From NCBI GenBank assembly GCA_025057155.1, contig JANWYD010000016.1, positions 54,056 to 118,055 of the forward strand: DNA of 64,000 nt, in the 5' to 3' direction. Of the stretch, positions 1 through 64,000 are shown in pieces (within the stretch, counting starts at the first letter, position 1; each line of letters starts with the position of its first letter). The position numbers and the translations under genes are program-made. The DNA comes from Chloroflexaceae bacterium. GTDB taxonomy: Bacteria; Chloroflexota; Chloroflexia; Chloroflexales; Chloroflexaceae. The notes beneath the pieces are model-generated. The model saw only the letters and a program-made list of their open reading frames with translations, made no database searches and had not been told where the DNA came from.

Positions 1-629
1 AAGGCCACTTCGGGCGCTTTGATTGACGCTGCGCGAACGATCTTTCCGCCATGCTGGTTGCACCCGCCGATCTCCGGCAAATCGATCCCTTCAGCAAAGC
101 GCAGCGGCACTGACTGCTTGCCGCTCCAGCCATCGCCGCGGGCGGTGTAGGCGGTAAAGTGCAGGTGCGGCACCCCCGGCGAACCGCGATCCCCGGCGAA
201 CCCCAGAGTCTCGCCGGCCTGGAAGTAGCGCCCCGGCTGGGTAGAGACGGCCCGGGCCAGATGGGTGTACATGGTGAAGAAGCTTGCGCTGTGGCGCAGG
301 ATCAGCGTGCCGCTGCGCCATTCCCAGTACCAGACCGCGCCCCCGGCTGCGGCGCGGATGGGCGCATCGTAGGTTGGACCGTTGACCTGAGCCAGGTCGA
401 GAGAGTAGCGATCCCAGCCGTTGTGGGTGCCACAGGCGTAGCCCTGGATGATACGCCAGTCTTCCCCCGGCGGGGTCGGCAGGATCAGGACCGGCGCGGC
501 CTGGACCGTGCGGGGAGCAATGCTCGAAAACAGCGCAAGGAGAAGCGCCAGCAGCGCAAGAAGCCAACGGAACGGTACAGGACGGGTCTCGATGCTGCGG
601 CATGGCAGAAACGCATGCGAACGTGGCAA
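1..629 (-). CDS. M23 family metallopeptidase; the C-terminal end runs off the window edge and the ORF is absent from the supplied track
   Basis: My own minus-strand translation gives a signal-like LLALLALLLALFSS, then THNGWD (HxxxD) and GVPHLHFTAY (HxH). A TTG start at 629 has AGGAGG 6 nt upstream. The frame stays open to base 3. Confidence 0.7.
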   Translation of the reverse strand, partial: MPRSHAFLPCRSIETRPVPFRWLLALLALLLALFSSIAPRTVQAAPVLILPTPPGEDWRIIQGYACGTHNGWDRYSLDLAQVNGPTYDAPIRAAAGGAVWYWEWRSGTLILRHSASFFTMYTHLARAVSTQPGRYFQAGETLGFAGDRGSPGVPHLHFTAYTARGDGWSGKQSVPLRFAEGIDLPEIGGCNQHGGKIVRAASIKAPEVA

Positions 630-1062
630 GGGCAACCTCCTGGTCGTGGGGAGCATATCTCCCCAGTGATCGACGTGGATCTGGCCGGCGCGCGCGGAGC
701 GCCAGACCATTCGTTGAACCGGACCAATTCCGGGGCGGAACGGGCGCCATCGCCCGGGGCCGCGCCCGGCGGCTCAGATGAGGTTTCAGCGGCGCCTGAC
801 AATCCGGGCCGGGTCTCTGAACCTCCACGGCTCTAAGAGCCAGTGGTAAGGAGGCGTGGCGGTGTGGAGGCGTTGAGCCGTAGCCCCGCTGTCAGGCCGG
901 AAGACCCTGTCTGAAACCTGCCTCGCAAATAAGACCTCCTGGTCACTGGTCGCATCCGGGCGACAAGAAGCGCCGCGACGGTCGGGGTCGCTGACGGAGC
1001 GGAAGGATAGCATAGACTCCCAAAAAGGTCAAATAATCCTGAAAACTTGCTGAGAAGAACGG

Positions 1063-1091
1063 TTGACAGCGGGCCGCCGCCCGCCTACAAT
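1063..1091 (+). promoter_or_regulatory. sigma70-type promoter: TTGACA, 17 nt, TACAAT
   Basis: TTGACA at 1063-1068, a 17-nt spacer, and TACAAT at 1086-1091, about 40 nt upstream of the ATG at 1131. Confidence 0.6.
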
Positions 1092-1130
1092 CCAGGCGAA
1101 TAACTCCCGTGGACCGACCGTAATCGCGAG

Positions 1131-1997
1131 ATGGACGAACCCTTCATACTGATCGTCGGCGCCGCCGACACGGGGCGCGCCCCGATCACCGTGGCGCTGT
1201 TGCGCCGTCTGGCCGCGCAGCGCGGCCTGAACTGGCGGATTGAATCGGCCGGCGTGGTCGGCCACGACGACGATCCCGCCGAACCTGAGGCCCGCGACGC
1301 GCTGCTGATCCTGGGTCTCGATCTGAGCGCCCATCGCGCCCGCTCCTTGACCGACGAACTGGCAGAGGCGGCGCGAGTGATCGTGACGGTTGACCGCGGC
1401 GTGGCCCGTGTAGTGCGCGCGAGACGTCCCGGCGCAAGCATTGCCGCCCTGGGCGAACTCGCCGGGCGCGAGCGTGACATCCCCGATCCCTTCCGGATGC
1501 AAGTCGGCGCATGGGTGCAGTATGCGCGCGAGATTGAAGCCTTGCTGGAGGCCGGCTTCCCCCGTCTCCAGACCCTGGTTATGGGTGAGACGCCGGTGGA
1601 GGAAGGACGTGCGTCTTCCGCTGCTGCCGACGAGCGCCCCGCCCGTTCGTCAGACCTGGCTGCACCGCTTGCCTCGACGGCGCCTGAACCGCGGCTGGCC
1701 GCCGTCGGGCGTATTTCGCGCCTCCTGGATCTGAGCGCGGAGATGCCCGGCGTGATTAACTGGGCGGGCGCGCGCCGCCAGATCGAAGCCGACCTCGGCG
1801 TGATGGAACAGCCCTTCACTCCCGATGACCTGGCCCGCCCCTACGTCGCCGTCCTGCGAGCGATGCTCGGCCTCTGCCCTGAAATCCCCGCCGCCGATCG
1901 CTGTGCCGCGCTGCGGGCCGCCGTGGCGCGGCTGCGGGCGCCTATCGCCAGCGGCGATCTTGAAACCCTATCACGGGAACTGGCAGCCTTCACCTGA
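1131..1997 (+). CDS. LMW protein-tyrosine-phosphatase/ArsC-fold protein lacking the catalytic cysteine, with a ~140-aa C-terminal extension
   Basis: The N-terminal LIVGAADTGRAP aligns to the V-C-x-G-N-x-C-R-S-P P-loop with Cys replaced by Gly and Arg retained. A DIPDPF general-acid loop is present. Confidence 0.65.
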   Translation: MDEPFILIVGAADTGRAPITVALLRRLAAQRGLNWRIESAGVVGHDDDPAEPEARDALLILGLDLSAHRARSLTDELAEAARVIVTVDRGVARVVRARRPGASIAALGELAGRERDIPDPFRMQVGAWVQYAREIEALLEAGFPRLQTLVMGETPVEEGRASSAAADERPARSSDLAAPLASTAPEPRLAAVGRISRLLDLSAEMPGVINWAGARRQIEADLGVMEQPFTPDDLARPYVAVLRAMLGLCPEIPAADRCAALRAAVARLRAPIASGDLETLSRELAAFT

Positions 1998-2119
1998 GGC
2001 TCGCGGCCGGCAATGCGGCTGCGCTGTGAACCATCAGAAGAGGAAAATGCTGGGAGGGCCCGGTTCGCAAAGACCCTCCCATCGAGCAGGAGCGTGGGGA
2101 AATCGGAGTTCCCCCGGAG

Positions 2120-3517
2120 TCAGCAATTAGCCGTGACGGGCAGGTAGAGGCGCTGCGGCAGATCGCGGCGCTGTTCGGGCAGCGCGGGTTCCTCATCGGC
2201 GGCGCCAGACCAGATGATCGGCCCCGGGTCCACGCCGCTGACCAGGCCGAGCGGCTGGAACATTTGCGCGGTCAGGCCGGGGAAGATTGCGCCCAGGTTC
2301 GGGTTGCCCAGGCGCCGCAGGATGATCTCGCCCAGCACCACCCGAAAATCGGTGGTGATCCGCAGATCCTGCCCCTGGTCCAGATCCACAAGGCCCGGCC
2401 ACTGACCGTACACCCGCCCGCCGTTGACGCCGCCGCCCAGAACGAGCATCACATTGCCGTGGCCATGGTCGGTGCCATTGCTGGCGTTGCGGCCCAGGCG
2501 CCGGCCAAACTCGCTCATTACCACAATGGTCAGGCGGTTCTGGTAGTCAACCAGGTCGCTGTAGAGGGCGAACAGACCCTGGGAGAGCATCCCCAGCCGG
2601 TCGGGCAGATAGCCGGTGCCATCGCTGTAGGCCTGGTTCTCGTGGGTGTCCCAGCCCCCCAGGTCCACGGTGGCGATGCGCAGCCCCTGCTCCATCTTGA
2701 CGAGCTGAGCCACCGTGCGCAGAGCGTTGCCAAACGAGCCACCGGGGTAGGTAACGCCATCGCGCGGCGTATAGTTTCCAGGATTGGCGGCGCGGATGGC
2801 CTTGATCGTCTCGATAGTGCGGCGTCCGGCGACGTCCACGGGGTTCAGGCCGCTGCCGGGGTAGAAGTTCTCCAGCGCGCGCATCAGCGGATAGCTTTCT
2901 TCGGGACGATTGTAGCGCCAGTGGGTATTAATGGTGAACGAGCGCGGGTTGGACATCGCTACAGCATCGCGGTAGGCCAGCAGCGATGCTGGCGTCTGGT
3001 TGCCCGCGGAGACCGCCGGCAGCAGCCCGGTGGTCAGGCCGCTGGTTTGCAGGTGACGGGTGATCCATCCACTGCCGGTGGTCTTATTTCCTGGCGTGCC
3101 GCGCTCCATATAGTCCATGGCGTCGAAATGGCTGCGGGTGTCGTCGTTGAGACCACAGGCATGGATCATCGCCAGCCGCCCGGCGTCGTAGAGTTCCCTG
3201 AGGTGGGGCATTTTGCTGTTCAGGCCAAAGCTGCTGGCGCCGTAGGAAGGATTGCGCGGATCGATCCGCAGGGGCGCGTTCTGCCCCGTCAGGGGCAGGG
3301 CGAGCGTGCCGCGAGCCTGCCGGTACGCCGGGTCATCGTAGGGGCAGAGCAGGCTCAACCCATCGCAACCTCCGCGCAGAAAGACGACGACCAGAATCTC
3401 ATCACTGCCAGCCGCGCCCACCGGGTCGGCAAAGATCAACTGGCTGACGCGACCGGCCGCCAGGGCCGCGATCGCCGCGCTGCATCCTACCAGAAACTCA
3501 CGTCGTGTCACTTCCAC
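2120..3517 (-). CDS. DUF1501 domain protein (sulfatase-like fold, Tat-secreted)
   Basis: A TRREFLVGCSAAIAALAAG twin-arginine signal and DUF1501-like conserved blocks (FLRGGCDGL, GGWDTHENQ, SEFGRR). I prefer the GTG at 3517, which has GGAGGA upstream. The track ORF extends to 3580. Confidence 0.8.
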   Translation of the reverse strand: MEVTRREFLVGCSAAIAALAAGRVSQLIFADPVGAAGSDEILVVVFLRGGCDGLSLLCPYDDPAYRQARGTLALPLTGQNAPLRIDPRNPSYGASSFGLNSKMPHLRELYDAGRLAMIHACGLNDDTRSHFDAMDYMERGTPGNKTTGSGWITRHLQTSGLTTGLLPAVSAGNQTPASLLAYRDAVAMSNPRSFTINTHWRYNRPEESYPLMRALENFYPGSGLNPVDVAGRRTIETIKAIRAANPGNYTPRDGVTYPGGSFGNALRTVAQLVKMEQGLRIATVDLGGWDTHENQAYSDGTGYLPDRLGMLSQGLFALYSDLVDYQNRLTIVVMSEFGRRLGRNASNGTDHGHGNVMLVLGGGVNGGRVYGQWPGLVDLDQGQDLRITTDFRVVLGEIILRRLGNPNLGAIFPGLTAQMFQPLGLVSGVDPGPIIWSGAADEEPALPEQRRDLPQRLYLPVTANC

Positions 3518-3752
3518 GATCCGTTCCTCCTCTCCGCAATGCGGTGATGAATCAGACAGGTCTTGCTGACAGAGCGCCACCCTCCCACAACCCTCCCCGC
3601 TGGCGGTGCGGCGAGGAACTTGACTTCCCTGCCCGCCGGTTGCTGCGCACAGAGACAGTGTGGCCGGGCGTGGGGGGGAACGCGCCCGGCCACACGAGGG
3701 CCACCAGTGGGGGGAAGGTCGGCCCTCCGGCAGAACGCGCCAGGCGCTGAAC

Positions 3753-5543
3753 CTAGCGCAGGTTAAATTCGGGACTCATGGCCAGGAGTTGCACCATCGT
3801 GCGCACCCGGTCGTGGACGCCCTCCATCGCGCCCCAATCCGGGGCGCGCGGCGTCGGGCGCGGCGGTGCATTGGGGTCGCCGCCAAAGGCGAGAAAGTTG
3901 ATCAGCTCGGCTCGCACGCGGGGCGTAAGCTCGAACCCGCACAGACGTCTGCTCCATTCGTCCACGATCTCGCGACAGGAGGCATTCAGGTTGGTTTGTC
4001 CGATGACATCAATGCTCACATTGCCGCCCCAGCTCTGGGTCATGGAGTAGAAGCTGTTCCAGCGCGCCAGCAAACTGTTGGTGTTCGCCCAGTAGCTGGC
4101 CGTGTCGGGATGGCCGGTTGGCGTGTCCCAGTCGAAGAGCTGGTGGCCGCTCTGGTCAGCGGTGTAGAACAGGCTGCTCCAGTAGCCGCCGCGGGTCGCA
4201 TCGCCATCAACCGACTCTACGTCGCTTGGCAGGCGCGCGTTCGTTGCGCGGAGAAAGGCCCACATTGCATCTAGCGGGCGGCGCATCTTGCGCCCGAAGG
4301 TAGTGCGACATTCGGGCGACAGCACGATGGTCCGCACCACCTGGCGGATCTGGTCGGGCGACCGGCGATTGGCCATCCACACCTCGACTGCCGCATCAAT
4401 CACCCGTTGCGGCGGATCGTCGGCGATGAGCCGCCGCGCGAGCTTGGTGCAGATGTGCCGCGCCGTGCCAGGATGATTGCAGAGCAGATCGAAGACCTGC
4501 TGGCCATCGGTCAGACCAGGCTGGTTGCGAGGGATGTTGGGGGCCGGCGGGATGCCCGGGGCCGGGCGCACCGCCAGAACAGTCTTGGGATTCGTGTCGT
4601 GCCAGTCGGCGAGGAAGTAGAACTCGCCCGTATTCGGACGCCCGTCGCGCCCGTTAGCGATCGTCCAGCCGGTGAAACAGCGAGCCGCTTCGTACACATC
4701 GTCGTCAATGTAGCCGCGCGGAAAGGTCTCGCTGCCATAGTTGATGGTATCAATCAGGCCGCGGTTATCGTAGAACTTAAGATAGTTGTCCGAGCCGAGG
4801 GTGTGCAACTCGAACAACTCGCGGGCATAGTTCTCATTGCCGCCTTCGCCCCCCGCCGCACGGTTGCTGACATTGTCCAGGTAGAGCATCATGGCGACGC
4901 TCTTGCCTACTTCTTCCACGAAGGTGCGAAAGTTCCCCAGGGCGTGGGTGCGGATCAGGCGGTCGTAAGCCGGCCAGGTGGCCGCAATGCTGCCATCGGC
5001 AGTGGCCTTCACATTAAAGTGGTTGTGCCAGAAATCCACCAGCACTTCGAAGAGCTGGCGCCGGCTATGAACGGCGCGGATCCAGGTGGCGACGCGTACC
5101 TCGTTGAAGGGCCTGACCCGCTCGTTCCAATCCATATTCATATTCATCCCGCCATTGGCGCGGGTCCACAACTCCGTGGCGCTGGCGCCGAGCAACTCCA
5201 GAGGGCGGGCCTGGTTGACCGTGCCGTAGCGGATCTTGAGCCGCACGGCGGCGATCAGTTGCTCACATTCGCTATCGTCAATCGTGGCCGGGTTGAGTTG
5301 CTGGTCAATCCAGCGTTCGTAGCGCTCGTCAGGGGTGGCGCCCAGGGCATTAAAAGCGGCGAGATCGCTGGCGCGCATCCCGTAAGCCAGCCGGTTGAGC
5401 GCAACGCTCGCCGGAGAAGCCGGGGGCAGCACCTGGCAGGCCGCCAGGACCGGGGCCGGCTCGCCGATCAGGGTGCGCGCCGTCGCGGCTGTGGCCGCCA
5501 GGGCTACGCTACTACCAAGCAGGTTGCGTCGAGTCAGCCTCAT
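3753..5543 (-). CDS. DUF1800 family protein (Tat signal), usual partner of DUF1501
   Basis: MRLTRRNLLGSSVALAATA Tat signal, a 596-aa DUF1800-like sequence, and a position directly upstream of the DUF1501 gene. Confidence 0.8.
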   Translation of the reverse strand: MRLTRRNLLGSSVALAATAATARTLIGEPAPVLAACQVLPPASPASVALNRLAYGMRASDLAAFNALGATPDERYERWIDQQLNPATIDDSECEQLIAAVRLKIRYGTVNQARPLELLGASATELWTRANGGMNMNMDWNERVRPFNEVRVATWIRAVHSRRQLFEVLVDFWHNHFNVKATADGSIAATWPAYDRLIRTHALGNFRTFVEEVGKSVAMMLYLDNVSNRAAGGEGGNENYARELFELHTLGSDNYLKFYDNRGLIDTINYGSETFPRGYIDDDVYEAARCFTGWTIANGRDGRPNTGEFYFLADWHDTNPKTVLAVRPAPGIPPAPNIPRNQPGLTDGQQVFDLLCNHPGTARHICTKLARRLIADDPPQRVIDAAVEVWMANRRSPDQIRQVVRTIVLSPECRTTFGRKMRRPLDAMWAFLRATNARLPSDVESVDGDATRGGYWSSLFYTADQSGHQLFDWDTPTGHPDTASYWANTNSLLARWNSFYSMTQSWGGNVSIDVIGQTNLNASCREIVDEWSRRLCGFELTPRVRAELINFLAFGGDPNAPPRPTPRAPDWGAMEGVHDRVRTMVQLLAMSPEFNLR

Positions 5544-5675
5544 AGAGCCTCGCTTCGTGCGTTGGAAAGTGCGGTTCGATGCTGTCGCTCATACCGCCAG
5601 TCGCGCCCCCAACCGGTTCGCCAGCGCTGCGGCGGCGAGCGCCTCAGGGGGGCGTCCCATAATGGACGCGCCATT

Positions 5676-5703
5676 AGTATAAAATCGGTTAAAAGATTGG
5701 CAA
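5676..5703 (-). promoter_or_regulatory. sigma70-type promoter for the DUF1800-DUF1501 operon
   Basis: On the minus strand: TTGCCA, a 16-nt spacer, then TATACT. This lies about 130 nt upstream of the start at 5543. Confidence 0.45.
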
Positions 5704-5879
5704 GGATGACGATGGTCCCGAAGACGCGGCGCTCCTGGTAAGACGGGTCGTACGGGTTATCGTCGGGGAAGGGCAAACGCCCGGCCAGATCGGGGCCTGA
5801 CCGGTTAGCATAATACGTGCTGGGGATTACCGCAGCGCGCGCAGATAAACGGAGCGGATGGACCCACCGACGCCCCTTT

Positions 5880-6053
5880 CTCAGGTGTAGGGTTTTCCGG
5901 CGCATCCTCGCGTCACATTCGCCATCCGGGGCATTGGGCCCCCCCCCGCCCCCCTCTCCACCTACGGTGGAGAGGGGGGCGGGGGGGTGAGGATCGGAAG
6001 CGCATTGGAATGCCGAAAACCCCTTCTCGCTCGAAAAACCCTGCACCTGAGAG
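5880..6053 (+). repeat. Family-1 dispersed element (~172 bp, terminal inverted repeats plus central hairpin), copy A
   Basis: The ends are CTCAGGTGTAGGGTTTTCCGG and CGAAAAACCCTGCACCTGAGAG. The centre is a 22-bp perfect stem (cccccccgcccccctctccacc / ggtggagaggggggcggggggg) with loop tacg. Confidence 0.85.
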
Positions 6054-6195
6054 CTGAAGCCCCTCCCGCGTCTCCGGAGAGGACGCACGTGGCAGATGCG
6101 CACGCTGCCTGGCAGAGCTTGCCGCGACAGGGGTTGTATGCTACGATGACGCACTGTTCCACAATAGCCGCATGACGGTAACCCTCCTATTGCCA

Positions 6196-6283
6196 ATTCC
6201 TGTTGAATAAACAGACTGCGCGCGCATCACCGCCAGGTCTCATCCGGACAGCGCATACGGCAATCGAAAATTCAAACTCTACC
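6196..6283 (-). repeat. Family-5 element (~85 nt ending in CCAAAATC-type octamers), degenerate copy just upstream of uvrA
   Basis: It aligns by eye at roughly three quarters identity with 63720-63803 through ttcctgttga...cgccaggtctcatc.gga...atacggcaatc.aaaat.caaa. Confidence 0.7.
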
Positions 6284-6290
6284 ATCCGAA

Positions 6291-9257
6291 ATGGCGTGTA
6301 TGGAATGGATCGTCGTCCGTGGCGCTCGCGAGCACAACTTGAAGAACATTGACGTGCGTCTGCCGCGCAACCGGCTCGTCGTCATCACCGGTCTGTCGGG
6401 TTCGGGCAAGAGTTCTCTGGCCTTCGATACGATCTTCGCCGAAGGGCAACGGCGGTACGTCGAGAGTCTTTCGACCTATGCGCGGCAGTTCTTCGGGCAG
6501 ATCGAGAAGCCCGATGTCGACTCCATCACCGGTCTCTCGCCAGCGATTGCAATTGATCAGAAGAGCGGCAGCCGCAATCCGCGCTCGACGGTGGGCACGG
6601 TTACCGAGATCTACGACTTCCTGCGCCTGCTGTTCGCCCGCACCGGCCACCCTCACTGCCCGCAGTGCAACCGCCCGTTGAGCCGCCAGACGCCGCAACA
6701 GATCGTGGATGCGCTCCTGGCGCTCCCCGATGGCAGCCGCGTGCTGATCCTGGCTCCTGTAGTGCGCGGTCAGAAGGGTGAGCATCAGGCGGTCTTTGAC
6801 GATCTGCGCCAGCGCGGCTTCGTGCGCGCGCGCGTGGATGGCGAGGTTCACGAACTGGACGAGCCGCCGAAACTGGAGAAGTACCGCCCGCACACCATTG
6901 AGGCGGTGGTGGATCGACTGGTGATCCGGCATGGGCCGGGAAACGCCTCGCCCTCCGGCCATCCTGACCGCGTGCGTCTGAGCGATTCAGTGGAGGCGGC
7001 ATTGAAACTGGGCGCGGGGCAAATGCTGGTGCAGATCGTCGGCGGCGAGGAATTGACCTTCTCGGAACAGTACGCCTGCCCCGTGCACGGCCCGGCGAAC
7101 CTCGGCAGCCTGGAGCCGCGCGACTTCTCGTTCAACAATCCGCGGGGAGCCTGTCCCGCCTGTGGGGGATTGGGGGTGGTCCAGGAACTCGATCCGGCGC
7201 TGGTGATTCCGAACCGGAACAAATCGCTGCGCGAAGGGGCGGTAGCGCCGTGGGCCGAGGGGAGCAAGGCCAGCCGGCGTTACTACGATGATTTGCTGGG
7301 CTCGCTGGCCGAGCACCTGGGGTTCTCGCTCGATGCTCCGCTCCGTACGCTGCCGCCCGAGGTGATCGGGGCGCTACTCTATGGCACCAACGGCGAGACC
7401 CTGACGCTGCACTACCATATCGGCGGCAAGACCCGCGAGGTGCAGGCGCCCTTTGAGGGGGTCATCCCTAACCTGCGGCGGCGTTTCGCCGAAGCCCGAG
7501 ACGACGCCGAGCGCGAGGCCCTGGCCCGGTACATGACCCCGCGAACCTGCGGCGCCTGCGGCGGGGCCCGCCTCCGCCCGGAGGTGCGCGCCGTCACCGT
7601 CGCCGGTCAATCCATCGCGGCGATCACCCGGATGAGCGTGGCCGAGACGTTGAAGTGGACCGAGGGGCTGCTGGAGACGATCGAGGGCCGCGCGGTCGTG
7701 AGCGACCCGCTCGCGGCAGGGAGTGCGAGCGCCGGGGAGACGCGCCCGGTGTCGCGGCCAATCCTCAGCGAGCGCGAGAAGCTGATCGCTGCACCGATAC
7801 TGCGCGAGATCCGCAACCGGCTGGCTTTTCTCTGCGACGTCGGGCTGGGCTACCTGGAGCTGGATCGCTCGGCAATGACGCTCTCCGGCGGCGAAAGCCA
7901 GCGCATCCGCCTGGCGACGCAGGTTGGCGCCGGCCTCTCAGGCGTGCTCTACGTGCTCGACGAGCCAAGCATTGGCCTGCATCCCCGTGACCACGACCGG
8001 CTGTTACAGACGCTGCTGCGCCTGCGCGATCTGGGCAACAGCGTGCTGGTGGTCGAACACGATGAAGCGACGATCCGCGCCGCCGACTGGATCATTGACA
8101 TCGGCCCGGGAGCGGGCGAAGCCGGGGGCGAAGTAGTCGCCAGCGGCCCTCTAGAAGAGATCCTTGCCGAACCGCGCTCGTTGACCGGCCAGTACCTTAG
8201 CGGCAAGCGACGCATCCCTGTGCCGCAGCAGCGCCGCAGCGGCAACGGCAAGCGTCTGGAGATTCGCGGCGCCCGCGAGCATAACCTCCAGGGCATCAAC
8301 GTGAGCATTCCCCTGGGAACCTTCGTGGTCGTCACCGGAGTAAGCGGCAGCGGGAAGAGCAGCCTGATTATGGACACGCTCTACCCGAAGGCGGCCCAGG
8401 TCCTGCATGGCGCACGGGGACGCGCCGGCGCCCATGACGCCATCCATGGACTCGAACATCTCGACAAGGTGATTAGCATTGATCAAAGCCCGATCGGGCG
8501 CACGCCACGCTCCAATCCCGCCACCTACACCAGGGTGTTCGACCCCATCCGCGCGCTCTTCGCCGCCACCCCCGAGGCTCGCGCACGGGGCTACGACGCC
8601 TCGCGCTTCAGTTTCAACGTCAAAGGCGGGCGCTGCGACGCCTGCGACGGCGAGGGGTTGATCCAGGTGGAAATGCAGTTCCTCCCCGACCTGTTCGTGC
8701 CCTGCGAGGTCTGTGGCGGTACGCGCTACAACCGTGAAACCCTCGATATCCGCTACCGTGGCAAGACCATCGCCGAGGTGCTGGATATGACGGTGGAAGA
8801 GGCGTCGGCCTTTTTCGCGCGGGTGCCGGCGATTAACGAGCGTCTCCAGGCCCTGCGCGACGTGGGGCTGGGCTACCTGCGGCTCGGCCAGCCCGCCACA
8901 ACCCTTTCCGGCGGCGAGGCCCAGCGCATCAAACTGGCTGGCGAGCTGGCGCGGCGCGCAACCGGGCGCACGCTCTACATTCTCGACGAGCCGACCACCG
9001 GCCTTCACTTCGCCGACATCGAACGACTGCTCGGCGTGTTGCAGCGGCTGGTAGACAGCGGCAATACCGTGGTGGTGATTGAACACAACCTTGATATGAT
9101 CAAGAGCGCCGACTGGGTGATTGACCTCGGCCCTGAAGGCGGCAGCGGCGGCGGCCAGCTCGTGGGCAGCGGCGCCCCTGAGCACATCGCCGCCCTTCCC
9201 GGTTCCTATACCGGCGCCTATCTGCGGGCATGCCTTTCGGTCTCGTTGAGAGCATAG
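6291..9257 (+). CDS. uvrA: excinuclease ABC subunit A
   Basis: A 988-aa protein. It has GLSGSGKSSLAFDT and VTGVSGSGKSSL Walker A motifs, two LSGGE signatures and zinc-finger Cys pairs. Confidence 0.97.
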   Translation: MACMEWIVVRGAREHNLKNIDVRLPRNRLVVITGLSGSGKSSLAFDTIFAEGQRRYVESLSTYARQFFGQIEKPDVDSITGLSPAIAIDQKSGSRNPRSTVGTVTEIYDFLRLLFARTGHPHCPQCNRPLSRQTPQQIVDALLALPDGSRVLILAPVVRGQKGEHQAVFDDLRQRGFVRARVDGEVHELDEPPKLEKYRPHTIEAVVDRLVIRHGPGNASPSGHPDRVRLSDSVEAALKLGAGQMLVQIVGGEELTFSEQYACPVHGPANLGSLEPRDFSFNNPRGACPACGGLGVVQELDPALVIPNRNKSLREGAVAPWAEGSKASRRYYDDLLGSLAEHLGFSLDAPLRTLPPEVIGALLYGTNGETLTLHYHIGGKTREVQAPFEGVIPNLRRRFAEARDDAEREALARYMTPRTCGACGGARLRPEVRAVTVAGQSIAAITRMSVAETLKWTEGLLETIEGRAVVSDPLAAGSASAGETRPVSRPILSEREKLIAAPILREIRNRLAFLCDVGLGYLELDRSAMTLSGGESQRIRLATQVGAGLSGVLYVLDEPSIGLHPRDHDRLLQTLLRLRDLGNSVLVVEHDEATIRAADWIIDIGPGAGEAGGEVVASGPLEEILAEPRSLTGQYLSGKRRIPVPQQRRSGNGKRLEIRGAREHNLQGINVSIPLGTFVVVTGVSGSGKSSLIMDTLYPKAAQVLHGARGRAGAHDAIHGLEHLDKVISIDQSPIGRTPRSNPATYTRVFDPIRALFAATPEARARGYDASRFSFNVKGGRCDACDGEGLIQVEMQFLPDLFVPCEVCGGTRYNRETLDIRYRGKTIAEVLDMTVEEASAFFARVPAINERLQALRDVGLGYLRLGQPATTLSGGEAQRIKLAGELARRATGRTLYILDEPTTGLHFADIERLLGVLQRLVDSGNTVVVIEHNLDMIKSADWVIDLGPEGGSGGGQLVGSGAPEHIAALPGSYTGAYLRACLSVSLRA

Positions 9258-9423
9258 CGGCCTGGCGAGGTTGCTCAAGCTCCGCTAACCGGCGCGAACG
9301 TGTTCGGCGGATGTGAACGCCTTCGCGCCTCCGAGAGCCGCAAAGGGCTTTAAACAGTTCGTCTTTTACGCTCCTTCGCGCGCTCTGGAGTCAATCTGTA
9401 CCGCCAGACACCGACGCGTCGCC

Positions 9424-9452
9424 TTGACACTCGCTCCCGTCACCCGTACCAT
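9424..9452 (+). promoter_or_regulatory. candidate promoter: TTGACA, 17 nt, TACCAT
   Basis: TTGACA at 9424-9429 and TACCAT at 9447-9452, upstream of the antiporter gene. Confidence 0.35.
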
Positions 9453-9648
9453 AATACGGAAGCCCCTGTTATCCCACGCTTCACAGGCGCCGGAACCACG
9501 CGGTTCAGGCGCGCGACTCTTTCCCAGACGGTTTGATCGCGCAGGGTGATGCTCCCTCGCGCCCGCGCGGGCGCGAAGGGGCATGGATCAACCTGTCGCG
9601 ACCATGCGAAAACTGCCGTTGATCGCCACGGAACGAGATGAGGGTGTC

Positions 9649-11172
9649 ATGCAAATCGAGTTTGTGATGCTGATCGCGGCGGGACTGGTGTTGCTCAGTG
9701 TCGTGGCCACCCGCACCTCGAACCGCCTGGGCGTGCCAGCCCTGCTGCTGTTTCTGGGCATCGGGATGCTTGCCGGCATTGACGGCCCGGGGCGCATTGA
9801 CTTTAACGATTTTGGACTGGCGCAGACCATCGGCGTGATCGCGCTGGCGTACATTTTGTTCTCTGGCGGTCTGGATACTGACTGGACAGCCATTCGTCCG
9901 GTGCTGGCGCAGGGGGTGGCGCTGGCCAATGTCGGCGTAGTGCTCAGCGCTGTTCTCCTGTGCGGCTTCGCCGTGCTGGCGCTCAACCTCGACTGGCGCA
10001 CCGGCTTGCTGCTGGGAGCCATCGTCTCGTCTACCGACGCGGCGGCGGTCTTCTCGGTGCTGCGCGAGCGGGGCGTCAACCTAAAGCACAACCTCGAACC
10101 GCTCATAGAGCTGGAGTCAGGCTCAAACGACCCGATTGCGGTCTTTCTGACGATCGGACTGGTGGATCTCATCACCACCCCGGGCGCCACGCTGCTGAAC
10201 CTGGTCCCCAGTTTCATCCTCCAGATGGCCCTTGGCGCGGCGGGGGGCGCTCTGTTTGGCTGGTTGATCGTGTTTACGGTCAATCGCATTCGCCTGCAAC
10301 AGGAGGGCTTGTACGTGGTCTTTACCCTCGCCGCGACGATGCTGACCTACGCGGCCACCGCTCTGGTTGGGGGCAATGGCTTCCTGGCCGTGTATCTGGC
10401 GGGGATCGTGGTGGGGAACCGCAACATTGTGCACAAGCGCAGTATTCTGCGCTTTCACGACGGGATCGCCTGGCTGATGCAGATTACCATGTTTCTGACA
10501 CTGGGCCTGCTGGTCACGCCCTCGCAACTGCTGCCGGTCGCGCCAGTGGGGCTGCTAGTGGCCCTGTTCCTCGTCTTCGTCGCCCGGCCGCTGAGCGTCA
10601 TCGGGTCGCTGATCTGGTTTCGGCGCTCGTTGCGTGAGCTGGGGATGGTATCCTGGGCGGGATTGCGCGGGGCGGTACCCATTATTCTGGCGACGTTTCC
10701 CCTGACCAGCGGGATACCGGGAGCAACAACCATCTTTAACGTCATCTTCTTCGTGGTGCTGGTATCGGTATTGCTGCAAGGGATGACGATTAACCGGGTC
10801 GCGCGCTGGCTGGGGCTGAACGCCGACAAGCCGCGGGGCGCCGACCGCCACACCTTCGTGCCGGATGTGCGTCTTAACAGCCGGCTGTTCGAGGTCATCG
10901 TCCCCGAAGGCTCCTCACTGGTAGGCAGCAGCCTGCTGGAACTGGGTCTGCCGCGGGGGGTGCTGGTGGTGCAGATCCACCGTGACGGCGACGCGCTTAT
11001 TCCTAACGGGAGCACCGTGCTCCACGCGGGCGACCATCTGCTGGTGCTGGCCACGCCCGAAACCCGATCGACCCTTGAACAGTTGTGCGACGAGTGCAGC
11101 GTGCAGTTGCTTAGCCCGGTGACCCTGGTGCGTCCGGTTGAGTTGCTTTCCAGCGAGATACGCCGAGGGTGA
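9649..11172 (+). CDS. K+/H+ (cation:proton) antiporter, NhaP2/CvrA type, with a C-terminal TrkA-C domain
   Basis: Multi-TM CPA1-like sequence with RLGVPALLLFLGIGMLAG and ELESGSNDPIAVFLT, and a soluble C-terminal domain. I prefer the ATG at 9649. The track ORF starts at 9583. Confidence 0.85.
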   Translation: MQIEFVMLIAAGLVLLSVVATRTSNRLGVPALLLFLGIGMLAGIDGPGRIDFNDFGLAQTIGVIALAYILFSGGLDTDWTAIRPVLAQGVALANVGVVLSAVLLCGFAVLALNLDWRTGLLLGAIVSSTDAAAVFSVLRERGVNLKHNLEPLIELESGSNDPIAVFLTIGLVDLITTPGATLLNLVPSFILQMALGAAGGALFGWLIVFTVNRIRLQQEGLYVVFTLAATMLTYAATALVGGNGFLAVYLAGIVVGNRNIVHKRSILRFHDGIAWLMQITMFLTLGLLVTPSQLLPVAPVGLLVALFLVFVARPLSVIGSLIWFRRSLRELGMVSWAGLRGAVPIILATFPLTSGIPGATTIFNVIFFVVLVSVLLQGMTINRVARWLGLNADKPRGADRHTFVPDVRLNSRLFEVIVPEGSSLVGSSLLELGLPRGVLVVQIHRDGDALIPNGSTVLHAGDHLLVLATPETRSTLEQLCDECSVQLLSPVTLVRPVELLSSEIRRG

Positions 11173-11173
11173 T

Positions 11174-11207
11174 GCGATTTTGGATTGCGGATTTTGGATT
11201 TCTGATT
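11174..11207 (+). repeat. GATTTTGG-type octamer repeat starting 2 nt after the antiporter stop codon
   Basis: The sequence is gcgattttggattgcggattttggatttctgatt. Confidence 0.8.
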
Positions 11208-11236
11208 GACGAAGTTTCAATAGCACAGACTCCGTT

Positions 11237-12127
11237 ATGTTGTCCGAGCGACCACGTGGCCCTGGCTTCAGCATTGCCGCTTACGACCGGGATCTGGTTG
11301 AGACGATCATCCGCGACTGGAGCGCCCAGCAACTTGCCCAGGAGCTGCGCGCCGGCAGGTTTGGAAAACGCCTCAACCCGCGCCAGACCGCCGAGCTTGA
11401 GGAGTTGCTGACGGCCTGGAAGCAGCGGGCGCTCGGTCCGATGCCGCTTCGTGACGCGTTGCTGGTTGACGAGGCGCGGGGGCGGCGCGTCTTTGCGCTG
11501 ATCTGCGCTGCACTGACGGTTCAGCGCGCGGGCGTGCCGCCCGAGTTGCACGCTGCGCTTCCAGCAGGCTCGGTTGACCTGGAGGGGTTGCCCGAACCGC
11601 TCGCCGAGGACCCGGCCCTGAGCGCCCTGGCCGAGGCTGCGGCGCGCAGTGGCCTGCGGCTGGCGGTGCAACAGGCGCCCGATGAGTTTCCCTACCCCGA
11701 CAATCTGGAGGCGCTGACGCCCCCGCCACCCCGTCCGGCGCGCGCGATGGACGAATTCGAGCAGCCCACGGGCTGGCGGCGGAATGTGGCCATTCTGCTG
11801 GCGGCCAGCGGAGTGGCGCTTCTCCTGCTGCCATTGCTCGGCGGGCAGATTCCCGAACGTCCCGCCGGCCTGCCGCTGGCCCTGATTACCCTGGCCCTCC
11901 TGGTGGGCATTCGCGCTGGCTGGGCTGGCTACGCCGGCTCACTCTGCATCTGGCTGGTGGCCAACCTGCCCGGCTTCCACCACGGTACGGCCCTGCACGC
12001 TCTCTGGCCCGCGCTCCCGCTGCTCGCCGCCGGGCTGGTCCTGCTGAGCGCCGACCGGCGTGTGCGGGCCATGTGGCGCTGGATCAGGCGCCGCCTGCCC
12101 TGGCAGCGTCCAGATGCGGGGCGATAG
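11237..12127 (+). CDS. hypothetical membrane protein (soluble N-terminal half, 3-4 TM C-terminal half)
   Basis: High GC3 and coherent codon usage, with hydrophobic segments in the last ~120 aa. I recognise no family. Confidence 0.55.
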   Translation: MLSERPRGPGFSIAAYDRDLVETIIRDWSAQQLAQELRAGRFGKRLNPRQTAELEELLTAWKQRALGPMPLRDALLVDEARGRRVFALICAALTVQRAGVPPELHAALPAGSVDLEGLPEPLAEDPALSALAEAAARSGLRLAVQQAPDEFPYPDNLEALTPPPPRPARAMDEFEQPTGWRRNVAILLAASGVALLLLPLLGGQIPERPAGLPLALITLALLVGIRAGWAGYAGSLCIWLVANLPGFHHGTALHALWPALPLLAAGLVLLSADRRVRAMWRWIRRRLPWQRPDAGR

Positions 12128-12326
12128 GCTGCTCGCCGGCGTGGGAGATTAAGCCAGCAGAGCGTTTTCCCCATCCCAACGCGCTGACCGCTTCGCCCCT
12201 GCACGTCCGTGTGACGCCTGCGGGGCGTCGGGCGTCGCGGAGCGAACCGGCAGGGGCGACCGGCCGGTCGCCCCTGCCGAAGGCCCAGCTCGCGCGTCAT
12301 GCATAGGTCCCGAAGGGGGGACTCTT

Positions 12327-12497
12327 CTCAGGTGTAGGATTTTCCGGCGCATCCTCGCGCCGCATGCGCCATCCGGGGCATTGGGACGCCCAACTTCCCC
12401 CTCTCCCGCGCGCGAGAGAGTGGAGGGGGGATGAGGACCGTAAGCGCAGTGGAATGCCGAAAACCCCTGCTCGCCCAAAAAATCCTACGCCTGAGAG
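12327..12497 (+). repeat. Family-1 element, copy B
   Basis: It has the same termini (ctcaggtgtaggattttccgg ... aaaaaatcctacgcctgagag) and the internal blocks catccggggcattgg and gtggaatgccgaaaacccc. Confidence 0.85.
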
Positions 12498-12843
12498 GGG
12501 GGGACCTGCGACCTCCACGCCCCTCGCCGAGACGATGTAGTGTTGTGGAACTGGCAACCCGCTTCTCCAACCCAACGCGCAGGCGAAGTTGCCCGACCCA
12601 TTGCCAACCATAGAAGCGCAGCAGATCCGGGCATCGTTGCAGGTATACCTCGCGCATCACGGAGAGACGGTTCCGACACCCTCCATGCGTGAAGAGACCT
12701 TTCCGCACGGTGAGCATGCCATTTCGCGCAAGGCCGCGGTTTGAGGCTATACTGATCTGAACATGGGGGAGTCTGATCGCTGGCGTCTCTCCGCGCCATG
12801 GCGTGCGGGGGCGGGCGCACGGCAGGCTTCCCTGCACTTCCTA

Positions 12844-12955
12844 TTAGTCTGTGAACAAAGTTTTTCGCCAAACCCCTGCTCCCTCCCTAACCCTCCTCCA
12901 CGGGTAGAAGGAGTCCGGCTCCTGCCCCAACGGGAGGAGGCTGGGAGGGTGGCAG
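12844..12955 (+). repeat. Family-2 element (ttagtctgt.aacaa.gt.tttcgc head followed by CCCTCC/GGGAGG hairpins)
   Basis: It matches 54127-54222 in the same orientation and 45228-45341 in reverse. Confidence 0.7.
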
Positions 12956-13095
12956 AAATGCCGGGAAACTTACGTTGCAGACTAGAGGTATGTATCGCTC
13001 AAAGGTGGTGGCGGGCGCACAACGTGTGAACTGCCGACGCCCGTCATGCTTCGTCCGTTCGAGGAATCCTCGCAGCGCGGAGGGAGGGTAGCACA

Positions 13096-13614
13096 ATGAC
13101 GTGCCGAGAACGACTGGAAGCCTACTTGCAGGCCCAGGGAGTGCAGTACCGGGTCTATGAGCACCCGGCTGCCTATACGGCCCAGGCGGTGGCGGAGCGG
13201 GAGCACATTCCCAACAGGCTTATGGCCAAGGTGGTGATCGTGGTCGCCGATGGCGAGCTGGTCATGCTGGCGCTGCCCACGTCGCGTCGGGTTGACCTGG
13301 CCAGGGTCAGGGATGCGCTCGATGCGCGCGAAGTGCGCCTGGCGACCGAGACGGAGATGGCCACGGCGTTTCCCGACTGTGAAGTTGGCGCCACTCCGCC
13401 GTTTAACGCCGGGTACAATATGCCGCTCCTGGTTGACCGCGGGCTGGCCGAAGAACCGGTGATCTTCTTCCAGGCCGGCAGTCACAGCGTGGCCATGAGT
13501 ATGGCATTCGCCGACTATGCGCGGCTGGCGCGGCCACGCCTGGCAGATTTCGCCGCCGAGCCGCGACGCCTGACGACAATCCGCGAAGATGTACGCGAAC
13601 CAGGTGGCTGGTGA
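13096..13614 (+). CDS. YbaK/ProX-type aminoacyl-tRNA deacylase domain protein
   Basis: A 172-aa protein with the YbaK-fold pattern (KVVIVVADGELVMLALP, VGATPPF). Confidence 0.7.
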   Translation: MTCRERLEAYLQAQGVQYRVYEHPAAYTAQAVAEREHIPNRLMAKVVIVVADGELVMLALPTSRRVDLARVRDALDAREVRLATETEMATAFPDCEVGATPPFNAGYNMPLLVDRGLAEEPVIFFQAGSHSVAMSMAFADYARLARPRLADFAAEPRRLTTIREDVREPGGW

Positions 13615-13649
13615 GCGCCTGCTGGCAACCGCAGTCTCCAGATGTCGGT

Positions 13650-13670
13650 CTGGGAGGGCCGTGCCCTCCC
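13650..13670 (+). terminator. GGGAGGGC-N4-GCCCTCCC hairpin (family-6) downstream of the deacylase gene
   Basis: The sequence tgggagggccgtgccctccca lies 36 nt after the stop. There is no U-tract. Confidence 0.35.
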
Positions 13671-13692
13671 AGAGCCTCATGAGGAGGGTGCC

Positions 13693-14178
13693 ATGGAACT
13701 GCACGTTGTGCCCATACGCAAGCCCGACGACTTGAACATCATCCTTGGCCAGACGCACTTCATCAAATCGGTCGAGGATCTCCACGAGGCGCTGGTCAAT
13801 GCCGTGCCCGGAATCCGCTTCGGCCTGGCCTTTTGCGAGGCCTCGGGGGCGCGGCTGGTGCGCTGGAGCGGCACCGATGAGGCCCTGATAGACCTGGCCC
13901 GCACCAACGCCCTGGCACTGGGGGCCGGTCATAGTTTTATCATCGTCCTCGGCGCAGGGTACTACCCGGTGAACGTGTTGAACGCGATCAAACTGGCGCC
14001 GGAGGTGTGCCGGATCTTCTGCGCCACAGCCAATCCGGTTGAGGTAGTGATTGCCGAGACGGCAGCAGGCCGGGGCATTCTGGGGGTGATTGACGGCGCC
14101 TCGCCGCTGGGAGTTGAAGACGAGGCGGGGATCGCCTGGCGCAAGGGCCTGCTGCGGACGCTTGGCTACAAACTGTAG
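13693..14178 (+). CDS. adenosine-specific kinase family protein (former DUF355)
   Basis: MELHVVPIRKPDDLNIILGQTHFIKSVEDLHEALV...FGLAFCEASG...CRIFCATANPVEVV matches my memory of that family. GAGGAGGG precedes the ATG at 13693. Confidence 0.7.
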   Translation: MELHVVPIRKPDDLNIILGQTHFIKSVEDLHEALVNAVPGIRFGLAFCEASGARLVRWSGTDEALIDLARTNALALGAGHSFIIVLGAGYYPVNVLNAIKLAPEVCRIFCATANPVEVVIAETAAGRGILGVIDGASPLGVEDEAGIAWRKGLLRTLGYKL

Positions 14179-14232
14179 GGGTAGAATCAACGAGGCCGAG
14201 CAATCTTGCGATTTACTCGGCCCCGGTATTGA

Positions 14233-14260
14233 ACGGGAAACGTTCCGTTTTCCTCTTTGC
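14233..14260 (+). terminator. small hairpin followed by a T-rich tail
   Basis: acgggaaacgttccgttttcctctttg forms a 7-bp stem with one bulge, followed by tcctctttg. Confidence 0.4.
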
Positions 14261-14457
14261 AGAGGCCTCGTACTTGTTTACCCGTCCAATCCAACGCTTA
14301 GTGTCTTAATAATATCACACTGCCGGCTGGCTGCAACAAGCGTTATCGCAACCCTGAATAGCGATTCGTTAACCATCGCTTCATCATTCCTTAAACAGAG
14401 GATTGCGCTTCCACCTCACAGGCAGAGGAAACCTGACGGTAGCCGCCTGCGCAGTTC

Positions 14458-14796
14458 CTACTTGCCGGCACAGCCCGTCAGCGCCTTTTGCTCGGCGGCA
14501 TTGGTCGCGCCGGTCTGCCGCTCGGCGGCCAGTTTCACCGCGGTGGCCTCAGCGCTGTCACGGGCCTTCTCCACCAGGCTCACCAGGCTGCCCTCGGAGA
14601 CCAGGAGGGGAGCCGAGGCCGGCTGAGCTGGCTGCAACTGCGGAGCCGCAACGCCATTCGGCAGCACCACAACATTGCCCGTCGCGGGCTGCGCCAGTGT
14701 GCCGCCCTTCGGGGCCGTGCCGAACGCCAGCGCGGCGACAATTGCGAACGCCGCGACGGCGACCGCGCCACTCACTGCCAGACCCTTCCAGAGCAT
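14458..14796 (-). CDS. hypothetical small secreted or membrane-anchored protein
   Basis: Strong SD (AAAGGAGGAATCGT ATG), an N-terminal TM or signal segment GLAVSGAVAVAAFAIVAALAF, and high GC3. Confidence 0.6.
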   Translation of the reverse strand: MLWKGLAVSGAVAVAAFAIVAALAFGTAPKGGTLAQPATGNVVVLPNGVAAPQLQPAQPASAPLLVSEGSLVSLVEKARDSAEATAVKLAAERQTGATNAAEQKALTGCAGK

Positions 14797-15138
14797 ACGA
14801 TTCCTCCTTTGTACGGAAACTGATAATCAGGCGCCGTATCCGGCGCAGTCGCCAATCGTAGCCAGGGTGTGAACTGCGTTTGCCGATGGGATACACAGCT
14901 ATTGTACTACCTTTGCAAACCTTTAGCAAGGAAAAATATCCCGACTCCAGAGCTTTATCCGCCTCTCGCAGCTGGACGCAGGGCGGCTGCGCCGCTCCGG
15001 GGGTTGCAGTTTCGGCGGTTCCGGGCTTTTCCCATTCGCGCGCGCCCTGTCTCCGCTCCAGAGCTTGAACAACGCTGGTATGATAGGAGCAGGTCTTGAG
15101 TCCAGTTGTGGTTTTGGGCCGTGCCAGGGAGAGTAGCT

Positions 15139-16389
15139 GTGGGATCTCGATTTGCCTCGTGGTCATCGCTGTGGTCGAGCCGTCTGCCAGTACGCCTGCT
15201 GGCGTTGCTGGCGGCGGCCTTGCCGCTTGGCGCCTGCGCCGGCTTGCTGCCCGGCGAGCAGCCCACCCCTGTGGTGGTGATCGTTACCGCTACCCCGCCT
15301 CCCGGTCAGCCAACCCTTCCTGCGCCGCCTCCGACGCTGGTAGCGGCGCCCACTGAAGCGCCGACCTTCACTCCGGCTGTCGCCGGTGATACGACTGCTA
15401 CCCCGGCCTCCGAGGCGCGCTCAGGATTGCTGCAACGGGTGCGCGAGCGCGGACGGCTGATCTGCGGCGCCAATGCCGACCTCCCCGGCTTCGGGTTCTA
15501 TGACCGGGTGCGCGATGAGTGGAGCGGCTTCGATGTGGATTTTTGCCGCGCCATCGCCGCGGCGATCTTCGACGATCCTGCCGCTGTGGAGTTCATCGGT
15601 CTCACCACCTCGGGCCCCAAAGAGCGCTTTGCCGCCGTGCGCAACGGGACGGTGGACGTGCTCATTCGCAATACGACCTGGACCCTCGGCCGCGATATCG
15701 CCGGGCTGGCTTTCGGGCCGACTACCTTTCATGACGGGCAGACCTTTATGGTCCGCGCCAGCGCGCGCATCTCCACCTCGGCTGACCTGGCCGGTAAGCG
15801 CGTCTGCGTGGCGCGAGGCACGACCAGCGAGCAGAATCTGGCCGATGACTTCGCCGCCCGCGGCATCGCCTTCGAGGCCGTGCTCTTCGACGACGAGGGC
15901 CGGCTCTACCCGGCCTATGATCGCGGCGAATGCGACGCGGTGACCAGCGACAGTTCGCAACTCGTCTCTAAGCGCCAGACCCTGAGCGTCCCGGCAGACC
16001 ACGTCATCCTCGGCGAGCGGATCTCGCGGGAGCCGCTGGGACCGGTGTTCATCGAGAACGACGAGCGGTGGCGCGACGTGGTGAGCTGGGTGGTCTTCGC
16101 AACGATCTACGCCGAAGAGTTGCGAGTGACGAAGGAGAATGTCGAACAGCAGCGCGCCCAGAGCGATGATCCGCGGGTCAGGCGTCTGCTCGGGCTCGAG
16201 GGCGAATTTGGCCAGGGCCTGGGCCTGAGTAACGATTTCGCCTACGCTGTTATCCGCCACGTCGGCAACTACGGCGACATCTACGACCGTAACCTGGGGC
16301 CGCGCACGCCCTTCGCCCTCGACCGCGGCCCGAACAAGGTCTGGAACCTGGGCCAGGGCGGCGTGCTGGCCTCGCCGCCTTTTCGTTAA
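15139..16389 (+). CDS. amino-acid ABC transporter substrate-binding lipoprotein (AapJ-like)
   Basis: A lipobox (LPLGAC), a Pro/Thr linker, then an SBP type-3 fold (GRLICGANADLPGFGF...FDVDFCRAIAAAIF). The GTG at 15139 has GGGAGAG upstream. No permease or ATPase gene is nearby. Confidence 0.8.
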   Translation: MGSRFASWSSLWSSRLPVRLLALLAAALPLGACAGLLPGEQPTPVVVIVTATPPPGQPTLPAPPPTLVAAPTEAPTFTPAVAGDTTATPASEARSGLLQRVRERGRLICGANADLPGFGFYDRVRDEWSGFDVDFCRAIAAAIFDDPAAVEFIGLTTSGPKERFAAVRNGTVDVLIRNTTWTLGRDIAGLAFGPTTFHDGQTFMVRASARISTSADLAGKRVCVARGTTSEQNLADDFAARGIAFEAVLFDDEGRLYPAYDRGECDAVTSDSSQLVSKRQTLSVPADHVILGERISREPLGPVFIENDERWRDVVSWVVFATIYAEELRVTKENVEQQRAQSDDPRVRRLLGLEGEFGQGLGLSNDFAYAVIRHVGNYGDIYDRNLGPRTPFALDRGPNKVWNLGQGGVLASPPFR

Positions 16390-16475
16390 GAGCCGCTGCG
16401 GAAGCCTCCTGCGGGAGGGGCCCGGAGGGCCAGAATCTCCCGCGAACTCTTTTGTACTGCCGGAGGAGAAGGTCT

Positions 16476-16494
16476 GGGAGGGCGCAACCCTCCC
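16476..16494 (+). terminator. family-6 hairpin gggagggcgcaaccctccc
   Basis: It lies 87 nt after the SBP stop and has the same 19-mer design as 13651, 20011 and 59810. Confidence 0.3.
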
Positions 16495-16596
16495 GCGAGA
16501 ACATCCCTTTATGCCTGTCCTTCAAGGAGCGTGGGGAAACCCCGTTTTCCCATACCCCTGCCAGAGGGATGGGTCCGGGAGAGCGTCATCCCAGCC

Positions 16597-18018
16597 ATGG
16601 AGCAACCACTGATCTGCCCCGCCTGTCACGCCGACAATCAGCCGCGGGCGCGCTTTTGCAAGCAGTGCGGCTACGATCTGATTCTGAACAACGATGGGCC
16701 GCGGTTCTTCCTGACCAGAACGATTAAAGAAGGCGGGCAGGGCGCGGTGTTTGAGGGGCGCGATGAGACCGGCCGGGTGGTCGCGGTGAAAGAGATGCTC
16801 GACCGCTTTACCGACCCGCAGGAGCGCGCCGAGGCGGTGCAGCGCTTTGAAGCCGAGGCGGAGATGCTCAGCCGCCTCAGCCATCCGCGCATTCCACGGA
16901 TCTTCGCCTCATTCAACGACGGCGGGCGGCACTACCTGGTGATGGAGTTCATCCGCGGCCAGGATCTGGAGGACCTGGTCGCCCGCGAGGGCCCGCAACC
17001 CGAGGCGCGGGTGCTCGAATGGGCCGATCAGCTCTGCGACGTGCTGGAGTATCTGCACGGCAGGGGCCTGGTCTACCGTGACATGAAGCCCTCGAATGTG
17101 ATGCTCGAGCAGCCCGCCGGGACGCTGAAGGTGATTGACTTCGGCATCGCCCGTGTCTTTCAGCCCCAGCAACGGGTGACGCAGATCGGCACGCCGGGCT
17201 ACGCTCCTCCCGAACAGTATCAGGGCCTGGCCACGCCGCGTTCAGACATCTACGCTCTGGGAGCGACCCTGCACCACCTGCTGAGCGGGCGCGACCCGCG
17301 CGACCATCCGCCCTTCACCTTCCCGCGACTGACCGGCGTCTCGTCACGCACCGCCGACGCGATCGAGCGGGCGTTGCAGATGCGCCCGGAGGATCGCTTT
17401 CAGAGCATCGCCGAGTTTCGCGCGGCGTTGCTACCGGCCACGTCGCCGGTGGTTGCAGTAGCCCCCACGGCGGCCACGCTACCGGCGACCCGCCCGGCTC
17501 CAGCCGCGCCTGCTCCGGCCCCCGCCGCGCCGCGCGCGCCCGCCGCACCCGCCCCGGCAGCGCCCGCGCCCGCCGCGCCACCGCCGTCCGCTCCGGCCCC
17601 CGCCGCGTCACCCGCGCCCGCGGCGGCAACCAGGCGACGCTCGGGGTTCCTCTGGGTGCTGGGGTTGCTGGCGCTGTTGGTAGCCGGTGGCGTTGGGGCC
17701 TTCCTGCTGATCCGCCCATCCTGGTCGGCCCCCGTGCCGCGTCCGACAGCAACCCCGGAGGTGCTGGTGGCGCAGCCCTTCAGTGTGCGCGATCTGGAGA
17801 TTGATGTGCCGTATGGCGCCAGTCGCGAAGCAGTGGATCAGGCCTTCGAGGCCGCCTTCCTGGCGCTGGCGCGGCAGGACTGCCAGTGCGATGCGCGGAT
17901 TGCGCCCGGCAGCCTGGTGTACCTCTACGGCGGCGAGCCGCGACAGGTGGGGATCGTGGGCAACCGCGAACGCTACCGGGCCTCGCTGGAAGCAATGCTG
18001 CTGGTGCCGCAGCGCTGA
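16597..18018 (+). CDS. Ser/Thr protein kinase with an N-terminal zinc ribbon, a Pro/Ala linker, one TM and an extracytoplasmic C-terminal domain
   Basis: CPACH...CKQCG ribbon and Hanks motifs (VAVKEM, YRDMKPSNV, DFGIAR, GTPGYAPPE). The start is uncertain; the track uses the GTG at 16531. Confidence 0.85.
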   Translation: MEQPLICPACHADNQPRARFCKQCGYDLILNNDGPRFFLTRTIKEGGQGAVFEGRDETGRVVAVKEMLDRFTDPQERAEAVQRFEAEAEMLSRLSHPRIPRIFASFNDGGRHYLVMEFIRGQDLEDLVAREGPQPEARVLEWADQLCDVLEYLHGRGLVYRDMKPSNVMLEQPAGTLKVIDFGIARVFQPQQRVTQIGTPGYAPPEQYQGLATPRSDIYALGATLHHLLSGRDPRDHPPFTFPRLTGVSSRTADAIERALQMRPEDRFQSIAEFRAALLPATSPVVAVAPTAATLPATRPAPAAPAPAPAAPRAPAAPAPAAPAPAAPPPSAPAPAASPAPAAATRRRSGFLWVLGLLALLVAGGVGAFLLIRPSWSAPVPRPTATPEVLVAQPFSVRDLEIDVPYGASREAVDQAFEAAFLALARQDCQCDARIAPGSLVYLYGGEPRQVGIVGNRERYRASLEAMLLVPQR

Positions 18019-18035
18019 TCTCTGTTGTGCAGCTC

Positions 18036-18098
18036 GCATGTCCATCATTCCCAGGTCGCGCCGGGATGCCGTAGACATCAATCCAAAATCCGAAATAA
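18036..18098 (-). repeat. Family-5 element copy just upstream of the HAD gene
   Basis: The sequence is gcatgtccatcattcccaggtcgcgccgggatgccgtagacatcaatccaaaatccgaaat. Confidence 0.6.
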
Positions 18099-18103
18099 TA
18101 CAT

Positions 18104-18907
18104 ATGTCGTACCGGCTGATCGCCATTGACCTCGATGGAACCCTGATTGACGCCGCGCACCAGCCGGGGCCGGGCAGCGCGGCGGCTATCGCTGCCTGCG
18201 AGGCCCGCGGCGTGCGCGTGGTGCTTGCCACCGGGCGCAGCTTCGCCTCCGCCGCGCCCTACGTCCGCGCTCTGGGACTGCGACCGCCGCACATCACCCT
18301 CAACGGCGCGATCATGGTTGAACCGAACACCGGGCGCCCTAGCGTGCGCGCAACCCTTACCAGGGAACAACTCTCGCTGGCGCTCGACCTGCTCAACGAG
18401 CGCGGTATTGCCCACATCGTCTACGGGGCCGCCGGGATCTACGCTGTGCCCGGCACGGCGCGGCTGGACATGCTGGCGCCCTACGGCGAGACGCCCGCGG
18501 TCTTCTGCGCGCCGGCGGAACTATACGACGTGCCGGCGCCGCTCAAAGTGCTGGCTTTTCTCCACCCCGGCTCGCTTGACCAGGAACTGGCCGCGGCGGC
18601 CAGTGAGCGCGTGGCGACGATCCGCAGCGGCGCGGGTTTCTTTGAGTTCGTGCCGCCGGGAGTCAGCAAGGGCGAAGCGTTGAGCGAACTGATGGCGTGC
18701 TATGGTGTGACCCGCGACGAGGTGCTGGCGATCGGCGATGGCGAGAATGACCTGAGCATGTTCGCCGTGGCCGGCATGAGCGTGGCCATGGCTGACGCCC
18801 CCGCGGCCGTGCGCGCTCAGGCGCGCGCCCTTACCGGCACGTGCGTTGAGGGCGGCGTAGCGCAGGCGCTGCGGAGATTCGTACTGTGCCAGGGCGTCGC
18901 ATGTTGA
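18104..18907 (+). CDS. Cof-type HAD-IIB family hydrolase
   Basis: MSYRLIAIDLDGTL (DxDGT), ATGRS, and GDGENDLSMF near the C-terminus. Confidence 0.85.
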   Translation: MSYRLIAIDLDGTLIDAAHQPGPGSAAAIAACEARGVRVVLATGRSFASAAPYVRALGLRPPHITLNGAIMVEPNTGRPSVRATLTREQLSLALDLLNERGIAHIVYGAAGIYAVPGTARLDMLAPYGETPAVFCAPAELYDVPAPLKVLAFLHPGSLDQELAAAASERVATIRSGAGFFEFVPPGVSKGEALSELMACYGVTRDEVLAIGDGENDLSMFAVAGMSVAMADAPAAVRAQARALTGTCVEGGVAQALRRFVLCQGVAC

Positions 18908-18988
18908 AGCCAGCGGGTGCGCGGGGAAATCTGGTCTCCCCGCGCACCCTGCCCGCCGGGGGACATTTCCCGGCGCGTATCAAAGACT

Positions 18989-19468
18989 ATGAGCAAACTC
19001 AACTCCCAACGCCTGCTGGAGCGCCTCCAGGTTGCCTACACCACCCACGCCTACGCCTATGACCCCGACGATCCGCCAGACGCCGTGGAAGTTGCCCGAC
19101 GCACCGGCCTGCCGCCCGGCCAGGTCTTCAAGACCCTGGTGCTTGGCGGGGCCAGCCAGGGGCGGCCCGTGCTGGTCATGCTCCCTGCCGACCGCCAGCT
19201 CGATCTAAAGCGCTGCGCGGCCGCGTTTGGCCAGAAGCGGCTCGAACTGCTGACCCGAGCCGAAACCGAGCGCCTTACCGGGCTAAAAATCGGCGGCATC
19301 GGCGCCCTGGCCCTCACCTCCAAACGCTGGCCCTGCTACCTGGACCGCTCGGCGACGGCCTATGAGCGCATCTACGTCAATCCCGGGCAACGGGGAATCA
19401 TGCTTGGCGTGGCTGTCGCCGATCTGCTGCGGGTGCTTGGCGCCCAACTGGTGGATGTAGCGGCATAG
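18989..19468 (+). CDS. ybaK: Cys-tRNA(Pro)/Cys-tRNA(Cys) deacylase YbaK
   Basis: About 159 aa with the YbaK pattern (VFKTLVL...LPADRQLDLKRCAAAFG...TGLKIGGIGAL). Confidence 0.75.
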   Translation: MSKLNSQRLLERLQVAYTTHAYAYDPDDPPDAVEVARRTGLPPGQVFKTLVLGGASQGRPVLVMLPADRQLDLKRCAAAFGQKRLELLTRAETERLTGLKIGGIGALALTSKRWPCYLDRSATAYERIYVNPGQRGIMLGVAVADLLRVLGAQLVDVAA

Positions 19469-19540
19469 TAACATTGCGGAGCGGGCTGGGAAGGTTCCAC
19501 CCTTCCGGGAAACGTCCGTTTGATATGCGGCGCCACGCGA

Positions 19541-19569
19541 TTGTCGCCCGGCGTGAAGCATGTTAAGAT
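19541..19569 (+). promoter_or_regulatory. candidate extended -10 promoter (TTGTCG, 17 nt, TGtTAAGAT)
   Basis: Positions 19541-19546 and 19561-19569, about 40 nt upstream of the ATG at 19612. Confidence 0.4.
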
Positions 19570-19611
19570 GGGACGGCAAACCGGGCTCGTGAATCAACGA
19601 GGAGGGGCCTG

Positions 19612-19854
19612 ATGGCTGATTTAAAGAACCGTCTTACGGAGGTTAACGCAAAGATTGAGGCCCTCGAAGAGGAACGGCGGGTTATCTATGAAGACAGCCA
19701 CGTTGACGAATTCGAGCACCCCCGCCTTAGCGTGATCAACGAAGAACTGGAACATCTGTGGGACTTAAAGCGCCGTCTGGAAGCCGCCATCTCGGCCGGG
19801 TTGAGCGAGTTGCCTGTGCCGCCCCCCGAAACCTTTGAGATCGGTGAGCAGTGA
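19612..19854 (+). CDS. DUF2630-like small coiled-coil protein
   Basis: SD GAGGAGGGG. The pattern is a leader helix, an acidic loop, then LEHLWDLKRR, as I recall for DUF2630. Confidence 0.55.
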   Translation: MADLKNRLTEVNAKIEALEEERRVIYEDSHVDEFEHPRLSVINEELEHLWDLKRRLEAAISAGLSELPVPPPETFEIGEQ

Positions 19855-20009
19855 GTTACGATCCGCAACGCAAGGCGGATGTTCCGGCGCGGGCACGTGT
19901 TCGGATTGATCGCAGAACACGCAGAGAAACATAGCAGATGCGCCGTTTGAAGCTCTTTGCACTGCTCTGCGGCGCAGACGTATTCGGCGGACATGAACAT
20001 TATCCTGTG

Positions 20010-20030
20010 TGGGAGGGCTGCACCCTCCCA
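20010..20030. terminator. family-6 hairpin between convergent genes
   Basis: The sequence tgggagggctgcaccctccca lies 31 nt beyond the stop of the minus-strand gene. Confidence 0.35.
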
Positions 20031-20060
20031 CCCCCTTGCATCCGGCGCGCTACTGTTCTC

Positions 20061-21113
20061 TCAGAGACACCCGGCCCCGCTGCACACACTATCCGGCACC
20101 GGCGTAACGACCGGGGTTGTGCCAGGCCCGCCGCCGGGCACGAGCCGGTACTCAGCCGTCGCGCGCAGGCGGCTGGTGTTGCCATAGGCTGTGTAGGTGC
20201 GCAGACCGACCGGCGCCTGCTCGCTCAGGTAAAGCGTCACGACGAAGGCGCCGCCCGCATCGGCGACTACATCCCCGATCCACAGGGTCGAGTAATCCGG
20301 CAGGGTGACCCAGATCGTCACGATTTCCCCTGGCTGGAAGCCCCACCCGCTGAAGACGGCGTAGCTCCGCTGGTCATCGGGCGAGGACTCGACCCGCAGA
20401 TTGGCGCGGCCGGCAGGCACGGTCAGGTCAGCCACCTGCACATCAAACTCGGCAATGCCATTCGCGCCGCTGTTCACGCCGCGCGCCGTCAGCGCGTAGC
20501 GGCCAACCGGAACGCCGGTGACCTTCAGCACATACTCGATCTGCCCGCTCGGGCCGGCCTGCGTCCGCCCCAGGTCTTCCACCGTCGCATCGGGATAGCG
20601 CAGCCAGAGCGCCACCGGCTCGTTGGTGCGATAGCCGCTGCCGCGGAAGATGAAGGTGCGCCCCTGCCGATCACCCCCCGGATGGACGCTCAGTGTCACG
20701 TTCGGCGATGGGCCAGGCGCCTGTCCGATGCTGACTTCAATTGAGGCATAGACTTCACGCCCGCTGCTCTGCCCGAAGGCGGTATAGGTATAGCGGCCAA
20801 CCGGGGTGAAGGTTGCGCCAAGGAAGTCGGGCACGTAAGGGAAGTTGAAGGCCCCGTCGCCGTTAGTAACGACCTCGGCGACGCCAAAGACCGAGAAGTC
20901 GGGATAGGTGATCCAGATGGACACGGTCTCTCCCGGCGAAAAACCAGAACCGATGAGGGTGACCGTGTCGTTTTGCCGGGGCTTTGCGGGTGTGGCGATC
21001 AGACTGGCCGAACTGGCGGCGCTCTGCCAGGTCCACACGCCGATCAGCAGCGCCAGAGCCGCAGTGAAGCAGACAAGAACGATCCTTGCCACCGATTGCT
21101 GACCTTTGAGCAT
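20061..21113 (-). CDS. secreted protein with three tandem ~100-aa Ig-like repeats
   Basis: Signal anchor MLKGQQSVARIVLVCFTAALALLIGVW with an AGGAGA SD. The repeated block is G.GF.PGE.V..W.T.PD...........G.F. The track ORF extends to 21266. Confidence 0.7.
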   Translation of the reverse strand: MLKGQQSVARIVLVCFTAALALLIGVWTWQSAASSASLIATPAKPRQNDTVTLIGSGFSPGETVSIWITYPDFSVFGVAEVVTNGDGAFNFPYVPDFLGATFTPVGRYTYTAFGQSSGREVYASIEVSIGQAPGPSPNVTLSVHPGGDRQGRTFIFRGSGYRTNEPVALWLRYPDATVEDLGRTQAGPSGQIEYVLKVTGVPVGRYALTARGVNSGANGIAEFDVQVADLTVPAGRANLRVESSPDDQRSYAVFSGWGFQPGEIVTIWVTLPDYSTLWIGDVVADAGGAFVVTLYLSEQAPVGLRTYTAYGNTSRLRATAEYRLVPGGGPGTTPVVTPVPDSVCSGAGCL

Positions 21114-21416
21114 TATCGTTCTCCTGTGCTGAGTTGGGATTACTGAAGCGCATGAGGCTGTCTGGGTTAACGGTTCACCTCCTGGCGCCGCGCCTTCCGC
21201 GAAGGAGAAGGTCACGGTCATAAGCCCATACGGCGTCGTTCCACCTGCGGGTAGACTACTGCACACCCCCCTATCCGAAGGGAAGTCGTAAGTGACGAGA
21301 GGATGACAGAGAACTTACAACCTGCTAACAAACTCACCCCTTTATCTGAAGCAAGGTTTATGCTAGAATGGCATCGTTCACGCATACCGCCACGACAGCG
21401 GAAGGAAGACGAGGGG

Positions 21417-22418
21417 ATGCTCAGAACCACGTGTCGCGTCGCCCTGGTGATGGGCCTGGCGCTTGCCCTTCTCGCCAGCGGAGCGCCTGTCGCCGCCGGC
21501 GCCACGCTGCCTCGCAGCGCAGCGGAGGCTTCCATTCCGCGTGGCAGCGTTACCAGCCGGCCCTACACGGTGATGATTGACAATCACCCGAAAGCCTATC
21601 CCCAGACGGGCCTTAACCGGGCGGCCATCGTCTTCGAGGCTCTCGCCGAGTACGGCATCACCCGCTACATGGCGGTCTATTTCCCCGGCATCACTCCGGA
21701 TCTGGCGACCATCGGGCCAGTGCGCAGCGCTCGCGCCTACTTCGTCGAATGGGCCAGGGGGCTGCGCGGGGTCTATGTGCATGCTGGCGGCGCCCCCGAC
21801 GCGCTGACCATGGCCGCAACTTCGGTCGAGATTGTGGATATGGACGCGCTGAAAAATGATGCCAGCGCCGCCTTCGTGCGCAGCGCCGATCGTCTTGCGC
21901 CCCACAATCTCTACACCTCCAGCGCCCGTATTGCCGCCTTCCTCGATCAGCGTCGGGCCAATCAGCCTGATCTGCGCGAGATTGGCTTTCGTATTAAAAG
22001 CGACCGTCCCGCCACCACTCCTCGCGCCCAGCGCATCAGCTACTACTTCATTTACCCCGAGTCCTACGTGAGCTGGCGCTATGACCGGACCACGAACAGC
22101 TATCTCTACTTCCGCCAGCAGCGCCCGCACGTGGACGCCGCCACCGGCGAGCAACTGCGCTTCAAGAACATTGTGGTGCTCGAAGTGCCCGAGCGCCCTA
22201 TTCCTGGCGATCCCAAACAACGCATTCAACAAGATGTGATCGGTCAGGGGCCGGCGCGGGTGTTCTTCGACGGGCGGATGATCGAGGCTACCTGGCGCAA
22301 AGGCGCCGGCTTCGCCCAGTTGCAACTCTTCGATCGCTACGACCGGGAGCTGCCTTTCAATAGCGGGCCGATCTGGTTCGCAGCTATTCCATCGTTGACG
22401 AATCTTACTGTGGAATGA
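21417..22418 (+). CDS. DUF3048 domain protein (YerB-like secreted protein)
   Basis: A signal peptide followed by YTVMIDNHPKAYPQTGLNRAAIVFEALAEYGITRYMAVYF...GPVRSARAYF. Confidence 0.75.
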   Translation: MLRTTCRVALVMGLALALLASGAPVAAGATLPRSAAEASIPRGSVTSRPYTVMIDNHPKAYPQTGLNRAAIVFEALAEYGITRYMAVYFPGITPDLATIGPVRSARAYFVEWARGLRGVYVHAGGAPDALTMAATSVEIVDMDALKNDASAAFVRSADRLAPHNLYTSSARIAAFLDQRRANQPDLREIGFRIKSDRPATTPRAQRISYYFIYPESYVSWRYDRTTNSYLYFRQQRPHVDAATGEQLRFKNIVVLEVPERPIPGDPKQRIQQDVIGQGPARVFFDGRMIEATWRKGAGFAQLQLFDRYDRELPFNSGPIWFAAIPSLTNLTVE

Positions 22419-22470
22419 GGGGGCGCCCTGCCAGCAGGGATCGGTTAACCAGATCGTCCCGGGAGAGCAC

Positions 22471-23826
22471 ATGACCGCAGGCCATGTCCGTCACCTTCTC
22501 GGCCTCGCCATCCTTGCCTTGATGGCCGCCCTGACCGCTCCGGCTGAGGCTATGCCCGCCGCCGAGGAGTCTCGACCGGCCCTTGCGCCCACCTACCGCA
22601 TCTTCGCCACTCGCGAAGGGCTGGTCGGGCGCCGCACGGCCAATGGCCATATCATCCAGCCGCGTGACCGCTTCGTCGCCCTGCCTTCGTGGACTGTCCT
22701 CTCCCCCCGCGGTTCCGACAAGTTCCGCGTGCGCCTGACCTACCAGGGCCGCACTGTGGTTGTGCCCGTCTGGGACGTCGGCCCGTGGAACACCAACGAC
22801 GATTACTGGAACGTCAACCGGCGCTATAAGGATCTCCCCGTAGGCATGCCCATGGCCCAGGCCGCCTTCCTGCATGGCTACAACGGCGGCCGTGATGAAC
22901 GCGGGCGCCGCATCCAGGACCCCAACGGCATCGACATTGCCGATGGCACATTCTGGGACGATCTGCGCATGACCCGCAACGACTGGGTGGACGTAACCTT
23001 CCTCTGGCTGGGCGCCGATCCGGGACCCGGCAACGCCGTGCCTATCGAGGTGCCCGCGCCCGCCCCCGCTCCCCCGCCGCCTCCGCGCCCTCCGAAACCG
23101 GTTACTGTGGAGCCAGGCGCTGTTACCGTAGACAATACCGACCCGGGCTTCGCTCCCGGCGGCGCCCCCTGGTCCGAGGCGGCCTGCGGTCTTGGCGGCG
23201 CCCACGCCTGGACCTACTCGACCGGCGATCCCTCGAAGGCTGCCGCCAGCGCCGCATGGACGCCTCAGCTTCCGGGCGCGGGGTTCTACGAACTGCGGGC
23301 CTACATCCCCGAGTGCGGCGAACGCGCCACCGCCTCCGCCCGCTATGTCATCCACCACGACGGCGGAGTGAGCGAGGCGCGGGTTGACCAGCAGGCCAGC
23401 GCCGGAACGTGGGTAACGCTGGGAACCTTCCTCTTCGGGGCGAGCGGCGCGATGGTGGAACTGAGCGCCCTGACAGGCGACGAACGCCGCGTCGTGCGTT
23501 ACGACGTGTTGTCGTGGGCCTTGCGCCAGGACAGCGCTTCGCCCGCCGCGCGGGTGACAGGCATTCAGCGCAAGGGCAACGGCTATCAGATCACCTGGGG
23601 CGGAACCGATGACCTGAGCGGCGTCGCCAGCTACGATGTGCAGGTGCGCATGCTGCCCCGCGGCGGCTGGACCGACTGGAAGCGCGAGGTGGAGTTGACC
23701 ACGGCCTGGTTCGGCCCCGATGAAGGCAAGCACTTCGCCTTTCGGGTGCGCGCCCGCGATCGGGCCGGCAATCTCCAGCCCTGGCCCCCCGATGCGCAGA
23801 TGGACACCACGCAGGCCAGCCCGTAG
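22471..23826 (+). CDS. secreted RlpA-like DPBB domain protein with a golvesin-C-like domain and an FN3-like tail
   Basis: A signal peptide, then ATREGLVGRRTANGHII...VPVWDVGPW (double-psi beta-barrel), a Pro linker, and VDNTDPGF...W......G.YELRAYIP. Confidence 0.65.
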   Translation: MTAGHVRHLLGLAILALMAALTAPAEAMPAAEESRPALAPTYRIFATREGLVGRRTANGHIIQPRDRFVALPSWTVLSPRGSDKFRVRLTYQGRTVVVPVWDVGPWNTNDDYWNVNRRYKDLPVGMPMAQAAFLHGYNGGRDERGRRIQDPNGIDIADGTFWDDLRMTRNDWVDVTFLWLGADPGPGNAVPIEVPAPAPAPPPPPRPPKPVTVEPGAVTVDNTDPGFAPGGAPWSEAACGLGGAHAWTYSTGDPSKAAASAAWTPQLPGAGFYELRAYIPECGERATASARYVIHHDGGVSEARVDQQASAGTWVTLGTFLFGASGAMVELSALTGDERRVVRYDVLSWALRQDSASPAARVTGIQRKGNGYQITWGGTDDLSGVASYDVQVRMLPRGGWTDWKREVELTTAWFGPDEGKHFAFRVRARDRAGNLQPWPPDAQMDTTQASP

Positions 23827-23871
23827 GGCAATGTAAGAACATCTTCCGGTATCGCCGAACGCTGCGGGCTA

Positions 23872-23982
23872 ATGAAGGAATATAAACCGGTATTCGCTCC
23901 GTAGCCCGGCGGCTGAGGCCGCGGGCTACGGATGCGACGCCCGCCTGCGCGGGCTACGCCGGATTTAATTCTTAATCTTCAT
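23872..23982 (+). repeat. Family-3 MITE-like element (~115 bp, TIR atgaag.ttaagaat.taaaccgg)
   Basis: The internal double hairpin is ccgtagcccg..cgggctacgg and gcccgc ctgc gcgggc. A solo right terminus sits at 24082-24110. Confidence 0.8.
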
Positions 23983-24463
23983 AAGCCCTGGCTGAGGTCG
24001 CGAAAGCCCATGCGGGGCTTCCAAGCTCTAAGCGAGGGCTTTAGCCCGCAGCGCGTGATGCTGCCAAAGGGATGCTGGTGGTATACCGGATTCTTTTCTT
24101 AATCTTCATAACCCTCGGATCGCACAGGTCTGACAAAGTGGTTGCCTCCTCCTGAGACCTCTCCACCCCGCGCGTGACCTCGTTTAATTGATCTGCTATC
24201 ACTGGCGATATCGTGTTGACTCTGCTGACCGTAGCTGCTACTGTGGTAGGGCTGACATTATGGAAGCCCCTGGCTCGCAAGGGATCAGCCGTATCGCATC
24301 CGTCGGCGGGGATCGCTGTCTGGTTCGCGGTCGAGTTGATCGTCTGGCTCACCACAGCAGGCGCATCAATACCAAGCCAGGGATTAGCAAACTGCCGCCA
24401 GGCAGTCGGTCAGATGCGGAACATCGGGCGTCTCCCTCAGGCGCCGTCAGACAGGAGAAGTAA

Positions 24464-25420
24464 ATGGCGGAGATACTTACGACCCTCTCGAACGTCTTCA
24501 CGCTCATATTTGTGGTCTGCAGCATGCTATCCCTTGGGTTAAGCCTCACGATCCGGCAGATCGTCGATCCCCTGACCGACCTCGGGCTGGTGGCCCGGGC
24601 GCTCCTCGCTAACTTTGTGCTGGCGCCGCTGCTGGCCTATCTGCTACGGGCCGTCATTCCAATGAACGAGTCGTATGGGGTCGGGCTCATTCTGCTCTCC
24701 ACTGCTGCGGGCGCTCCATTCCTGCCTAAGCTGGTGCAACTCGCCAGGAGCGATGTGCCGTTTGGGGTCGGGCTGATGGTGCTGCTGATGGTTGCGACAG
24801 TTGTGTACATGCCGCTCGTAATGCCGCTGTTGCTGGCGGGGGTGAGCGTCAATCCTGTAGATATCGCCTCGTCGCTGGTCGTCCTGATGCTCATTCCGCT
24901 GGGGATCGGGCTGTTTATCAAATCTCGCTACCCCGAGATCGCGGCCGACCTGCAACCGCACTTCGCCCAGGCCTCTAACGTGGGTCTGATCGGCCTGTTT
25001 GCAACCAGTCTGCTGCTCAACTGGCGCACGCTCCTGGGCGCCATCGGGAGTGGCGCGCTTGCCGCTGCGCTGCTGTTTATCGTCGGCAGCTTTGTGCTCG
25101 GCTACTTCCTCGGCACGTCTGCGGATACGCGACCGGTGCTTGCCCTGGGCACCGCCCAGCGCAACATAGCCGCGGCAATGGTGGTCGCCACCGGCCATTT
25201 CGCGAGCGATCCCGACGTGCTCGTAATGGTGCTCGTAGCCGCAACGTTGATGCTGGCCCGTGCGGCGGAGGGGGTCCGGCTGCCGGGACCTCGTAATGGT
25301 GCTCGTAGCCGCAACGTTGATGCTGGCGCTCCTGTTGCCGGGAGCGGGCGAGCTCGGCAAGCGGCGCGCACGCGCAACTACCGAGGATACGGCGCTCAGG
25401 TCGGCATAGTGTTCCGATAG
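24464..25420 (+). CDS. bile acid:sodium symporter (BASS/SBF) family transporter, with its 3' end frame-shifted by a 70-bp duplication
   Basis: About 9 TM segments, BASS-like GLILLSTAAGAPF and LGTAQRNIAAA, and SD AGGAGA. The tail after residue ~265 is non-hydrophobic Arg-rich junk. Confidence 0.8.
   Translation: MAEILTTLSNVFTLIFVVCSMLSLGLSLTIRQIVDPLTDLGLVARALLANFVLAPLLAYLLRAVIPMNESYGVGLILLSTAAGAPFLPKLVQLARSDVPFGVGLMVLLMVATVVYMPLVMPLLLAGVSVNPVDIASSLVVLMLIPLGIGLFIKSRYPEIAADLQPHFAQASNVGLIGLFATSLLLNWRTLLGAIGSGALAAALLFIVGSFVLGYFLGTSADTRPVLALGTAQRNIAAAMVVATGHFASDPDVLVMVLVAATLMLARAAEGVRLPGPRNGARSRNVDAGAPVAGSGRARQAARTRNYRGYGAQVGIVFR
25220..25327 (+). repeat. direct duplication of a 38-nt segment with a 70-nt offset, inside the BASS gene
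   Basis: ctcgtaatggtgctcgtagccgcaacgttgatgctggc occurs at 25220-25257 and again at 25290-25327. Confidence 0.9.
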
Positions 25421-25753
25421 CTGATGGTACGTGCGGTTCTGGTCGTCTTCGCCGGAAGCCAGCCTCGCTACCCGTCCGAGGGTGGCCAGCGATACGCGGA
25501 GCGCCCCGGCGACAAAACGGAGAGACGGCCCGCCGCGCCGTCTCTCCGTCGCCCACGGGACGGGCATGCGATTATGGGCGCGGGCCGGCCCCCCGTCGCC
25601 CCCGGGACCGGCCCCCGGTTCCGGGCGGCGCAGGATGCGCCGGGGGGCGCGGGCGCCCGCGCCCCCCTGGCGGCCATCCATTCCATCCGTCCGGCGACGA
25701 TACGTCCCGGCGGCGATGCAGGGGACGGTCGCGTTCTCTGGTTCCGGCGGCGA

Positions 25754-26956
25754 TCACTTATCCTGGAGCGCAGCCACGCCGGGCAGCACCTTGCCTTCGA
25801 GCAGTTCGAGGGAGGCCCCGCCACCGGTCGAAACGTGGGACATCTTCTCGGCCAGGCCGGCCTGTTCCACAGCGGCCACCGAGTCGCCGCCGCCCACAAT
25901 TGTGGTCGCGCCGCGCTCGGAGGCGGCGGCCATGGCCTGGGCGATGGCATAGGTGCCGGCGGCGAAGGAAGTCATCTCGAACACGCCCATCGGCCCGTTC
26001 CAGATCACCAGTTGCGCCTGGCCGATCTGATCGCTGTAGAGCTTCACCGTTTCGGGGCCGATATCGAGAATGCGCCAGCCCTCAGGCACGGCGTCTACGC
26101 TGACCACGCGCGTCTGCGCATCGGCGCTGAAGGCATCAGCGATCACCGCGTCTACCGGCAGCAACAGGCGCACATTGGCCGCCTGGGCCTTGGCGATCAA
26201 GTCGCGAGCCACGTCGAGGCTATCCGGCTCCACCAGCGAGTCGCCCACGGCTTTGCCCTGCGCCAGGAGGAAGGTATTGGCCATGCCGCCGCCGATGAGC
26301 AACGCGTCCACCTTGCCGAGGAGGTTCTCAATCACGCCGATCTTGTCACTGATCTTGGCTCCGCCGATGATGGTCACGAAGGGATGTCTGGGGTTCTCCA
26401 GCGCCCCGCCGATGAACTCCAGTTCCTTCTCCATCAGGAAGCCGGCGACGGCCGGCAGGAAGTGGGCCACGCCCTCGGTGGAGGCATTGGCGCGGTGGGC
26501 CGCGCCGAAGGCGTCATTGACGAAGACATCGCCGAGGCGGGCGAGTTCGGCGGCCATTGCCGGGTCGTTCTTCTCCTCACGGGGGTCGAAGCGCGTATTC
26601 TCGAGCATCAAGACGATCCCGGGCTTGAGATCAGCCGCGGCGGCCTCGGCGGCAGGACCGGTGATCGCCTCGGTCTTGCGCACCTCTTGCGCCTCGGGGA
26701 GCAACTCGAAGAGCCGCTCGACGACGGGGCGCATGCTGTACTTGGGGTCCACTTTGCCCTTCGGGCGGCCCAGGTGCGACATGAGCACCACACCGTTGGC
26801 GCCATGCTCCAGGAGGTACCGAATCGTCGGCAGCGCGGCGCGAATGCGGGTATCGTCGGTGACGTTACCCGCCTCGTCCTGCGGCACGTTGAAATCAACG
26901 CGCACCAGCGCGCGCTTGCCGGCCCACTCGACGTCGCGGATGGTCTTTTTGTTCAT
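25754..26956 (-). CDS. pgk: phosphoglycerate kinase
   Basis: [25 protein letters not shown]...RIRAALPTI...GGGDS. The protein is 400 aa, with SD AAGGAGA. Confidence 0.97.
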
Positions 26957-27258
26957 AGGGGATCTCCTTCTGCGGAACTATCCCGGCGCGAACCATTGTA
27001 GCATAGGTGGGGGCCGCGCTTTCTCTCATCATCCCCTCCGCAGGGCCAGTGCAATCTCCACTGCTGCGGCGGGGTTCGGAGCGGCCAGGCCGCCCGATAG
27101 GGCAGTTCTGATTGAGGCTTGCCCCCGTATGAAGCAGGCAAGATGGAGCTCTTCGATAGCGCTTCTCGACATGATTGACCCGCAACGATGGCGGCGCGAG
27201 CGCAGCGAACCACGCAGCTCAGGGTCGTCAGAGGATCAAGGATTCCAGTCAGCGCTCT

Positions 27259-27295
27259 AAACAACAAACACTGGGGGCGGCTGAGCCGCCCCCAG
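27259..27295 (-). terminator. intrinsic terminator of the EF-G paralog gene
   Basis: An 11-bp stem (ctgggggcggc tga gccgcccccag) followed on the minus strand by tgtttgttgttt, 23 nt after the stop. Confidence 0.7.
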
Positions 27296-27317
27296 TCCGC
27301 ATAAGGCTGGCGCGCCA

Positions 27318-29429
27318 TCAATGGGCGTTGGCGGCTTCGACTTCTTTCTTGTGCTGGGCGATGATCGCGTCAACCAGGTGGCCGGGCACCTCCTCGTAGT
27401 GCGAGAAACGCATCGAGAAGCGCCCGCGGGCCTGCGTCAGCGCGCGAAGGTCGGTGACGTAGCGCTGCACCTCGGCGAGGGGGGCCTGGGCGCTGATCAC
27501 CGTGCGGCCGTTACTGGCGGGCATCATGCCGAGCACGCGCCCGCGCCGCGAGCTCATATCGCTCATCACGTCGCCAGCGTACTGATCGGGCACGACGATC
27601 TCCAGGGTGTAGATGGGTTCCATGATGTACACCCCGGCCTTCTGGGCAGCCAGCTTGAAGGCTTCCTTGCCGGCGATCTTGAAGGCGATTTCCTTCGAGT
27701 CAACCGGATGCTCCTTGCCGTCGAAGACCGCCACGCGCACATTGGTGATCGGACTGCCCGAGAGCAGGCCCTCGGCCATAGCCTCGCGCACGCCCTTCTC
27801 GATGGCCGGCATGAAGCCCTTTGAGATTACCCCGCCAACAATCTCATTGACAAACTCCAGCGGGTCCTCGCGGTTGGGGTCAGGCTCCAGCGGCTCGACC
27901 CGCAGCGCCACGTCGGCGAACTGCCCGGCGCCGCCGGTCTGCTTCTTGTGGCGATACTGGGCCTCGGCCCGGCCACGGATGGCCTCGCGGTAGGGCACCC
28001 GCGGCAGGTCAATGTCAATATTCACGTCGAACTTGCGCTTCATGCGCTCGGCGACGATCTGCAGGTGGCTCTCGCCCAGCCCGGCGAGCAGGGTCTCGCC
28101 CGTTTGCGGGTCGCGGGAGACGACCAGGGTGGGGTCCTCCTCGACCATGCGGCCCAGGGCGCTGCTGAGCTTATCGAGGTCGGCGCGGCTGCGCGGTTTG
28201 ACCGTGGCGATGAACGCCGGGGCAGGGAAGGCGATCGGCTCCAGTTGCAGGAGGCGGCCCGGGGCGCAGAGGGTGTCGTTGGTGGAGGTTTCGGCGAGTT
28301 TGGTGATCATGCCGATATCGCCGGGGCCGATGCTCTCCACGTCGCGCTGCTCCTTGCCGAAGACGCTGTAGACGTGGCCGACGCGCTCTTCCTTGCGGGT
28401 GCGGCTGTTCACCAGGGTCGAGTTGGCCCGCACCTGGCCGGAGTAAACGCGGAAGTAGCTGATCTTGCCGTAGGTGTCGGCGATGGTCTTGAAGACCAGG
28501 GCCGTCACCGGCTCATCGGCGGCGGGGCGCAGGGTGATCAGCTCGCCGCTGGCCAGGTCGGTGGCCGCCACCTCCTGGCGCGCAGCGGCGGGGATGCTAT
28601 CCACGATGCCATTGAGCAACTGCTGGATGCCGGCCACTTCCAGGGCCGAGCCGCAGAAGACGGGCACAATCGAGCCGTCGGCGATGCCGGTGCGGAGGCC
28701 GAGCAGCAACTCCTCGCGGGTCAGGGCGTCCTCGCCGCCCTCCAGGTAGCGCTCGATCAACTCATCATTGGTGGCGGCGATGCGGTCAATCAGCGCGGTG
28801 CGCCACTCGTGCATCACGGCGTCGAGTTCGGCAGGCACGTCCGCCTCGATGAAGTCGCCATTGTGTTTGGGCGAGATCATCCAGGCGCGCTGTTGCCGCA
28901 GGGAGATGATGCCCTTAAACTCCTTGCCCGCGCCGATGGGGATCTGCATCGGGATCACCGCGGCGTCGAGGCGCTCGCGGGCCTGCTCGATCACCCGGTA
29001 GAAATTCGCATTATCGCGGTCAAGCTTGTTGACAAACAAGATGCGCGGCACCTTCTGCTGAACGGCCATCTCCCAGACCATCTCGGTGCCGACTTCGACG
29101 CCCGCGGCGGCGTCAAGCACAATCACGGCGCCATCCACCACGCGCATCGCCGCGGCGATGTCACCGGCAAAATCGGCGAAGCCGGGAGTGTCAATCAGAT
29201 TGATCTTGTCATCATGCCACTCGAGGGGGAGCACGGAGAGGGAAACGGACATCCCGCGCCGGTGCTCGTCGGGGTCATAATCGCTCACGGTTGACCCATC
29301 TTCGACGCGCCCCATGCGCGGGATGGCGTGTGCGGTCATCAGCATCGCCTCGGCCAGCGTTGTCTTCCCGCTGCCGAGGTGACCAAATATGCCGATGTTG
29401 TGTATCCTTTCCGGTCCGTACGGTCGCAT
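27318..29429 (-). CDS. elongation factor G paralog (EF-G2-like translational GTPase), not in a str operon
   Basis: IGIFGHLGSGKTTL (G1), DTPGFADF, NKLD, and full five-domain length. The ATG at 29429 has GAGGAGG upstream. The track ORF extends to 29573. Confidence 0.9.
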   Translation of the reverse strand: MRPYGPERIHNIGIFGHLGSGKTTLAEAMLMTAHAIPRMGRVEDGSTVSDYDPDEHRRGMSVSLSVLPLEWHDDKINLIDTPGFADFAGDIAAAMRVVDGAVIVLDAAAGVEVGTEMVWEMAVQQKVPRILFVNKLDRDNANFYRVIEQARERLDAAVIPMQIPIGAGKEFKGIISLRQQRAWMISPKHNGDFIEADVPAELDAVMHEWRTALIDRIAATNDELIERYLEGGEDALTREELLLGLRTGIADGSIVPVFCGSALEVAGIQQLLNGIVDSIPAAARQEVAATDLASGELITLRPAADEPVTALVFKTIADTYGKISYFRVYSGQVRANSTLVNSRTRKEERVGHVYSVFGKEQRDVESIGPGDIGMITKLAETSTNDTLCAPGRLLQLEPIAFPAPAFIATVKPRSRADLDKLSSALGRMVEEDPTLVVSRDPQTGETLLAGLGESHLQIVAERMKRKFDVNIDIDLPRVPYREAIRGRAEAQYRHKKQTGGAGQFADVALRVEPLEPDPNREDPLEFVNEIVGGVISKGFMPAIEKGVREAMAEGLLSGSPITNVRVAVFDGKEHPVDSKEIAFKIAGKEAFKLAAQKAGVYIMEPIYTLEIVVPDQYAGDVMSDMSSRRGRVLGMMPASNGRTVISAQAPLAEVQRYVTDLRALTQARGRFSMRFSHYEEVPGHLVDAIIAQHKKEVEAANAH

Positions 29430-29617
29430 GGCTGTCCTCCTCGACGTGTCCAACGCGCCGCCTTCAAGATGTGACCAGCTTCCGCGGGGTGTGCACCCCG
29501 TAACCCGCCGGGCGGGATTGGAATACGGGCTGTGTAGATGCAGCCCCGGCCCCTTTCCACATGTTCTGGTCACACTGCCGGCAGGCGCAGCCTGGAAAGG
29601 GGTTGCGTTAAGAACAG

Positions 29618-29645
29618 ATTATAGTGGCGGAAATGGTTGCGTCAA
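29618..29645 (-). promoter_or_regulatory. near-consensus sigma70 promoter (TTGACG, 16 nt, TATAAT) for the EF-G paralog
   Basis: The minus strand reads ccaTTGACGcaaccatttccgccacTATAATc. This implies a 5' UTR of ~180 nt. Confidence 0.55.
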
Positions 29646-29694
29646 TGGGAGAGGCCGCAACACAGGAAATGTTCAGGGGATGCACACTGGAGCC

Positions 29695-29822
29695 GGAGGT
29701 GTGGAGGTGTGGAGGTGTGGAGGTGTGGAGGCGTGGAGGTGTGGAGGCGTGGAGGTGTGGAGGTGTGGAGGTGTGGAGGTGTGCTTCACATCTCTACATC
29801 TCCACATCTCCACACCTCCACA
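29695..29822 (+). repeat. tandem octamer array (GGAGGYGT)x11 followed by an inverted, degenerate arm
   Basis: Eleven phased units span 29695-29782. Then gcttcacatctctacatctccacatctccacacctccac follows, which is complementary to the array. Confidence 0.95.
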
Positions 29823-29847
29823 GACCTGCAGTTGCCCGGCCCCGACC

Positions 29848-30336
29848 CTACACTGCCGTGGCGGTGACCTTGATCATGCGATCGCCCTGCACGATCTTGT
29901 CGCACACCTCCTCCATACCGCTGATCACGCGCCCGAAGACGGTATGCTTGCCGTTCAGATGGGGTTGCGGCTGGTAGACGATGAAGAACTGGCTGCCGTT
30001 CGTGTTTGGGCCGGCATTGGCCATGGAGATGACGCCGCGTTCGTGGGTGAGGGGGTTGCCCATCGTCTCATCACGGAAGCGGTAGCCGGGACCGCCGGCG
30101 CCGGTGCCGGTAGGATCACCGCCCTGGATGACGAAATCCTTGATGACGCGATGGAAGACCACGCCATCGTAGAAGCCCTGGTTGGCGAGGAAGACGAAGT
30201 TGTTTACCGTCATCGGAGCGTACTGGGGATATAACTCGAGTTCGATGGTGCCCTTATTGGTCTCCATCGTAACGCGGTACGTCTTGGTGACGTCAATCTG
30301 CATCGGGGGCGGGCTGGACCACTTTTTGGCGCTCAC
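29848..30336 (-). CDS. peptidyl-prolyl cis-trans isomerase, cyclophilin type
   Basis: [30 protein letters not shown] and HTVFGRV. The GTG at 30336 has AAGGAAAGGAA upstream. The track ORF extends to 30495. Confidence 0.9.
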
Positions 30337-30539
30337 GGCGGGTTCCTTTCCTTCTGCGGCGAGAATGTTGGGATTATAGCACGCCAGGTCCAAAAGAAGC
30401 GCATCGGCGGGGGCAACCGGGCGGTCGCCCCTGCCGATGCGCATGGACAGGAAGGTCGAAGGCCGGAGCCGTTCCAGGGTCCGGAGATCAGCCACAGGTC
30501 AGTATAGCCGGCTGGAGCCGGCGAGACCGGTTGCAGGTC

Positions 30540-31544
30540 CTACGCCGCGAGACCGAGGCGTGCCCTGGTGGCCTGCGGATCCATTCCGTGCAGGCGCAGC
30601 AAGTTCTCGCCGAGGATCTTCTTCTTGGCCTGCCTGGTAAGCTGGCCGCAGCCGTAGCCCTGCACGATATCCTCCGGCAGTTCAAACTCCCAGAACGCCT
30701 TCAGGGCGCCGCGGGGGTGCCAGATCGGCGTTTCGCCGCCGTAGATGATCTTATCTTCGCCGCACCAGAAGAGCAGCTTGGCCATGTTTTCAGCGAAGAC
30801 GCGGGGCGAGCGAACGACAAAGTTAACGGTGGCGGCGATGGAGGCATAGAGGTTGGGGTAGCGCACCAGTTGCCAGCACACCTCATCAATGAACGGCAGG
30901 CCTACGTGGAAGATGACAAAGTTGATGTCGGGGAAGTTCGCCGCAGCGCCGTCCATATCCCACGTCTGGGTATGCTCGATGGGCTGGGGGCCAAGGGGCA
31001 CGCCCTTGTGGACGCCGATCAGGTTCACGCCGAGTTCAAGCGCCTTCTCAAACACCGGGAAAGCGACGCGGGGATCGTCCATGCGCCAGGGGAAGGGCTG
31101 GCCGTAGTCGTAGCGCACGTTGTACAGTTTGAACCCTCTGGCGCCGAACTCCTTGACCTGGATCTCCATCAGATCCAGGGCCTTTTTGCCCTCCAGCGGG
31201 TTGATCGTCCCCCAGAAGACGGCCCGATCGGGGTAGCGTCGGGCAAACTCGGCGCACTTCTCCCACTTTGAGAGGCCATCCTTGAAGAGATCGGTGAGGG
31301 GGAGCGGCTGGGCCACGATCATATCGGTGGGACTCTCATCAAAGACCATGCGCGCGATCTCTTCAACACTCCACTCGCGCATGTACTCTTCAGGGGTGAG
31401 CGTGCGCTCGCCGGGGGCGTTCAGCACCTGGTGAAAGGCGTAGAGATGGTCAATGAACATCTCGCCAGGCTTGCCAAAGGCATTCCGCTTGTCGAAGTTG
31501 AACACGTGGCACACGCAATCGAATACGAAGGCATCGCCGATCAT
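30540..31544 (-). CDS. amidohydrolase-2 (ACMSD-like) family metal-dependent hydrolase
   Basis: A 334-aa protein with the N-terminal FDCVCHVF motif and TIM-barrel hydrolase spacing. SD is AAGGAGA, and the start overlaps the upstream gene's stop (ATGA). Confidence 0.7.
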   Translation of the reverse strand: MIGDAFVFDCVCHVFNFDKRNAFGKPGEMFIDHLYAFHQVLNAPGERTLTPEEYMREWSVEEIARMVFDESPTDMIVAQPLPLTDLFKDGLSKWEKCAEFARRYPDRAVFWGTINPLEGKKALDLMEIQVKEFGARGFKLYNVRYDYGQPFPWRMDDPRVAFPVFEKALELGVNLIGVHKGVPLGPQPIEHTQTWDMDGAAANFPDINFVIFHVGLPFIDEVCWQLVRYPNLYASIAATVNFVVRSPRVFAENMAKLLFWCGEDKIIYGGETPIWHPRGALKAFWEFELPEDIVQGYGCGQLTRQAKKKILGENLLRLHGMDPQATRARLGLAA

Positions 31545-31945
31545 CGTTGATCTCCTTCCTGACCCGACGCACGCTCACGGGCGAGGCGAGCCTCGCGGAG
31601 CGGCAGAAGTTTCTCCAGAGGCAAGCGAAGTTTCGCGCGGGCGCTCTCCGAGAGGCGCTCCGGCGACCAGGGCACATCCCACGTGAAGTTGACCCGCACC
31701 TGCTCGACTCCGGGCAGCTTGCCGACCTCTTCTTCGATCATGGTGAGCATGTGCATTGAGAAGGGGCACCAGCCAGTGGTGAGGACAAGATCGACATCCA
31801 CCTGCGAGCCGGCAATACACACCCGCTCGACCAGGCCCATGTCAACGACGCTTACCTCTTTCTCGCGGCAGCAGGGGTCGTAGCAGCGTCCAAGGGCCTC
31901 CATCACTTCAGACAGGTCCGGCGCTGGATGGGCAAACACGGTCAC
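31541..31945 (-). CDS. DUF59 (MIP18/SufT-like) Fe-S assembly domain protein
   Basis: The sequence includes VVDMGLV...VDVDLVLTTGWCPF. The GTG at 31945 is preceded by AAGGAG with a 5-nt spacer. Confidence 0.7.
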   Translation of the reverse strand: MTVFAHPAPDLSEVMEALGRCYDPCCREKEVSVVDMGLVERVCIAGSQVDVDLVLTTGWCPFSMHMLTMIEEEVGKLPGVEQVRVNFTWDVPWSPERLSESARAKLRLPLEKLLPLREARLARERASGQEGDQR

Positions 31946-32139
31946 GCAGACTCCTTTCGTGTTCTGGCGCAACACTACGCACTGACACTCCGGCGGCGGC
32001 GCCTTAAGGAAGTTGAGAACCGGGGGATATGATTATTATACACTAATGTGTATTTCTTGTCAATAATAGTTGAGGTTTCAAACAGAGCCCGAGCAACGTC
32101 CGCCTCCGGCGGCGGGAGGGGGACGGCGGCGCCCGACCT

Positions 32140-32312
32140 CTCAGGTGCAGGGTTGTTCGCGGGAGAAGGGGTTTTCGGCATTCCACTGCGCTTGCGATCC
32201 TCACCCCCCCGCCCCCCCTCTTCCGCGAGCGGGAGAGGGGGGCGCTGGGCGTTCCAATGCCCCGGATGGCGCATGCGACGCGAGGATGGGCCGGAAAACC
32301 CTGCACCTGAGA
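32140..32312 (-). repeat. Family-1 element, copy C (reverse orientation)
   Basis: The ends are ctcaggtgcagggttgttcgcggg and ggccggaaaaccctgcacctgaga. The central stem is ccctcttccgc/gcgggagaggg. Confidence 0.85.
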
Positions 32313-32342
32313 ACGGCGCCCGGCGGGGATTACCGTTATGCT

Positions 32343-33254
32343 CTAGTCGGAGAGGCCCGCGCGCAGGAGGAGCTGGTAGGCGATCAGCAGTTGCACCAGG
32401 CCGAGGGCGTGGCTCTGGCACAGCTCGCGGCCCTGGAGGTACAGGCCGATCTGTTCGGGACGCAGGTAGCTGAGACCGGGGAGATTGGACCAGATGACCT
32501 CTTCGACGGCGGCGGCCTGGGCGGCGCTGATGGACCCGTCGATCTCGAAGATCTCGGTGAGCCGCCCTTCGTCGCGCCCAACCCGCAGTCGCAGGGCCGG
32601 GGGCTGGATCTGCCGCGCCAGGACGGGCCCAAGGTCGGGGTAGGTCAGCGTGGGACGGAGCACCAGGCGCACGTTGAGGTGACCATCGGAAACTTCGCCG
32701 TTGGGATAGAAGCGCACCACGATGTCGGCCCAGCCCCGCTGGGGCTGGATGAACTCGACCGAGTCGGCGCGGCTGCGGGCGATCTCGGCGCGCACCTGCT
32801 CGGGGGTGTAGCCGCGCAGCACGCAGTCGCGCTGGATCTTCCAGCGTTCGCGTAATTCTTCGGGAGGATCGAGAAAGACCTTGACGTGGTACGGTTCGCG
32901 CAGGCGGGGGGTCGCCAGGCCCAGCAATCCCTCGGCGATAATAAAGGGCGCCGGGTCCAGCCGCTGACGCCCGTCAACTTCGCCGGTGGCATGGTTGTAT
33001 ACCGGTTTGACGATGGATTGACCGCGGGCCAGGCAGTGGAGGTGCTCCTCCATCAGGTCAATATGGTTGCAATCGGGATGCAGGGGCGTCAGGCAGCGGC
33101 GTTCCCGCTCCGACCGGCTGTAGCGGTGGTAATCATCGAGGCTGAGCGTCGTAACCCGGTCGGGCCCGAGAATGGCGGCAATGCCGGTGCTCAGCGTCGT
33201 TTTGCCCGCCGCGCTGTCGCCGACTACTGCCAGGATAACGGGCCGCTGTTGCAT
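32343..33254 (-). CDS. prk: phosphoribulokinase (cyanobacterial/plant-type PRK family)
   Basis: VGDSAAGKTTL P-loop, LDDYHRY, KPVYNHATG, and KIQRDCVLRGYTPEQV matching the PRK signature KIQRDMAERGH as I recall it. Confidence 0.7.
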   Translation of the reverse strand: MQQRPVILAVVGDSAAGKTTLSTGIAAILGPDRVTTLSLDDYHRYSRSERERRCLTPLHPDCNHIDLMEEHLHCLARGQSIVKPVYNHATGEVDGRQRLDPAPFIIAEGLLGLATPRLREPYHVKVFLDPPEELRERWKIQRDCVLRGYTPEQVRAEIARSRADSVEFIQPQRGWADIVVRFYPNGEVSDGHLNVRLVLRPTLTYPDLGPVLARQIQPPALRLRVGRDEGRLTEIFEIDGSISAAQAAAVEEVIWSNLPGLSYLRPEQIGLYLQGRELCQSHALGLVQLLIAYQLLLRAGLSD

Positions 33255-33430
33255 ATCCTACACCAGTGCGCTCTCAGGAACCACGTTCAAAACATCACGT
33301 AGTCCTCCGTGCTCAGTATACGCCGCTGGCGCAGGCGGGACGACCGCACGGGGGGCGGTTTCGACCTACCTGGTCGGGTAGGGAAGGTGGGGGCATGGGG
33401 AAACCGGTTGCCCCTTGCGTGTGTGTAACC

Positions 33431-34255
33431 TCAGAGAGCCGGCGCCGCAGCCGAGCGAAGCTGCTCAAGCACGAAGCGGCGGGCGCGGGCGGCTCGCTCG
33501 AGCGCGACGTGCTCGATCACCAGCGGCGCGCTGATCTCGGCGCGGACGAGCGCGCCCAGAAAGGTGGGATAGTCCAGCACGCCTTCGCCCGGGCCGGGCA
33601 GATCGAGAGCCGCGCCCCGCAGGCGCATGTCTTTGAGGTGGACCAGGCTGGTATACGGGGCGAGGGCGGCGATGAGGGGGGGCAGCAACTCGCTCTGCCG
33701 CTGCCACATGCCGGGGGTCAGGAGGTTGGGCGGATCGAGCACCACCCGCACATAGGGTGAGCCGATTTCTTCACAAAAGGCCACGATCCGTTCGGGCGCA
33801 TCGAGGACGTGGGTGAAGAACGGCTCGAAGACCAGAATGGCGTCACTGGCGTCGAGGAGCGGAAAGAGGTCGTCTACCGCGCGGCGCAGGGCATCCCAGG
33901 CGGCCGCGCTCTGGTTTTCAGGATGTTCTTCCAGCAGGTTCGGGGCGTAGGTGCCGCTCCAGGTGACGACGCGCCGGGAGTCGAGGGCGGGCAGCCGGGC
34001 GATCAGGTCGGCCAGCGCCGCCTGGGTGAAGCCCATCGGCGCGTCGGCGGGCCGCAACGGGTTGGCGTAGCCCGAAACGGCGACGATCTCGACGCCGCTC
34101 CCGGCGGCAGCCCGACGCACGCGCCGGGCCAGGGCGGCGTCGCAGCCGGCAGGGAAGTGCGCCTGCACCGTCCCGAAGCCTAGCTCGGCCACCTGCTCAA
34201 AGAGGCGCGGCGCGTCCTGCTCCGGGCGAATGTCAATCCAGATGCCGAGTTGCAT
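33431..34255 (-). CDS. sugar phosphate isomerase/epimerase (xylose isomerase-like TIM barrel)
   Basis: A 274-aa protein with the typical GF..VQ, FEP and HLKD blocks. Confidence 0.7.
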   Translation of the reverse strand: MQLGIWIDIRPEQDAPRLFEQVAELGFGTVQAHFPAGCDAALARRVRRAAAGSGVEIVAVSGYANPLRPADAPMGFTQAALADLIARLPALDSRRVVTWSGTYAPNLLEEHPENQSAAAWDALRRAVDDLFPLLDASDAILVFEPFFTHVLDAPERIVAFCEEIGSPYVRVVLDPPNLLTPGMWQRQSELLPPLIAALAPYTSLVHLKDMRLRGAALDLPGPGEGVLDYPTFLGALVRAEISAPLVIEHVALERAARARRFVLEQLRSAAAPAL

Positions 34256-34323
34256 GGCGCGGTTCCAGGAATGAGACTTCGTCGCCCATTATACGCGATC
34301 CCGTTGAGGGCGCGACAACGCGG

Positions 34324-35394
34324 TCACTCGCGAGGTAACGCGCCGTTCCGTCCCGGGCGCAGCCGCGCCGGCGACCAGCCCGCCGCCCGCAGATGGGCGC
34401 CGACGTCCACGCGCAGGCCGGTGCGCGAGGAGGCCACCGCCGCCGAGGTGAGGGCCAGGCTGTGGATATTGTCTTCGGCGTCGGGTTCAGGGGCCGCCTC
34501 GCCCCAGAGGGCGCGGGTGAAGATGTCGAGGCCCCGGGCCAGGCCCACCGGTTCGAGGCGCGGCGTCTCCAGCGGGCGCGGGGTGTCGCTTTCGCCCGGG
34601 TAGAACCAGACCGTTTCGTCCTCACGCAGCAGCAAGGCCCCATCTGAACCCGCGACGATCAACTCGCCGTCCCACGAACTGCGCGGGCCGCGAGCCACCC
34701 AGCTCCCGAAGTAACTGACCGGGATGTCTCCCTCCAGCAGCAGGTCCACCATGGCGCAGGAGTTGCCGCGAAACCAGCTCCAGGCGGGGCGGAAGCTGTG
34801 GGCGAAGACGCGCTGCCCGTTGCGTCCGGAGATAAAACGGATGGTGTCGAAGTGATGGATGGCGAGATCTTCGATCAGCACTTCGGGCATGCTGTCGCGC
34901 CAGCCGCCGAAGCGGAAAGGAACGCGGAACTGGCAGGTGATGTAGCCCGGTTCGCCGATCAAGCCCCGGTGCACTGCATCGCGCAGGGCGACAATGTGGG
35001 GCAGCCAGCGACGCCCCTGGCCGACCATCAGCGGCGTCCCGCTTTGCCGGGCGGCACGGAGCACGGCCACGCCGTCGGTCAGGCTGGAGGCCAGGGGTTT
35101 TTCGCAGAACACCGGCAGGCCGCGGTTCAATGCCGCCACGCTGATGGCGCGGTGGGTCTCGGGCGGCGTGACCACCAGCACGGCGTCGGCCGGCGTCAGT
35201 TCAAAGGCGGCGTCGGCGTTGCCGAAGCGCCGTTCCTCGGGAATGCCGAAGGCGTCGCCAGCGGCGTTGAGCTTATCGGGCGCGCTGTCAACCAGGGCGG
35301 CGATGGTCCAGCGCGGATCGGCGCGGAGCGTCTCCAGCCAGGCGCGGCCCATCACCCCCGTCCCGACGACAATCATCCGTAGCGGGTCTTGCAT
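34324..35394 (-). CDS. Gfo/Idh/MocA family oxidoreductase
   Basis: N-terminal Rossmann motif IVVGTGVMGRAW, plus the EKP motif (FCEKPLA). Confidence 0.8.
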   Translation of the reverse strand: MQDPLRMIVVGTGVMGRAWLETLRADPRWTIAALVDSAPDKLNAAGDAFGIPEERRFGNADAAFELTPADAVLVVTPPETHRAISVAALNRGLPVFCEKPLASSLTDGVAVLRAARQSGTPLMVGQGRRWLPHIVALRDAVHRGLIGEPGYITCQFRVPFRFGGWRDSMPEVLIEDLAIHHFDTIRFISGRNGQRVFAHSFRPAWSWFRGNSCAMVDLLLEGDIPVSYFGSWVARGPRSSWDGELIVAGSDGALLLREDETVWFYPGESDTPRPLETPRLEPVGLARGLDIFTRALWGEAAPEPDAEDNIHSLALTSAAVASSRTGLRVDVGAHLRAAGWSPARLRPGRNGALPRE

Positions 35395-35570
35395 ACAGCA
35401 CCTCTTCGCCCGAAGGTTGGGAATGCACGAGCGGGAGCAGGCCTAGAAGCCCTCCCCGCGCAGCATGAACTCGTTACAACAGGATAATAACGCGTATTGT
35501 AGCAGACCTGCGGTGAAGGTTGCCGGCTGCGCCGGGGCAACAGCCTGGCAACGAACGCGCAGTGGCTGGT

Positions 35571-35792
35571 TGATGTTTCTTCACTCAGTGATGAGAAAAT
35601 TTAGAAACTACTACAACAACTTACATAATAAGATCCCATTGTCCAGAGTCATTTTAAATGTTCAAAAACATCTGTTACATTGTGTAGTTTCTAAGATATG
35701 CACTTACTTAGTACTACTAATTATTGCAATGATTTATCATCTCGTATTTCTGATTAATTCTTTGATTAAGAATCTTGTTACTCATTCAGCCA
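35571..35792. promoter_or_regulatory. AT-rich island upstream of the large secreted-protein gene
   Basis: About 220 bp of clearly AT-rich sequence in a GC-rich context. It contains an 11-bp perfect inverted repeat ttagaaactac (35601-35611) / gtagtttctaa (35684-35694). Confidence 0.5.
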
Positions 35793-35819
35793 TACCGGGC
35801 CACGTCGGAGGAGAGACAG

Positions 35820-38800
35820 ATGAGGGTGCGCCGCACAAACCAACCAACCAGCGCCTTCGCACTCCGGATCTTGATCCTGCTCGGTGTTGCGCTGGCACTG
35901 CTGGTTCCGGCGTATGTTCAGGCGAAACGCATCGAATTTGCGCCGCATGCGCAGGCGGCGCCGGCGGAGTGGAGCCAGTTGGGATATACACCCCAGCGTA
36001 CTGGCTATGTGCCGACAACCCTTGAGGCCGTAAGCCGGGTGCGATGGATCTGGAACGGGCCAATCAACGGCGGCGACGCTGGCCCGGCGAGTAACCACCT
36101 GGCCCTGCCGGAGGGCGTGCAGCCGGTCGCCGGGGGCGGGAGTCTCTACCTGGGCCATAGCGACGGCACCGTGCGGGCGCTCGCGGAAACCGACGGGCGC
36201 GAGGTCTGGATCACCGATCTGACCGCCAGCCAGGGTATCACCAATACGCTGGCCTACGACGCGGAAACCAACAGCGTCTATGCGGGCACGATGGGGGGAC
36301 GCGTGTATCGGCTGAGCGCTTCCAACGGCGTGGTGAGCGGATTCGTCGATCTCGGCGGTCAGATCCTCATGGCCCCCCTCCTGGTCGCTAATCACATCTA
36401 TATCGGTTCAACCAACGGCTACTTCTATGCGTTAGACAAGAGCACGCTCCGGCAGGTCTGGAGCTATGACGCAGGCGCCGCGCTCCACGGCTCGCCGGCA
36501 TATTCCGCCAACCAGGGCGGGACGATTATCATACTGGCAGAAGATCGGTCCGTACATGCGCTGCGGCAGAGCGATGGCGCCCGGCTGTGGCGCACCGTCG
36601 TCAACGGCGCCGTCAATCCCTTGACAAACTCGGTATTCGTCAGCACCTACCCGGTCGTTTCCGATGTGAATAACGTTGTGATTGTGCGGTCCTTCTTCGA
36701 TTGGAACCTGACCTGGCAGCCGAGCGGCGGGGCGCCTGCCTCAATCAGCGATATTCGCAGCTTCCTCACGGCCAATCCGAGCTTCCAGTCCTTTTTTGTG
36801 CTCGATCTTGTCACCGGGTTGCCCCGGTATGTGGCGCCGGTGATGGGAGGGGCGATGGGTAATGGCGGCATCTACTACTCGCCGCCCCCGCAGGCAGTGG
36901 TGCGCCGGCTGGACGATGGGAGCGAGGTGGCCTACCTCCTCTGGCGCAACCGCCAGTCCTGTGGCGGCGTCTGTGATGGGCGCGAGGATACGACGCTCGG
37001 AGAGATGGATCTTACTACCGGCGCGATCCGCTTCGTGCAGGATTACAAGAACCAGGGCAGCATCCGTGTGCCTACCGATGAGCAGGGTGTGCTGGCGATG
37101 GCGGGCGATAGCATGTTCCATGCCCACTGGATGACCCTCGGCGGTGTGCGGATCACCGACCGTTCGGCGAGCCTGGGCGCCACCTATGCCAATCCCATTC
37201 GCACTCTGGAACTGGCCCCGGTGGTGAATACGCTCGCCTCCGAGGCCTGCCCGGAACGTGATAGCATCCGGCGATACTGCCCCTCCGGTATGCGTGTCCC
37301 GGAGGAAAGTTATGTCAATGATCCTGGTTACTATGTTTACTACTATAACCAAAAAGTTTACGATCTCTACTGGCGACCGCCGGTGCGCAGCGTGATCATC
37401 AATAACGGCGCTATCTACTGGCGTACTGCGGACGGCGCGATTGTAGCCCTCCAGACCGGCGCGTATACGCCAGCGCCGTCTCCTACAGGAACCAGCACGT
37501 TTACCCCCACGCCCAGCAGCACTCCTGGGCCCTCCAACACGCCTACCGGCGCCCCGCCGCCCTCCAATACGCCCACCAGCGCCCCGTCGCCCTCCAATAC
37601 GCCCACCAGCGCCCCGCCGCCCTCCAATACGCCCACCGGCGCCCCGTCGCCCTCCAATACGCCCACCGGCGCCCCGCCGCCCTCCAATACGCCCACCGGC
37701 GCCCCGCCGCCCTCCAATACGCCCACCGGCGCCCCGCCGCCCTCCAACACGTCTACTCCAACCCGCACTGCCACGCCCACACTGGCCGCAGCTCCGGCCA
37801 ATTATGCTCTCGCCTTCGCGGGCGCCAATCAGGCCAGCGGCCCCCCGATCGCCGGACTCACCGGCAGTTGGACCGTTGAACTCTGGGCGCGGCCGGCCAC
37901 CGATGCCCAGAACGCCATCATCGTCGCCATTGCCAACGACGCCAGCGGCTGGTCGCTCGAACTCAACGGCGGGCGTCCCACGCTCTGGCTCGCCGGCCCC
38001 GGCGGGGCATGGCGCTCGGTTCAGCATCCGACCCCTCTTGCCGCCAATACCTGGCATCACCTCGCCGCAACCTATGACACTGCGACCGGTGTCGCCCGCA
38101 TCTTTGCAAACGGCGCCGCCGGTCCAGCGGCAACCATCGGGCAGGTGAGCGCGGGGCCGGCGCTCAATCTCGGAGGCTTCGCGCCCTATCCGTTCTTCAA
38201 TGGCCAGATTGACGAACTGCGCCTGTCAGGCGGAGTGCGCTACAGCGCCAGTTTCACGCCACCCGGCGCCGCGCTGCCGGTGGACGCCGCCACCAGGGCC
38301 CTCTTCAGCTTCAACGAAGGCAGCGGTCAGGTCACCCGCGACCGCTCCGGCAATGGCTACACCTTGACCCTTGGCCGTTCGACCAGCGTCGAACCCTCTG
38401 ACCCGACCTGGGTCACTTCAACCGCTCCAACGTCGGAGGGCGCGCCGTCGCCCACCAGCGCCCCCACGCCCTCCGCCACCCGCACCGCCACGCCCACCGG
38501 CGCCCCCGCGCCCTCCGCCACCCGCACCGCCACGCCCACCGGCGCCCCCGCGCCCTCCGCCACGCCCTCCGCCACCCGCACCGCCACGCCCACTGCTTCG
38601 CCGACCCGAACCGCGACCGCCATCAGCACACCGACGGTCACGCCGCCAGCGGTGAGTGACAGGATCTTCGCCGACGATTTTGAGACAGGCTCATTCAGCG
38701 CCTGGAGCGCCGTCACCAGCGATGGCGGCGACCTCGCCGTCAGCGGCGCTGCCGCCCTCAACGGGGCGTTCGGGATGGCCGCGACGATCAACGACAACAG

Positions 38801-39296
38801 GGCGATCTACGTCACCGATACCACTCCCGCCGCCGAACCGCGCTATCGCGTCCGGTTCTACCTCGACCCCAATAGCGCCACGATGACAAATGGCGACGCC
38901 TTCTTTGTGCTAATCGGCTATTCTGGCGCCGCAACGCCGGTATTCCGAGTGGAGTTGCGCCGCTCAAACAACGCCTACCAGATCCGCGCCTCGCTGAGCA
39001 ATGATGCCTCAACCTGGACGAATAGCGGATGGTATACCATCAGCGACGACCCGCATTTCGTCGAGATCGACTGGCAGGCAGCGACGACCGCCGGCGCGAA
39101 CAACGGCAGGATGACCCTCTGGATCGATGGCCAGCAACAGGCCAGTCTGACAACAATCGACAACGACACCTTGCGCGTCGAACAGATCCGGTTGGGGGCC
39201 GTCGCTGGAATCGACAACGGCACTCGTGGCGTATTCTTCTTCGACACCTTCGAGTCGCGCCGCCAGACCTATATCGGCCCGGTTGTCGCCCGATAG
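35820..39296 (+). CDS. large secreted multidomain protein: PQQ/BamB-like beta-propeller, Pro-rich repeat linker, LamG (concanavalin-like) domain, second linker and C-terminal domain
   Basis: Signal peptide ILILLGVALALLVPAYVQA after a GGAGGAG SD. Propeller repeats include DGTVRAL..DGREVW and NGYFYALD. (PSNTPTGAPP)n follows, and LamG-like WHHLAATYD...GQIDELRLS. Confidence 0.8.
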   Translation: MRVRRTNQPTSAFALRILILLGVALALLVPAYVQAKRIEFAPHAQAAPAEWSQLGYTPQRTGYVPTTLEAVSRVRWIWNGPINGGDAGPASNHLALPEGVQPVAGGGSLYLGHSDGTVRALAETDGREVWITDLTASQGITNTLAYDAETNSVYAGTMGGRVYRLSASNGVVSGFVDLGGQILMAPLLVANHIYIGSTNGYFYALDKSTLRQVWSYDAGAALHGSPAYSANQGGTIIILAEDRSVHALRQSDGARLWRTVVNGAVNPLTNSVFVSTYPVVSDVNNVVIVRSFFDWNLTWQPSGGAPASISDIRSFLTANPSFQSFFVLDLVTGLPRYVAPVMGGAMGNGGIYYSPPPQAVVRRLDDGSEVAYLLWRNRQSCGGVCDGREDTTLGEMDLTTGAIRFVQDYKNQGSIRVPTDEQGVLAMAGDSMFHAHWMTLGGVRITDRSASLGATYANPIRTLELAPVVNTLASEACPERDSIRRYCPSGMRVPEESYVNDPGYYVYYYNQKVYDLYWRPPVRSVIINNGAIYWRTADGAIVALQTGAYTPAPSPTGTSTFTPTPSSTPGPSNTPTGAPPPSNTPTSAPSPSNTPTSAPPPSNTPTGAPSPSNTPTGAPPPSNTPTGAPPPSNTPTGAPPPSNTSTPTRTATPTLAAAPANYALAFAGANQASGPPIAGLTGSWTVELWARPATDAQNAIIVAIANDASGWSLELNGGRPTLWLAGPGGAWRSVQHPTPLAANTWHHLAATYDTATGVARIFANGAAGPAATIGQVSAGPALNLGGFAPYPFFNGQIDELRLSGGVRYSASFTPPGAALPVDAATRALFSFNEGSGQVTRDRSGNGYTLTLGRSTSVEPSDPTWVTSTAPTSEGAPSPTSAPTPSATRTATPTGAPAPSATRTATPTGAPAPSATPSATRTATPTASPTRTATAISTPTVTPPAVSDRIFADDFETGSFSAWSAVTSDGGDLAVSGAAALNGAFGMAATINDNRAIYVTDTTPAAEPRYRVRFYLDPNSATMTNGDAFFVLIGYSGAATPVFRVELRRSNNAYQIRASLSNDASTWTNSGWYTISDDPHFVEIDWQAATTAGANNGRMTLWIDGQQQASLTTIDNDTLRVEQIRLGAVAGIDNGTRGVFFFDTFESRRQTYIGPVVAR
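37530..37750 (+). repeat. 30-bp in-frame tandem repeat (7 full units plus a partial one) encoding PSNTPT(G/S)AP(P/S)
   Basis: The unit ccctccaatacgcccaccggcgccccgccg repeats head to tail with single-base variants. Confidence 0.9.
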
Positions 39297-39635
39297 CGCC
39301 AGACCCGGTGATGGGAAGCATCTAAACGCACGCTCGAAACGCTGCCCGCAGCGGGCGAGGCTGACCCATAGCTCGACCTGCCACGCCGAGCAGCCAGGGC
39401 AGCTTTGATCGTGCTATCATACATTCTGTGTGCGTGCATGGATTAGAGCGGGGGGCTGGCCCTCACAGGAACATACGCAGCCAGACGGACCGCAGAATAC
39501 GCAGAGAAATGCACGGGCATGGGCGTTTTGAATCTCTCCGCGCCCCTCCGCGGTCCGTACCCATCCGGCGAACATAAACACGATCTCAGGCGAACCTCCT
39601 TCGGTGCTGCGCAAGCAGCCAACGAGCGTCCGATT

Positions 39636-40517
39636 ATGGATTCCGACCTTGCTGCTCCCCTCCTCGAAGCGCAAAGCACGTATCCTGCGAGGGTGATGGA
39701 TCTGACCTGGCTCAACATTGCCGATCTGCGTTCGGCCTTTGGCGTTACTGCGACGATGCCGCTCTCCGGGCTGGCCGACTTGCTCTTCCACCTCCCCGCG
39801 CGCAACTTCGCCCATCAGGTGCTGGCCCTCGATGCGCTGGTCGGGCGCGAGGGGCTGCGCGCCGGCGGGGCGTGGATCTGCGGGCAACTCAGCCGGGGGG
39901 TGGAGATCTGGGGAGCGCCTCCGCCCGCTACGGGACCAGCGCTGATCGTTGCCAATCACCCTGGATTGCTCGACGCTGCCGCACTCTTTGCCAGCATCCC
40001 CCGCGAGGATCTGCGCGTGCTGGCGATTACGCGCCCCTTTCTGCGCGCTCTGCCCCATATCGCCGGGCGGTTGTTTGCCGTGGGCGACGCCCCTGCCGCA
40101 CGCATGGCCACGGCGCGCCGGGCGGCCCGGCATCTGCGCGCCGGGGGCGCGCTGCTTGTCTTCCCCGCCGGGCGGATCGAACCCGACCCCCTGAGCCTCC
40201 CCGGCGCCGAAGATTCGGTGGCGAGCTGGTCGCAGGGGATTGACCAGATCGTTCAACTCGCCGGCGCGGTGACAGTGGTTCCCGCCATCGTGGCCGGCGT
40301 GCTGACGCCAGCGGCCGTGAAGCATCCCCTCACGCGCCTGCGCCAGCACCCGGATGATCGTCGCTGGCTGGCGGCCATCCTGCAACTGATGCTTCCCTGG
40401 CTCCAGCATACCACTGTACAGGTGCGTTTCGGGCGGCCCATCGCAGCGACAGGCGCCCCGGTAAGCGCCGCTGTTGCCGCCGAGGCGCGCCGCCTGATCC
40501 GGGAGGTGGCCCGGTGA
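39636..40517 (+). CDS. PlsC-type lysophospholipid acyltransferase
   Basis: NHPGLLD (NHxxxxD) and FPAGR (the FPEG-like block). The start is uncertain; the track ORF begins at 39519. Confidence 0.65.
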   Translation: MDSDLAAPLLEAQSTYPARVMDLTWLNIADLRSAFGVTATMPLSGLADLLFHLPARNFAHQVLALDALVGREGLRAGGAWICGQLSRGVEIWGAPPPATGPALIVANHPGLLDAAALFASIPREDLRVLAITRPFLRALPHIAGRLFAVGDAPAARMATARRAARHLRAGGALLVFPAGRIEPDPLSLPGAEDSVASWSQGIDQIVQLAGAVTVVPAIVAGVLTPAAVKHPLTRLRQHPDDRRWLAAILQLMLPWLQHTTVQVRFGRPIAATGAPVSAAVAAEARRLIREVAR

Positions 40518-41791
40518 TGCGTACCCCGTCCGTTCCTTCCAACCACCGCTCGCCGCTGACCATCCTGTTCATCTGCGTCTTTGTGGACATGATCGGCTAC
40601 GGGATGGTCGTCCCGCTTCTGCCGTTCCTGGCGCCGGAAGGGTCGGCGCGGGCGCTGCTGGTGGGCCTGCTGAGTTCGCTCTACGCGCTGCTCCAGTTCC
40701 TGGCGGCGCCGGTGCTAGGCGCGTTGTCCGACCGGGTGGGCCGGCGGCCAGTGCTGATCGGCGCAGTCCTGGCCTCGAGCGCGGCCTACAGTGTATTGAG
40801 CCTGGGGGCCAGCATCGGCGCGTTGCCGCTGGTCTTTCTGGCGGTGGCCCTCGGCGGCGCGGCAGGGGCCAGCATCCCCACGGCGCAGGCCTGCATCGCC
40901 GACCGGCTGCCGCCTGCCGAGCGCGCCCGCGGCCTGGGGCTGATCGGCGCGGCCTTCGGGCTGGGCCTGATGCTCGGCCCGGCCTCGGGCGGCCTGCTGA
41001 GCGTCTACGGGCTGGGCGTGCCGCCGCTGCTGGCGGCGACCCTGGCGCTGCTCAACGGCCTGTTCGCCCTGCGCGCCTTGCCCGAGTCGCTGCCGCCGGA
41101 GCGCCGCGCGCCGACGCCGCTGCGTCCGGCGGGGGCAGCGCGGCAACTCGGCGCGGCCTTCGCCCTTCGCGACGCGCGTCCGCTACTGGTGGCGATCTTC
41201 CTGCTTAATATGGCCTTCGCCGGCTTGCAGAGCAACGCGCCCCTGTTTACCAGCACTCGCTTCGGCTGGGGGCCGCTGGAGAACGGCGCCTTCTTCGCCT
41301 TTATCGGCGCCTGCGCGGTGCTCACCCAGGGCGTGATCCTCGGGCGGCTGCTGTCGCACCTGGCCGAAGCCCGGCTGGTGAGCGGCGGCCTGGGGCTGAT
41401 GGCGCTGACCCTCGGCGGCGCGGCCCTGGCCCCGGCAGGCTGGATGCTCTACCCCCTGGTCGGGGCGATGGCCCTGGGCATCGGCCTGGCGGCGCCCTCG
41501 ATCACCAGCCTGGTCTCGCGGCTGGCCGGCGAGGGGCGCCAGGGCGCGGTGATGGGGGGCATGCAGGCCGTGCTGAGCCTGACGCTCATCCTGGGGCCGG
41601 CCCTGGCCGGGGTGCTGTTCGACACCTTCGGGCCAGGCGCGCCCTACCTCGGCGGGGGGACGCTGGCCCTGGGGGCGCTGGGGGCGGCCCTGGTCGGGCT
41701 GGCCCCGGCAGGGCGCGCCGCGCCCGCCGCGGCAGACGAGTGCGATTCTGGATTTCGGATTTTGGATTTTGGATTTTTGGCGCCCCGATGA
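40514..41791 (+). CDS. MFS transporter (12 TM, Tet/TCR-like)
   Basis: LSDRVGRRPVL (MFS motif A). The start overlaps the acyltransferase stop (GTGATG). The last ~15 codons are encoded by the octamer repeat. Confidence 0.85.
   Translation: MMRTPSVPSNHRSPLTILFICVFVDMIGYGMVVPLLPFLAPEGSARALLVGLLSSLYALLQFLAAPVLGALSDRVGRRPVLIGAVLASSAAYSVLSLGASIGALPLVFLAVALGGAAGASIPTAQACIADRLPPAERARGLGLIGAAFGLGLMLGPASGGLLSVYGLGVPPLLAATLALLNGLFALRALPESLPPERRAPTPLRPAGAARQLGAAFALRDARPLLVAIFLLNMAFAGLQSNAPLFTSTRFGWGPLENGAFFAFIGACAVLTQGVILGRLLSHLAEARLVSGGLGLMALTLGGAALAPAGWMLYPLVGAMALGIGLAAPSITSLVSRLAGEGRQGAVMGGMQAVLSLTLILGPALAGVLFDTFGPGAPYLGGGTLALGALGAALVGLAPAGRAAPAAADECDSGFRILDFGFLAPR
41742..41780 (+). repeat. GATTTTGG-type octamer repeat within the 3' end of the MFS gene
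   Basis: gcgattctggatttcggattttggattttggatttttgg translates as DSGFRILDFGFL. Confidence 0.85.
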
Positions 41792-41888
41792 GATATGGCG
41801 TGATGCGCGCAGGGTCATGAACAGAAATTGGCATGACTGGTAGCGGCACACGCGAGTAGACCACGGTCCCCCATCCCTCCGTCACGGT

Positions 41889-41923
41889 CAATCCGCAATC
41901 CAAAATCTAAAATCCAAAAATCC
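41889..41923 (-). repeat. octamer repeat in inverted orientation in the ribA 5' region
   Basis: The sequence is caatccgcaatccaaaatctaaaatccaaaaatcc. Confidence 0.85.
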
Positions 41924-41961
41924 ATAGCGCGGAGCGCCGCTCCGCCTGGAGGATGGTTCCG

Positions 41962-42561
41962 ATGATCAGCTTCGAACGGCCGCCGGTGCAGCGCGTGGCC
42001 AGCGCCAGGCTGCCAACCGTGTATGGCGAATATGCGATGCACGTCTACAGCGACGCCGACGGGCGCGAGCACGTCGCGCTCACCGTCGGCGAGGTGGCCG
42101 ATGGACGGCCCGTGCTCACTCGCCTGCACTCGGAGTGCCTCACTGGCGACGTGTTTGCCTCGCTGCGCTGCGACTGCGGCGAGCAACTGGCCTGGACGCT
42201 GGCCCATCTCCAGGAGGCAGGGCGCGGGGCGCTGCTCTACTTGCGGCAGGAGGGCCGGGGGATCGGGCTGGCCAACAAGATCCGCGCCTACGCCCTGCAG
42301 GAGCAGGGCCTCGATACGGTAGACGCCAACCTGGCCCTGGGCTTGCCCGCCGACCGGCGCGACTACCGCCTAGCGGCGGAGATGCTGCGCGACCTGGGCA
42401 TTACCAGTGTGGCGCTGCTAACCAACAACCCGCAGAAGATCCGCGGACTCGAAGGCTACGGCATCCTGGTGCTGGAGCGCCTGCCGGTGCCGGCGACGCC
42501 CAATTGCCATAACCAGTTCTACCTGGAGACCAAGCGCCGGCGGATGGGGCACCTGGAGTGA
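41962..42561 (+). CDS. ribA: GTP cyclohydrolase II
   Basis: RLHSECLTGDVFASLRCDCGEQL and YLRQEGRGIGLANKIRAYALQ. The ATG at 41962 is 8 nt after GGAGGA. The track ORF starts at 41953. Confidence 0.93.
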   Translation: MISFERPPVQRVASARLPTVYGEYAMHVYSDADGREHVALTVGEVADGRPVLTRLHSECLTGDVFASLRCDCGEQLAWTLAHLQEAGRGALLYLRQEGRGIGLANKIRAYALQEQGLDTVDANLALGLPADRRDYRLAAEMLRDLGITSVALLTNNPQKIRGLEGYGILVLERLPVPATPNCHNQFYLETKRRRMGHLE

Positions 42562-42562
42562 G

Positions 42563-42607
42563 GCGATTTTGGATTTTGGATTTTGGATTTTGGATTTTGG
42601 ATTGCGG
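42563..42607 (+). repeat. octamer repeat (GATTTTGG x4 plus flanks) starting 2 nt after the ribA stop
   Basis: The sequence is gcgattttggattttggattttggattttggattgcgg. Confidence 0.9.
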
Positions 42608-42608
42608 G

Positions 42609-42920
42609 TTATACGGTTGGACTCAACAAGTTGTCATCCTCAAACTCTTCGTCACCGCACACGATGGTGATGTCCGGATAAGTGTATAACCCGGTCCGAG
42701 CCGATTTGACGCGCATATCGCTCGGGTAGACCACGCCGTCGCGCTGGCGCAGTTGAGCATAGAGCGCGGCATAGGCGCTGCCGGCAATGCGATTGTGGCG
42801 CTTGCTGCCGCCAGCCGTGGCGTAGATCTTCCCGGCGAGATACTCGCGCCTCTCTTCGCCGGCCCGCTCGAGGTCCAGATACTCCGCGGGCGTCAGGTGG
42901 GGCGCCGGTTGTGCGGTCAT
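42609..42920 (-). pseudogene. Uma2 (DUF820) family endonuclease, C-terminally truncated
   Basis: The N-terminal half matches the Uma2 pattern (TPAEYLDLE...EYLAGKIYATAGGSKRHNRIAG...YPDITIVCG). It stops at LLSPTV, exactly where the octamer repeat begins. Confidence 0.65.
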
Positions 42921-43002
42921 TGCAACTTCCCCGCTTCGAGAAAACGCCGGTTTGTTCTATGCTACGGTAGGTAGGCATTGAGTTCCTGCTCGCGCTCAGG
43001 CG

Positions 43003-43321
43003 TCATACCAGTATGCCTTCCCGTCTGGCGTTGCGATAGAGTTGAAGGCTGCCGCGCTCGAATTCATCGGCGAGAACAGGCCTGGCGGAAATGAGACGCT
43101 CAGATTCTAACTGGATGGGGTAGAGCACCTCCTATAACTCGGCGAAGTTCCGAAAAATAGTCGAAGGGATCGCCAAGCAGAACAAGCAGATCAATGTCGC
43201 TCATGGCGTCTGCCTGCTGACGGGCCACTGACCCATACAGCACCAGTCCTTTGAACCGCGGGCCATAATGGCTCTCCAGAGCCGCCTTACACTTGCCTAC
43301 CACTTCAGGTATTGTTGCCAT
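43003..43321 (-). pseudogene. MNT-type nucleotidyltransferase antitoxin with a +1 frameshift
   Basis: The track ORF (43100-43321) carries GSVARQQA..SDIDLLVL. The expected C-terminus EVLYPIQLESERLISARPVLADEFERGSLQLYRNARREGILV continues in another frame down to a TGA at 43003-43005. Confidence 0.65.
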
Positions 43322-43370
43322 GCAAACACCATCTACGCTTTGCGGACGAACCGGCCTTGCAATAACTTAT

Positions 43371-43506
43371 GATATAGCAGTCCTACGCCATCTCTAAACA
43401 GCGGCCGTGCATAAGGACGCAGCGCGCTGCGTCCTTGCAGCGCGCTGCGTCTCGACGGGTACGTCTGATACTCCGGGCTTTACAACCTGAAGAGGACTGC
43501 TATATC
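43371..43506. repeat. 136-bp unit bounded by a 14-bp perfect inverted repeat, with an internal 20-bp perfect palindrome
   Basis: The outer arms are gatatagcagtcct and aggactgctatatc. The core is ggacgcagcgcgctgcgtcc, followed by a partial repeat cagcgcgctgcgtc. Confidence 0.75.
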
Positions 43507-43627
43507 GCGCAAAGTTGCAGGACGGCGTCGCGCTTCGCCTGTCGCCTCAGACATCATTATGCCTGATCCGGCCTCGCGGGGCAACGGACCCGGCGCGCCT
43601 GCCCCTGCCGGCCGGCGGGGGCGCCGC

Positions 43628-44665
43628 TCAGGCGCGCAGATCGGCGAAGTAAAGATCCCAGAAGGGGTCCTCGCCCGGTTCGTCGAGCACGACGGTCGCG
43701 CCGTTGCGGCGCACGCTGCTCCGCCCCAGACTGCGGTCAAAATAGCCCAGTTCGTAGCTCTCGATGCCCGCGGCGCGCCAGGCGTCGCGAACGCGCGGCA
43801 CGCTGGAGGGTTCCACCGCCGCCAGCAGCGTGCCCTCGCTGATCGCCTGCCAGGGGTCGAACGCCAGGGCCCGGGCCAGTTCGCGGATGTCCGCCGGAAC
43901 TTCGATGGCATCGAGGTCAATGGCCACAGGGATGCCCGCCGCGTCGGCCATCTCGTAGGCGCCCCCCAGCACGCCGCTCTCGGTGGCGTCGTGCATGGCG
44001 TGGACGCCGCCGCAGGCGAAGGCGATCAGGGCGTCGTTGACCACAGTGATCTGCTCGACGCGCTGGCGCAGCCGGGCAAGCTGCTCCTCGGCGATCTGTC
44101 CTTTGAGGCGGTCCTGGTACACAATGGCGAGCAGCGCCGCCGCCTCGACCCCCGGCCCCTTGGTCATGAGCAACCGGTCGCCGTCCCGCGCGCCGCCGGG
44201 CGAAATCCAGGCGTCGCGTTCGGCGAAGCCCCAGACGGTCACGCCGCCGATGGTGGGGATGGTCACGGCGTCGTACCAGCCGGTGTGCCCGCCGACGATG
44301 CTGATGCCCAGCTCGAGGGCCGTATCAGCGATGGAGGTGATGATGGTCTGCGCGTCGCTTTCGGGGCCGGCAGTGGGCAGGAGCAGGGTGTAGGTCATGT
44401 AGCGCGGCTGCACGCCGGTGACGGCGACGTCGCTGGCCCCGATGTGGACGGTGAACCAGCCCATAATTTCCAGCGGCAGGCCGATGGCGGGGAAGATCGG
44501 ATCTTCGGCGACGGCCATGACCCGGCCGTCGGGGAGTTCGAGCACGGCAGCGTCGAAGCCCGGGCCGGGGGGCACGAGCAGGTGGGGCGCGGGCGCGCCG
44601 AGGCGCCCGCTGAGGAGGGCCTTCAGACGGCCCGGCGAAGGCTTGCCGATGCGGCGGTCACTCAT
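43628..44665 (-). CDS. AIR synthase-related (PurM/ThiL/HypE-fold) protein
   Basis: Two-domain PurM-like pattern (DAAVL...EDPIF, GGHTG, HDATESG). The ATG at 44665 overlaps the upstream stop (ATGAGTGA). Confidence 0.7.
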   Translation of the reverse strand: MSDRRIGKPSPGRLKALLSGRLGAPAPHLLVPPGPGFDAAVLELPDGRVMAVAEDPIFPAIGLPLEIMGWFTVHIGASDVAVTGVQPRYMTYTLLLPTAGPESDAQTIITSIADTALELGISIVGGHTGWYDAVTIPTIGGVTVWGFAERDAWISPGGARDGDRLLMTKGPGVEAAALLAIVYQDRLKGQIAEEQLARLRQRVEQITVVNDALIAFACGGVHAMHDATESGVLGGAYEMADAAGIPVAIDLDAIEVPADIRELARALAFDPWQAISEGTLLAAVEPSSVPRVRDAWRAAGIESYELGYFDRSLGRSSVRRNGATVVLDEPGEDPFWDLYFADLRA

Positions 44666-44972
44666 GGGCCACCTTCCTTCCCAGCACGGCCTCGACATCC
44701 TGGACCTTCCCCTGGAGGCGGTCGGCGGCCCCGGCGCGATCGTCGAGCGTAATGTGGGTCAGGACGCGGGGCGCCAGGGTGCGCATGTGCCGGTGGCAGG
44801 CCATGATCACCTCCATCACCTGCTCCGGCTCGCCTTCGAGGGTGGTCTGCATGGCTCCCATGGCGTAGCGCACGCCGGAAGCCTCGATGATCGGCGCCAG
44901 GGAGGCAATGTACTCTTTCAGTTCTTCGCCCACTCCCAGGGGCACGATGGAAAAACTGGCGAGCATGATCAA
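44658..44972 (-). CDS. MTH1187/YkoF-like thiamine-binding (UPF0045) family protein
   Basis: MLASFSIVPLGVGEELKEYIA...G..Y..G.M.T.LEGE, a 104-aa protein. Confidence 0.7.
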   Translation of the reverse strand: MIMLASFSIVPLGVGEELKEYIASLAPIIEASGVRYAMGAMQTTLEGEPEQVMEVIMACHRHMRTLAPRVLTHITLDDRAGAADRLQGKVQDVEAVLGRKVAHE

Positions 44973-45087
44973 CCTCCTTGCTGCGACCAGGGCATTTTCC
45001 TTATCCCAACGCGCTGACGACCCTCATCCCCCGTGCTACTCTCCCGGACGCGCTGTGCATCATCCACAGCCTGTAGCCCGGCGGCTG

Positions 45088-45203
45088 ATGAAGATTCAGA
45101 ATATAAACCGGTATTCGCCCTGTGGCCCGGCGGCTGAAGCCGCGGGCTGCCGATGCGAAGCCCGCCTGCGCGGGCTGTATCGGATTTATTCTTGATGATT
45201 CAT
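45088..45203 (+). repeat. Family-3 MITE-like element
   Basis: The ends are atgaagattcagaatataaaccggtattcgccctgtggcccggcggctgaagccgcgggct and cggatttattcttgatgattcat. Confidence 0.85.
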
Positions 45204-45227
45204 AAATAGTCTGCAAAGTCCCGACGT

Positions 45228-45341
45228 TGCCCCCCCTCCCAGCCTCCCCCCGTTGGGGGGAGGCGCCGGGCGCCCTCCCCCAGCGGGGGAGGGTTGGGGA
45301 GGGGGTGGGAGTTCAGCGAAAGACTTTGTTTACAGACTAAT
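45228..45341 (-). repeat. Family-2 element (reverse orientation)
   Basis: The hairpins cctcccccc gttg gggggagg and ccctccccc agcg ggggaggg are followed by cgaaagactttgtttacagactaat. Confidence 0.75.
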
Positions 45342-45796
45342 AAATCGCGCCTGTACGGGCTGAATCCGTTCGCCAGCGCGGACGGCAGCGTCCACCTGCG
45401 TGGAGGCCAGGCGATTCGCCCGCCAGAGGCGACCTCAGCTTCGTAACTGAGCGTCCTGATGCCCCCAACGGACTATCTGAGTCCATGGATGCGCCACAAA
45501 ACCCTGCTCCTGAGAGGGGTCAGGCACGAAGCAGATTGACGCGCGACAGGATAAAACAGTCATTATTATGCACGATCGAGGGTCAGGATGCAATGCGCCC
45601 GAGGCGGGCGCGGGCGCCGCCAGCGGGAGCGGGGCTGGTATTGACAGCGTGAGAGCCGGCATCTCGCGCCGCCTGCGCCCTTCGATGGGGTGAGGGGAGG
45701 AACGCGCCCTGTGGGGGATCGTGCTGATGGGCGGGATGAATGAGGGGAAATATCAAAATGGTTGCCACGATGAATTTCACGTGAAGGGAACGACTG

Positions 45797-45912
45797 ATGA
45801 AGATTAAGAATATAAACCGGTATTCGCCCTGTGGCCCGGCGGCTGAAGCCGCGGGCTGCCGATGCGAAGCCCGCCTGCGCGAGCTATGCCGGATTTAATT
45901 CTTCATCTTCAT
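45797..45912 (+). repeat. Family-3 MITE-like element
   Basis: Nearly identical to 45088-45203 over the first ~75 nt. The TIRs are gaagattaagaatataaaccgg and ccggatttaattcttcatcttc. Confidence 0.85.
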
Positions 45913-46168
45913 AAGTCGTTACAACGACACCTCCCCCATCCGCCAATGCGCCGCCCGGGGAAGGGCCGCCTATGGTTAAGAAATAAAGCCGGTATAGCCC
46001 GCGCAGGTCGTTATCATGCCCCGGCTCCGAGGAATCTCAAGACGAGCCGCTGCAAAATCTCTTCTATTTGTAATTTGCCATGGGCCTTCGGAATATGCTA
46101 TATCTTCATTGCGGCCGCGTTCATAGCAGTGATTCCGGAATGGTGCAGCCTTCCCGGCTCCTCCCCCT

Positions 46169-46338
46169 CTCAGGCGCAGGGTTTTTTGGGCGAGCAGGAG
46201 TTTTCGGCATTCCAATGCGCTTACGGTCCTCACACCCTGCCCCCCTCTCCCTGAGCGGGAGAGGGGGGAGTTAGGCGTCCCGATGCCCTGGATGGAGCAT
46301 GCGACGCGAGGATGTGCCGGGAAACCTTACACCTGAGA
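46169..46338 (-). repeat. Family-1 element, copy D
   Basis: The left end is ctcaggcgcagggttttttgggcgagcagg, the stem cccccctctccc tgagc gggagagggggg, and the right end gggaaaccttacacctgaga. Confidence 0.85.
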
Positions 46339-46399
46339 AGGCCCCTCTCCGCGGGCCGGGGCGTGGGACAACCCGGTTTCCCCACACCCCCCACGGCGC

Positions 46400-46723
46400 G
46401 GTGGCGCGGGTGTAACGAAACGTTCTGCACGTGCCACGGCCCACCGGCCCGCCGGGAGCCCGAAGGCTCCGGCTTGCCTTGCGAAGGCCGCCTCCGTAGC
46501 CTGCTGAAGCCGGCGCAGGCTTCGCCGTGAGCCCTGGCCTGAGCCGGGACGAAGGCTTAGCTGAACGGCCGGCTTCGCAGGACGTTCGCCCGCGGCCGAT
46601 GAAGATGACGCATTACATGCGGTAGAGCCCGCGCAGGCGGGCTTCGCATCGCTAGCCCGCGGCTTCAGCCGCCGGGCGAAGGGGAACGTGCAGAACGTTT
46701 CGTCACACCCCAGCGGCGCCACC
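46400..46723. repeat. ~325-bp unit bounded by ~35-bp imperfect inverted repeats, with a reversed family-3 core inside
   Basis: The left arm is ggtggcgcgggtgtaacgaaacgttctgcacg. The right arm is cgtgcagaacgtttcgtcacaccccagcggcgccacc. Confidence 0.7.
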
Positions 46724-46736
46724 AGGGAGCGGCAGT

Positions 46737-49700
46737 ATGACCAGCGATGAGACGGGCGCGACCGACCTGCCAGCCGATCTCAAGGCCCTGCTCGACGCCG
46801 CCGGCGTTACTGATGCGGCGTCGCTGCAACGCGCCCTGGAAAGCGACCCGCAGCTTCGCGAGCGTTTCGTAGCCTTTGTGCAGGCCCAGGTGCAGGCCCT
46901 GGGCGATGCGGTCGTTGCGGCCTTGCTTGCCGATGTGCCCGAGGACCTGCGCGCGCGCCTGGAAGCCGCTGGCGGGTCCGACCAGGCCGTCCTGCAGCAG
47001 GCCCTGGAGGCCGACGCGCAGCTAAAGGCTGATCTGAAGGCGTTCTTGGAGGCGCGTCGGACCGAGGCGCTGCCGCAAGGGCTCGACGGCTATCTGACTG
47101 CCTTCGCTGAGGTCGAGGACACGGAGCAACTGGGCCACCTGTGGATGTAGATCCCATCCGAGCTGGAGCAGCCCTTCCTCGAGGCGGTCGAGGACCGGAT
47201 CGCGCAGGCTGAACTGGCGGGCAATGCTGAGCTAGCCGAGGGGTTGCGCCAGCGCCGCGACGCGCTGCGCCAGATGCTCGGCCAGGCCCAGGCAGCCGCC
47301 GCCCGCATCGCCCAGGATGTCGCCCGTCTCGAGGCGGCAGATGACGGGCAGACAGTTGTCGCAATCTGGAACGCGATCCCGATTGAACTGGAAGAGCCGT
47401 TCCTCGACGCCGCCGAGCACCGCGCCGCCGAGCTAGGCGACGCGCCCCAGGCCGAGCGCATGCGCGCCCACGTTGCGGCTTTGCGCCAGGCTCGCCAGCA
47501 GCGCGAGGAGCTGGAGCGCCAGCCCCCGGTCGTCCGCGCGCTGCTGAGCTTCGTGTACGCCCCCGACGACGCCACGGCCCGCCAGGTCTTCGCGGCGCAG
47601 CAGGCCCTGCTCCAGCCCTACGAGGCCCAGCGCGTGGCCGATGCCCTCGCCGACCAGGCGCCCGACGAACTCCGCGAACGCTTCGCCGCCCGCGCCGCGC
47701 TGCTGCGGGAACTGCGCGGCGCCGCGCCGCAGCCGGCGCCGGTTGTGGCCCCGCCGCCCCCCGCCGGCCTGCGGGACGACTTCGGCGGGCGGTCGTTTTC
47801 GGTGCAAAATGCGACGATCGAGGGCGACCTGATCCAGGCCGCCGGCGACTACATTGACCAGACCACCATCCATCTGGTGCAACGGCGCGAATGGATCCCG
47901 CCGCCGCCGCCCTCCCCGCCCGAGGATGCGATTGACCGCCCCAAGCGCGTCGCCGAGGTGGCCAGGCTCCTTGCCGACGCCGGCACGGTGGCCATTGGCG
48001 GGCGCCTCCCTCCCCGCGTCACAGTGGCCATGCAGGGCATGGCCGGGAGCGGGCCTGCCTGGCGGCCCTCGACCAGGCCCTGGTCGCCCCGCCCGCCGAT
48101 CTCGAGGCGGCGCAGCGGGAGCTACGGAGGGGCCTCGATACCCTCCTGGCCGATGACCCGGCCCACGATTTCGTCGCGGCGCACCTGCTGCCGACCGCCG
48201 CGCGCCTGTTGCAAACGGCCCTTGTCGAAGATGAGGCCGCCTGGCGGGAGTACCACGGCCACCTGATCGCCCGCCTGGCGGCCCGCGCCGGGGAGGGGCC
48301 GGAGGGCCTGGAGACGCTGCTGGCAAAGATCGCCGATCAGGAACGGGCCCTGGCCGCCCTGCGCGCCGCGACGGAACGGTTGAACGCCCTGCTCGCCGCT
48401 GAGGGCGCCCCCGCTCCGGCCAGGTTCGAGAACCGCGATCTGGAGGTCGGCGGGGAACTGGTGCAGGCCGCCAGTGACATCACGCTGGGCCTGCCGCCCG
48501 ATCCCTCCGCCACGGCGCCCCCGCCGCGATGGCCATCCGGCCCGGTGGTTTTTCAGAATGTCGGGTTGAAAGTTAATGGGAGCGTGTACCAGAGCGGCGG
48601 AAATTTCACCCGCGCGGCCCCGGTGGAGGAGGCCACGCCCCCCGCCGCGGCCCCCGGGCCGATCACGCTCACCCTCCGGTTCACCCCCGCTTCCGGCGGG
48701 GCGCAGGTGCGCTGGCGCGCCGATGAGCTCGGCGAGTTCAGCAGCGACCTGGCCGCGCCTTACCGCGGGCGCGACCTGGCCGCGGTGCTGCGCGCCCTGG
48801 AGCGCCGCCAGCACCCGGCCTTCGCCCTGGCCGAGGGCGACGCGGAGCGCCTGCGCGCCCTGGGCCTGCTCAGCGCCGGCGGCGAACCGCTGGCCGATCT
48901 GCCGCGCCTGGTCGGGCAGGCCCTCTACGCTGCCCTGGTCCGCGAGCAGGGGCTGGCGGCCCTGGCCCTGGTCCGCAGCCAGGCCGCCCCCGCGGGCCGC
49001 CCGCTGGCCCTGCGCCTGCTGCTGCCGCCCGAGGCGGTCGAACTGGCGGCCCTGCCCTGGGAGTTGCTCTGGCCGCCGCGGGAGGGGCTGCCGCTGCTGC
49101 TCGGGGCCGCGCCGCCCGTGCTGCTTACCCGCCATCTGGACCTCGACGGGCCGCTTCCCCGCTTCGAGCCGCGCCAGGGGCGGCCCCTGCGCATCCTCTC
49201 GCTCGTGCCAGAGGTGCAGCGCGCGCCGGGGGACCTGGCGGAGACCCGGGCGCGGCTGGGCCGCCTGTGGGACGAGTTGCGCGCGCGGGGCGTGGCCGAG
49301 GCGTTTGAGGTCAGCCCGGTGACGCGGGAGGATCTGCGCCGCGCCATGGAATACCGGCCCGACATTGTGCAGTTCACCGGCCACGGCTGGTACGCCGAGG
49401 GGCGCGGCGTGCTGCTGCTCGACCCGCTGACGCCCGGCGCGCCCGCCGAGCGGGTGGAGGCTGATCGGGTGGCGGTGGCGCTGCGGGGGGCGCGCATGGT
49501 GGTGCTCGCCGCCTGCCGGGGGGCCCAGGGGGCGGGCATTGAGGGCGGGGCGGCGAGTCTGTTGACGGGGGTGGCTCCGGCGCTGAGCGCGGCGGGCGCG
49601 CCGCTGGTGCTGGGGATGCAACTCGGCATCGGCGCGGACGCGGCGCTGCGGGCCGTCGAGGCGCTCTACGCGGCCCTGGCCCGCGGCCTCGGCGCGCAGG

Positions 49701-49813
49701 CCGCGGTGGGCGAGGCCCGCGCCGCGCTCTACGTCGGCGCGCCGGAGCGGGACGCCTGGTACGTGCCGGCGCTGTATGTGCGCAGCCGCGAGGCGGGGCC
49801 GGTGGTAGTGTAG
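46737..49813 (+). pseudogene. CHAT (caspase-like protease) domain protein gene interrupted by an in-frame TAG (47148-47150) and a frame switch near 48040-48060
   Basis: Track ORFs 46737-47150 and 47244-48266 are in the same frame. The third ORF is open from 47936 and ends in a CHAT domain (IVQFTGHG...VVLAACRG). Confidence 0.7.
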
Positions 49814-49901
49814 GGGGGAAACCGGGTTTGCCCGGTTTCCCCCCCCTCCCAACCTCCCCCCAACGGAGGGAGGCGCCGAACGCCCTCCCCCGGCGGGGGC
49901 T

Positions 49902-50072
49902 CTCAGGCGCAGGGTTTTTTGGGCGAGCAGGGGTTTTCGGCATTCCAATGCGCTTACGGTCCTCACCCCCCTGCCCCACTCTCCCTGAGCGGGAGAAGGG
50001 GGAGCTGGGCGTCCCGATGCCCCGGACGGCGCATGCGACAAGAGGATGTCCGGAAAACCTCATACCTGAGAG
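49902..50072 (-). repeat. Family-1 element, copy E (closest relative of copy D)
   Basis: It shares ctcaggcgcagggttttttgggcgagcagg.gttttcggcattccaatgcgcttacggtcctcac and tccctgagcgggaga with copy D. Confidence 0.85.
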
Positions 50073-50162
50073 GTTTCCCCGCGCCCCTGCCCGGCGGGCA
50101 AGAGCTGGAACGCCGCAGACGCGCATCCGCCCGCGGGAGCGACCAGGCGCCCGTCCGGGCAT

Positions 50163-50390
50163 TCACGCCAATCGGCAGATGTAGCATTCGTGGCCGGGAT
50201 GGATCGCTCCGGTGGCGCGGACAACCGCCACGAAGCCGCCGGAGAGACCTTCGTTGTAGAAAGCGAGCGGCCGTCCCTCGGCGTCGCGCGCCTGCTCCAC
50301 GCAGGCGGCGCACACCGCCCGCGGGTAGCGCGGGTCGAAAGGCCGCGGGGCGCCGCACAGGGGGCATTCCGCCTGTGGCGTATCGTTCAT
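50163..50390 (-). CDS. hypothetical small Cys-rich (zinc-ribbon-like) protein
   Basis: CPLCG...CAAC...HECYIC, high GC3, 75 aa. The SD is weak. Confidence 0.45.
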   Translation of the reverse strand: MNDTPQAECPLCGAPRPFDPRYPRAVCAACVEQARDAEGRPLAFYNEGLSGGFVAVVRATGAIHPGHECYICRLA

Positions 50391-50505
50391 GGCGGGTTCT
50401 ACTCCTCACTCACCATTCGCTCATATCGTCCCCACATCCCTCCTCCAGCAGAGGCCTCGTCTTCCACTGGTATAATACCTCCCGTCAGCGATAGCGGAGG
50501 GACCT

Positions 50506-51912
50506 ATGACGACCACCAGTAGCGCTGGCGTGGCAGACGCCCGTATCCGGAATCGCATCCTCCTGGTGCTGTTTGTCGGGGTGTTCATGTCGGCCCTCGA
50601 TGGGGCGGTGATCGCGCCAGCCGTGCCCGCGCTGCGCGCCGCCTTCGGAGTGGACAACAGCCAGATCGGGATGCTGACGATTGTGTTTGTGCTGTTCACC
50701 ATGAGCAGCACCACGCTGATGGCCAGCCTGGGGGACCGGTACGGGCGGCGGCCCGTCTTTCTGCTGTGCGTGGCCGGGTTCGCCCTGGGGTCGTTGTGGA
50801 TCGCCCTGGCGCCGACGTACTGGATGGTGCTGATCGGGCGGGCCATCCAGGGTTTCAGCGCCGGGGGCGTGTCGCCGCTGGCGAGCGCGGTGGTGGGGGA
50901 TAGTTTTCCGCCAGCGGAGCGGGGCAAGGCCCTGGGGCTGATCGGCGCGACGGTGGGGATGGCCTTCCTGCTGGGGCCGCTGGTGGCCTCGGCGATCCTG
51001 GTGGTGTTAAGCTGGCACTGGATCTTCCTGATTAACCTGCCTATCGCGGCGCTGGTGATCTGGCTGGGGCTGCGCAATCTGCCGGCCACCCGCGCCGAAG
51101 GCAACCCGCCGCCCCTCGACTGGGCCGGGATTCTGATCATCGCCGTGATGCTTTCGTGCCTCACCCTGGGCATCAACCGGGTGCTCGATACGGTGACGGG
51201 CCTGACGCTGTGGCCGTACCTGCTGGGCGCCGCGGCGCTGTGCGCGCCGCTGCTGATCGCCGCCGAGCGGCGGGCGGCGCGCCCGGTGGCGCCGCTGGAC
51301 CTGTTCAACTCGCGGCAGATCGCCCTGACCTACGTGCTCTGCGTCGGGGCGGGCTTCAGCATGGGCAGCGTGATCTTCGTCTCTTCGGTGGCGGTGGCGG
51401 CCCTGGGCTTCACCCCGGAGGGGGCCGGGCTGCTGCTGATGCCCATGGTGGCGGCCTCATCGGTGGGGTCGGTGGTCTTCGGGCGGCTGCTCAACCGGCT
51501 CGGCTCGCGCCGGGTGATGATCATCGGCTTCAGCAACGCGGCCCTTGGTTCGGCGCTGCTGAGCCTGTCGGGCGCGGGGCTGTGGATGTTCCTCATCGCC
51601 ACTCTCCTCGTCGGGCACGGGGTGGGCATCGTGGTCGGGGGCACGCTGCGCACCATCGTGCTCAACGAAGTGGCGGCAGAGCAGCGCGGAGCGGCCCAGG
51701 GCCTGGTCAACGTGGCGATTGCCGTGGGCAACCTGCTGGTGGTGGCCGTACTGGGCTTCGTGGCCGATGTGTTCGGCGGCGGCATGACGGGCCTGGGCGC
51801 GGCCTATCTGACCTCGGCGGCCGTGACGGCGGCGATGACGCTGCTGAGCTTCGGTTTGCGGCCCCACGGCGAGGAGCAGGTGCTCATCGCCGCGGGACAG
51901 CGGGTGTCGTAG
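50506..51912 (+). CDS. MFS transporter, DHA2 (14-TM, EmrB/QacA-like) family
   Basis: A 468-aa protein with LGDRYGRRPVF (motif A) and a 14-TM hydrophobicity pattern. Confidence 0.85.
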   Translation: MTTTSSAGVADARIRNRILLVLFVGVFMSALDGAVIAPAVPALRAAFGVDNSQIGMLTIVFVLFTMSSTTLMASLGDRYGRRPVFLLCVAGFALGSLWIALAPTYWMVLIGRAIQGFSAGGVSPLASAVVGDSFPPAERGKALGLIGATVGMAFLLGPLVASAILVVLSWHWIFLINLPIAALVIWLGLRNLPATRAEGNPPPLDWAGILIIAVMLSCLTLGINRVLDTVTGLTLWPYLLGAAALCAPLLIAAERRAARPVAPLDLFNSRQIALTYVLCVGAGFSMGSVIFVSSVAVAALGFTPEGAGLLLMPMVAASSVGSVVFGRLLNRLGSRRVMIIGFSNAALGSALLSLSGAGLWMFLIATLLVGHGVGIVVGGTLRTIVLNEVAAEQRGAAQGLVNVAIAVGNLLVVAVLGFVADVFGGGMTGLGAAYLTSAAVTAAMTLLSFGLRPHGEEQVLIAAGQRVS

Positions 51913-51975
51913 AGGGGAGAGCATTCCAGGAGCAATAGGTTTGCTCCGCTCGGCACGCCCCTCTCCGAACCTCTT

Positions 51976-52147
51976 CTCAGGTATAGGGTCTTTCGGGCGA
52001 GCAGGGGTTTTCGGCATTCCAATATGCTTACGATCTTCACCCCCCCGCCCCCCGCTCCCGCGCGCGGGAGCGGGGGGCGCTGGGCGTCCCGATGCCCCGG
52101 ATGGCGCATGCTCGCGTCGCAGGCGCCGGAAAACCCTACACCTGAGA
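51976..52147 (-). repeat. Family-1 element, copy F
   Basis: The central perfect palindrome is gccccccgctcccgcg/cgcgggagcggggggc, with the typical termini. Confidence 0.85.
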
Positions 52148-52250
52148 ACTCCCACCCTCCCCCGCCGGGGGCAGGAGCCAGGACCTCGCTCTCCCGGCGG
52201 CTACGTTACCCGCACGTACCGCGCGTCCCGAACGCTGTTCCGCTTTCACC

Positions 52251-53828
52251 TCAGAGCTTGACCTTGCCCAGCTCGCTCTCCAGACGCTGGGCGACGGTGC
52301 GCAGCACCTTGATGCGGGCGAAGTATTTGTCCTCGGCCTCGACGATGGTCCAGGGGGCGGCGGGGGTGGAGGTGCGGAGGAGCATTTCATCGGCGGCGGC
52401 TTCGTAGAGCGGCCACTTCTCGCGGTTGCGCCAGTCCTCGGCGGTGAGCTTCCAGGCCTTGTAGGGCACGTTCCGGCGGGCCTCGAAGCGGCGCAGTTGC
52501 TCCTCGGGGCTGATGTGCATCCAGAACTTGCAGATGATCGTACCGAAATCAATCAACTGGCGCTCGAACTCGTTGATCTCGAGATAGGCGCGCCGCCACT
52601 CGTCGGGACGGGCGAAGCCCTCGACGCGCTCGACGAGCACGCGTCCGTACCAGGAGCGGTCGAAGATGGCGAACTGCCCGCGCGGCGGCAGACGCCGCCA
52701 GAAGCGGTAGAGGTAGTGCCGCACCTTGTCCTCGCCGGTAGGCGCGGCGATGGAGTGGACGATGTAGCTGCGCGGGTCAAGCTCGGCGGTCAGGCGCTGG
52801 ATGGCGCCACCCTTGCCGGCGGCGTCCCAGCCCTCGAAGACGATGACCGCCGGGCGCTTCTGGTAATAGAGTTGCAATCCGAGCAGATGCAGGCGAGCCT
52901 GGAGCTGCTTGAGTTCGCGACTGTAGCGTTTCTCGTCTATGCGCAGGCTGAGGTCCACCCGTTTGAGGATGCCGGGGATGGGTTGCTGGATGGGCGCAGA
53001 GTTGTGGACCACCAGCGTATCGTGGGACGGATCGCGCAGGGGCAGGTGGTTGCGCTCGCGAAAGGCACCGCTGGCGACATCAGGGCCCTGGGACTGGGCG
53101 GAGCGGGCCAGGACGACGGCGCGCCGCCCCAGGCGCGCCTCCAGGGTGGCGATCACGGCCTGGAACATTGCTACGCGGGCGTAGTACTTGTTGTTGGCGG
53201 GAATGACGTGCCACGGCGCGGCAGGCGCGTTGGTGCGCGCCAGCATATCCTCGACCGCCGCGGCGTACTCTTCGTAATGGCGGTGTTGCCAGCGGTCCTC
53301 GTCGGTGACCTGGTAGGCGGTCAGAGGGTTGGCGGTGAGGCGCTCGAAGCGGCGGCGCTGTTCCTTCTTGGAGATGTGCAGCCAGAGCTTGATGATCTCG
53401 GCCCCGTCGTCGGCCAACTGGCGCTCCATGGTCACCACATCTTCGCAGCGCTGCCGCCAGCGCGCCGTGTCGCCGCCGCGCACGCGCTCGGCGAGCATCT
53501 CGCGATACCACGAGCGGTCGAACACGGCGATCTCGCCGTAGGCGGGGAGCTTCAGCCAGAAGCGATAGAGCCAGGGGTACTGCTGCTCGTGGGTGCGCGG
53601 CGGGGTTATGGGGTGCACCCGCAGGCCCCGCGGGTCGAGCCGGCTGGAGAGCACGCTGATGGTGCGGACCTTGGCCGTTCCCGCCCACCCCTCGAAGATG
53701 ATCAGGACGGGAACGCCCGCCTCCAGCACGGCCTGCTCCATGTCGAACAGGCGCGCCTGCAACTCGGGCAGAGCCTGGCGGTACTCGCGCTTGCTCAACG
53801 CCAGGGTGAGGTCAATCTGGTCCAGCAT
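52251..53828 (-). CDS. two-domain polyphosphate kinase 2 (polyphosphate:AMP phosphotransferase-like)
   Basis: There are two tandem PPK2 modules. The second has FEGWDAAGKGG and the first has the altered FEGWAGTAKV. Both have the DRSWY block. Confidence 0.88.
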   Translation of the reverse strand: MLDQIDLTLALSKREYRQALPELQARLFDMEQAVLEAGVPVLIIFEGWAGTAKVRTISVLSSRLDPRGLRVHPITPPRTHEQQYPWLYRFWLKLPAYGEIAVFDRSWYREMLAERVRGGDTARWRQRCEDVVTMERQLADDGAEIIKLWLHISKKEQRRRFERLTANPLTAYQVTDEDRWQHRHYEEYAAAVEDMLARTNAPAAPWHVIPANNKYYARVAMFQAVIATLEARLGRRAVVLARSAQSQGPDVASGAFRERNHLPLRDPSHDTLVVHNSAPIQQPIPGILKRVDLSLRIDEKRYSRELKQLQARLHLLGLQLYYQKRPAVIVFEGWDAAGKGGAIQRLTAELDPRSYIVHSIAAPTGEDKVRHYLYRFWRRLPPRGQFAIFDRSWYGRVLVERVEGFARPDEWRRAYLEINEFERQLIDFGTIICKFWMHISPEEQLRRFEARRNVPYKAWKLTAEDWRNREKWPLYEAAADEMLLRTSTPAAPWTIVEAEDKYFARIKVLRTVAQRLESELGKVKL

Positions 53829-54126
53829 GGCCGCCTCTCACCAACGACACGCGCCAACGGTCGTCGCGCCTGTGGCGAGGACCGGCGCGTTGCGCCAGAG
53901 GGTCCTCCTGGGAGAACCAGAACCCACCGCAGCCTCCCGAACGCGGCCCCTCTGTATCTGCATATGCGGTTAGAAGTCTGGACGGAATTGGACTTATTGT
54001 AGCACAGCATTGTTGGGATGCAAGACCGGAGTAGCGGCGAGCATAGGCTGCGCCAACGTCCTGGCTGAAGGCCCTCGTGTCCCTGCCTCTCCTTATTCGG
54101 TCGTCCCGCCATCACCGCGTGGGAAT

Positions 54127-54222
54127 GACTAATTCGTTTGTAAACAACGTTTTTCGCTATACCCTCGCCCCCTCCCCAACCCTTCCCCGGCGGGGGAGGG
54201 CGCCTGCCTCCTCCCCCCCGTA
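54127..54222 (+). repeat. Family-2 element directly abutting family-1 copy G
   Basis: The sequence is gactaattcgtttgtaaacaacgtttttcgc...ccctccccaacccttccccggcgggggagggcgcc. Confidence 0.7.
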
Positions 54223-54230
54223 GCGAGGTT

Positions 54231-54403
54231 CTCAGGTGGAGAGTTTTCCGGCGCATCCTCGGCTCGCATGCGCCATCCGGGGCATCGGGACGCCCAGCGC
54301 CCCCCGCTCCTGCGCGCGGGAGCGGGGGGCAGGGGGGTGAGGACCGTAAGCGCATGGGAATGCCGACAACCCCTGCTCGCTCGAAAAACCCCACACCTGA
54401 GAG
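54231..54403 (+). repeat. Family-1 element, copy G
   Basis: The left end is ctcaggtggagagttttccggcgcatcctcgg, the stem ccccccgctcc tgcgcgc gggagcgggggg, and the right end cgaaaaaccccacacctgagag. Confidence 0.85.
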
Positions 54404-54499
54404 GAGCACTACCCGCATCCTGGGCGGAAAACAGGCGAACGCGGCGACCGGGCAAGGGCCGGTTTGCCGCGTTCTGATGCGGGCATTAACTATCAGATG

Positions 54500-54967
54500 T
54501 TACCGAAACAGGGGCGAATCAGGAAACCGTCGGTGGAGCCGGCCATCGAGGCCGAACCAGTGCCCGGAGGGAGTGGCCATCAGCAAAAGCGCGACGACGA
54601 AGAACGGGGGCATCGAGGCATTGTAGTAGGAGCCAGCGGTGATGTTGCTGATCAGAAACAGGGCCAGGGCGGCGTTGGGGCGGACGGCCAACCCCAGCAG
54701 CATGCCCAGGGCCACGCTCACCTGGCCCAGGGTCAACACCCAGGCCACCGGGCGATGCCAGGGAATGGCAAAGTATTTGAGGTAGGCCGCCGAGAAGGAG
54801 TGGGGATCAATCTCGCTGAGGCGCCGCTCGAAGTGCTCGCGCATCACGGTGCTCGTCAACCAGCCGCGGGTGATTTTGTGGTACGCGCCGTAGAGGAAGA
54901 CGGCGCCGAAACCGTAGCGTAGGGCCACCACCGTGCCCTTCGCCAGTTGCCGCACGCGCGGGTTCAT
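54500..54967 (-). CDS. DoxX family membrane protein
   Basis: A 155-aa protein with 4 TM segments and a DoxX-like layout. Confidence 0.55.
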   Translation of the reverse strand: MNPRVRQLAKGTVVALRYGFGAVFLYGAYHKITRGWLTSTVMREHFERRLSEIDPHSFSAAYLKYFAIPWHRPVAWVLTLGQVSVALGMLLGLAVRPNAALALFLISNITAGSYYNASMPPFFVVALLLMATPSGHWFGLDGRLHRRFPDSPLFR

Positions 54968-55084
54968 CGTTGTCTCCGTGCATGTGAATTACGGTACCCC
55001 GGCGCATGGTAACGCGCCGTTCCATAGACTGGGGGTAAGGAACCGTCACTCCGGGGAAAGGTTCGGCAAACGAGAGGCCAGGCG

Positions 55085-55807
55085 TCACCCCTCGCCGAAA
55101 TTGCCGGCCACCAGTTCGGCCAGGGCGGCAACTGCGGCGCCGGCGTCCTCGCCCTCGGCGCGGACGTGCACCCGGTGGCCGGAGAGCACGCCGAGTTTCA
55201 TGACGTCGAGGATGCTCCGGGCATCTCCAACGGGGCGATCAGGGCGGTCGAGGTTGCGCACGCGGATGGCGCAGGGGAACCGGGCGGCGGTCTGCACGAA
55301 TTCGCTGGCCGGGCGCATATGCAGCCCGACCTTGTTGGTGACGGTCAGGGTCGCCTCGACGACAGGGGCATCGGGCGGATCGGGGGGATCAGCGGGGCCA
55401 CCCGGAGCAACTGGCGGGGACACGTCCAGGCCCTTGGCTTCGAGGGCCCGGGTGGCCGCGGCGGCCACGCCGGCCAGGTCCGCTCCCGGACGGCTGGCCT
55501 CGACCGCCGCCAGCACCGCCCCCTCGACCAGCGGCGCGCCGCTGATCAGGTAGGGCATCCCTGCCGCTTCCAGGGCCATCTCGGTGCTCAGTACGGCGCT
55601 GCCCAGGTCCACCAGGGCCAGAATGCCCTCTACGCCGCGCAGGGTCTCGATCGCCGCGGCGATCAGATCCACCGAGGTGCCCAGCGAGCCGTCGTGGGCG
55701 CCGCCAGCGGCAGCGATGGGCGTCCGGCCCCGGGCCATCTGCCCGGCCAGGACCTGCACGCCATGGGCCACTTCCGGACTGTGGGAGACGATCAGGATGC
55801 CGATCAT
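55085..55807 (-). CDS. dhaM: DhaM-like PTS phosphocarrier: EIIA(Man)-like domain fused to an HPr domain
   Basis: MIGILIVSHSPEVAHGV resembles E. coli DhaM MVNLVIVSHSS. The C-terminal HPr domain has NKVGLHMRPAS. SD AGGAG precedes the ATG at 55807. Confidence 0.8.
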   Translation of the reverse strand: MIGILIVSHSPEVAHGVQVLAGQMARGRTPIAAAGGAHDGSLGTSVDLIAAAIETLRGVEGILALVDLGSAVLSTEMALEAAGMPYLISGAPLVEGAVLAAVEASRPGADLAGVAAAATRALEAKGLDVSPPVAPGGPADPPDPPDAPVVEATLTVTNKVGLHMRPASEFVQTAARFPCAIRVRNLDRPDRPVGDARSILDVMKLGVLSGHRVHVRAEGEDAGAAVAALAELVAGNFGEG

Positions 55808-55854
55808 ACTTGCTCCTTTCCTGGCAAGAGCATGGAGAAGCCGGGTTTCCCCGC

Positions 55855-55950
55855 GCCTCTCCACTCGGCATTGGAGGTTGTTCCTCACCCTCCCCCCGGC
55901 CCCCTCCCTCTCCACCTGCGGTGGAGAGGGAGGGGGCGCCGAGCGCAGCG
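55855..55950 (-). repeat. internal fragment of a family-1 element (no termini)
   Basis: tcggcattggagg...ccccctccctctccacc tgc ggtggagagggaggggg, lying between the regulator and dhaM. Confidence 0.55.
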
Positions 55951-55977
55951 AGGCAGGGGAGGGCGAGGACCGCGAGC

Positions 55978-56622
55978 CTACAACAACCCCAGCTTCCCGG
56001 CGACATAGACCACCTCGGCCCGGTGGTGGACATTGAGCTTTCGCATGATATTTCTAAGATGAAATTTAACGGTGCTTTCACTGATGGCGATCTGTTCGCC
56101 GATCTCGCGGTTGGAGAGACCGCAGGCCAGCAGGCGCATGACCTGTTGTTCGCGTTCGGTAAGCAGGGTCTCCCGCGATTCGCCGGGATTGGAGAGACTT
56201 TTCATCACCAGCGAGGCGGTGCGGGTGTCGAGGGCCGACTCGCCGCGATGGACGGCGCGCACGCTCTTGATCAGATCGAAAGCGTCCACGTCTTTCAGCA
56301 CGTAACCGCGGGCGCCGCTGCGGATGGCCCGCAGCACAAGCTGGTCGTCGAGGAAGGTGGTGAGCACAATTACGTTGGTCTGCGGATAGTCGGCGCAGAT
56401 GCTCTGGCACAATTCGAGGCCGCCCTCCACTCCCTGAGCGCCAAGGCTGAGGTCGAGGAGCACCACATCGGGATGTTCCTGAGCGATCAGGGCCAGGGCC
56501 GTACACGCGTCGCCCGCCTCGCCGACCACTATGATGCCCGGCTCCAATTCGAGGATTGAGCGCAGGCCATGACGCACAATGGCATGGTCGTCCACGATCA
56601 TCAGCCGAATGGGGTTGCTCAT
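55978..56622 (-). CDS. NarL/FixJ-family response regulator (REC plus LuxR HTH)
   Basis: IRLMIVDDHAIV, VVLLDLSL and LTEREQQVMRLLACGLSNREIGEQIAISESTVKFH. SD AGGAGGG precedes the ATG at 56622. Confidence 0.9.
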   Translation of the reverse strand: MSNPIRLMIVDDHAIVRHGLRSILELEPGIIVVGEAGDACTALALIAQEHPDVVLLDLSLGAQGVEGGLELCQSICADYPQTNVIVLTTFLDDQLVLRAIRSGARGYVLKDVDAFDLIKSVRAVHRGESALDTRTASLVMKSLSNPGESRETLLTEREQQVMRLLACGLSNREIGEQIAISESTVKFHLRNIMRKLNVHHRAEVVYVAGKLGLL

Positions 56623-56679
56623 ACGTCCCTCCTGGCCCGGGACAGTGTTCAAAGGGTTCCTCAAGAATCTGGCATCAGT

Positions 56680-56725
56680 GGGTGCAACCTTCAAGGTTGC
56701 GGTGCAACCTTGCAAGGTTGCACCC
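56680..56725. promoter_or_regulatory. two tandem copies of a palindromic 17-18-mer (GGTGCAACCTT(G)CAAGGTTGC) between the kinase and regulator genes
   Basis: gggtgcaaccttcaaggttgc ggtgcaaccttgcaaggttgcaccc. The whole 46 nt is itself nearly palindromic. Confidence 0.5.
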
Positions 56726-56745
56726 ACCTCACCTCTGCCAGCCGG

Positions 56746-58074
56746 CTACCCCGGCAGATCCTGAAGCGGGACGACGACCCGCACCTCGGTTCCGCCGCCG
56801 GGGGGGCGGAGAATGGTCAGCGCGCCGCCCAGTTCCTGGACCCGTTCGCGCATATTGCGCAAGCCGAAGTGGGCCGCGGCGCCCTCGGCCGCGGCGGCGC
56901 TCAGGGCCTCGTCGGGAATGCCCACCCCGTCATCGGCGACCACCAGGTGCGCGGCGCCGGCATCGAAGCGCAGGGCAATGGTGATCTGCCGGGCGCGCGC
57001 GTGCTTGTAGGCATTGAACAACGCCTCCTGCGCAATGTAGTACAGCCCGCTGGCAAGCTGGACGCTCACCATAGGCGGTACGTCCGCCGTCTGCAATTGT
57101 ACGCTCAAATTGGTAGTCTTCTCAAAATCAATCGTCAGTTCTCGCAGAGCCGCCACCAGGCTCGACGGCGCGCCATTGGACCCGTTGATCGGTGAGAGCT
57201 GGAAAATCGTCGCGCGCATGCGGGTGACGGCGCTGCGGGCCATCTCCTTGGCATTGCAGATGCGCTCGTAGACCGGCGACTGAGGATCGAGTTGCACCCG
57301 GCACCACTCCAGGTTCATGCCGATGCTGATCAGGTGCTGGGCGACGCTATCGTGCAGGTCGCGGGCGATGCGGGCGCGTTCGCTGTTGAGGATCTCGTTC
57401 TGGCGGGCGGCGGCCAGGCGGTGGCGGGCCTTGGCGAGCTGGCGGTTCTTCTCCTCCAGTTCGGTCTTCTGGCGCAGGGCGTCTTCGTAGAGCGCCAGGG
57501 CCTGCGCGCGCAGACGTTCGCTCTCTTCGTACAGGCGAGCATTCTCCACCGCCACGGCGGCCTGGTTGGCCAGGGTGCGCAATACCGAGAGTTCGCGCTC
57601 GTCCATCGTAAAGCCAGCCTGCAGCGCCACCACCAGTGCGCCGACTACCTGGTCGCTCAGCAGCATCGGCGCGCCGAGGACGCGCGTCCCGGCCCCGGCT
57701 TCACGTATCACCAGGGTTTGCTGGCCCAGCACCTGGGTGATCGCGCCTTCGATCTCAGCCAGATCCGCGACGGCGTTAAGCGGCTCGACGCCGCGGGCAG
57801 TGCGGCGCATCCCCCAGCGGGCGGCCTCCGGCGCATGCAGCACCAGCACAGCCAGGGAAGCGTCGAAGTGCTGCAAGGCCACCTCGACCACCGCCTGGGC
57901 CAGGCACCCGACGCCCCGGGTGGTATTGCACAGGGCGCCGGAGATCATCGCCACCGAGGCGATGGCCCGGTCGAGCCGGCGTTCGTTCTCGCGGTACTCG
58001 CTGTAGTAGGTGCGGCGAGAGGCGCTTACACCGATCAGGCTCTCCAACAGATGCTCGCGCGCGCTGTCTTCCAT
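56746..58074 (-). CDS. cytoplasmic GAF-domain sensor histidine kinase (HisKA_3/NarX-type)
   Basis: There is no TM segment. A GAF-like N-terminal half is followed by the H-box ARDLHDSVAQHL, the N-box EALFNAYKHA and the G-box DDGVGIP...GLRNMRERV. Confidence 0.88.
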   Translation of the reverse strand: MEDSAREHLLESLIGVSASRRTYYSEYRENERRLDRAIASVAMISGALCNTTRGVGCLAQAVVEVALQHFDASLAVLVLHAPEAARWGMRRTARGVEPLNAVADLAEIEGAITQVLGQQTLVIREAGAGTRVLGAPMLLSDQVVGALVVALQAGFTMDERELSVLRTLANQAAVAVENARLYEESERLRAQALALYEDALRQKTELEEKNRQLAKARHRLAAARQNEILNSERARIARDLHDSVAQHLISIGMNLEWCRVQLDPQSPVYERICNAKEMARSAVTRMRATIFQLSPINGSNGAPSSLVAALRELTIDFEKTTNLSVQLQTADVPPMVSVQLASGLYYIAQEALFNAYKHARARQITIALRFDAGAAHLVVADDGVGIPDEALSAAAAEGAAAHFGLRNMRERVQELGGALTILRPPGGGTEVRVVVPLQDLPG

Positions 58075-58083
58075 ACCACGACC

Positions 58084-59232
58084 TCACATTGCCGCGTAGA
58101 ACAACTGCATCACCGCCTCGACGCTCGCCTCGCGCGGGTTGGTGGCCATGCAGGCATCGTGCATGGCATTGGCGCTCAGGGTGGGCAGGTCCTGCTCCCG
58201 CACGCCGAGGTCAGACAGGCGCTTGGTCAGCCCCACATCGGCGATCAGGGCGCGCACGGCCTCGATGGCCATGGCTCCGGCCTCCATCGGCGTCAGGCCC
58301 GCGACGGGCAGCCCCATGGCCTCGGCAATGGTCGCATAACGCTCCGGACAGGCGGGCAGGTTGTACTCCATCACCGTCGGCAGCAGAATGGCGTTCAGTT
58401 CGCCGTGGGGCTGGTCGAGCAACCCGCCGACCTGGTGGGCCATGGCGTGGGTTGCCCCCAGGATGGCGTTGGAGAAGGCCATGCCGGCGTGGAGGCTGCT
58501 GCGGGCCATGATCTCCTTCGCCTCCAGATCGGTCTGGCTGGCGACGGAGCGCCGCAGCCCGGCGACGGCAAGGGAGATGGCACGCAGGGAGTGAACTTCG
58601 GTGAGAAAGGTGGCCGCGAGGGAGACGTAGGACTCGATGCCGTGGGTCAGAGCATCCATGCCGGTGCTGGCGGTAAGCCAGGCATCCTTGGTGGTGAGCA
58701 ACAGCGGGTCAGTGAGCGAGATATCGGGGATGAGCGACTTGCTGATCAGCGTCATCTTGATGCGCCGGCGGGTGTCGGTAATCACCGCGAACTGGGAAAC
58801 ATCGGCCCCGGTGCCAGCGGTGGTGGGAATAGCGACCATCGGCGGCAGCGGCCGGGTGATGCGGTCAATGCCCTCGTAGTCGTGGATGCGACCGCCGTTA
58901 GTGCTGAGCACCGCGATGCCCTTGGCGGCGTCAATGCAACTGCCGCCGCCAAGGGCCACCAGCGCGTCGCAGCGTTGCGCCCGGTAGAAGGCGGCCCCCG
59001 CTTCGACCTCGTGGTCCTTGGGATTGGGAGTCACCCCGGTCCAGATCGCAAAATCAAGGCCCTCTTGCTCGATAACCGGAAGCATCTGTTCGAGCCAGCC
59101 GGCGGCGATGATGCCGGGATCGCTGACCACCAGCACCCGGGTGGCGCCGAGCCGCCGCGCAGCCTTGCCCGCCTGCTCAAGCACGCCGCAACCTACAATA
59201 ATTTCGGGAAGGGTAAACTTGCAAACCTGCAT
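58084..59232 (-). CDS. iron-containing (group III) alcohol dehydrogenase, 1,3-propanediol/lactaldehyde reductase-like
   Basis: GGGSCIDAAKG, PTTAGTGADVS and HGIESY...HAMAHQVGG. Its stop lies 9 nt before the kinase start. Confidence 0.88.
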   Translation of the reverse strand: MQVCKFTLPEIIVGCGVLEQAGKAARRLGATRVLVVSDPGIIAAGWLEQMLPVIEQEGLDFAIWTGVTPNPKDHEVEAGAAFYRAQRCDALVALGGGSCIDAAKGIAVLSTNGGRIHDYEGIDRITRPLPPMVAIPTTAGTGADVSQFAVITDTRRRIKMTLISKSLIPDISLTDPLLLTTKDAWLTASTGMDALTHGIESYVSLAATFLTEVHSLRAISLAVAGLRRSVASQTDLEAKEIMARSSLHAGMAFSNAILGATHAMAHQVGGLLDQPHGELNAILLPTVMEYNLPACPERYATIAEAMGLPVAGLTPMEAGAMAIEAVRALIADVGLTKRLSDLGVREQDLPTLSANAMHDACMATNPREASVEAVMQLFYAAM

Positions 59233-59608
59233 ACAAGCCGTCCTGGCCGGGCGATGTGCCGGGGCGGATCAGCTCCCGTTCGTCACCGGGAGACCTGACC
59301 CTGGGAGTTTCCCCCCAATCGAAAGCGTCCAACACGATCGCGTGCGCGCGACGCCGCGCCTGCTCCCTGAGTTGCCTGGGTTGACCGGGTATAACCTGGA
59401 TTATAGGTTTTTTCCCTTCCCCTGTCTAGTTGGACAGGGGGATATTCTCACCGGTCGTTGAGGAAAGGTTTGCACGGTCAGTGGGTGACAGAGGGGCAGC
59501 GTATCTGCTACAGTCCAGACTACCCAGATCTACCACAAATGCAGCGTGATCCGATGCGGCGCCGGCGGGCGTAGTGTATCGCGTGGCGCACGAGCGAAGG
59601 AGGTTCGT

Positions 59609-59782
59609 ATGGAAGGCTCCCCGACCGCCCTGGAGGAGTTGGAAGCAGGCGCGGAGATCCTGGCGGAGGCTGATGCGGTTGACGGGCTTGAGACGCCCCT
59701 GGCGGACGTGGACGCGCCGGAGATCCTGGCCGAACTGGTGGTCGAAGAAGTGAGCATTGACGGGATGTGTGGCGTGTATTGA
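59609..59782 (+). CDS. mftA: mycofactocin precursor peptide MftA
   Basis: The 57-aa product ends in EEVSIDGMCGVY-stop, the MftA C-terminal signature. SD GAAGGAGG lies 5 nt upstream. Confidence 0.85.
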   Translation: MEGSPTALEELEAGAEILAEADAVDGLETPLADVDAPEILAELVVEEVSIDGMCGVY

Positions 59783-59809
59783 GGCGCGAACGGGTCGTCG
59801 AAAGAATTC

Positions 59810-59828
59810 GGGAGGGCTGCGCCCTCCC
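59810..59828 (+). terminator. family-6 hairpin gggagggctgcgccctccc, 28 nt after the mftA stop (possible attenuator)
   Basis: A 7-8-bp GC stem with no U-tract, lying between mftA and the SDR gene. Confidence 0.35.
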
Positions 59829-59880
59829 AGAAGCATCCTCATCTCATACCGTGCAGCGCAGAAGAAACTGGTGCGATACG

Positions 59881-60699
59881 ATGCAGCGACTCGAAGGTAA
59901 AGTTGCTCTGATCACCGGCGCGGCCCGCGGTCAGGGGCGGGCGCATGCCCTGACCCTGGCCCGCGCAGGGGCCGACATCGCGGCCCTGGACATCTGCCGC
60001 GATCTGCCGTACCCGCGCTACCACCTGGCAACCCCTGAGGATCTGGAGGTGACGGCGGCGGAGGTGCGCGCCCTGGGCCGCCGCTGTCTGAGCCTGATCG
60101 CCGATGTGCGCAGCGCCGCCGAGATGGAGGCGGCGGTGCAACAGACCATTGACGCCTTCGGGCACATTGACATCCTGATCTGCAACGCTGGCGTCGCCGA
60201 TATGGCCATGACCTGGGACATCACCGAGGAGTGGTGGGACATCATGCTCGATGTCAACCTGAAGGGCGCCTGGCTGGCAATCAAGTATGTGGTGCCCCAC
60301 ATGCTGGAGCGCGGGAAGGGCGGGCGCATCGTGATCACCTCGTCGGTGGCGGGGCTGAAGGGGATGGCCGGGCTGGCCCATTACTGCGCGGCGAAGTGGG
60401 GCGTGGTGGGCCTGGCGCGCAGCCTGGCGATAGAAGTGGCCCACGCCGGCATTACGGTTAATACCATTCATCCGACGGGAGTGGATACGCCGCTGATTGC
60501 CGGGATGGCCCGCGCCGCCGGCATGCTCCGCCAGGAACTGGTTGACCAGCTACGCGAGGACAATCTGTTGCCCGTGGCCCTGGTAGACCCGCAGGACATC
60601 GCCAATGCCGCCCTGTGGCTGGTCTCCGACGAGGCGCGCTACGTTACCGGCCTGGAGCTTAAAGTTGACGCGGGCCAGATGATCAAGTGCCCGGCCTAG
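59881..60699 (+). CDS. mycofactocin-coupled SDR family oxidoreductase (carveol dehydrogenase-like subfamily)
   Basis: GKVALITGAARGQGRAHA matches the subfamily N-terminal signature as I recall it. The catalytic motifs are SS...YxxxK (HYCAAK). Confidence 0.8.
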   Translation: MQRLEGKVALITGAARGQGRAHALTLARAGADIAALDICRDLPYPRYHLATPEDLEVTAAEVRALGRRCLSLIADVRSAAEMEAAVQQTIDAFGHIDILICNAGVADMAMTWDITEEWWDIMLDVNLKGAWLAIKYVVPHMLERGKGGRIVITSSVAGLKGMAGLAHYCAAKWGVVGLARSLAIEVAHAGITVNTIHPTGVDTPLIAGMARAAGMLRQELVDQLREDNLLPVALVDPQDIANAALWLVSDEARYVTGLELKVDAGQMIKCPA

Positions 60700-60861
60700 A
60701 GCATTTCTCAGAAAGGTTGATGCAGAGGCGCGACGGTGCAACGTGTTCCTGGTAGTGATGCCAGCCTTTGCGGTATTGCATCCTACCGGTCACGGATGGT
60801 CGGGAAGCCTCTGTTCAGGGCAGGCGAGAAATGCTGTAGCCGGCGAAGAGGCAGGCAGCCG

Positions 60862-61182
60862 ATGGAACTGACCGCGATCTACCGGCTCGCGCCATACGCC
60901 GCCCTGCGGGCCGAGCGCTTCGGCGGGTTGATCTACCGGTATGACAACCGCCGGTTATACTTTCTGCACGCGCCCGAGCTGGTTGGCCTGTTGAACATCC
61001 TGGACGGCAACGTGACCCTGGGCGCGGCGCTCGAGGCGATAGGCGCGCCCGAGCCGGCCCGTGGACGCTACATCCGCGCCCTGGCGCAGCTCGAGAGCCT
61101 GGGCGTGATCGTCAGGATCACAGCGGAGGACTCCCAACCACCTGCTCCGTCCGCCGTTACGGCAAGGAGCGCGCTGGCCTGA
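60862..61182 (+). CDS. mftB: mycofactocin biosynthesis chaperone MftB (PqqD-like RRE)
   Basis: YRLAPYAALRAERFGGLIYRYDNRRLYFLHAPELVGLL matches the MftB pattern. About 106 aa. Confidence 0.7.
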   Translation: MELTAIYRLAPYAALRAERFGGLIYRYDNRRLYFLHAPELVGLLNILDGNVTLGAALEAIGAPEPARGRYIRALAQLESLGVIVRITAEDSQPPAPSAVTARSALA

Positions 61183-61208
61183 TCGCCGCTGAGCGGGAGA
61201 GGGCTGCC

Positions 61209-61877
61209 ATGGAAGACGCCGATCCTCACCAGGCGAACACCCCGACGCGCATCGTCATCGCCGATGACTTTGAACTGGTGCGCATCGGGTTGTGTACGGT
61301 GTTGAAGGCCGAGCCGGATATGAGCGTCGTGGGGGTGGCGAGCGATGGTCAGGAGGTGGTGGACCTGTGCGTCCGGCTGCGACCCGATGTGGCCATCCTT
61401 GATGAACGCATGCCCGTGCTTGGAGGGATCGAAGCAGCGCGGCGGATCAGGCCGCTGGGAACGCGGGTGATCGTCCTTTCGCCCCTCGGCGAGCGGCTGG
61501 ATCAGGCGCGCATGGCCCGCTACGGGCTGGACGGCTGGCTGCTCAAGAACATCAGCCGCGCCGCCCTGGTCGAGGCGGTGCGCCAGGTGCGCCAGGGCCA
61601 GACGTTGATCAGCGCGCCTGATGAGGCGTCGCGCCTCAACCAGATCTACAGCCCCACGCCGCCTGTTCCGGAGACGCTGACCCCGCGCGAACTGGATGTT
61701 CTGCGCCTGCTGGCGCGGGGCAAGACCAACGCTGAGATTGCCAACGATCTGGCCCTCAGTCGCGGCACCGTGAAGGCGTATGTTGAGCAGATAATCGCCA
61801 AATTGCACGTCAGCGGGCGCACCCACGCCGCCGTGCGGGCCGTTGAGATGGGGTTGCTGCGTATGGCCGATGAGTGA
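61209..61877 (+). CDS. NarL/LuxR-family response regulator
   Basis: IVIADDFELVR, VAILDERMP and LTPRELDVLRLLARGKTNAEIANDLALSRGTVKAY. SD is GGGAGAGGG. Confidence 0.9.
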   Translation: MEDADPHQANTPTRIVIADDFELVRIGLCTVLKAEPDMSVVGVASDGQEVVDLCVRLRPDVAILDERMPVLGGIEAARRIRPLGTRVIVLSPLGERLDQARMARYGLDGWLLKNISRAALVEAVRQVRQGQTLISAPDEASRLNQIYSPTPPVPETLTPRELDVLRLLARGKTNAEIANDLALSRGTVKAYVEQIIAKLHVSGRTHAAVRAVEMGLLRMADE

Positions 61878-61879
61878 TG

Positions 61880-61945
61880 CGATTTTGGATTTTGGATTGC
61901 CTTTTATGGCGTCTTGATGAGACGTGAGGATGGGGCGATTCCGGA
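61880..61945 (+). repeat. Family-5 element (octamer end first) starting 3 nt after the regulator stop
   Basis: cgattttggattttggattgcc is the exact reverse complement of 63782-63803, and similarity continues for ~45 nt. Confidence 0.85.
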
Positions 61946-62063
61946 GGGGCGCGCCTTCTCAGCCGCGACCGCTTCCGAAAAGACCGGCGGGGCGCCCTGG
62001 TTTCCGCATATGCTGGAAGCAGTAATTATGACGCGGTGCGAAATAGATTTCGACGTAAAATAC

Positions 62064-62107
62064 CTGCCATATGGCAGTAGGCAAAACTTTTCACTATTAA
62101 CTATACT
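62064..62107 (+). promoter_or_regulatory. 14-bp perfect palindrome (ctgccatatggcag) abutting a candidate promoter (TAGGCA, 18 nt, TATACT)
   Basis: The palindrome is at 62064-62077, the -35-like box at 62078-62083, and the -10-like box at 62102-62107. This is the AT-richest patch of the mno leader. Confidence 0.35.
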
Positions 62108-62383
62108 CTAACCGCCCTGTTAAGCGTTCGCAATTCCACGACCTCGACCTTATAACGCAAGGTTGCGCCACATAGCCGTTGGGGATCGAGTTTCCCAGGG
62201 ATGTGTATTATGCTCTCCCGTCTGGCCAGCGGGAGCTGGTTCGATAACACCCGGCGCCGGGGTTCGGTCTCTCCGTGCGGAGAGACCGGTTCGCAAGCCA
62301 GATCTGGCGAGATCCCGATGAGGGGGTGTCCGGGCGGGCGCCTGGCCTTGCCCACCGCCGCTTGAACAAAGGAGTCAAGACGA

Positions 62384-63655
62384 ATGGAAGCGCACAAGCT
62401 CTGGCAGTTCCCGATTAAGGAGTTCCACCCGTTCCCACGCGCGCTGATCGGTCCGGGGGCTTATGAGATGGTTGGCGTCGAGGCGAAGAAGCTCGGCTTC
62501 AAGCGCACCCTGCTGATGACCTCGGGCATCCGCGGCACCGACCTGGTGGAGGACGTCGCGGGCAAGCTCCGCTACCAGGGCATTGATGTGGTGATCTACG
62601 ATAAGGTCGAGTCGAACCCCAAGGACTATAACTGCATGGAGGCCGCTGACCTCTTCATGCGCGAGAAGTGCGATAGCTTCGTTTCCGTCGGCGGCGGGAG
62701 CGTGACCGACGCGACCAAGGGCGCGCGTCTGGTGGTCGCCCACGATGGGCGTCACATCAATGAGTTCGACGGTTTCAACAAGTCGGACCCCGACCGCCAG
62801 AAGAACCCGCCCCACATCGCCATCAACACCACCGCCGGCACCGGATCGGAGACGAGCTGGGCTTTCGTGATCACCGACACCACCTCCGAGCGCGCCCCGC
62901 GCAAGTGGCTGGGCTTCGACGACAGCTGCATCGTCACCCTGGGGATCAACGACCCTTATGTGTTCAAGACGATGCCGCAGGATCTGACCGCCTTCTGTGG
63001 CTTCGACGTGCTGGCCCACGGCTCGGAGCCGTATGTCTCGCGCCTCGACTTCCCCGCCAGCCTCGGCAGCGCCCTGAAGTGCATCGAGCTGGTGGCCCAG
63101 AATCTGCGCGAAGTGGTCGCCAACCGCAACAACTTCGAGGCCTGGACCAACATGGTCTGGGCGCAGTACATCGGCGCGCAGGCCTTCAATAGCGGCGGCC
63201 TGGGCATCATTCACTCGATCTCCCACGCCGTCAGCGCTTACTACGACACGCACCACGGCCTGAACAATGCCATCGCCCTGCCGCGGGTCTGGGAGTTCAA
63301 CCTGCCGTCGAACTACCGGCGCTACCGCGACATCGCCCGCGCCATGGGCGAGAAGGTGGACGGGCTGAGCGACGTGTCGGCTGCCGAGCGCGCGGTCGAG
63401 GCCGCCATCCGCCTGGCCAAGGACGTGGGCATTCCGCCGAACTTCAAGAGCATCGGCGAGTACAGCAAGTCGCGCCTGGGCAAGGGCATCTACGAGAAGT
63501 GGTGCGGCCCGCGCATCGTCGGCGATGACAACGACGTAGACCGCGTCTCCAAGCACGTTCTCGGCGACGGCTCGACCCCCGGCAACCCGCGCGAAGTGAC
63601 CTACGAGTCAGTCTGGCCGGTAGTGGCCCACGCTATGCGCGAGTCGTACTACTAG
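62384..63655 (+). CDS. mno: NDMA-dependent methanol dehydrogenase-like (Mno/Mdo/ThcE-type) group III alcohol dehydrogenase
   Basis: WQFPIKEFHPFPRALIG, YDKVESNPKDYN, NEFDGF, TTAGTGSETSWA, FDVLAHGSEPYVSRLDF, FNSGGLGIIHSISHAVSA and TPGNPREVT closely track actinobacterial Mno as I remember it. Confidence 0.8.
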   Translation: MEAHKLWQFPIKEFHPFPRALIGPGAYEMVGVEAKKLGFKRTLLMTSGIRGTDLVEDVAGKLRYQGIDVVIYDKVESNPKDYNCMEAADLFMREKCDSFVSVGGGSVTDATKGARLVVAHDGRHINEFDGFNKSDPDRQKNPPHIAINTTAGTGSETSWAFVITDTTSERAPRKWLGFDDSCIVTLGINDPYVFKTMPQDLTAFCGFDVLAHGSEPYVSRLDFPASLGSALKCIELVAQNLREVVANRNNFEAWTNMVWAQYIGAQAFNSGGLGIIHSISHAVSAYYDTHHGLNNAIALPRVWEFNLPSNYRRYRDIARAMGEKVDGLSDVSAAERAVEAAIRLAKDVGIPPNFKSIGEYSKSRLGKGIYEKWCGPRIVGDDNDVDRVSKHVLGDGSTPGNPREVTYESVWPVVAHAMRESYY

Positions 63656-63719
63656 GCGGCATCCTCCGGGGAGCGCGGGAAGGGCCTGGCCCCTCCCGCC
63701 TCCCCTCACCCTGGCATAC

Positions 63720-63803
63720 CAGTTCCTGTTGATAGAGAGTGCATGCCCATTATCGCCAGGTCTCATCGGGACGCCAGATACGGCAATCCAAAATCCAAAA
63801 TCG
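63720..63803 (-). repeat. Family-5 element upstream of the MoxR gene
   Basis: The sequence is cagttcctgttgatagagagtgcatgcccattatcgccaggtctcatcgggacgccagatacggcaatccaaaatccaaaatcg. Confidence 0.85.
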
Positions 63804-63847
63804 TAACAGGTTCCATCGCCGCCCTTCAGCACACGGAGCAGACGCCA

Positions 63848-64000
63848 GTGTTTGAAACCATTGACCAGGTGGTGACCCTCCTGCGCCAGCAGCGCTACAT
63901 CTGCGACCGCAAGCTGGCGACGGTGATCTTCCTCGCCCTCAAGATGAACAAGCCGGTGCTGATCGAGGGGCCGGCGGGAGTCGGTAAGACCGAACTGGCC
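63848..64000 (+). CDS. MoxR-family AAA+ ATPase (N-terminal 51 codons; continues beyond the window)
   Basis: My own translation from the GTG at 63848 gives VFETIDQVVTLLRQQRYICDRKLATVIFLALKMNKPVLIEGPAGVGKTELA. GGAG lies ~9 nt upstream. Confidence 0.75.
   Translation, partial: MFETIDQVVTLLRQQRYICDRKLATVIFLALKMNKPVLIEGPAGVGKTELA

Follow-up and report, generated by a model that had tools for sequence, protein, structure and literature searches.

Why should the centre of a short repeat scattered between genes remain a paired hairpin in copy after copy, when the paired bases themselves change from one copy to the next? This question is raised by a stretch of 64,000 nucleotides from a Chloroflexaceae genome (positions 54056-118055 of contig C77 in the assembly that we call G000; hereafter the window). 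An earlier note, made from the letters of the window, had described in it seven full copies of an element of about 172 bp, and had taken the changing but still paired stem as a sign of selection on structure, either of an RNA or of a DNA cruciform. With a repeat finder and a MAFFT alignment we recovered the same seven full copies at the same places, three on the + and four on the - strand, their mean column identity being 77%, flanks included. These copies and two related features of the window are as follows.

5878-6053, + strand: MITE copy A, 176 bp, with terminal inverted repeats (TIRs) at 5878-5898 and 6033-6053
5944-5984, no strand: central palindrome of copy A, perfect 19-bp arms CCCCGCCCCCCTCTCCACC and GGTGGAGAGGGGGGCGGGG, loop TAC
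12325-12497, + strand: MITE copy B, 173 bp; target-site duplication (TSD) GGGGGGAC(C)T left and right, differing by a 1-nt indel
32138-32313, - strand: MITE copy D, 176 bp; TSD GCCGGGCGCCG / GTCGGGCGCCG, 10 of 11 positions identical
45446-45515, - strand: solo left terminus CTCTCAGGAGCAGGGTTTTGTGGCGCATCC..., an nhmmer match to model positions 3-71
46167-46339, - strand: MITE copy E, 173 bp, amid a nest of other repeats; TSD with 9 of 11 positions identical
49900-50072, - strand: MITE copy F, 173 bp; TSD no longer recognisable
51974-52148, - strand: MITE copy G, 175 bp, between convergent genes; TSD GAGGGTGGGAG / GAGGTTCGGAG, 9 of 11 positions identical
54229-54403, + strand: MITE copy C, 175 bp, central stem of the GCTCC/GGAGC variant; TSD no longer recognisable
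55855-55950, no strand: stand-alone hairpin outside the element, CCCTCTCCACC TGC GGTGGAGAGGG, similar to the MITE centre and used as an insertion target

The element is non-coding DNA of 173-177 bp, with no ORF within it; its palindrome is framed by conserved arms and, at the ends, by TIRs of 21 bp (TTCTCAGGTGTAGGGTTTTCC on the left, GGAAAACCCTACACCTGAGAR on the right), whose positions 1-19 are conserved in more than 90% of copies. Termini and arms proved to be as first described, except that the true start lies two bases before the proposed CTCAGG, at TTCTCAGG; for the analysis of TSDs the element was taken as TTCTCAGGTG...CACCTGAGAR. In copy A the duplication occupies 5867-5877 (CCGACGCCCCT) and 6054-6064 (CTGAAGCCCCT), identical at 9 of 11 positions, and the palindrome has an extended form, in which CCCCG stands in place of the usual 5' CAACT and complements the 3' CGGGG. 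Between copy D and the end of the gene next to it there are 28 nt. The partial copy placed near 45497-45520 is real, as the nhmmer match to the solo left terminus attests, whereas the supposed fragment at 55855-55950 gave no nhmmer match: its hairpin alone aligns to the element, and it belongs to a separate, dispersed hairpin family. Repeats of another kind, two long arrays of 30-nt and 12/18-nt units, lie at 37449-38640 of the window and encode Pro/Thr/Ser-rich linkers in an ORF of 1173 aa (35775-39296).

A profile HMM built from the seven window copies was run with nhmmer over the whole assembly (5.13 Mb, 189 contigs, 65% GC) and gave 161 non-overlapping matches, 121 of full length and about 40 partial. 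The copies share a mean pairwise identity of 0.886 (about 89%) and diverge from their consensus by 7%. Gene calls for the statistics on position and orientation were made roughly, by an ORF filter based on GC3 that yields 3223 genes and 76% coding sequence, and according to which the window copies are intergenic, as had been claimed, and so clearly are 97 of the 121 across the genome, while 23 copies overlap ORFs of this rough call. There was no bias in the orientation of copies relative to neighbouring genes (29 same, 24 opposite). At C44:32570-32885 the element forms a rearranged or nested cluster, in which one left half and two right halves meet, with the centre duplicated, at the 3' side of the central hairpin.

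Three of eight genomes of the same genus (G005, G006 and G007) contain the element at full length and 85-95% identity, and the other members of the genus carry pieces or variants of the element only. One such variant, of 250 bp (L005 1501-1750, in G004:C33), has a further long palindrome, GGGGGGTATGTTGTCGGTGTTGCGAT...ATCGCAACGCCGACAACATACCCCCC, occupying the central hairpin. Two genomes from another family of the order (G027 and G033) contain a diverged relative with ends CTCA[AC]GTGTAGAGTTTT. In G006, perfect TSDs flank 11 of 20 sampled copies, which look younger than those studied here.

That the copies are insertions follows from their 11-bp TSDs, which the earlier note had missed, and from their empty sites; it had itself proposed a search for both in related strains. 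Among 115 copies, 29 have a perfect 11-bp duplication and 82 one with at most three mismatches, against about 4.5% for randomly re-paired flanks, and duplications at other lengths or offsets fail. Five of the seven window copies still show theirs. In order to find uninterrupted sites, we joined the flanks of 49 well-preserved insertions; 18 of these 49 reconstructed sites have paralogous empty counterparts, namely repeats of other families in the same genome that are uninterrupted and match across the junction, with as many as 90 matches and identity reaching 100% over 51 bp. Five genomes of the genus show no copy in the spacers orthologous to those of A and G. Copy G is missing from the orthologous spacer in G007, G005 and G008 and was undetected in G001 and G003, and in G007 and G005 this spacer measures 42-45 bp compared with 327 bp here. 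No base-perfect orthologous empty site could be aligned because spacers within the genus are too diverged, so that the orthologous comparison shows absence of the element and much shorter spacers.

The spacer of copy G offers a side view of how such regions change. In G007 and G005 (loci L037 and L039, compared with 51913-52250 of the window) the same convergent gene pair is separated by one hairpin of 42-45 bp, GGGAGGGC-TTCG-GCCCTCCC, and in four other genomes, this one included, the spacer of that pair is 89-327 bp long and holds unrelated repeat hairpins. The intergenic hairpin content of the genus turns over very fast, and the element explains much of this turnover of spacers in this Chloroflexaceae genus.

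The sites chosen by the element are GC-rich, and most insertions are in other GC-rich palindromic repeats. The duplicated 11-mer falls within a predicted hairpin arm at 38 of the 65 sites reconstructed, and the TSDs are G-rich at their first three positions and C/G-rich at the last. The hairpin family to which 55855-55950 belongs, CTCTCCACC-N3-GGTGGAGAG, is dispersed in 19 copies outside the element. A separate, multi-hairpin family of GC repeats (for example CCTCCCCC-N3-5-GGGGGAGG) has 217 matches in the genome, three of its members lying at 45227-45289, 49837-49899 and 54164-54226 of the window; it adjoins several copies of the element and is a favoured insertion target, the duplication GGGTTGGGGAG recurring. 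The stand-alone hairpin at 55855-55950, CCCTCTCCACC-TGC-GGTGGAGAGGG with its GGGGAGGGCGAGGAC tail, resembles the central module of the element together with its 3' neighbour, which suggests that the centre was captured from the family of this stand-alone hairpin, or the reverse. The central hairpin alone finds matches in many genera of the family, and this module is therefore an independent and widespread palindrome.

The source of the transposition activity was sought through the ends of the element. In G007, two extra TIR matches led to a truncated insertion sequence (IS) of 1036 bp with MITE ends, CTCTCAGGTGTAGGGTTTTT...AAAACCCTACACCTGAGG (locus L014), which is flanked by an 11-bp TSD (GAGGGGGGCAG), is inserted in the 3' arm of the central hairpin of a MITE and carries a truncated transposase gene. 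The same locus contains a three-level nest, since the right terminus of the truncated IS, itself inside a MITE, is occupied by a MITE-like element some 290 bp long whose ends are ACTCTGTTGGTTAA / TTAACCAACAGAGT (L014 2230-2518, in G007:C102). A search of 61 related genomes with the truncated G007 protein identified intact relatives, among them an IS of 1375 bp bounded by the exact MITE TIR CTCTCAGGTGTAGGGTTTTT in an Oscillochloris sp. MAG (G014, L019 844-2218). Further genera contain ISs of 1.32-1.37 kb with ends CTYTC-NN-GGGTAG(R)GTTTTT, several of them assembled as contigs of the length of an IS. What MITE and IS have in common is limited to about 20 terminal bases (ends of 18-20 nt), and the 11-bp TSD is common to the MITE and the truncated IS of L014.

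The cognate IS is about 1.37 kb long and its transposase has 411 aa (ORF of L018). This protein scores 31 bits against DDE_Tnp_1 (PF01609), above the cut-off of 23, and its translated ORF can be read to contain the signature Y-GL-R-AWI-E-ASYKDA-K (WYGLRAWIEASYKDAK), the YREK signature of the IS4 family being Y-(2)-R-(3)-E-(6)-K around the catalytic E. The best NCBIfam model is IS4 (NF033591), with 98.5 bits, below its curated cut-off of 152, and the protein is a diverged IS4 member or comes from an unmodelled subgroup. More than 5000 homologues are present in public data, typically on contigs of about 1.37 kb. A TSD of 9-13 bp is expected in the IS4, IS231, IS10 and IS50 groups, and the 11-bp duplication fits the IS4 family. 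The partner IS thus has the features of this family with the exception of the curated NF033591 score, and the element has every defining feature of a bacterial MITE that sequence can test.

No such partner was recovered from the genome under study. Self-megablast revealed no multi-copy IS, TIR pairs 0.3-6 kb apart enclosed no gene and marked neighbouring MITEs only, and tblastn over the 189-contig draft found of the cognate transposase one relic of 43% identity (C167:66647-67162). Because the cognate transposase was not found here, the copies in this genome are most likely immobile fossils. The same transposase search gave no match in G005 or G006. The relic found by tblastn is what is left, at C167:66479-67165, of a second IS4-like transposase gene; a copy of the element cuts it off at its ADRGLY motif, and its downstream half is gone. 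The sole PF01609 profile match of the genome was rejected as a partner, for it is a pseudogene of ISAs1 type whose ends differ (CAGGGCTTGAGCAAAG); C102:150-1500 (L013) contains an ISAs1-like IS that is bounded by CAGGGCTTGAGCAAAG / CTTTGCTTAAGCCCTG and has an in-frame TAG in its transposase frame.

The shared ends and the shared 11-bp TSD point to mobilisation in trans. In the mechanism that we propose, the TIRs would be bound and cleaved by the DDE transposase of an IS4-family IS of about 1.37 kb; this enzyme, supplied in trans, would cut the element out and paste it in, and staggered cuts 11 bp apart would give rise to the 11-bp duplication. Most insertions would go into arms of intergenic, GC-rich palindromic repeats, and the GC palindrome at the centre of the element is of one kind with the stand-alone hairpins that are targeted. 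The suggestion that the element, if mobile, is non-autonomous is fully borne out by its TIRs, its 11-bp TSDs, its empty sites and a cognate IS4-family IS that is present in relatives and was not found here. The earlier note had also counted a match to a known IS or MITE against its reading; the element does match in kind, as a MITE of an IS4-family IS, and we found no published description of this particular family.

It remains to account for the hairpin. The centre of the element is a GC palindrome of 12-19 bp, and copies can be oriented by their asymmetric arms. RNAalifold returned a nearly empty consensus for an alignment of 115 copies because indels in G runs misalign the arms, and the arms were instead analysed copy by copy, anchored on the loop. 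Perfect stems of at least 11 bp are present in 52 of 110 copies, compared with 26.7 (maximum 43 in 2000 runs) in simulations in which a perfect stem decayed at the flank divergence of each copy, and 27 of these 52 perfect stems differ from the consensus. Over 12 pairs in 77 copies of the main class there are 62 one-sided and 23 two-sided changes; all 23 of the latter are Watson-Crick, between them they affect 10 pair positions, and most are confined to a single copy. The 20-bp helix that the TIRs could form served as an internal control, with 240 one-sided and 12 two-sided Watson-Crick changes, eight of the 12 at one polymorphic pair whose two sides are not associated (Fisher p = 0.40), so that the TIR helix shows no compensation. 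Pairing that is kept while sequence changes is therefore genuine and particular to the centre of the element, and what had been noticed in the window copies holds genome-wide.

The nature of these changes is informative. Many loops occur in both of their reverse-complement forms, which in the frame of the element are CTCG (22 copies) and CGAG (10), GTA (6) and TAC (9), GCTCA (8) and TGAGC (1), CTTG (3) and CAAG (2), and, more rarely, ATA (2) and TAT (1), and CACG (2) and CGTG (1); in G006 and G007 likewise TAC (8) is found beside GTA (5), and TAT (6) beside ATA (3). A flank tree was made from the columns outside the hairpin; on it, loop orientation is independent of descent (10 changes, 9.0 for shuffled labels), whereas apex type, CCACC or CCCG, is clustered (4 changes versus 16.9). 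The tree therefore carries signal, and loop flips recur. In six independent cases, copy A included, the 5' arm has been extended, the usual unpaired CAACT being replaced by 4-5 bases that complement the 3' arm of the same copy; here the forms are CCCCG with CGGGG, CCCCA with TGGGG, and CCGCG with CGCGG (3' variant GCGCGG), and in G006 and G007 CCCTG with CAGGG. Three copies of this genome (C22:89599-89726, C44:94742-94876 and C33:126218-126362) have lost the palindrome cleanly, by deletion between short G/C runs, with both TIRs intact. Among the listed stems, a hand count gave about 14 G.T and about 10 C.A mismatches, with no strand-specific tolerance of G.U-type mismatches.

These patterns are what one arm copied from the other would be expected to leave behind. 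In our proposal the palindrome would stay paired through intrastrand template switching during replication or repair (quasi-palindrome correction), a process that would flip the loop, turn single changes into compensated pairs and extend the stem. It is documented that a single template switch can make several compensatory changes at once, extend the stem and invert the loop (PMC8794818). We infer it from patterns among paralogous copies rather than from orthologous ancestral and derived states. As a joint reading, it is highly probable that the element is a MITE of an IS4-family IS in which hairpin pairing comes from intrastrand template switching; for the narrower claim that template switching is the main cause of the compensation our preference is slight, the balance tilting just in its favour.

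The explanation that competes most directly with template switching is that natural selection keeps the hairpin, either for transposition, among master copies, or for a role in the host at individual loci, as a hairpin for the 3' end or stability of an RNA or as a substitute for the terminator-like hairpin in which the element had landed. It would account for pairing beyond the neutral expectation with all double changes Watson-Crick, for an apex type that marks a subfamily as variation among master copies would, and for landings in intergenic hairpins at gene ends in relatives, such as GGGAGGGC-TTCG-GCCCTCCC of G007 and G005. Nevertheless, selection on fixed neutral insertions cannot raise double mutants to 23 when, on a rough estimate at 7% divergence, 1-2 or so are expected, and loop flips and replacements of 4-5 bases that match the other arm of the same copy are unlike compensation by point mutation. 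Copies without the hairpin persist, orientation towards genes is even, and on neither strand is the stem followed by a T-run, for which last reason we also rejected an intrinsic terminator. We consider selection rather unlikely as the explanation of the hairpin, bearing in mind that it and template switching can coexist. One observation is odd for a purely mutational process: the compensated GCTCC/GGAGC variant is found in nine copies scattered over the flank tree. Exchange between copies, or more than one master copy, may lie behind this recurrence; an origin of the variant by gene conversion from the stand-alone hairpins was rejected, as it has no copy outside the element.

Were the copies instead a family of genes for structured non-coding RNAs, or of cis-regulatory RNAs, about 170 nt long, with the TIRs as closing helix and the hairpin as functional core, the compensated changes in the central stem and the folding of both strands, far better than shuffled sequences (z = -8.5 and -9.4), would be as expected. 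Equal folding of both strands is also a property of any inverted-repeat DNA, and the putative closing helix is the very one in which compensation fails to appear. C.A mismatches are about as frequent as G.T, orientation with respect to genes is unbiased, compensation in the central stem is accompanied by loop flips, and the TSDs and empty sites identify the copies as insertions. A search against Rfam, which the earlier note had advised, gave no family at gathering score in the 64 kb, and at an E-value threshold it gave generic hairpin matches only, to eukaryotic miRNA precursor models, on both strands and far below cut-off. An RNA family is accordingly very improbable. Even less credible, to the point of being nearly dismissed, is a REP/BIME-type repeat spread by a RAYT (an IS200/IS605-like Y1 transposase) in place of a DDE-type MITE: the central palindrome does resemble many stand-alone GC palindromes of the genome, but the genome has no Y1_Tnp (PF01797) gene, Y1 transposition does not make the long TIRs and 11-bp TSDs seen here, and the ends equal those of a DDE IS. 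Template switching within a MITE thus remains our preferred reading. Loop flips, extensions templated by the copy's own arm, clean palindrome deletions, a TIR "stem" without compensation and the absence of orientation bias together argue for a mutational process at the level of DNA and not of RNA. Of the original claim of selection on structure, the part that stands is pairing beyond neutral decay; nothing points to an RNA, and the changes are better seen as the footprint of a mutational process in DNA.

A more far-reaching idea, which we offer tentatively as possible rather than probable, is that the central palindrome is more than a passenger and copies the preferred target of the element, a GC hairpin arm, so that each insertion would plant a new landing pad for the IS/MITE family and the copies would record template switching; the IS that sits inside a MITE hairpin in G007 is in line with it. 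If this were true, at least four species, each with approximately 120 neutral copies in its genome, would offer a natural record of intrastrand template switching in many replicates, in which loop flip-flop, one-step compensation and stem growth would make its rate and rules measurable in a bacterial chromosome.

Some consequences reach beyond this genus. For annotation, about 160 loci per genome are removed from the pool of candidate structured RNAs. "Compensatory" base-pair changes, the standard covariation criterion, are in this case not evidence of selection on RNA structure, as a DNA palindrome in dispersed, apparently functionless copies yields compensation together with loop inversions and templated stem extension. 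This calls for caution in covariation-based RNA discovery in repeat-rich, GC-rich genomes, and the family could be used as a test set for models of template-switch mutation.

A literature search found no papers on MITEs in Chloroflexi/Chloroflexota, and we know of no bacterial MITE with both an 11-bp TSD and a flip-flopping central palindrome. The closest systems appear to be the MIC231 and other IS231-derived mobile insertion cassettes and the IS4-family MITEs reportedly described in the Bacillus cereus group by Mahillon and colleagues. Like these, the element studied here is non-autonomous, shares only the ends of an IS4-family IS, would be mobilised in trans and has a TSD within their range of 10-12 bp. 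IS231 prefers structured targets flanked by GC (GGG-N5-CCC), to be compared with the TSDs here, G-rich at the first three positions and C/G-rich at the last. The two differ in host, Bacillota there and Chloroflexota here, and in ends and transposase, which are unrelated beyond the level of the family; the cassettes carry a passenger gene where this element has a long GC palindrome, and the copy number here, about 120, is far higher.

Other bacterial MITEs, such as Correia in Neisseria, RUP in Streptococcus pneumoniae, ERIC and Nezha/Chunjie, are 100-300 bp long, are present in tens to hundreds of copies and form long hairpins when transcribed, and their partner IS is often absent from the same genome. 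They resemble the present element in having TIRs, a TSD of fixed length and intergenic positions, and differ from it in their TA or other short TSDs and in belonging to other IS families (IS630 and others). With REP/BIME sequences, palindromes tagged by GTAG/CGTC (PMC3733652), the stand-alone GC palindromes and the centre of the MITE have in common that they are short, dispersed, extragenic palindromes; here the genome lacks a RAYT and the MITE has TIRs and TSDs. The hairpin itself finds its counterpart in template switching and quasi-palindrome correction (Ripley model; PMC8794818), with which it shares multi-base compensation, stem extension and fully inverted loops. Monttinen and Loytynoja (2022) infer template switches in rRNA and miRNA genes along species trees (PMC8794818), whereas the events proposed here would be recorded in some 120 paralogues, probably neutral, that are scattered over a single genome.

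Follow-up and report, generated by a model that had tools for sequence, protein, structure and literature searches.

A probable relic of a two-gene NB-ARC NTPase and CHAT protease operon in a variable genome island of a Chloroflexaceae bacterium

Which described systems come closest to a split caspase-like gene in a filamentous bacterium? In Avs and bNACHT systems, the effector is fused N-terminally within the same polypeptide as the STAND NTPase, the CHAT protease Csx29/TPR-CHAT belongs to type III-E CRISPR, and TPR repeats are superstructure-forming. Conflict systems in which STAND/NLR-like NTPases are combined with caspase-superfamily (CHAT) effectors have been catalogued by Kaur, Burroughs, Iyer, and Aravind (eLife 2020, PMC7159879; eLife 2021, PMC8195603). 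Here, we compare with these systems a locus in a 64,000-nt stretch of a Chloroflexaceae genome ("the window," meaning the whole stretch that was analysed). The locus is very probably the dead remnant of a two-gene operon, encoding an NLR-like sensor (gene A) and a caspase-like effector (gene B), that was killed by a stop codon and a deletion (Table 1).

Table 1. Features of the locus, in window coordinates
Feature	Coordinates	Strand	Basis
Gene A relic, codons 1-137: initial repeat units of the alpha-helical N-terminal module	46737..47147	+	L039 alignment
Nonsense codon TAG in gene A	47148..47150	+	Aligned with CAG (Gln) in orthologues
Gene A relic, codons 139-439	47151..48053	+	tblastn with gene A orthologues
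Deletion junction, gene A (frame 0)/gene B (-1 frame)	48041..48053	+	Homology break points
Gene B relic, CHAT protease without its first ~92 residues	48044..49813	+	B_G013 alignment, orthologue alignment, Pfam, PADLOC
Longest startable ORF in the CHAT frame, 534 aa, TTG start	48209..49813	+	ORF list, public annotation
Context segment: 1.7-kb repeat nest, A/B relic, and small ORF	44979..50438		Empty-site comparison

How is the locus laid out? A sequence-only reading had described three open reading frames (ORFs), an in-frame TAG, and a change of frame near 48050, and we found all of these as described. The first two ORFs (46737-47150 and 47244-48266) share a frame and are separated solely by the TAG; gene A starts at 46737, 8 nt downstream of a good ribosome-binding site (GGGAG). 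Frame 0 reads ...VTVAMQGMAGSG as far as 48053 and Arg/Pro-rich junk beyond, and the -1 frame gives RERACLAALDQAL... from ~48041. This second frame, which holds the CHAT domain, is open from 47936 to a TAG at 49811-49813, and the two open frames overlap by 330 nt (47936-48266). The public annotation splits the locus into three hypothetical genes (137, 340, and 534 aa). At 76% GC, where an ORF of 639 aa is found even on the antisense strand, open frames are weak evidence. Promoter and terminator scans of 46300-50200 found none, and Rfam gave no match in 44-53 kb.

The in-frame TAG is aligned with CAG (Gln) in two intact orthologues, L039 (TGG GCG CAG ATC CCC) and L040 (TGG CAA CAG ATC CCG), and is thus a nonsense mutation, as expected from the suggestion that it stands for a sense codon. 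A C-to-T change turned Gln codon 138 of gene A into the stop. The codon lies at a predicted helix end, inside the repeat motif W-x-x-[IVL]-P-x-E-L-E-x-P-F. The internal repeat that had been noticed around it is real (pairwise BLASTP E=2e-11, 41% identity over 59 residues), although its offset is 75 residues rather than ~65. The CHAT gene likewise ends with TAG, at its conserved C-terminus, so the genome uses TAG as a normal stop codon.

What remains of gene A is collinear, without interruption, with residues 5-424 of the intact 1822-aa NB-ARC-TPR protein of L039 (55% identity over 431 residues). Beyond the stop codon it comprises the remaining helical module, a Pro-rich linker, a FSVQNATIEGDLIQAAGDYIDQTT segment, the pre-P-loop region, and half of Walker A. 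There it breaks off: in tblastn, A_G004 (residues 20-198, 70% identity), A_G033 (8-516), and A_G013 (3-94) all stop matching at 48053. The Walker A sequence in the window is QGMAGSG, lacking the K-T of the consensus GxxxxGK[ST], whereas the orthologues have QGMAGVGKT or QGIAGIGKT and run on as GIGKTTLA... into an NB-ARC domain (4.8e-14 in G004 and 3.4e-15 in L039), with TPR matches too. Pfam and NCBIfam profile scans found neither NB-ARC nor TPR in the window pieces and gave only sub-threshold noise for the two N-terminal ones. The missing NB-ARC/TPR segment is absent from the rest of the 5.13-Mb assembly; a search for it matched only the locus itself and, weakly, TPR sequences.

The N-terminal helical repeat module of gene A is rare, with 113 cluster representatives among 1.84 billion proteins, and is also found as free proteins of ~270 aa. 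Its AlphaFold model is all-helical (mean pLDDT 93). A fold search found no PDB relative; its matches, to designed repeat proteins and 14-3-3, are all weak (best E=0.015) and do not permit a fold assignment.

What did the operon look like before it decayed? Four independent pairs of gene A followed by gene B, intact or nearly so, are found in relatives (G004, L038, L039, and L040); in these, the NB-ARC-TPR gene encodes 763-1822 aa and the CHAT gene 684-695 aa. In L039, the two proteins have 1822 aa (NB-ARC and TPR) and 695 aa and the genes overlap by 11 nt; the overlap is also 11 nt in L040 and in the sister species G004, where A has 1111 aa and B carries a frameshift of its own; in L038, an NB-ARC gene of 763 aa accompanies a CHAT gene of 684 aa. 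Because the ATG of B overlaps the stop of A by 11 nt, translational coupling is implied. Intact A begins with the helical module and continues through a linker and an NB-ARC ATPase into TPR repeats, with another copy of the module at the C-terminus; intact B (~685 aa; family range 647-695 aa) starts with a helical bundle, followed by a disordered linker and a small beta/alpha domain, and ends in the CHAT protease. Judged from these gene sequences, the ancestral state was evidently two genes, a STAND NTPase of NB-ARC-TPR type and a CHAT protease. By analogy with characterised STAND/CHAT systems, the repeats of A would detect a ligand from an invader; A would bind NTP, oligomerise, and switch on B, which would then cleave cellular or effector substrates.

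The supposed frame switch is where the two genes now meet. Gene A homology ends within Walker A at 48053, and gene B homology begins in the -1 frame at 48044-48050, at B residue ~92-94. Since A homology ends where homology to a separate gene begins one base out of frame, the switch is a deletion junction, and not the loss of 1 or 4 nt that had been proposed. The junction sequence can be read twice, as the end of A homology (GCC GGG AGC GGG) or as the start of B homology (CGG GAG CGG GCC TGC). The missing stretch amounts to ~3010 nt by comparison with G004 and ~4460 nt by comparison with L039; because there is no near-identical intact allele and the closest orthologues are 55-72% identical, the size and end points of the deletion are bracketed. 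A deletion of ~3.0-4.5 kb, from the middle of Walker A in A to about codon 93 of B, joined the genes out of frame (-1) and took the entire NTPase/TPR body from A and, from B, the start together with the first helices. A is left with neither NTPase nor sensor; B is missing its start codon and the most conserved of its N-terminal helices and is no longer coupled to A.

Gene B is nevertheless well preserved downstream of the junction. Its C-terminal part is a CHAT protease that has kept its His/Cys dyad, as the sequence-only reading held: the Pfam CHAT profile (PF12770; cut-off 24 bits) matches residues 288-564 of the 587-aa piece with 79.2 bits (E=4.6e-22), the PADLOC 'chat' model matches at 8.3e-23, and the domain spans ~48911-49741. 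The catalytic His codon (FTGHG, FTGHGWY) is at 49382-49384 and the Cys codon (LAACRG) at 49514-49516; across ten intact orthologues, both columns (H541 and C586 in P0002 numbering) are invariant or nearly so. Residues 92-665 of B_G013 align with 48044-49810 at 51% identity, and in the alignment with the ten orthologues (647-695 aa), the window copy lacks the first ~92 columns. In a leave-one-out comparison, the CHAT remnant differs at 11 of 160 columns that are otherwise invariant, compared with 0-12% for the intact orthologues. The CHAT part thus looks no more degraded than they do. This count was preferred to Ka/Ks because synonymous sites would be saturated at the protein identities of only 55-72% shared with the closest orthologues. 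A structure model of the intact orthologue P0002 has helices at residues 4-217, and Foldseek places SAVED-CHAT, Csx29, separase, MALT1, and caspases at the top of its matches, pointing to a caspase-like fold (the mean pLDDT of the model is only 61).

Could the locus instead descend from a single gene? A ~1020-aa ancestor with N-terminal helical repeats and a C-terminal CHAT domain, broken by the TAG and a deletion of 1 or 4 nt, had been inferred by the sequence-only reading, and the open overlap of the frames in 47936-48266, with protein-like sequence on both flanks, fits that idea. However, the left flank is half a Walker A motif that every orthologue continues into NB-ARC, the right flank picks up a separate, conserved gene of 650-695 aa at about residue 93, and a ~1020-aa fusion of module and CHAT is found in none of 113 helical-module representatives and none of 20 CHAT homologues. 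With two genes in G004, L038, L039, and L040, we consider single-gene ancestry extremely unlikely; nor do the orthologues form three conserved genes with the boundaries of the ORFs, for they are two genes with other boundaries. Even less probable is programmed recoding, in which read-through of the TAG and a -1 ribosomal frameshift would yield a helical-module-CHAT fusion. Its attractions are the -1 geometry of the frame change and the 330-nt overlap, but no X_XXY_YYZ heptamer occurs in any phase in 47930-48266 and no AAAAAAG in 46-50 kb, the orthologue frame is uninterrupted at the TAG, 3-4.5 kb of extra coding DNA lies at the junction in the orthologues, and the CHAT gene itself stops with TAG at its conserved end. 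Phase-variable inactivation, also raised earlier, is without support, as neither lesion has a homopolymer or simple repeat (47140-47160 and 48030-48060 contain no homopolymer or short tandem repeat, and a repeat search was empty at the lesions).

Two further readings concern the assembly and the surviving protease. A mis-join at the junction, a consensus error at the TAG, or both could in principle conceal an intact operon: the assembly is a draft of 189 contigs, TPR-repeat genes assemble poorly, and contigs of G013 break inside the homologous gene. We judge such an artefact very unlikely, because GCA_033583995.1 and a Logan contig from SRR15826902 match the sequence over both lesions at 100% identity, the junction falls in unique sequence rather than a repeat, and no orphan contig of the assembly has the missing NB-ARC/TPR part. 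The contig in GCA_033583995.1 differs in size from the one analysed here (101,829 vs. 134,051); the three assemblies may share the same reads, so that their agreement is independent of the assembler and not of the sample. The CHAT remnant, for its part, might still be used as a standalone protease of 534 aa or less, made from an internal start and freed of its STAND regulator. In keeping with this, the dyad and nearly all invariant residues are kept, and short CHAT paralogues of ~470 aa occur in the same family of genomes; proteins of 456-491 aa, whose alignment begins only at query residue ~200, are encoded on another contig of this assembly (C102) and in most relatives. Yet the ATG and first ~92 residues are gone, and the only start is the internal TTG at 48209, which has no Shine-Dalgarno sequence, lies 58 nt inside the out-of-frame tail of the second ORF, and falls in the middle of the N-terminal helical bundle (~residue 148 of P0002). 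Translation from upstream has already ended at the TAG, and at 76% GC the open frame itself says little. Continued use therefore seems improbable, and we give equally little credence to a broader proposal in which the intact pair would be an undescribed two-gene NLR-like system, with a rare alpha-solenoid module at both ends of A and a CHAT protease recruited by a conserved Gly/Ala-rich hydrophobic N-terminal helix, and the deletion here, by taking out precisely the regulator and the recruiting helix, would have left a deregulated protease still in use.

We therefore return to the dead two-gene operon as the preferred reading. The decay of the locus, already suspected from the sequence, is confirmed by the orthologue comparison for both the TAG and the deletion; we infer the order of these two events and the silence (lack of expression) of the CHAT remnant. 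In the same-genus genome G007, the match to window position 44978 is followed by only 686 bp before the match to 50439, and in G005, positions 42595 and 50445 are joined by 142 bp. These empty sites mark the segment as an accessory island, a variable part of the genome in which the two genes underwent ordinary decay. A composite element defined by 178-bp flanking direct repeats was considered and dropped, because the repeat family has at least 40 copies (85-91% identity) and flanking by two of them is expected by chance. A literature search found no paper naming the assembly or the run accession.

The main value of these results is a correction of annotation: three hypothetical genes are fragments of two, and the CHAT ORF is N-terminally truncated. 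Counts of caspase-like or NLR-like genes in Chloroflexales would go wrong at this locus. It also offers a clear example of the loss of a STAND/CHAT pair, by nonsense mutation and internal deletion, in an island absent from congeners, and the comparison, as a by-product, brings out a family of intact two-gene pairs, of which L039 is the best representative, along with a rare helical module. The relic itself raises no new question.

How does the family compare with known systems? As in the systems of Kaur et al., intact relatives pair an NB-ARC NTPase and TPR repeats with an adjacent caspase-fold peptidase gene, the pairs occur in filamentous Chloroflexales, patchily among congeners and in a variable island, and sister CHAT clades carry EAD11, EAD7, and TCAD9 (domains defined in PMC7159879 and PMC8195603). 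Within the present set these three domains are carried only by the more distant CHAT paralogues; no Pfam match to EAD, bDLD, or TCAD at E<=1 was found in genes A and B of the window and orthologues. Thus, unlike the EAD-coupled systems of Kaur et al. (2020), in which NTPase and adjacent effector share an effector-associated domain, neither A nor B has a detectable recognised EAD, Death-like, or TRADD-N adaptor; A instead has its rare helical-repeat module at both ends, B has an unclassified helical bundle of its own, and the window copy is dead.

Like Avs/bNACHT, the family combines three parts: an effector, a STAND ATPase, and a repeat sensor. Gene A orthologues match NB-ARC models, and NACHT models more weakly; PADLOC Avs models gave no match. 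Unlike in Avs/bNACHT, the protease is a separate and, as gene overlap suggests, translationally coupled gene (L039, L040, G004, and L038), the apparent fusion of A and CHAT in the window being a product of the out-of-frame deletion. The solved CHAT proteases share the caspase-like fold and His/Cys dyad, and SAVED-CHAT (8tl0), Csx29/TPR-CHAT (8eey, 7y9x), and separase (5fby) are the best Foldseek matches of the P0002 model (E from 4e-7 to 8e-5, for a model of mean pLDDT 61), although sequence identity to P0002 is only 12-20%. The activating partner also differs: a cyclic-oligonucleotide SAVED sensor or Cas7-11 in the solved systems and, putatively, an NB-ARC NTPase here.

How many genes lie behind the broken CHAT protease frame at 46737-49813? 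The three ORFs, the TAG and the frame switch described in a sequence-only reading were confirmed in all essentials. The first two ORFs share one frame and are separated solely by the TAG at 47148-47150. Frame 0 is protein-like through VTVAMQGMAGSG (48053) and Arg/Pro-rich beyond, and the -1 frame is protein-like starting with RERACLAALDQAL (about 48041). Pfam PF12770 (CHAT) matches this third ORF at E = 4.6e-22 and 79 bits, versus a cut-off of 24, and both dyad residues are kept, the His of FTGHG at codon 49382-49384 and the Cys of LAACRG at codon 49514-49516. The internal repeat spanning the TAG is also real (pairwise E = 2e-11), at an offset of 75 residues rather than the ~65 proposed. GC content around the locus is 65-76%, and long open frames at 76% GC carry little meaning; the antisense strand also has a 639-aa ORF (48122-50041, minus strand), which spans the entire CHAT gene. 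Its translation is Arg/Gly/Pro-rich, and it reads as a side effect of the 76% GC rather than a genuine gene. Public gene calls for GCA_033583995.1 (JAVQYK010000016.1, L035 4529-7605) give three independent genes of 137, 340, and 534 aa, with no pseudogene label.

Coordinates of features at the locus, in its surroundings and in related loci
Feature	Location	Strand	Remark
ORF, 137 aa	window 46737-47150	+	frame 0
ORF, 340 aa	window 47244-48266	+	same frame as 46737-47150
CHAT-frame ORF	window, open from 47936, end 49813	+	-1 frame; first start TTG 48209
Helical module	window 46737-47720		
Helical module	L009 1231-2082		
Helical module	L013 1507-2247	-	
Helical module	L039 2543-3520		
Variable accessory island	window 42596-50444		all of stretch lacking in G005
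~178-bp dispersed repeat	window 46163-46340 and 49896-50072		direct orientation, flanks locus
~178-bp repeat, further copies	window 51970-52124, 12317-12497, 54228-54406		

The left part derives from a STAND NTPase gene (gene A). When the middle piece was searched in six frames against 40 related genomes, uninterrupted long frames matched it in G004 (same genus, 71% identity) and G033 (same order, 42%). The G004 frame is 1111 aa from its ATG, and beyond TVAIGGRSTVALQGIAGIGKTTLAQL come an NB-ARC domain (Pfam 4.8e-14) and TPR repeats; the G033 version is 1502 aa, and residues 10-439 of the frame-0 product align unbroken, at 55% identity, with the 1822-aa gene A of the metagenome contig L039. Aligned with the Walker A motifs of L039 (GMAGVGKT) and G004 (GIAGIGKT), the GMAGSG in which the window sequence ends is the first half of Walker A, and gene A ends there; profile searches gave no NB-ARC signal in the window pieces. 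Opposite the TAG stands CAG (Gln) in L039 (TGG GCG CAG ATC CCC) and in the related locus L040 (TGG CAA CAG ATC CCG; window TGG ATG TAG ATC CCA). The TAG does replace a sense codon, as had been proposed, and is a plain nonsense substitution inside a W-x-x-[IVL]-P-x-E-L-E-x-P-F repeat motif.

No Pfam model covers the N-terminal helical module of gene A. The module's family is small, with 113 cluster representatives in 1.84 billion proteins. A proteins carry the module at both termini, and it also occurs as free-standing proteins of 246-283 aa in unrelated gene contexts. Its AlphaFold model (pLDDT 93) is an alpha-helical repeat, for which a fold search found no significant PDB relative (best E = 0.015).

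The CHAT piece retrieved ten full-length relatives of 647-695 aa (48-58% identity) from the protein database, and a genome search found an intact 665-aa gene B in the related genome G013. The window sequence begins at alignment column 93, without the ATG and the strongly conserved N-terminus MASDLQKTIAGALLFGASALTGNALLMTAAGGIGVNWTSEGLAGLW. Its homology starts at 48044 (G013 residue 92) or 48050 (G004) by tblastn, by which point 93 residues are lost, counted from the homologous ATG of G004. From the lengths of these relatives and the start at column 93, the right part is the interior and C-terminus of a separate gene, B. The piece deviates at 11 of 160 columns invariant in all other members (intact orthologues, 0-12% in the same leave-one-out test), and it shows no sign of long neutral drift. 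The model of one intact orthologue, P0002 (mean pLDDT 61), starts with a helical bundle (4-217), from which a disordered linker leads to a small beta/alpha domain and on to the CHAT fold; by this model the deletion takes helices one to three and cuts into helix four. The ORF opened by the TTG would start within helix six; it lacks a Shine-Dalgarno sequence, and translation of the frame upstream of it has already been terminated. A useful product is very unlikely to be expressed from the remnant. Residues 1-47 of the intact orthologues (P0002-P0011) form a Gly/Ala-rich hydrophobic helix (TIAGALLFGASALTGNALLMTAAGG), absent from the window; the CHAT domain aside, no part of the gene B family is better conserved. 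With a Kyte-Doolittle 19-mer peak of 1.63, borderline for a membrane helix, this helix could serve as a docking element for gene A or the membrane.

How, then, did the two genes become joined? Gene A of L039 (2543-8011) shares its last 11 nt with gene B (8001-10088), and L040 and G004 have the same overlap (ATGGCGAGTGA in G004); in a further related locus, L038, B is preceded by an NB-ARC gene, a gene A of just 763 aa, and an antisense 90-aa ORF separates the two. This arrangement and these overlaps indicate that the ancestral state is two translationally coupled genes. The single ~1020-aa ancestral gene suggested earlier does not stand, A and B being separate in all four loci. On the contig of the sister species G004 (L017, C408), a frameshift at about 2455-2510 on the minus strand splits the CHAT gene into ORFs 3825..2173 and 2455..1682; the gene may have decayed independently, or the MAG consensus may be wrong at this point.

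In the window, homology to gene A reaches 48053, and that to gene B sets in at 48044-48050, shifted by -1. The shared bases, GCC GGG AGC GGG CC TGC, are readable with either gene and are compatible with deletion between short similar stretches, the exact end points not being fixable without the ancestor. The loss amounts to about 3.0 kb versus G004 and about 4.5 kb versus L039, and the missing NB-ARC/TPR sequence was not found elsewhere in the 5.13-Mb assembly. The frame switch is thus a multi-kilobase deletion joining A and B, not the 1- or 4-nt deletion first envisaged.

Could the interruptions instead be programmed, reversible or artefactual? Programmed recoding was rejected: there is no X_XXY_YYZ heptamer anywhere in the 330-nt frame overlap and no AAAAAAG in 46-50 kb of the window, and TAG is an ordinary terminator of gene B, which ends with TAG at its conserved C-terminus. 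Phase-variable inactivation, also raised from the sequence, is unsupported, since neither the TAG nor the junction has a simple-sequence repeat. As for assembly error, GCA_033583995.1 (on a 101,829-nt contig, against 134,051 nt for the contig of the window) and a Logan contig from SRR15826902 both have the 534-aa ORF with flanks that are 100% identical over both lesions. Because these assemblies may share reads, their identity excludes assembler-specific error, not a sample-level peculiarity.

The relic, an upstream 1.7-kb repeat nest and a downstream small ORF are part of a variable accessory island, as the short counterparts of this segment in two same-genus genomes indicate. In G005, 142 bp separate the counterparts of window 42595 and 50445; in G007 the AIR-synthase-like gene and the thiamine-binding gene (window 44978) are retained, and only 686 bp stand in place of 44979-50438 before the MFS transporter gene (window 50439). 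An 88-bp piece of the old intergenic region (window 45517-45604) survives in G007. A Cys-rich 75-aa ORF (CxxC...CxxC; 50163-50390, minus strand) separates the relic from the MFS transporter gene and falls within the segment absent from G007. Of the eight congeners, G004 alone carries the A/B pair, on another contig and with gene B frameshift-split. The direct repeats flanking the locus need no special explanation, because they are copies of a dispersed repeat that occurs at least 40 times in the genome at 85-91% identity (167 first-look candidates; no Rfam match).

Overall, the locus is a dead form of a known kind of STAND/CHAT system; the sequence-only reading was right about decay and the nonsense codon and wrong about a small deletion. 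The EAD11, EAD7, and TCAD9 domains of sister CHAT clades assign the family to the effector-sharing network of STAND/NLR-like systems, and profile searches recognised no adaptor domain in A or B proteins. By analogy, the intact gene A product would bind a trigger via its TPR or helical repeats, oligomerise through NB-ARC and then switch on the protease of B, which would cut cellular or effector targets. The analogy draws on STAND/NLR-like systems with CHAT proteases (PMC7159879, PMC8195603) and on the solved SAVED-CHAT and Csx29 systems, which, together with separase, are the best PDB matches of the P0002 model.

Follow-up and report, generated by a model that had tools for sequence, protein, structure and literature searches.

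A Chloroflexaceae mycofactocin locus likely forms the left part of an integrated cluster for cofactor synthesis and alcohol oxidation

The window analyzed here, a whole stretch of 64,000 nt from a Chloroflexaceae bacterium, ends partway through a ∼27-kb cluster that brings together mycofactocin synthesis and alcohol dehydrogenases using mycofactocin. We consider it likely that this region makes up the left third of a single integrated synthesis and oxidation cluster, a fusion of three separately known modules. Judged by sequence similarity, the first would be mycofactocin biosynthesis (mftA, mftB, mftC, mftE, mftF and an MftM-like methyltransferase gene); the second would correspond to the Mno module of Mycobacterium smegmatis (mno, MoxR-type ATPase MadB, VWA protein MadC, a second Fe-ADH, a GAF sensor kinase and a NarL-type regulator); the third would be a redox module made of two FadH/OYE-type Fe-S flavoproteins together with EtfA, FixC, FixX and EtfB. 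Fusion is suggested by the recurrence of the mno-to-mftF block elsewhere and by the parts that the divergent operon shares with the M. smegmatis mno/MnoSR operon.

The genes described in the original prediction were found by analysis of ORFs, by NCBIfam matches and by called genes with Pfam matches on an identical public contig, at the positions and on the strands assigned to them (Table 1). MftA, MftB, the SDR and Mno pass curated models, and the reading of the region as a true mycofactocin locus outside the Actinobacteria, here in Chloroflexaceae, is supported; the mftB product, whose possible failure of the MftB model had been considered, is above the threshold. The C-terminus of MftA is EVSIDGMCGVY, with the core peptide identical in relatives. 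The order mftA-SDR-mftB-regulator-mno is non-canonical, as was claimed, and the cluster has two NarL-type regulators and lacks a TetR MftR. The predicted divergent operon of Fe-ADH, GAF-kinase, NarL, DhaM and DoxX genes is present as well; its ‘DoxX’ label is only approximate, since this gene matches Pfam MauE and has no match in NCBIfam. The DhaM-like protein carries Pfam domains EIIA-man and PTS-HPr.

Table 1. Genes and candidate control elements at the right end of the window (scores are from NCBIfam models unless Pfam is named)
Position	Strand	Feature	Evidence
54500..54967	-	Small membrane protein (MauE/DoxX-like), last gene of divergent operon	Pfam PF07291 MauE; no NCBIfam match
55085..55807	-	DhaM-like phosphocarrier, EIIA(Man)-type domain fused to HPr	TIGR02364 102.6 bits (cut-off 98.25); TIGR01003 HPr 73.9 (cut-off 47.9)
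55978..56622	-	NarL/LuxR-type response regulator, MadR family best match	NF047785 MadR 285.4 bits, E 2e-85, just below cut-off 300; Response_reg + GerE
56746..58074	-	Cytoplasmic GAF-HisKA_3-HATPase sensor kinase, MadS best match	NF047786 MadS 285 bits, E 1e-84, full profile, below cut-off 500; Pfam domains
58084..59232	-	Iron-type alcohol dehydrogenase (Fe-ADH), best match regulatory ADH ErcA	NF041833 492 bits, below cut-off 550
59400..59440		Divergent control region, Fe-ADH operon/mftA	Inverted repeat and promoter-like site
59485..59514	+	Promoter-like site upstream of mftA	GTGACA-18-TACAGT, extended TG; flanks conserved
59609..59782	+	mftA, precursor peptide, 57 aa	TIGR03969 49.2 bits (cut-off 25); Pfam PF23709 MftA
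59881..60699	+	Mycofactocin-coupled SDR subfamily 1, nicotinoprotein client, between mftA and mftB	TIGR03971 355.8 bits (cut-off 300)
60862..61182	+	mftB, precursor-binding chaperone	TIGR03967 79.7 bits (cut-off 33); Pfam PF26520
61209..61877	+	Orphan NarL/LuxR response regulator RR2	Generic NarL-family matches only
62064..62107	+	Perfect 14-bp palindrome CTGCCATATGGCAG and adjoining promoter-like site TAGGCA-18-TATACT, upstream of mno	Candidate activator site
62211..62332	+	GC-rich leader, mno promoter to ribosome-binding site	Hairpins, each followed by GGTTCG; conserved across four genomes
62384..63655	+	mno/mdo, NDMA-dependent (mycofactocin-linked) methanol/alcohol dehydrogenase	TIGR04266 649.7 bits (cut-off 625), end-to-end alignment
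63848..64000	+	madB-like MoxR AAA ATPase, 5′ end, cut by window end	Continues on contig L001

The 64-kb window contains no MftC, MftD, MftE or MftF. The original prediction implied that maturation genes were missing or encoded elsewhere; the locus would then be a partial or rearranged island holding mftA, mftB and client dehydrogenases only, either a duplicated fragment or a dependent satellite. To extend the sequence past position 64000 we used the public contig (L001), which is identical to the window over its last 1001 bases. Past the window, L001 carries madB, madC, an mftM-like methyltransferase gene (MT), mftC, two genes for mycofactocin-system FadH/OYE oxidoreductases (OYE2, OYE2) and etfA. 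The radical SAM/SPASM maturase gene mftC (L001 15135-16187; TIGR03962, 612.3 bits, cut-off 265) has the same transcriptional direction as the genes before it and falls outside the window only through its position, 3.5 kb past nucleotide 64000. For mftC, the absence noted within the window was thus real but is an effect of its edge; a genome with no mftC, a case that the prediction had allowed for, was not what we found, and the partial-island explanation is refuted for mftC. Taken as a whole we regard it as very improbable, as mftE and mftF follow further on in relatives.

In three relatives, metagenome-assembled genomes (MAGs) from other projects (L005-L007; MftC 94-96% identical), gene order matches from the Fe-ADH gene through etfA, which is followed by fixC, fixX, etfB, mftE and a methyltransferase-mftF fusion. 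The full order is mftA-SDR-mftB-regulator-mno-madB-madC-MT-mftC-OYE2-OYE2-etfA-fixC-fixX-etfB-mftE-mftF, where the part beyond etfA was read in relatives; the available sequence of this genome itself runs to etfA. MftE, a creatininase-family peptidase, passes its model (TIGR03964, cut-off 172) in two relatives of like gene order, with 179.6 bits in L006 and 185.9 bits in L085, a more distant Chloroflexaceae relative that shows the right end of the cluster. The glycosyltransferase MftF was identified in L085 (TIGR03965, 418 bits, cut-off 280); mftF also gave partial tblastn matches at the ends of L006 and L007, whereas the L005 contig stops after the methyltransferase domain, the one part of the fusion detected there.

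That the rearrangement is a one-off finds no support: at least five Chloroflexales genomes keep the layout, and Proteobacteria share its core. The block mno-madB-madC-MT-mftC-OYE2-OYE2-etfA-fixC-fixX-etfB-mftE-mftF was seen in ∼50 loci from Competibacteraceae, Defluviicoccus, Rhodospirillales and Geminicoccaceae (MftC identity 73-81% in Competibacteraceae, Defluviicoccus and other Alphaproteobacteria); the mftA-SDR-mftB triad was also found in Defluviicoccus vanus. One could ask if the interleaved order is an artefact of assembly or binning, given that the source is a MAG-type assembly with interspersed repeats nearby. Yet an independent read-level assembly of a sequencing run (Logan, L002) has an identical order and therefore speaks against mis-assembly; moreover, the order is repeated in L005-L007 as well as in the more distant L008 and L010, and GC content is uniform across the junctions. 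We give an artefact practically no credence; a chimeric contig, in particular, is argued against by L002 together with the loci of the three MAGs.

The two FadH/OYE proteins encoded directly 3′ of mftC on L001 score 804.9 and 980.3 bits with TIGR03997 (cut-off 793.15). For EtfA and EtfB mycofactocin-specific models were the best matches, both below cut-off (178 bits versus 240 and 176 versus 200, respectively). What is truly non-canonical about the cluster is this OYE/ETF/FixCX module embedded in it, together with its lack of MftD and MftG; both features were outside the view of the original prediction.

A tblastn search with a Rubrobacteraceae query for MftD, the FMN-dependent premycofactocin synthase, was negative for the window, for L001 and for every OYE2/ETF-type locus; the search covered ∼10-15 kb around mftC and included clusters spanned end to end (L085, L090, L091). 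MftD homologues were confined to six Rubrobacter/Dormibacterota-type loci, which are without OYE2 and ETF; there were none in ∼55 OYE2/ETF-type loci, nor in three end-to-end clusters, including the one in the complete D. vanus genome. Because MftD turned up in no cluster of this type, the pathway may not be complete. TetR (MftR) and GMC (MftG) Pfam families did not appear among called genes of L001, L085, L090 and L091, several L090 genes having no Pfam entry; a search for the GMC PROSITE signature, a weak test with no positive control, was negative in the window and key loci. The eLife 2025 supplement lists D. vanus, a species with this type of cluster, as lacking MftG.

One could speculate that the end product differs from canonical mycofactocin. 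Without MftD, maturation could stop at the amine AHDP or its glycosylated form; alternatively, the redox-active keto-amide could be formed by another enzyme, such as one of the two FadH/OYE-type flavoproteins passing electrons to ETF without oxygen. The occurrence of MftD and of OYE2/ETF in separate loci, described above, fits such a scheme, and trimethylamine and histamine dehydrogenases are members of the same FMN/4Fe-4S family as the OYE2 proteins; trimethylamine dehydrogenase gives its electrons to ETF. On the other hand, the best PDB matches of the OYE2 proteins are naphthoyl-CoA reductase and FadH, not amine dehydrogenases, and what we take to be the flavin-linking cysteine motif of trimethylamine dehydrogenase appears absent from them. 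The OYE families of this cluster are also present in Rhodococcus and Frankia, which have MftD. In addition, the absence of MftD concerns only the ∼10-15 kb around mftC, and MftD was already described as ‘not universal’ among mycofactocin species (Haft 2011, PMC3023750). On balance, an altered product seems unlikely to us, though less so than the alternatives discussed above.

Turning back to the integrated cluster, we saw that the Mad set and the second Fe-ADH gene all fall within 10 kb of mno, a linkage as in MSMEG_6242-6236. On L001 MadB (369 bits, NF047784 cut-off 475) and MadC (206 bits, NF047783 cut-off 600) are below cut-off, yet these are best matches with full-length alignments; we treat MadB, MadC, MadS and MadR here as distant homologues that share architecture and gene context, rather than as equivalogs. 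MadR is the family to which NCBIfam matches point for MnoR, the regulator of the M. smegmatis mno locus, and the divergent Fe-ADH gene stands where M. smegmatis has MSMEG_6239, the 1,3-propanediol dehydrogenase. The mftM-like methyltransferase (167 bits with its best match NF041255, cut-off 200) is linked with mno on L001; this agrees with published data, in which 99% of mdo genomes also have mftM (PMC9679996). The second regulator, RR2, is 34% identical to the MadR-like one, and only L005-L008 and L010 also have it at this place; its gene starts 26 nt after mftB and is probably co-transcribed with it.

Promoter-like sites occur in both long intergenic regions, and so do conserved palindromes. 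The Fe-ADH operon has a strong promoter-like site (59428-59400, minus strand, TAGACA-17-TATAAT, 11/12 matches) whose −35 hexamer is overlapped by the inverted repeat CCCTGTC-TAGTTG-GACAGGG (59420-59439). This repeat is invariant across the window and L005-L007 except for one base in its spacer, although the surrounding intergenic spacer sequence is otherwise divergent and contains indels. The palindrome upstream of mno occurs as a single copy both in the window and in L001; L010 carries it as CTGCCAAATGGCAG. The two candidate operators are unlike each other in sequence. The mno leader, with no match in Rfam, folds with an MFE of −63.4 kcal/mol (z = −2.3) and shows a few compensatory changes.

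For regulation and electron flow we infer the following scheme. Alcohol, aldehyde or redox state would be sensed by the cytoplasmic GAF kinase, perhaps jointly with the ErcA-like Fe-ADH, and the kinase would phosphorylate the MadR-like regulator, perhaps RR2 as well; the regulators would act at two candidate operators, the conserved inverted repeat between the divergent genes and the palindrome beside the mno promoter, and the long mno-to-mftF operon would then be turned on. MftB and MftC are expected to modify the C-terminal Val-Tyr of MftA, MftE would free the core, and MftF with the methyltransferase would glycosylate and methylate it. Mno and the SDR, predicted nicotinoproteins with bound NAD(P), would oxidize alcohols and pass electrons to mycofactocin, MadB/MadC possibly serving as a chaperone pair for maturation or activation of Mno. 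Through the OYE/ETF/FixCX module, the mycofactocin pool could be connected with quinone or NAD(P).

The canonical actinobacterial cluster is mftR-mftABCDEFG, Rv0691c-Rv0697 in M. tuberculosis (Haft 2011, PMC3023750). The proteins that pass the same curated models here are MftA with its IDGMCGVY core, MftB and MftC, as well as MftE and MftF in relatives; SDR and Fe-ADH nicotinoprotein clients are cluster-associated, as Haft described (PMC3023750). Apart from gene order and the Chloroflexota host, the differences include the fusion of MftF to a methyltransferase domain in Chloroflexaceae relatives. Three features stay unusual: there is no MftD, GMC-type MftG or TetR MftR in the clusters of this type that were spanned end to end; an OYE/ETF/FixCX module is situated among maturation genes; and NarL-type regulators are embedded in place of TetR.

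The redox module resembles curated NCBIfam families without described function (TIGR03996/TIGR03997, NF038209, TIGR04503): both OYE proteins pass TIGR03997, and EtfA and EtfB have their best matches among these mycofactocin-specific models. Here, by comparison, OYE and ETF genes are placed between mftC and mftE and accompanied by FixC and FixX of the ETF:quinone oxidoreductase type.

In Pseudomonas aeruginosa, the ErcS′/ErcA pair, a cytoplasmic sensor kinase and an Fe-ADH-like protein encoded beside it, controls an ethanol oxidation regulon dependent on PQQ. The neighbouring Fe-ADH-like and cytoplasmic kinase genes of our locus may, by analogy, have a regulatory role, with one peptide-derived cofactor, PQQ, there and another, mycofactocin, here; however, the kinase architecture differs and the Fe-ADH (492 bits) is below the ErcA cut-off of 550 (family name from NCBIfam NF041833).

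The parallel drawn in the original prediction, with M. smegmatis mno, MnoSR and the 1,3-propanediol dehydrogenase, proved correct in its parts (PMC11303327, PMC6529628). The operon MSMEG_6242-6236 comprises mno, an AAA-5 ATPase, a K07161 protein, 1,3-propanediol dehydrogenase, kinase MnoS and NarL-type MnoR, and all its genes are MnoSR-dependent (PMC11303327); MSMEG_6242 requires mycofactocin (PMC6529628). The Chloroflexaceae locus has an Mno-type decameric-class Fe-ADH, MoxR/AAA-5 ATPase, VWA (K07161) protein, second Fe-ADH, kinase and NarL-type regulator, and a palindrome upstream of mno, as reported for MnoR (PMC11303327). Mad-family scores are here below equivalog cut-offs. Unlike in M. 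smegmatis, the Fe-ADH, kinase and regulator genes form a separate divergent operon with DhaM-like and MauE-like genes appended, an extra orphan regulator follows mftB, and mno, which is distant from mft in M. smegmatis, is embedded as mno-madB-madC between mftB and mftC.

All genes named in the original prediction were recovered by an ORF listing of 50–64 kb of the window, followed by an NCBIfam scan of the candidates (see table); the product read as MftB passed the MftB model well above its cut-off. For several other products the best matches were NCBIfam families of the Mad series; as scores stayed under the equivalog cut-offs, we treat these proteins as distant homologues sharing architecture and context, not as strict family members.

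Coordinates and model matches of features in the window and in related loci (the L numbers are our locus handles; cut-off, model cut-off)
Feature	Location	Strand	Match or remark
mftA	59609-59782	+	ends EVSIDGMCGVY; TIGR03969 49.2 bits, cut-off 25
Mycofactocin-coupled SDR subfamily 1	59881-60699	+	355.8 bits, cut-off 300
mftB	60862-61182	+	MftB model 79.7 bits, cut-off 33
NarL/LuxR response regulator (RR2)	61209-61877	+
mno, NDMA-dependent methanol dehydrogenase equivalog	62384-63655	+	649.7 bits, cut-off 625
MoxR-type ATPase	start 63848, cut by window end	+
Fe-ADH	opposite strand	-	best match ErcA, 492, cut-off 550
GAF/HisKA_3 kinase	opposite strand	-	best match MadS
NarL-type regulator	opposite strand	-	best match MadR, 285.4, cut-off 300
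EIIA-HPr fusion, DhaM type	opposite strand	-
Small MauE/DoxX-like membrane protein	opposite strand	-
Divergent-region inverted repeat	59420-59439
Hairpin after mftA	59809-59829
mno palindrome	62064-62077
Structured mno leader	62211-62332
Two-domain PPK2 gene	52251-53828	-	TIGR03708 617.7 bits, cut-off 547.65
Interspersed repeat copies	6004-6032, 12448-12476, 46188-46216, 49900-50061, 51971-52149, 54228-54406
GC-rich segment	48000-50200
MadB-like AAA ATPase	L001, past window end	same strand
MadC-like VWA protein	L001, after MadB-like gene	same strand
MftM-like methyltransferase	L001, after MadC-like gene	same strand
MftC	L001, 3.5 kb past window end	same strand	TIGR03962 612 bits, cut-off 265
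Two OYE2 paralogues (mycofactocin system FadH/OYE family oxidoreductase 2)	L001, after MftC	same strand	805 and 980 bits, cut-off 793
ETF alpha subunit	L001, after OYE2 genes	same strand	best match mycofactocin-associated model
Second radical SAM/SPASM gene	L085 16934-18193		best match tungsten-cofactor oxidoreductase maturase, 287 bits, cut-off 380
SCO4226-like protein	L085 16650-16931; L091 16988-17269; L083 7393-7662; ~18 Competibacter loci (e.g. L023 9656-9925)		PF14026, 93 aa
Zn-type alcohol dehydrogenase	L087 4735-5847; L088 4792-5904		370 aa
Aldehyde dehydrogenase and DUF779 protein	L091 17330-19459
mno	L012 4884-6152		Mno 90% identical to that of the window

A look-up of the Mno protein led to a 101.8-kb public contig, JAVQYK010000016.1 (GCA_033583995.1; L001), and to an independent read-level assembly (L002) with the same gene order. 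L001 is identical to the window over the last 1001 bases and then runs on past position 64000. Because it continues the window and carries mftC downstream, the lack of MftC noted in the original prediction, true within the window, is an edge effect only, and a genome with no mftC at all is no longer at issue.

The MftC scan over one genome per GTDB species produced 80 loci, a sample biased to relatives of this MftC; the closest (94–96% identity) came from Chloroflexaceae and Chloroflexales MAGs. Gene order in relatives was traced by tblastn with the window proteins. In the close relatives L005-L007 the order from Fe-ADH through etfA is as in L001, and then come fixC, fixX, etfB, mftE (L006 MftE passes TIGR03964, 179.6 bits, cut-off 172) and a methyltransferase-mftF fusion; it is from this order, and from that of the further relatives below, that we infer the genes past etfA in the present genome. 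Two further loci (L008 and L010; 78–86% identity) retain mftA-SDR-mftB-regulator-mno plus the genes after it. The right end of the cluster is visible in the extended L008 contig, L085: mftE (185.9 bits), the methyltransferase-MftF fusion (746 aa; TIGR03965 418 bits, cut-off 280), a small SCO4226-like protein and a second radical SAM/SPASM gene, with unrelated genes beyond. The SCO4226-like protein is recurrent in mycofactocin clusters; its gene stands after mftF in Chloroflexales and Rubrobacter and directly upstream of mftC in Competibacteraceae.

Variation among relatives was also seen within the cluster. Two loci with EtfA 92% identical (L087 and L088) have a Zn-type alcohol dehydrogenase gene that separates mftC from the first OYE2 gene; this junction is uninterrupted in L001 and L089, indicating that client genes are gained and lost at strain level. 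In a Chloroflexales metagenome contig (L091) the last genes of the cluster encode an aldehyde dehydrogenase and a DUF779 protein, an ending consistent with full alcohol-to-acid oxidation. In Chloroflexaceae MAG H113_106 (L012), where mno is not preceded by mftA, SDR, mftB and the regulator, Mno is far more similar to its window counterpart than are the neighbouring MadB (74%), MadC (50%) and MftC (80%), which hints at recombination inside the cassette.

Outside Chloroflexota, the block mno-madB-madC-MT-mftC-OYE2-OYE2-etfA-fixC-fixX-etfB-mftE-mftF (MT, methyltransferase) was found in ∼50 loci of Competibacteraceae, Defluviicoccus, other Rhodospirillales and Geminicoccaceae. The window proteins and their counterparts there are highly identical for a comparison between phyla (MftC 73–81%, Mno 71–78%, OYE2b 74–82%), which suggests horizontal transfer in one direction or the other. 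Composition gave no evidence of recent acquisition: GC content is even, 0.62–0.65, across both island and flanks. The complete genome of Defluviicoccus vanus, whose strain designation (Ben 114) suggests a cultured isolate, has mno-madB-madC-MT-mftC-OYE-OYE-etfA-fixC-(fixX)-etfB-mftE-mftF-mftA-SDR-mftB, where the cluster ends. As mftA, SDR and mftB stay together at the other end, the triad itself is a conserved unit; in Chloroflexaceae it is on the 5′ side, with a response regulator gained. In wastewater treatment plants, Competibacter and Defluviicoccus are abundant as glycogen-accumulating organisms; with this cluster type common in them, alcohol oxidation in such plants may depend on mycofactocin. 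For mycofactocin in Competibacter, Defluviicoccus or Chloroflexaceae, as for the ‘Mad’ names, our literature search returned nothing relevant.

The classical mftC-mftD-mftE-mftF run was present in a Rubrobacteraceae locus (L021), whose MftD served as a query. MftD hits were confined to six loci of the Rubrobacter or Dormibacterota type, none of them with OYE2 and ETF; the window and ∼55 OYE2/ETF-type loci, which this search also covered, gave none. Among the called genes of three clusters seen end to end (L085, L090 and L091) there was no FMN_dh, GMC or TetR family member, several L090 genes being without a Pfam entry. The GMC (MftG) PROSITE signature, a weak test with no positive control, was absent from the window and key loci. 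MftD or MftG could be encoded elsewhere in the genome. Haft (2011, PMC3023750), who defined the mycofactocin system with SDR, Zn-ADH and Fe-ADH clients and noted it in some Chloroflexi, described MftD, MftE and the TetR regulator as ‘not universal’. In the MftG study, MftG was missing from 25% of MftC-encoding genomes, its replacement being an open question for the authors; the supplement (eLife 2025) lists D. vanus, Thermomicrobium, Sphaerobacter and Rubrobacter without MftG.

What stands between mftC and mftE may bear on that question. By family, the OYE2 proteins group with FadH, naphthoyl-CoA reductase and amine dehydrogenases (the FMN/4Fe-4S/FAD family); FixC and FixX represent the ETF:quinone oxidoreductase type. 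An amine-dehydrogenase-like identity of the OYE2 proteins we keep only as a low-probability rival since the top PDB matches are naphthoyl-CoA reductase and FadH. The simplest reading is that the OYE2/ETF/FixCX module would connect quinone or NAD(P) with the mycofactocin pool, a job that falls to MftG in mycobacteria. Replacement of MftD by the OYE2 module is conceivable, if weakly supported. One could speculate, with more doubt than confidence, that OYE2-OYE2-EtfA-FixC-FixX-EtfB is the missing link in the MftG-less ∼25%: mycofactocinol would be re-oxidised and electrons passed via ETF and a FixCX-type ETF:quinone oxidoreductase to the respiratory chain, one OYE2 paralogue possibly replacing the oxygen-dependent MftD step, and the mno-to-mftF block would be a self-contained alcohol-oxidation cassette moved among Chloroflexota, Alphaproteobacteria and Gammaproteobacteria. 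With D. vanus listed as MftG-less and equipped with this cluster type, the module is a concrete candidate for the replacement of MftG.

Candidate regulatory elements were seen in both long intergenic regions, where the four closest genomes share conserved blocks amid otherwise diverged, indel-bearing DNA. The divergent region holds an inverted repeat, CCCTGTC-N6-GACAGGG, that shares bases with the -35 hexamer of a promoter-like site (11/12 match) of the Fe-ADH operon; a second promoter-like site points toward mftA. Upstream of mno, a perfect palindrome, CTGCCATATGGCAG, abuts TAGGCA-18-TATACT; it recurs in L010 and is single-copy in both the window and L001. Its placement fits a putative activator site for a NarL-type regulator. 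The two NarL-type regulators are 34% identical. One operator motif common to both sites was rejected, as the divergent-region palindrome has another half-site spacing and no shared motif was definable.

The stretch from the promoter to the mno ribosome-binding site contains a GC-rich leader that is both conserved and structured (z = -2.3; a few compensatory changes), with GGTTCG after each of its hairpins; the four closest genomes share it, and L008 does so in part. A search of 59000-64000 against Rfam at E up to 1 gave no match, nor did one of the whole window at gathering thresholds; the leader may be either a cis-regulatory RNA or a group of palindromes bound by proteins. The gap from mftA to the SDR gene holds another GC-rich hairpin, GGGAGGGC-TGC-GCCCTCCC, at 27 nt from the mftA stop codon. 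There is no T-run behind it on the sense strand, and its effect may be to stabilise the precursor transcript or to terminate it in part.

The rest of the window carries housekeeping genes (EF-G, PGK, PRK and others) at 24–45 kb and UvrA with a Na/H exchanger near 6–12 kb; no mft genes were found in either part. A two-domain PPK2 gene, which scores above the cut-off of the polyphosphate:AMP phosphotransferase model, flanks the island; on either side of this gene is a copy of an interspersed GC-rich repeat of ∼180 nt. Of the repeat family the window has six copies, against a chance expectation of none, and all those seen are intergenic; one, at the island's left edge, is just 3′ of the MauE/DoxX-like gene. 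GC content rises up to 0.76 in a segment whose long ORFs, on both strands, are only low-complexity and Arg/Pro/Gly-rich.

Existing curated models would annotate nearly the whole locus, all modules being already known; we found no description of the integrated architecture, its cross-phylum spread or the in-cluster lack of MftD, MftG and MftR in the literature searched. In Mycobacterium smegmatis, MSMEG_6236-6242 responds to ethanol and MSMEG_6242 (Mno/Mdo) requires mycofactocin (PMC6529628); in the mno operon, mno is joined by genes for an AAA-5 ATPase, a K07161 protein and a ‘1,3-propanediol dehydrogenase’, as well as for the kinase MnoS, a hypothetical protein and the NarL-type MnoR, which binds one palindrome 137 bp upstream of mno (PMC11303327). 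The methyltransferase gene mftM co-occurs with mdo in 99% of mdo genomes (PMC9679996). The parallel drawn in the original prediction, a mycofactocin-dependent mno under NarL-type control near a 1,3-propanediol dehydrogenase gene, agrees with this published operon; overall, the observation behind that prediction was confirmed and its interpretation supported in part only. Mycofactocin biology is known almost wholly from mycobacteria, and the present locus is a second, widely shared architecture: a single unit, without MftD, MftG and MftR, encodes synthesis of the cofactor, the Mno alcohol dehydrogenase together with its MoxR/VWA helpers, and an outlet for electrons based on ETF. The counterpart of the mycobacterial mno locus here is the divergent Fe-ADH/kinase/regulator operon together with mno-madB-madC-MT and, unlike in mycobacteria, these mno-type parts are physically merged with the mft genes.
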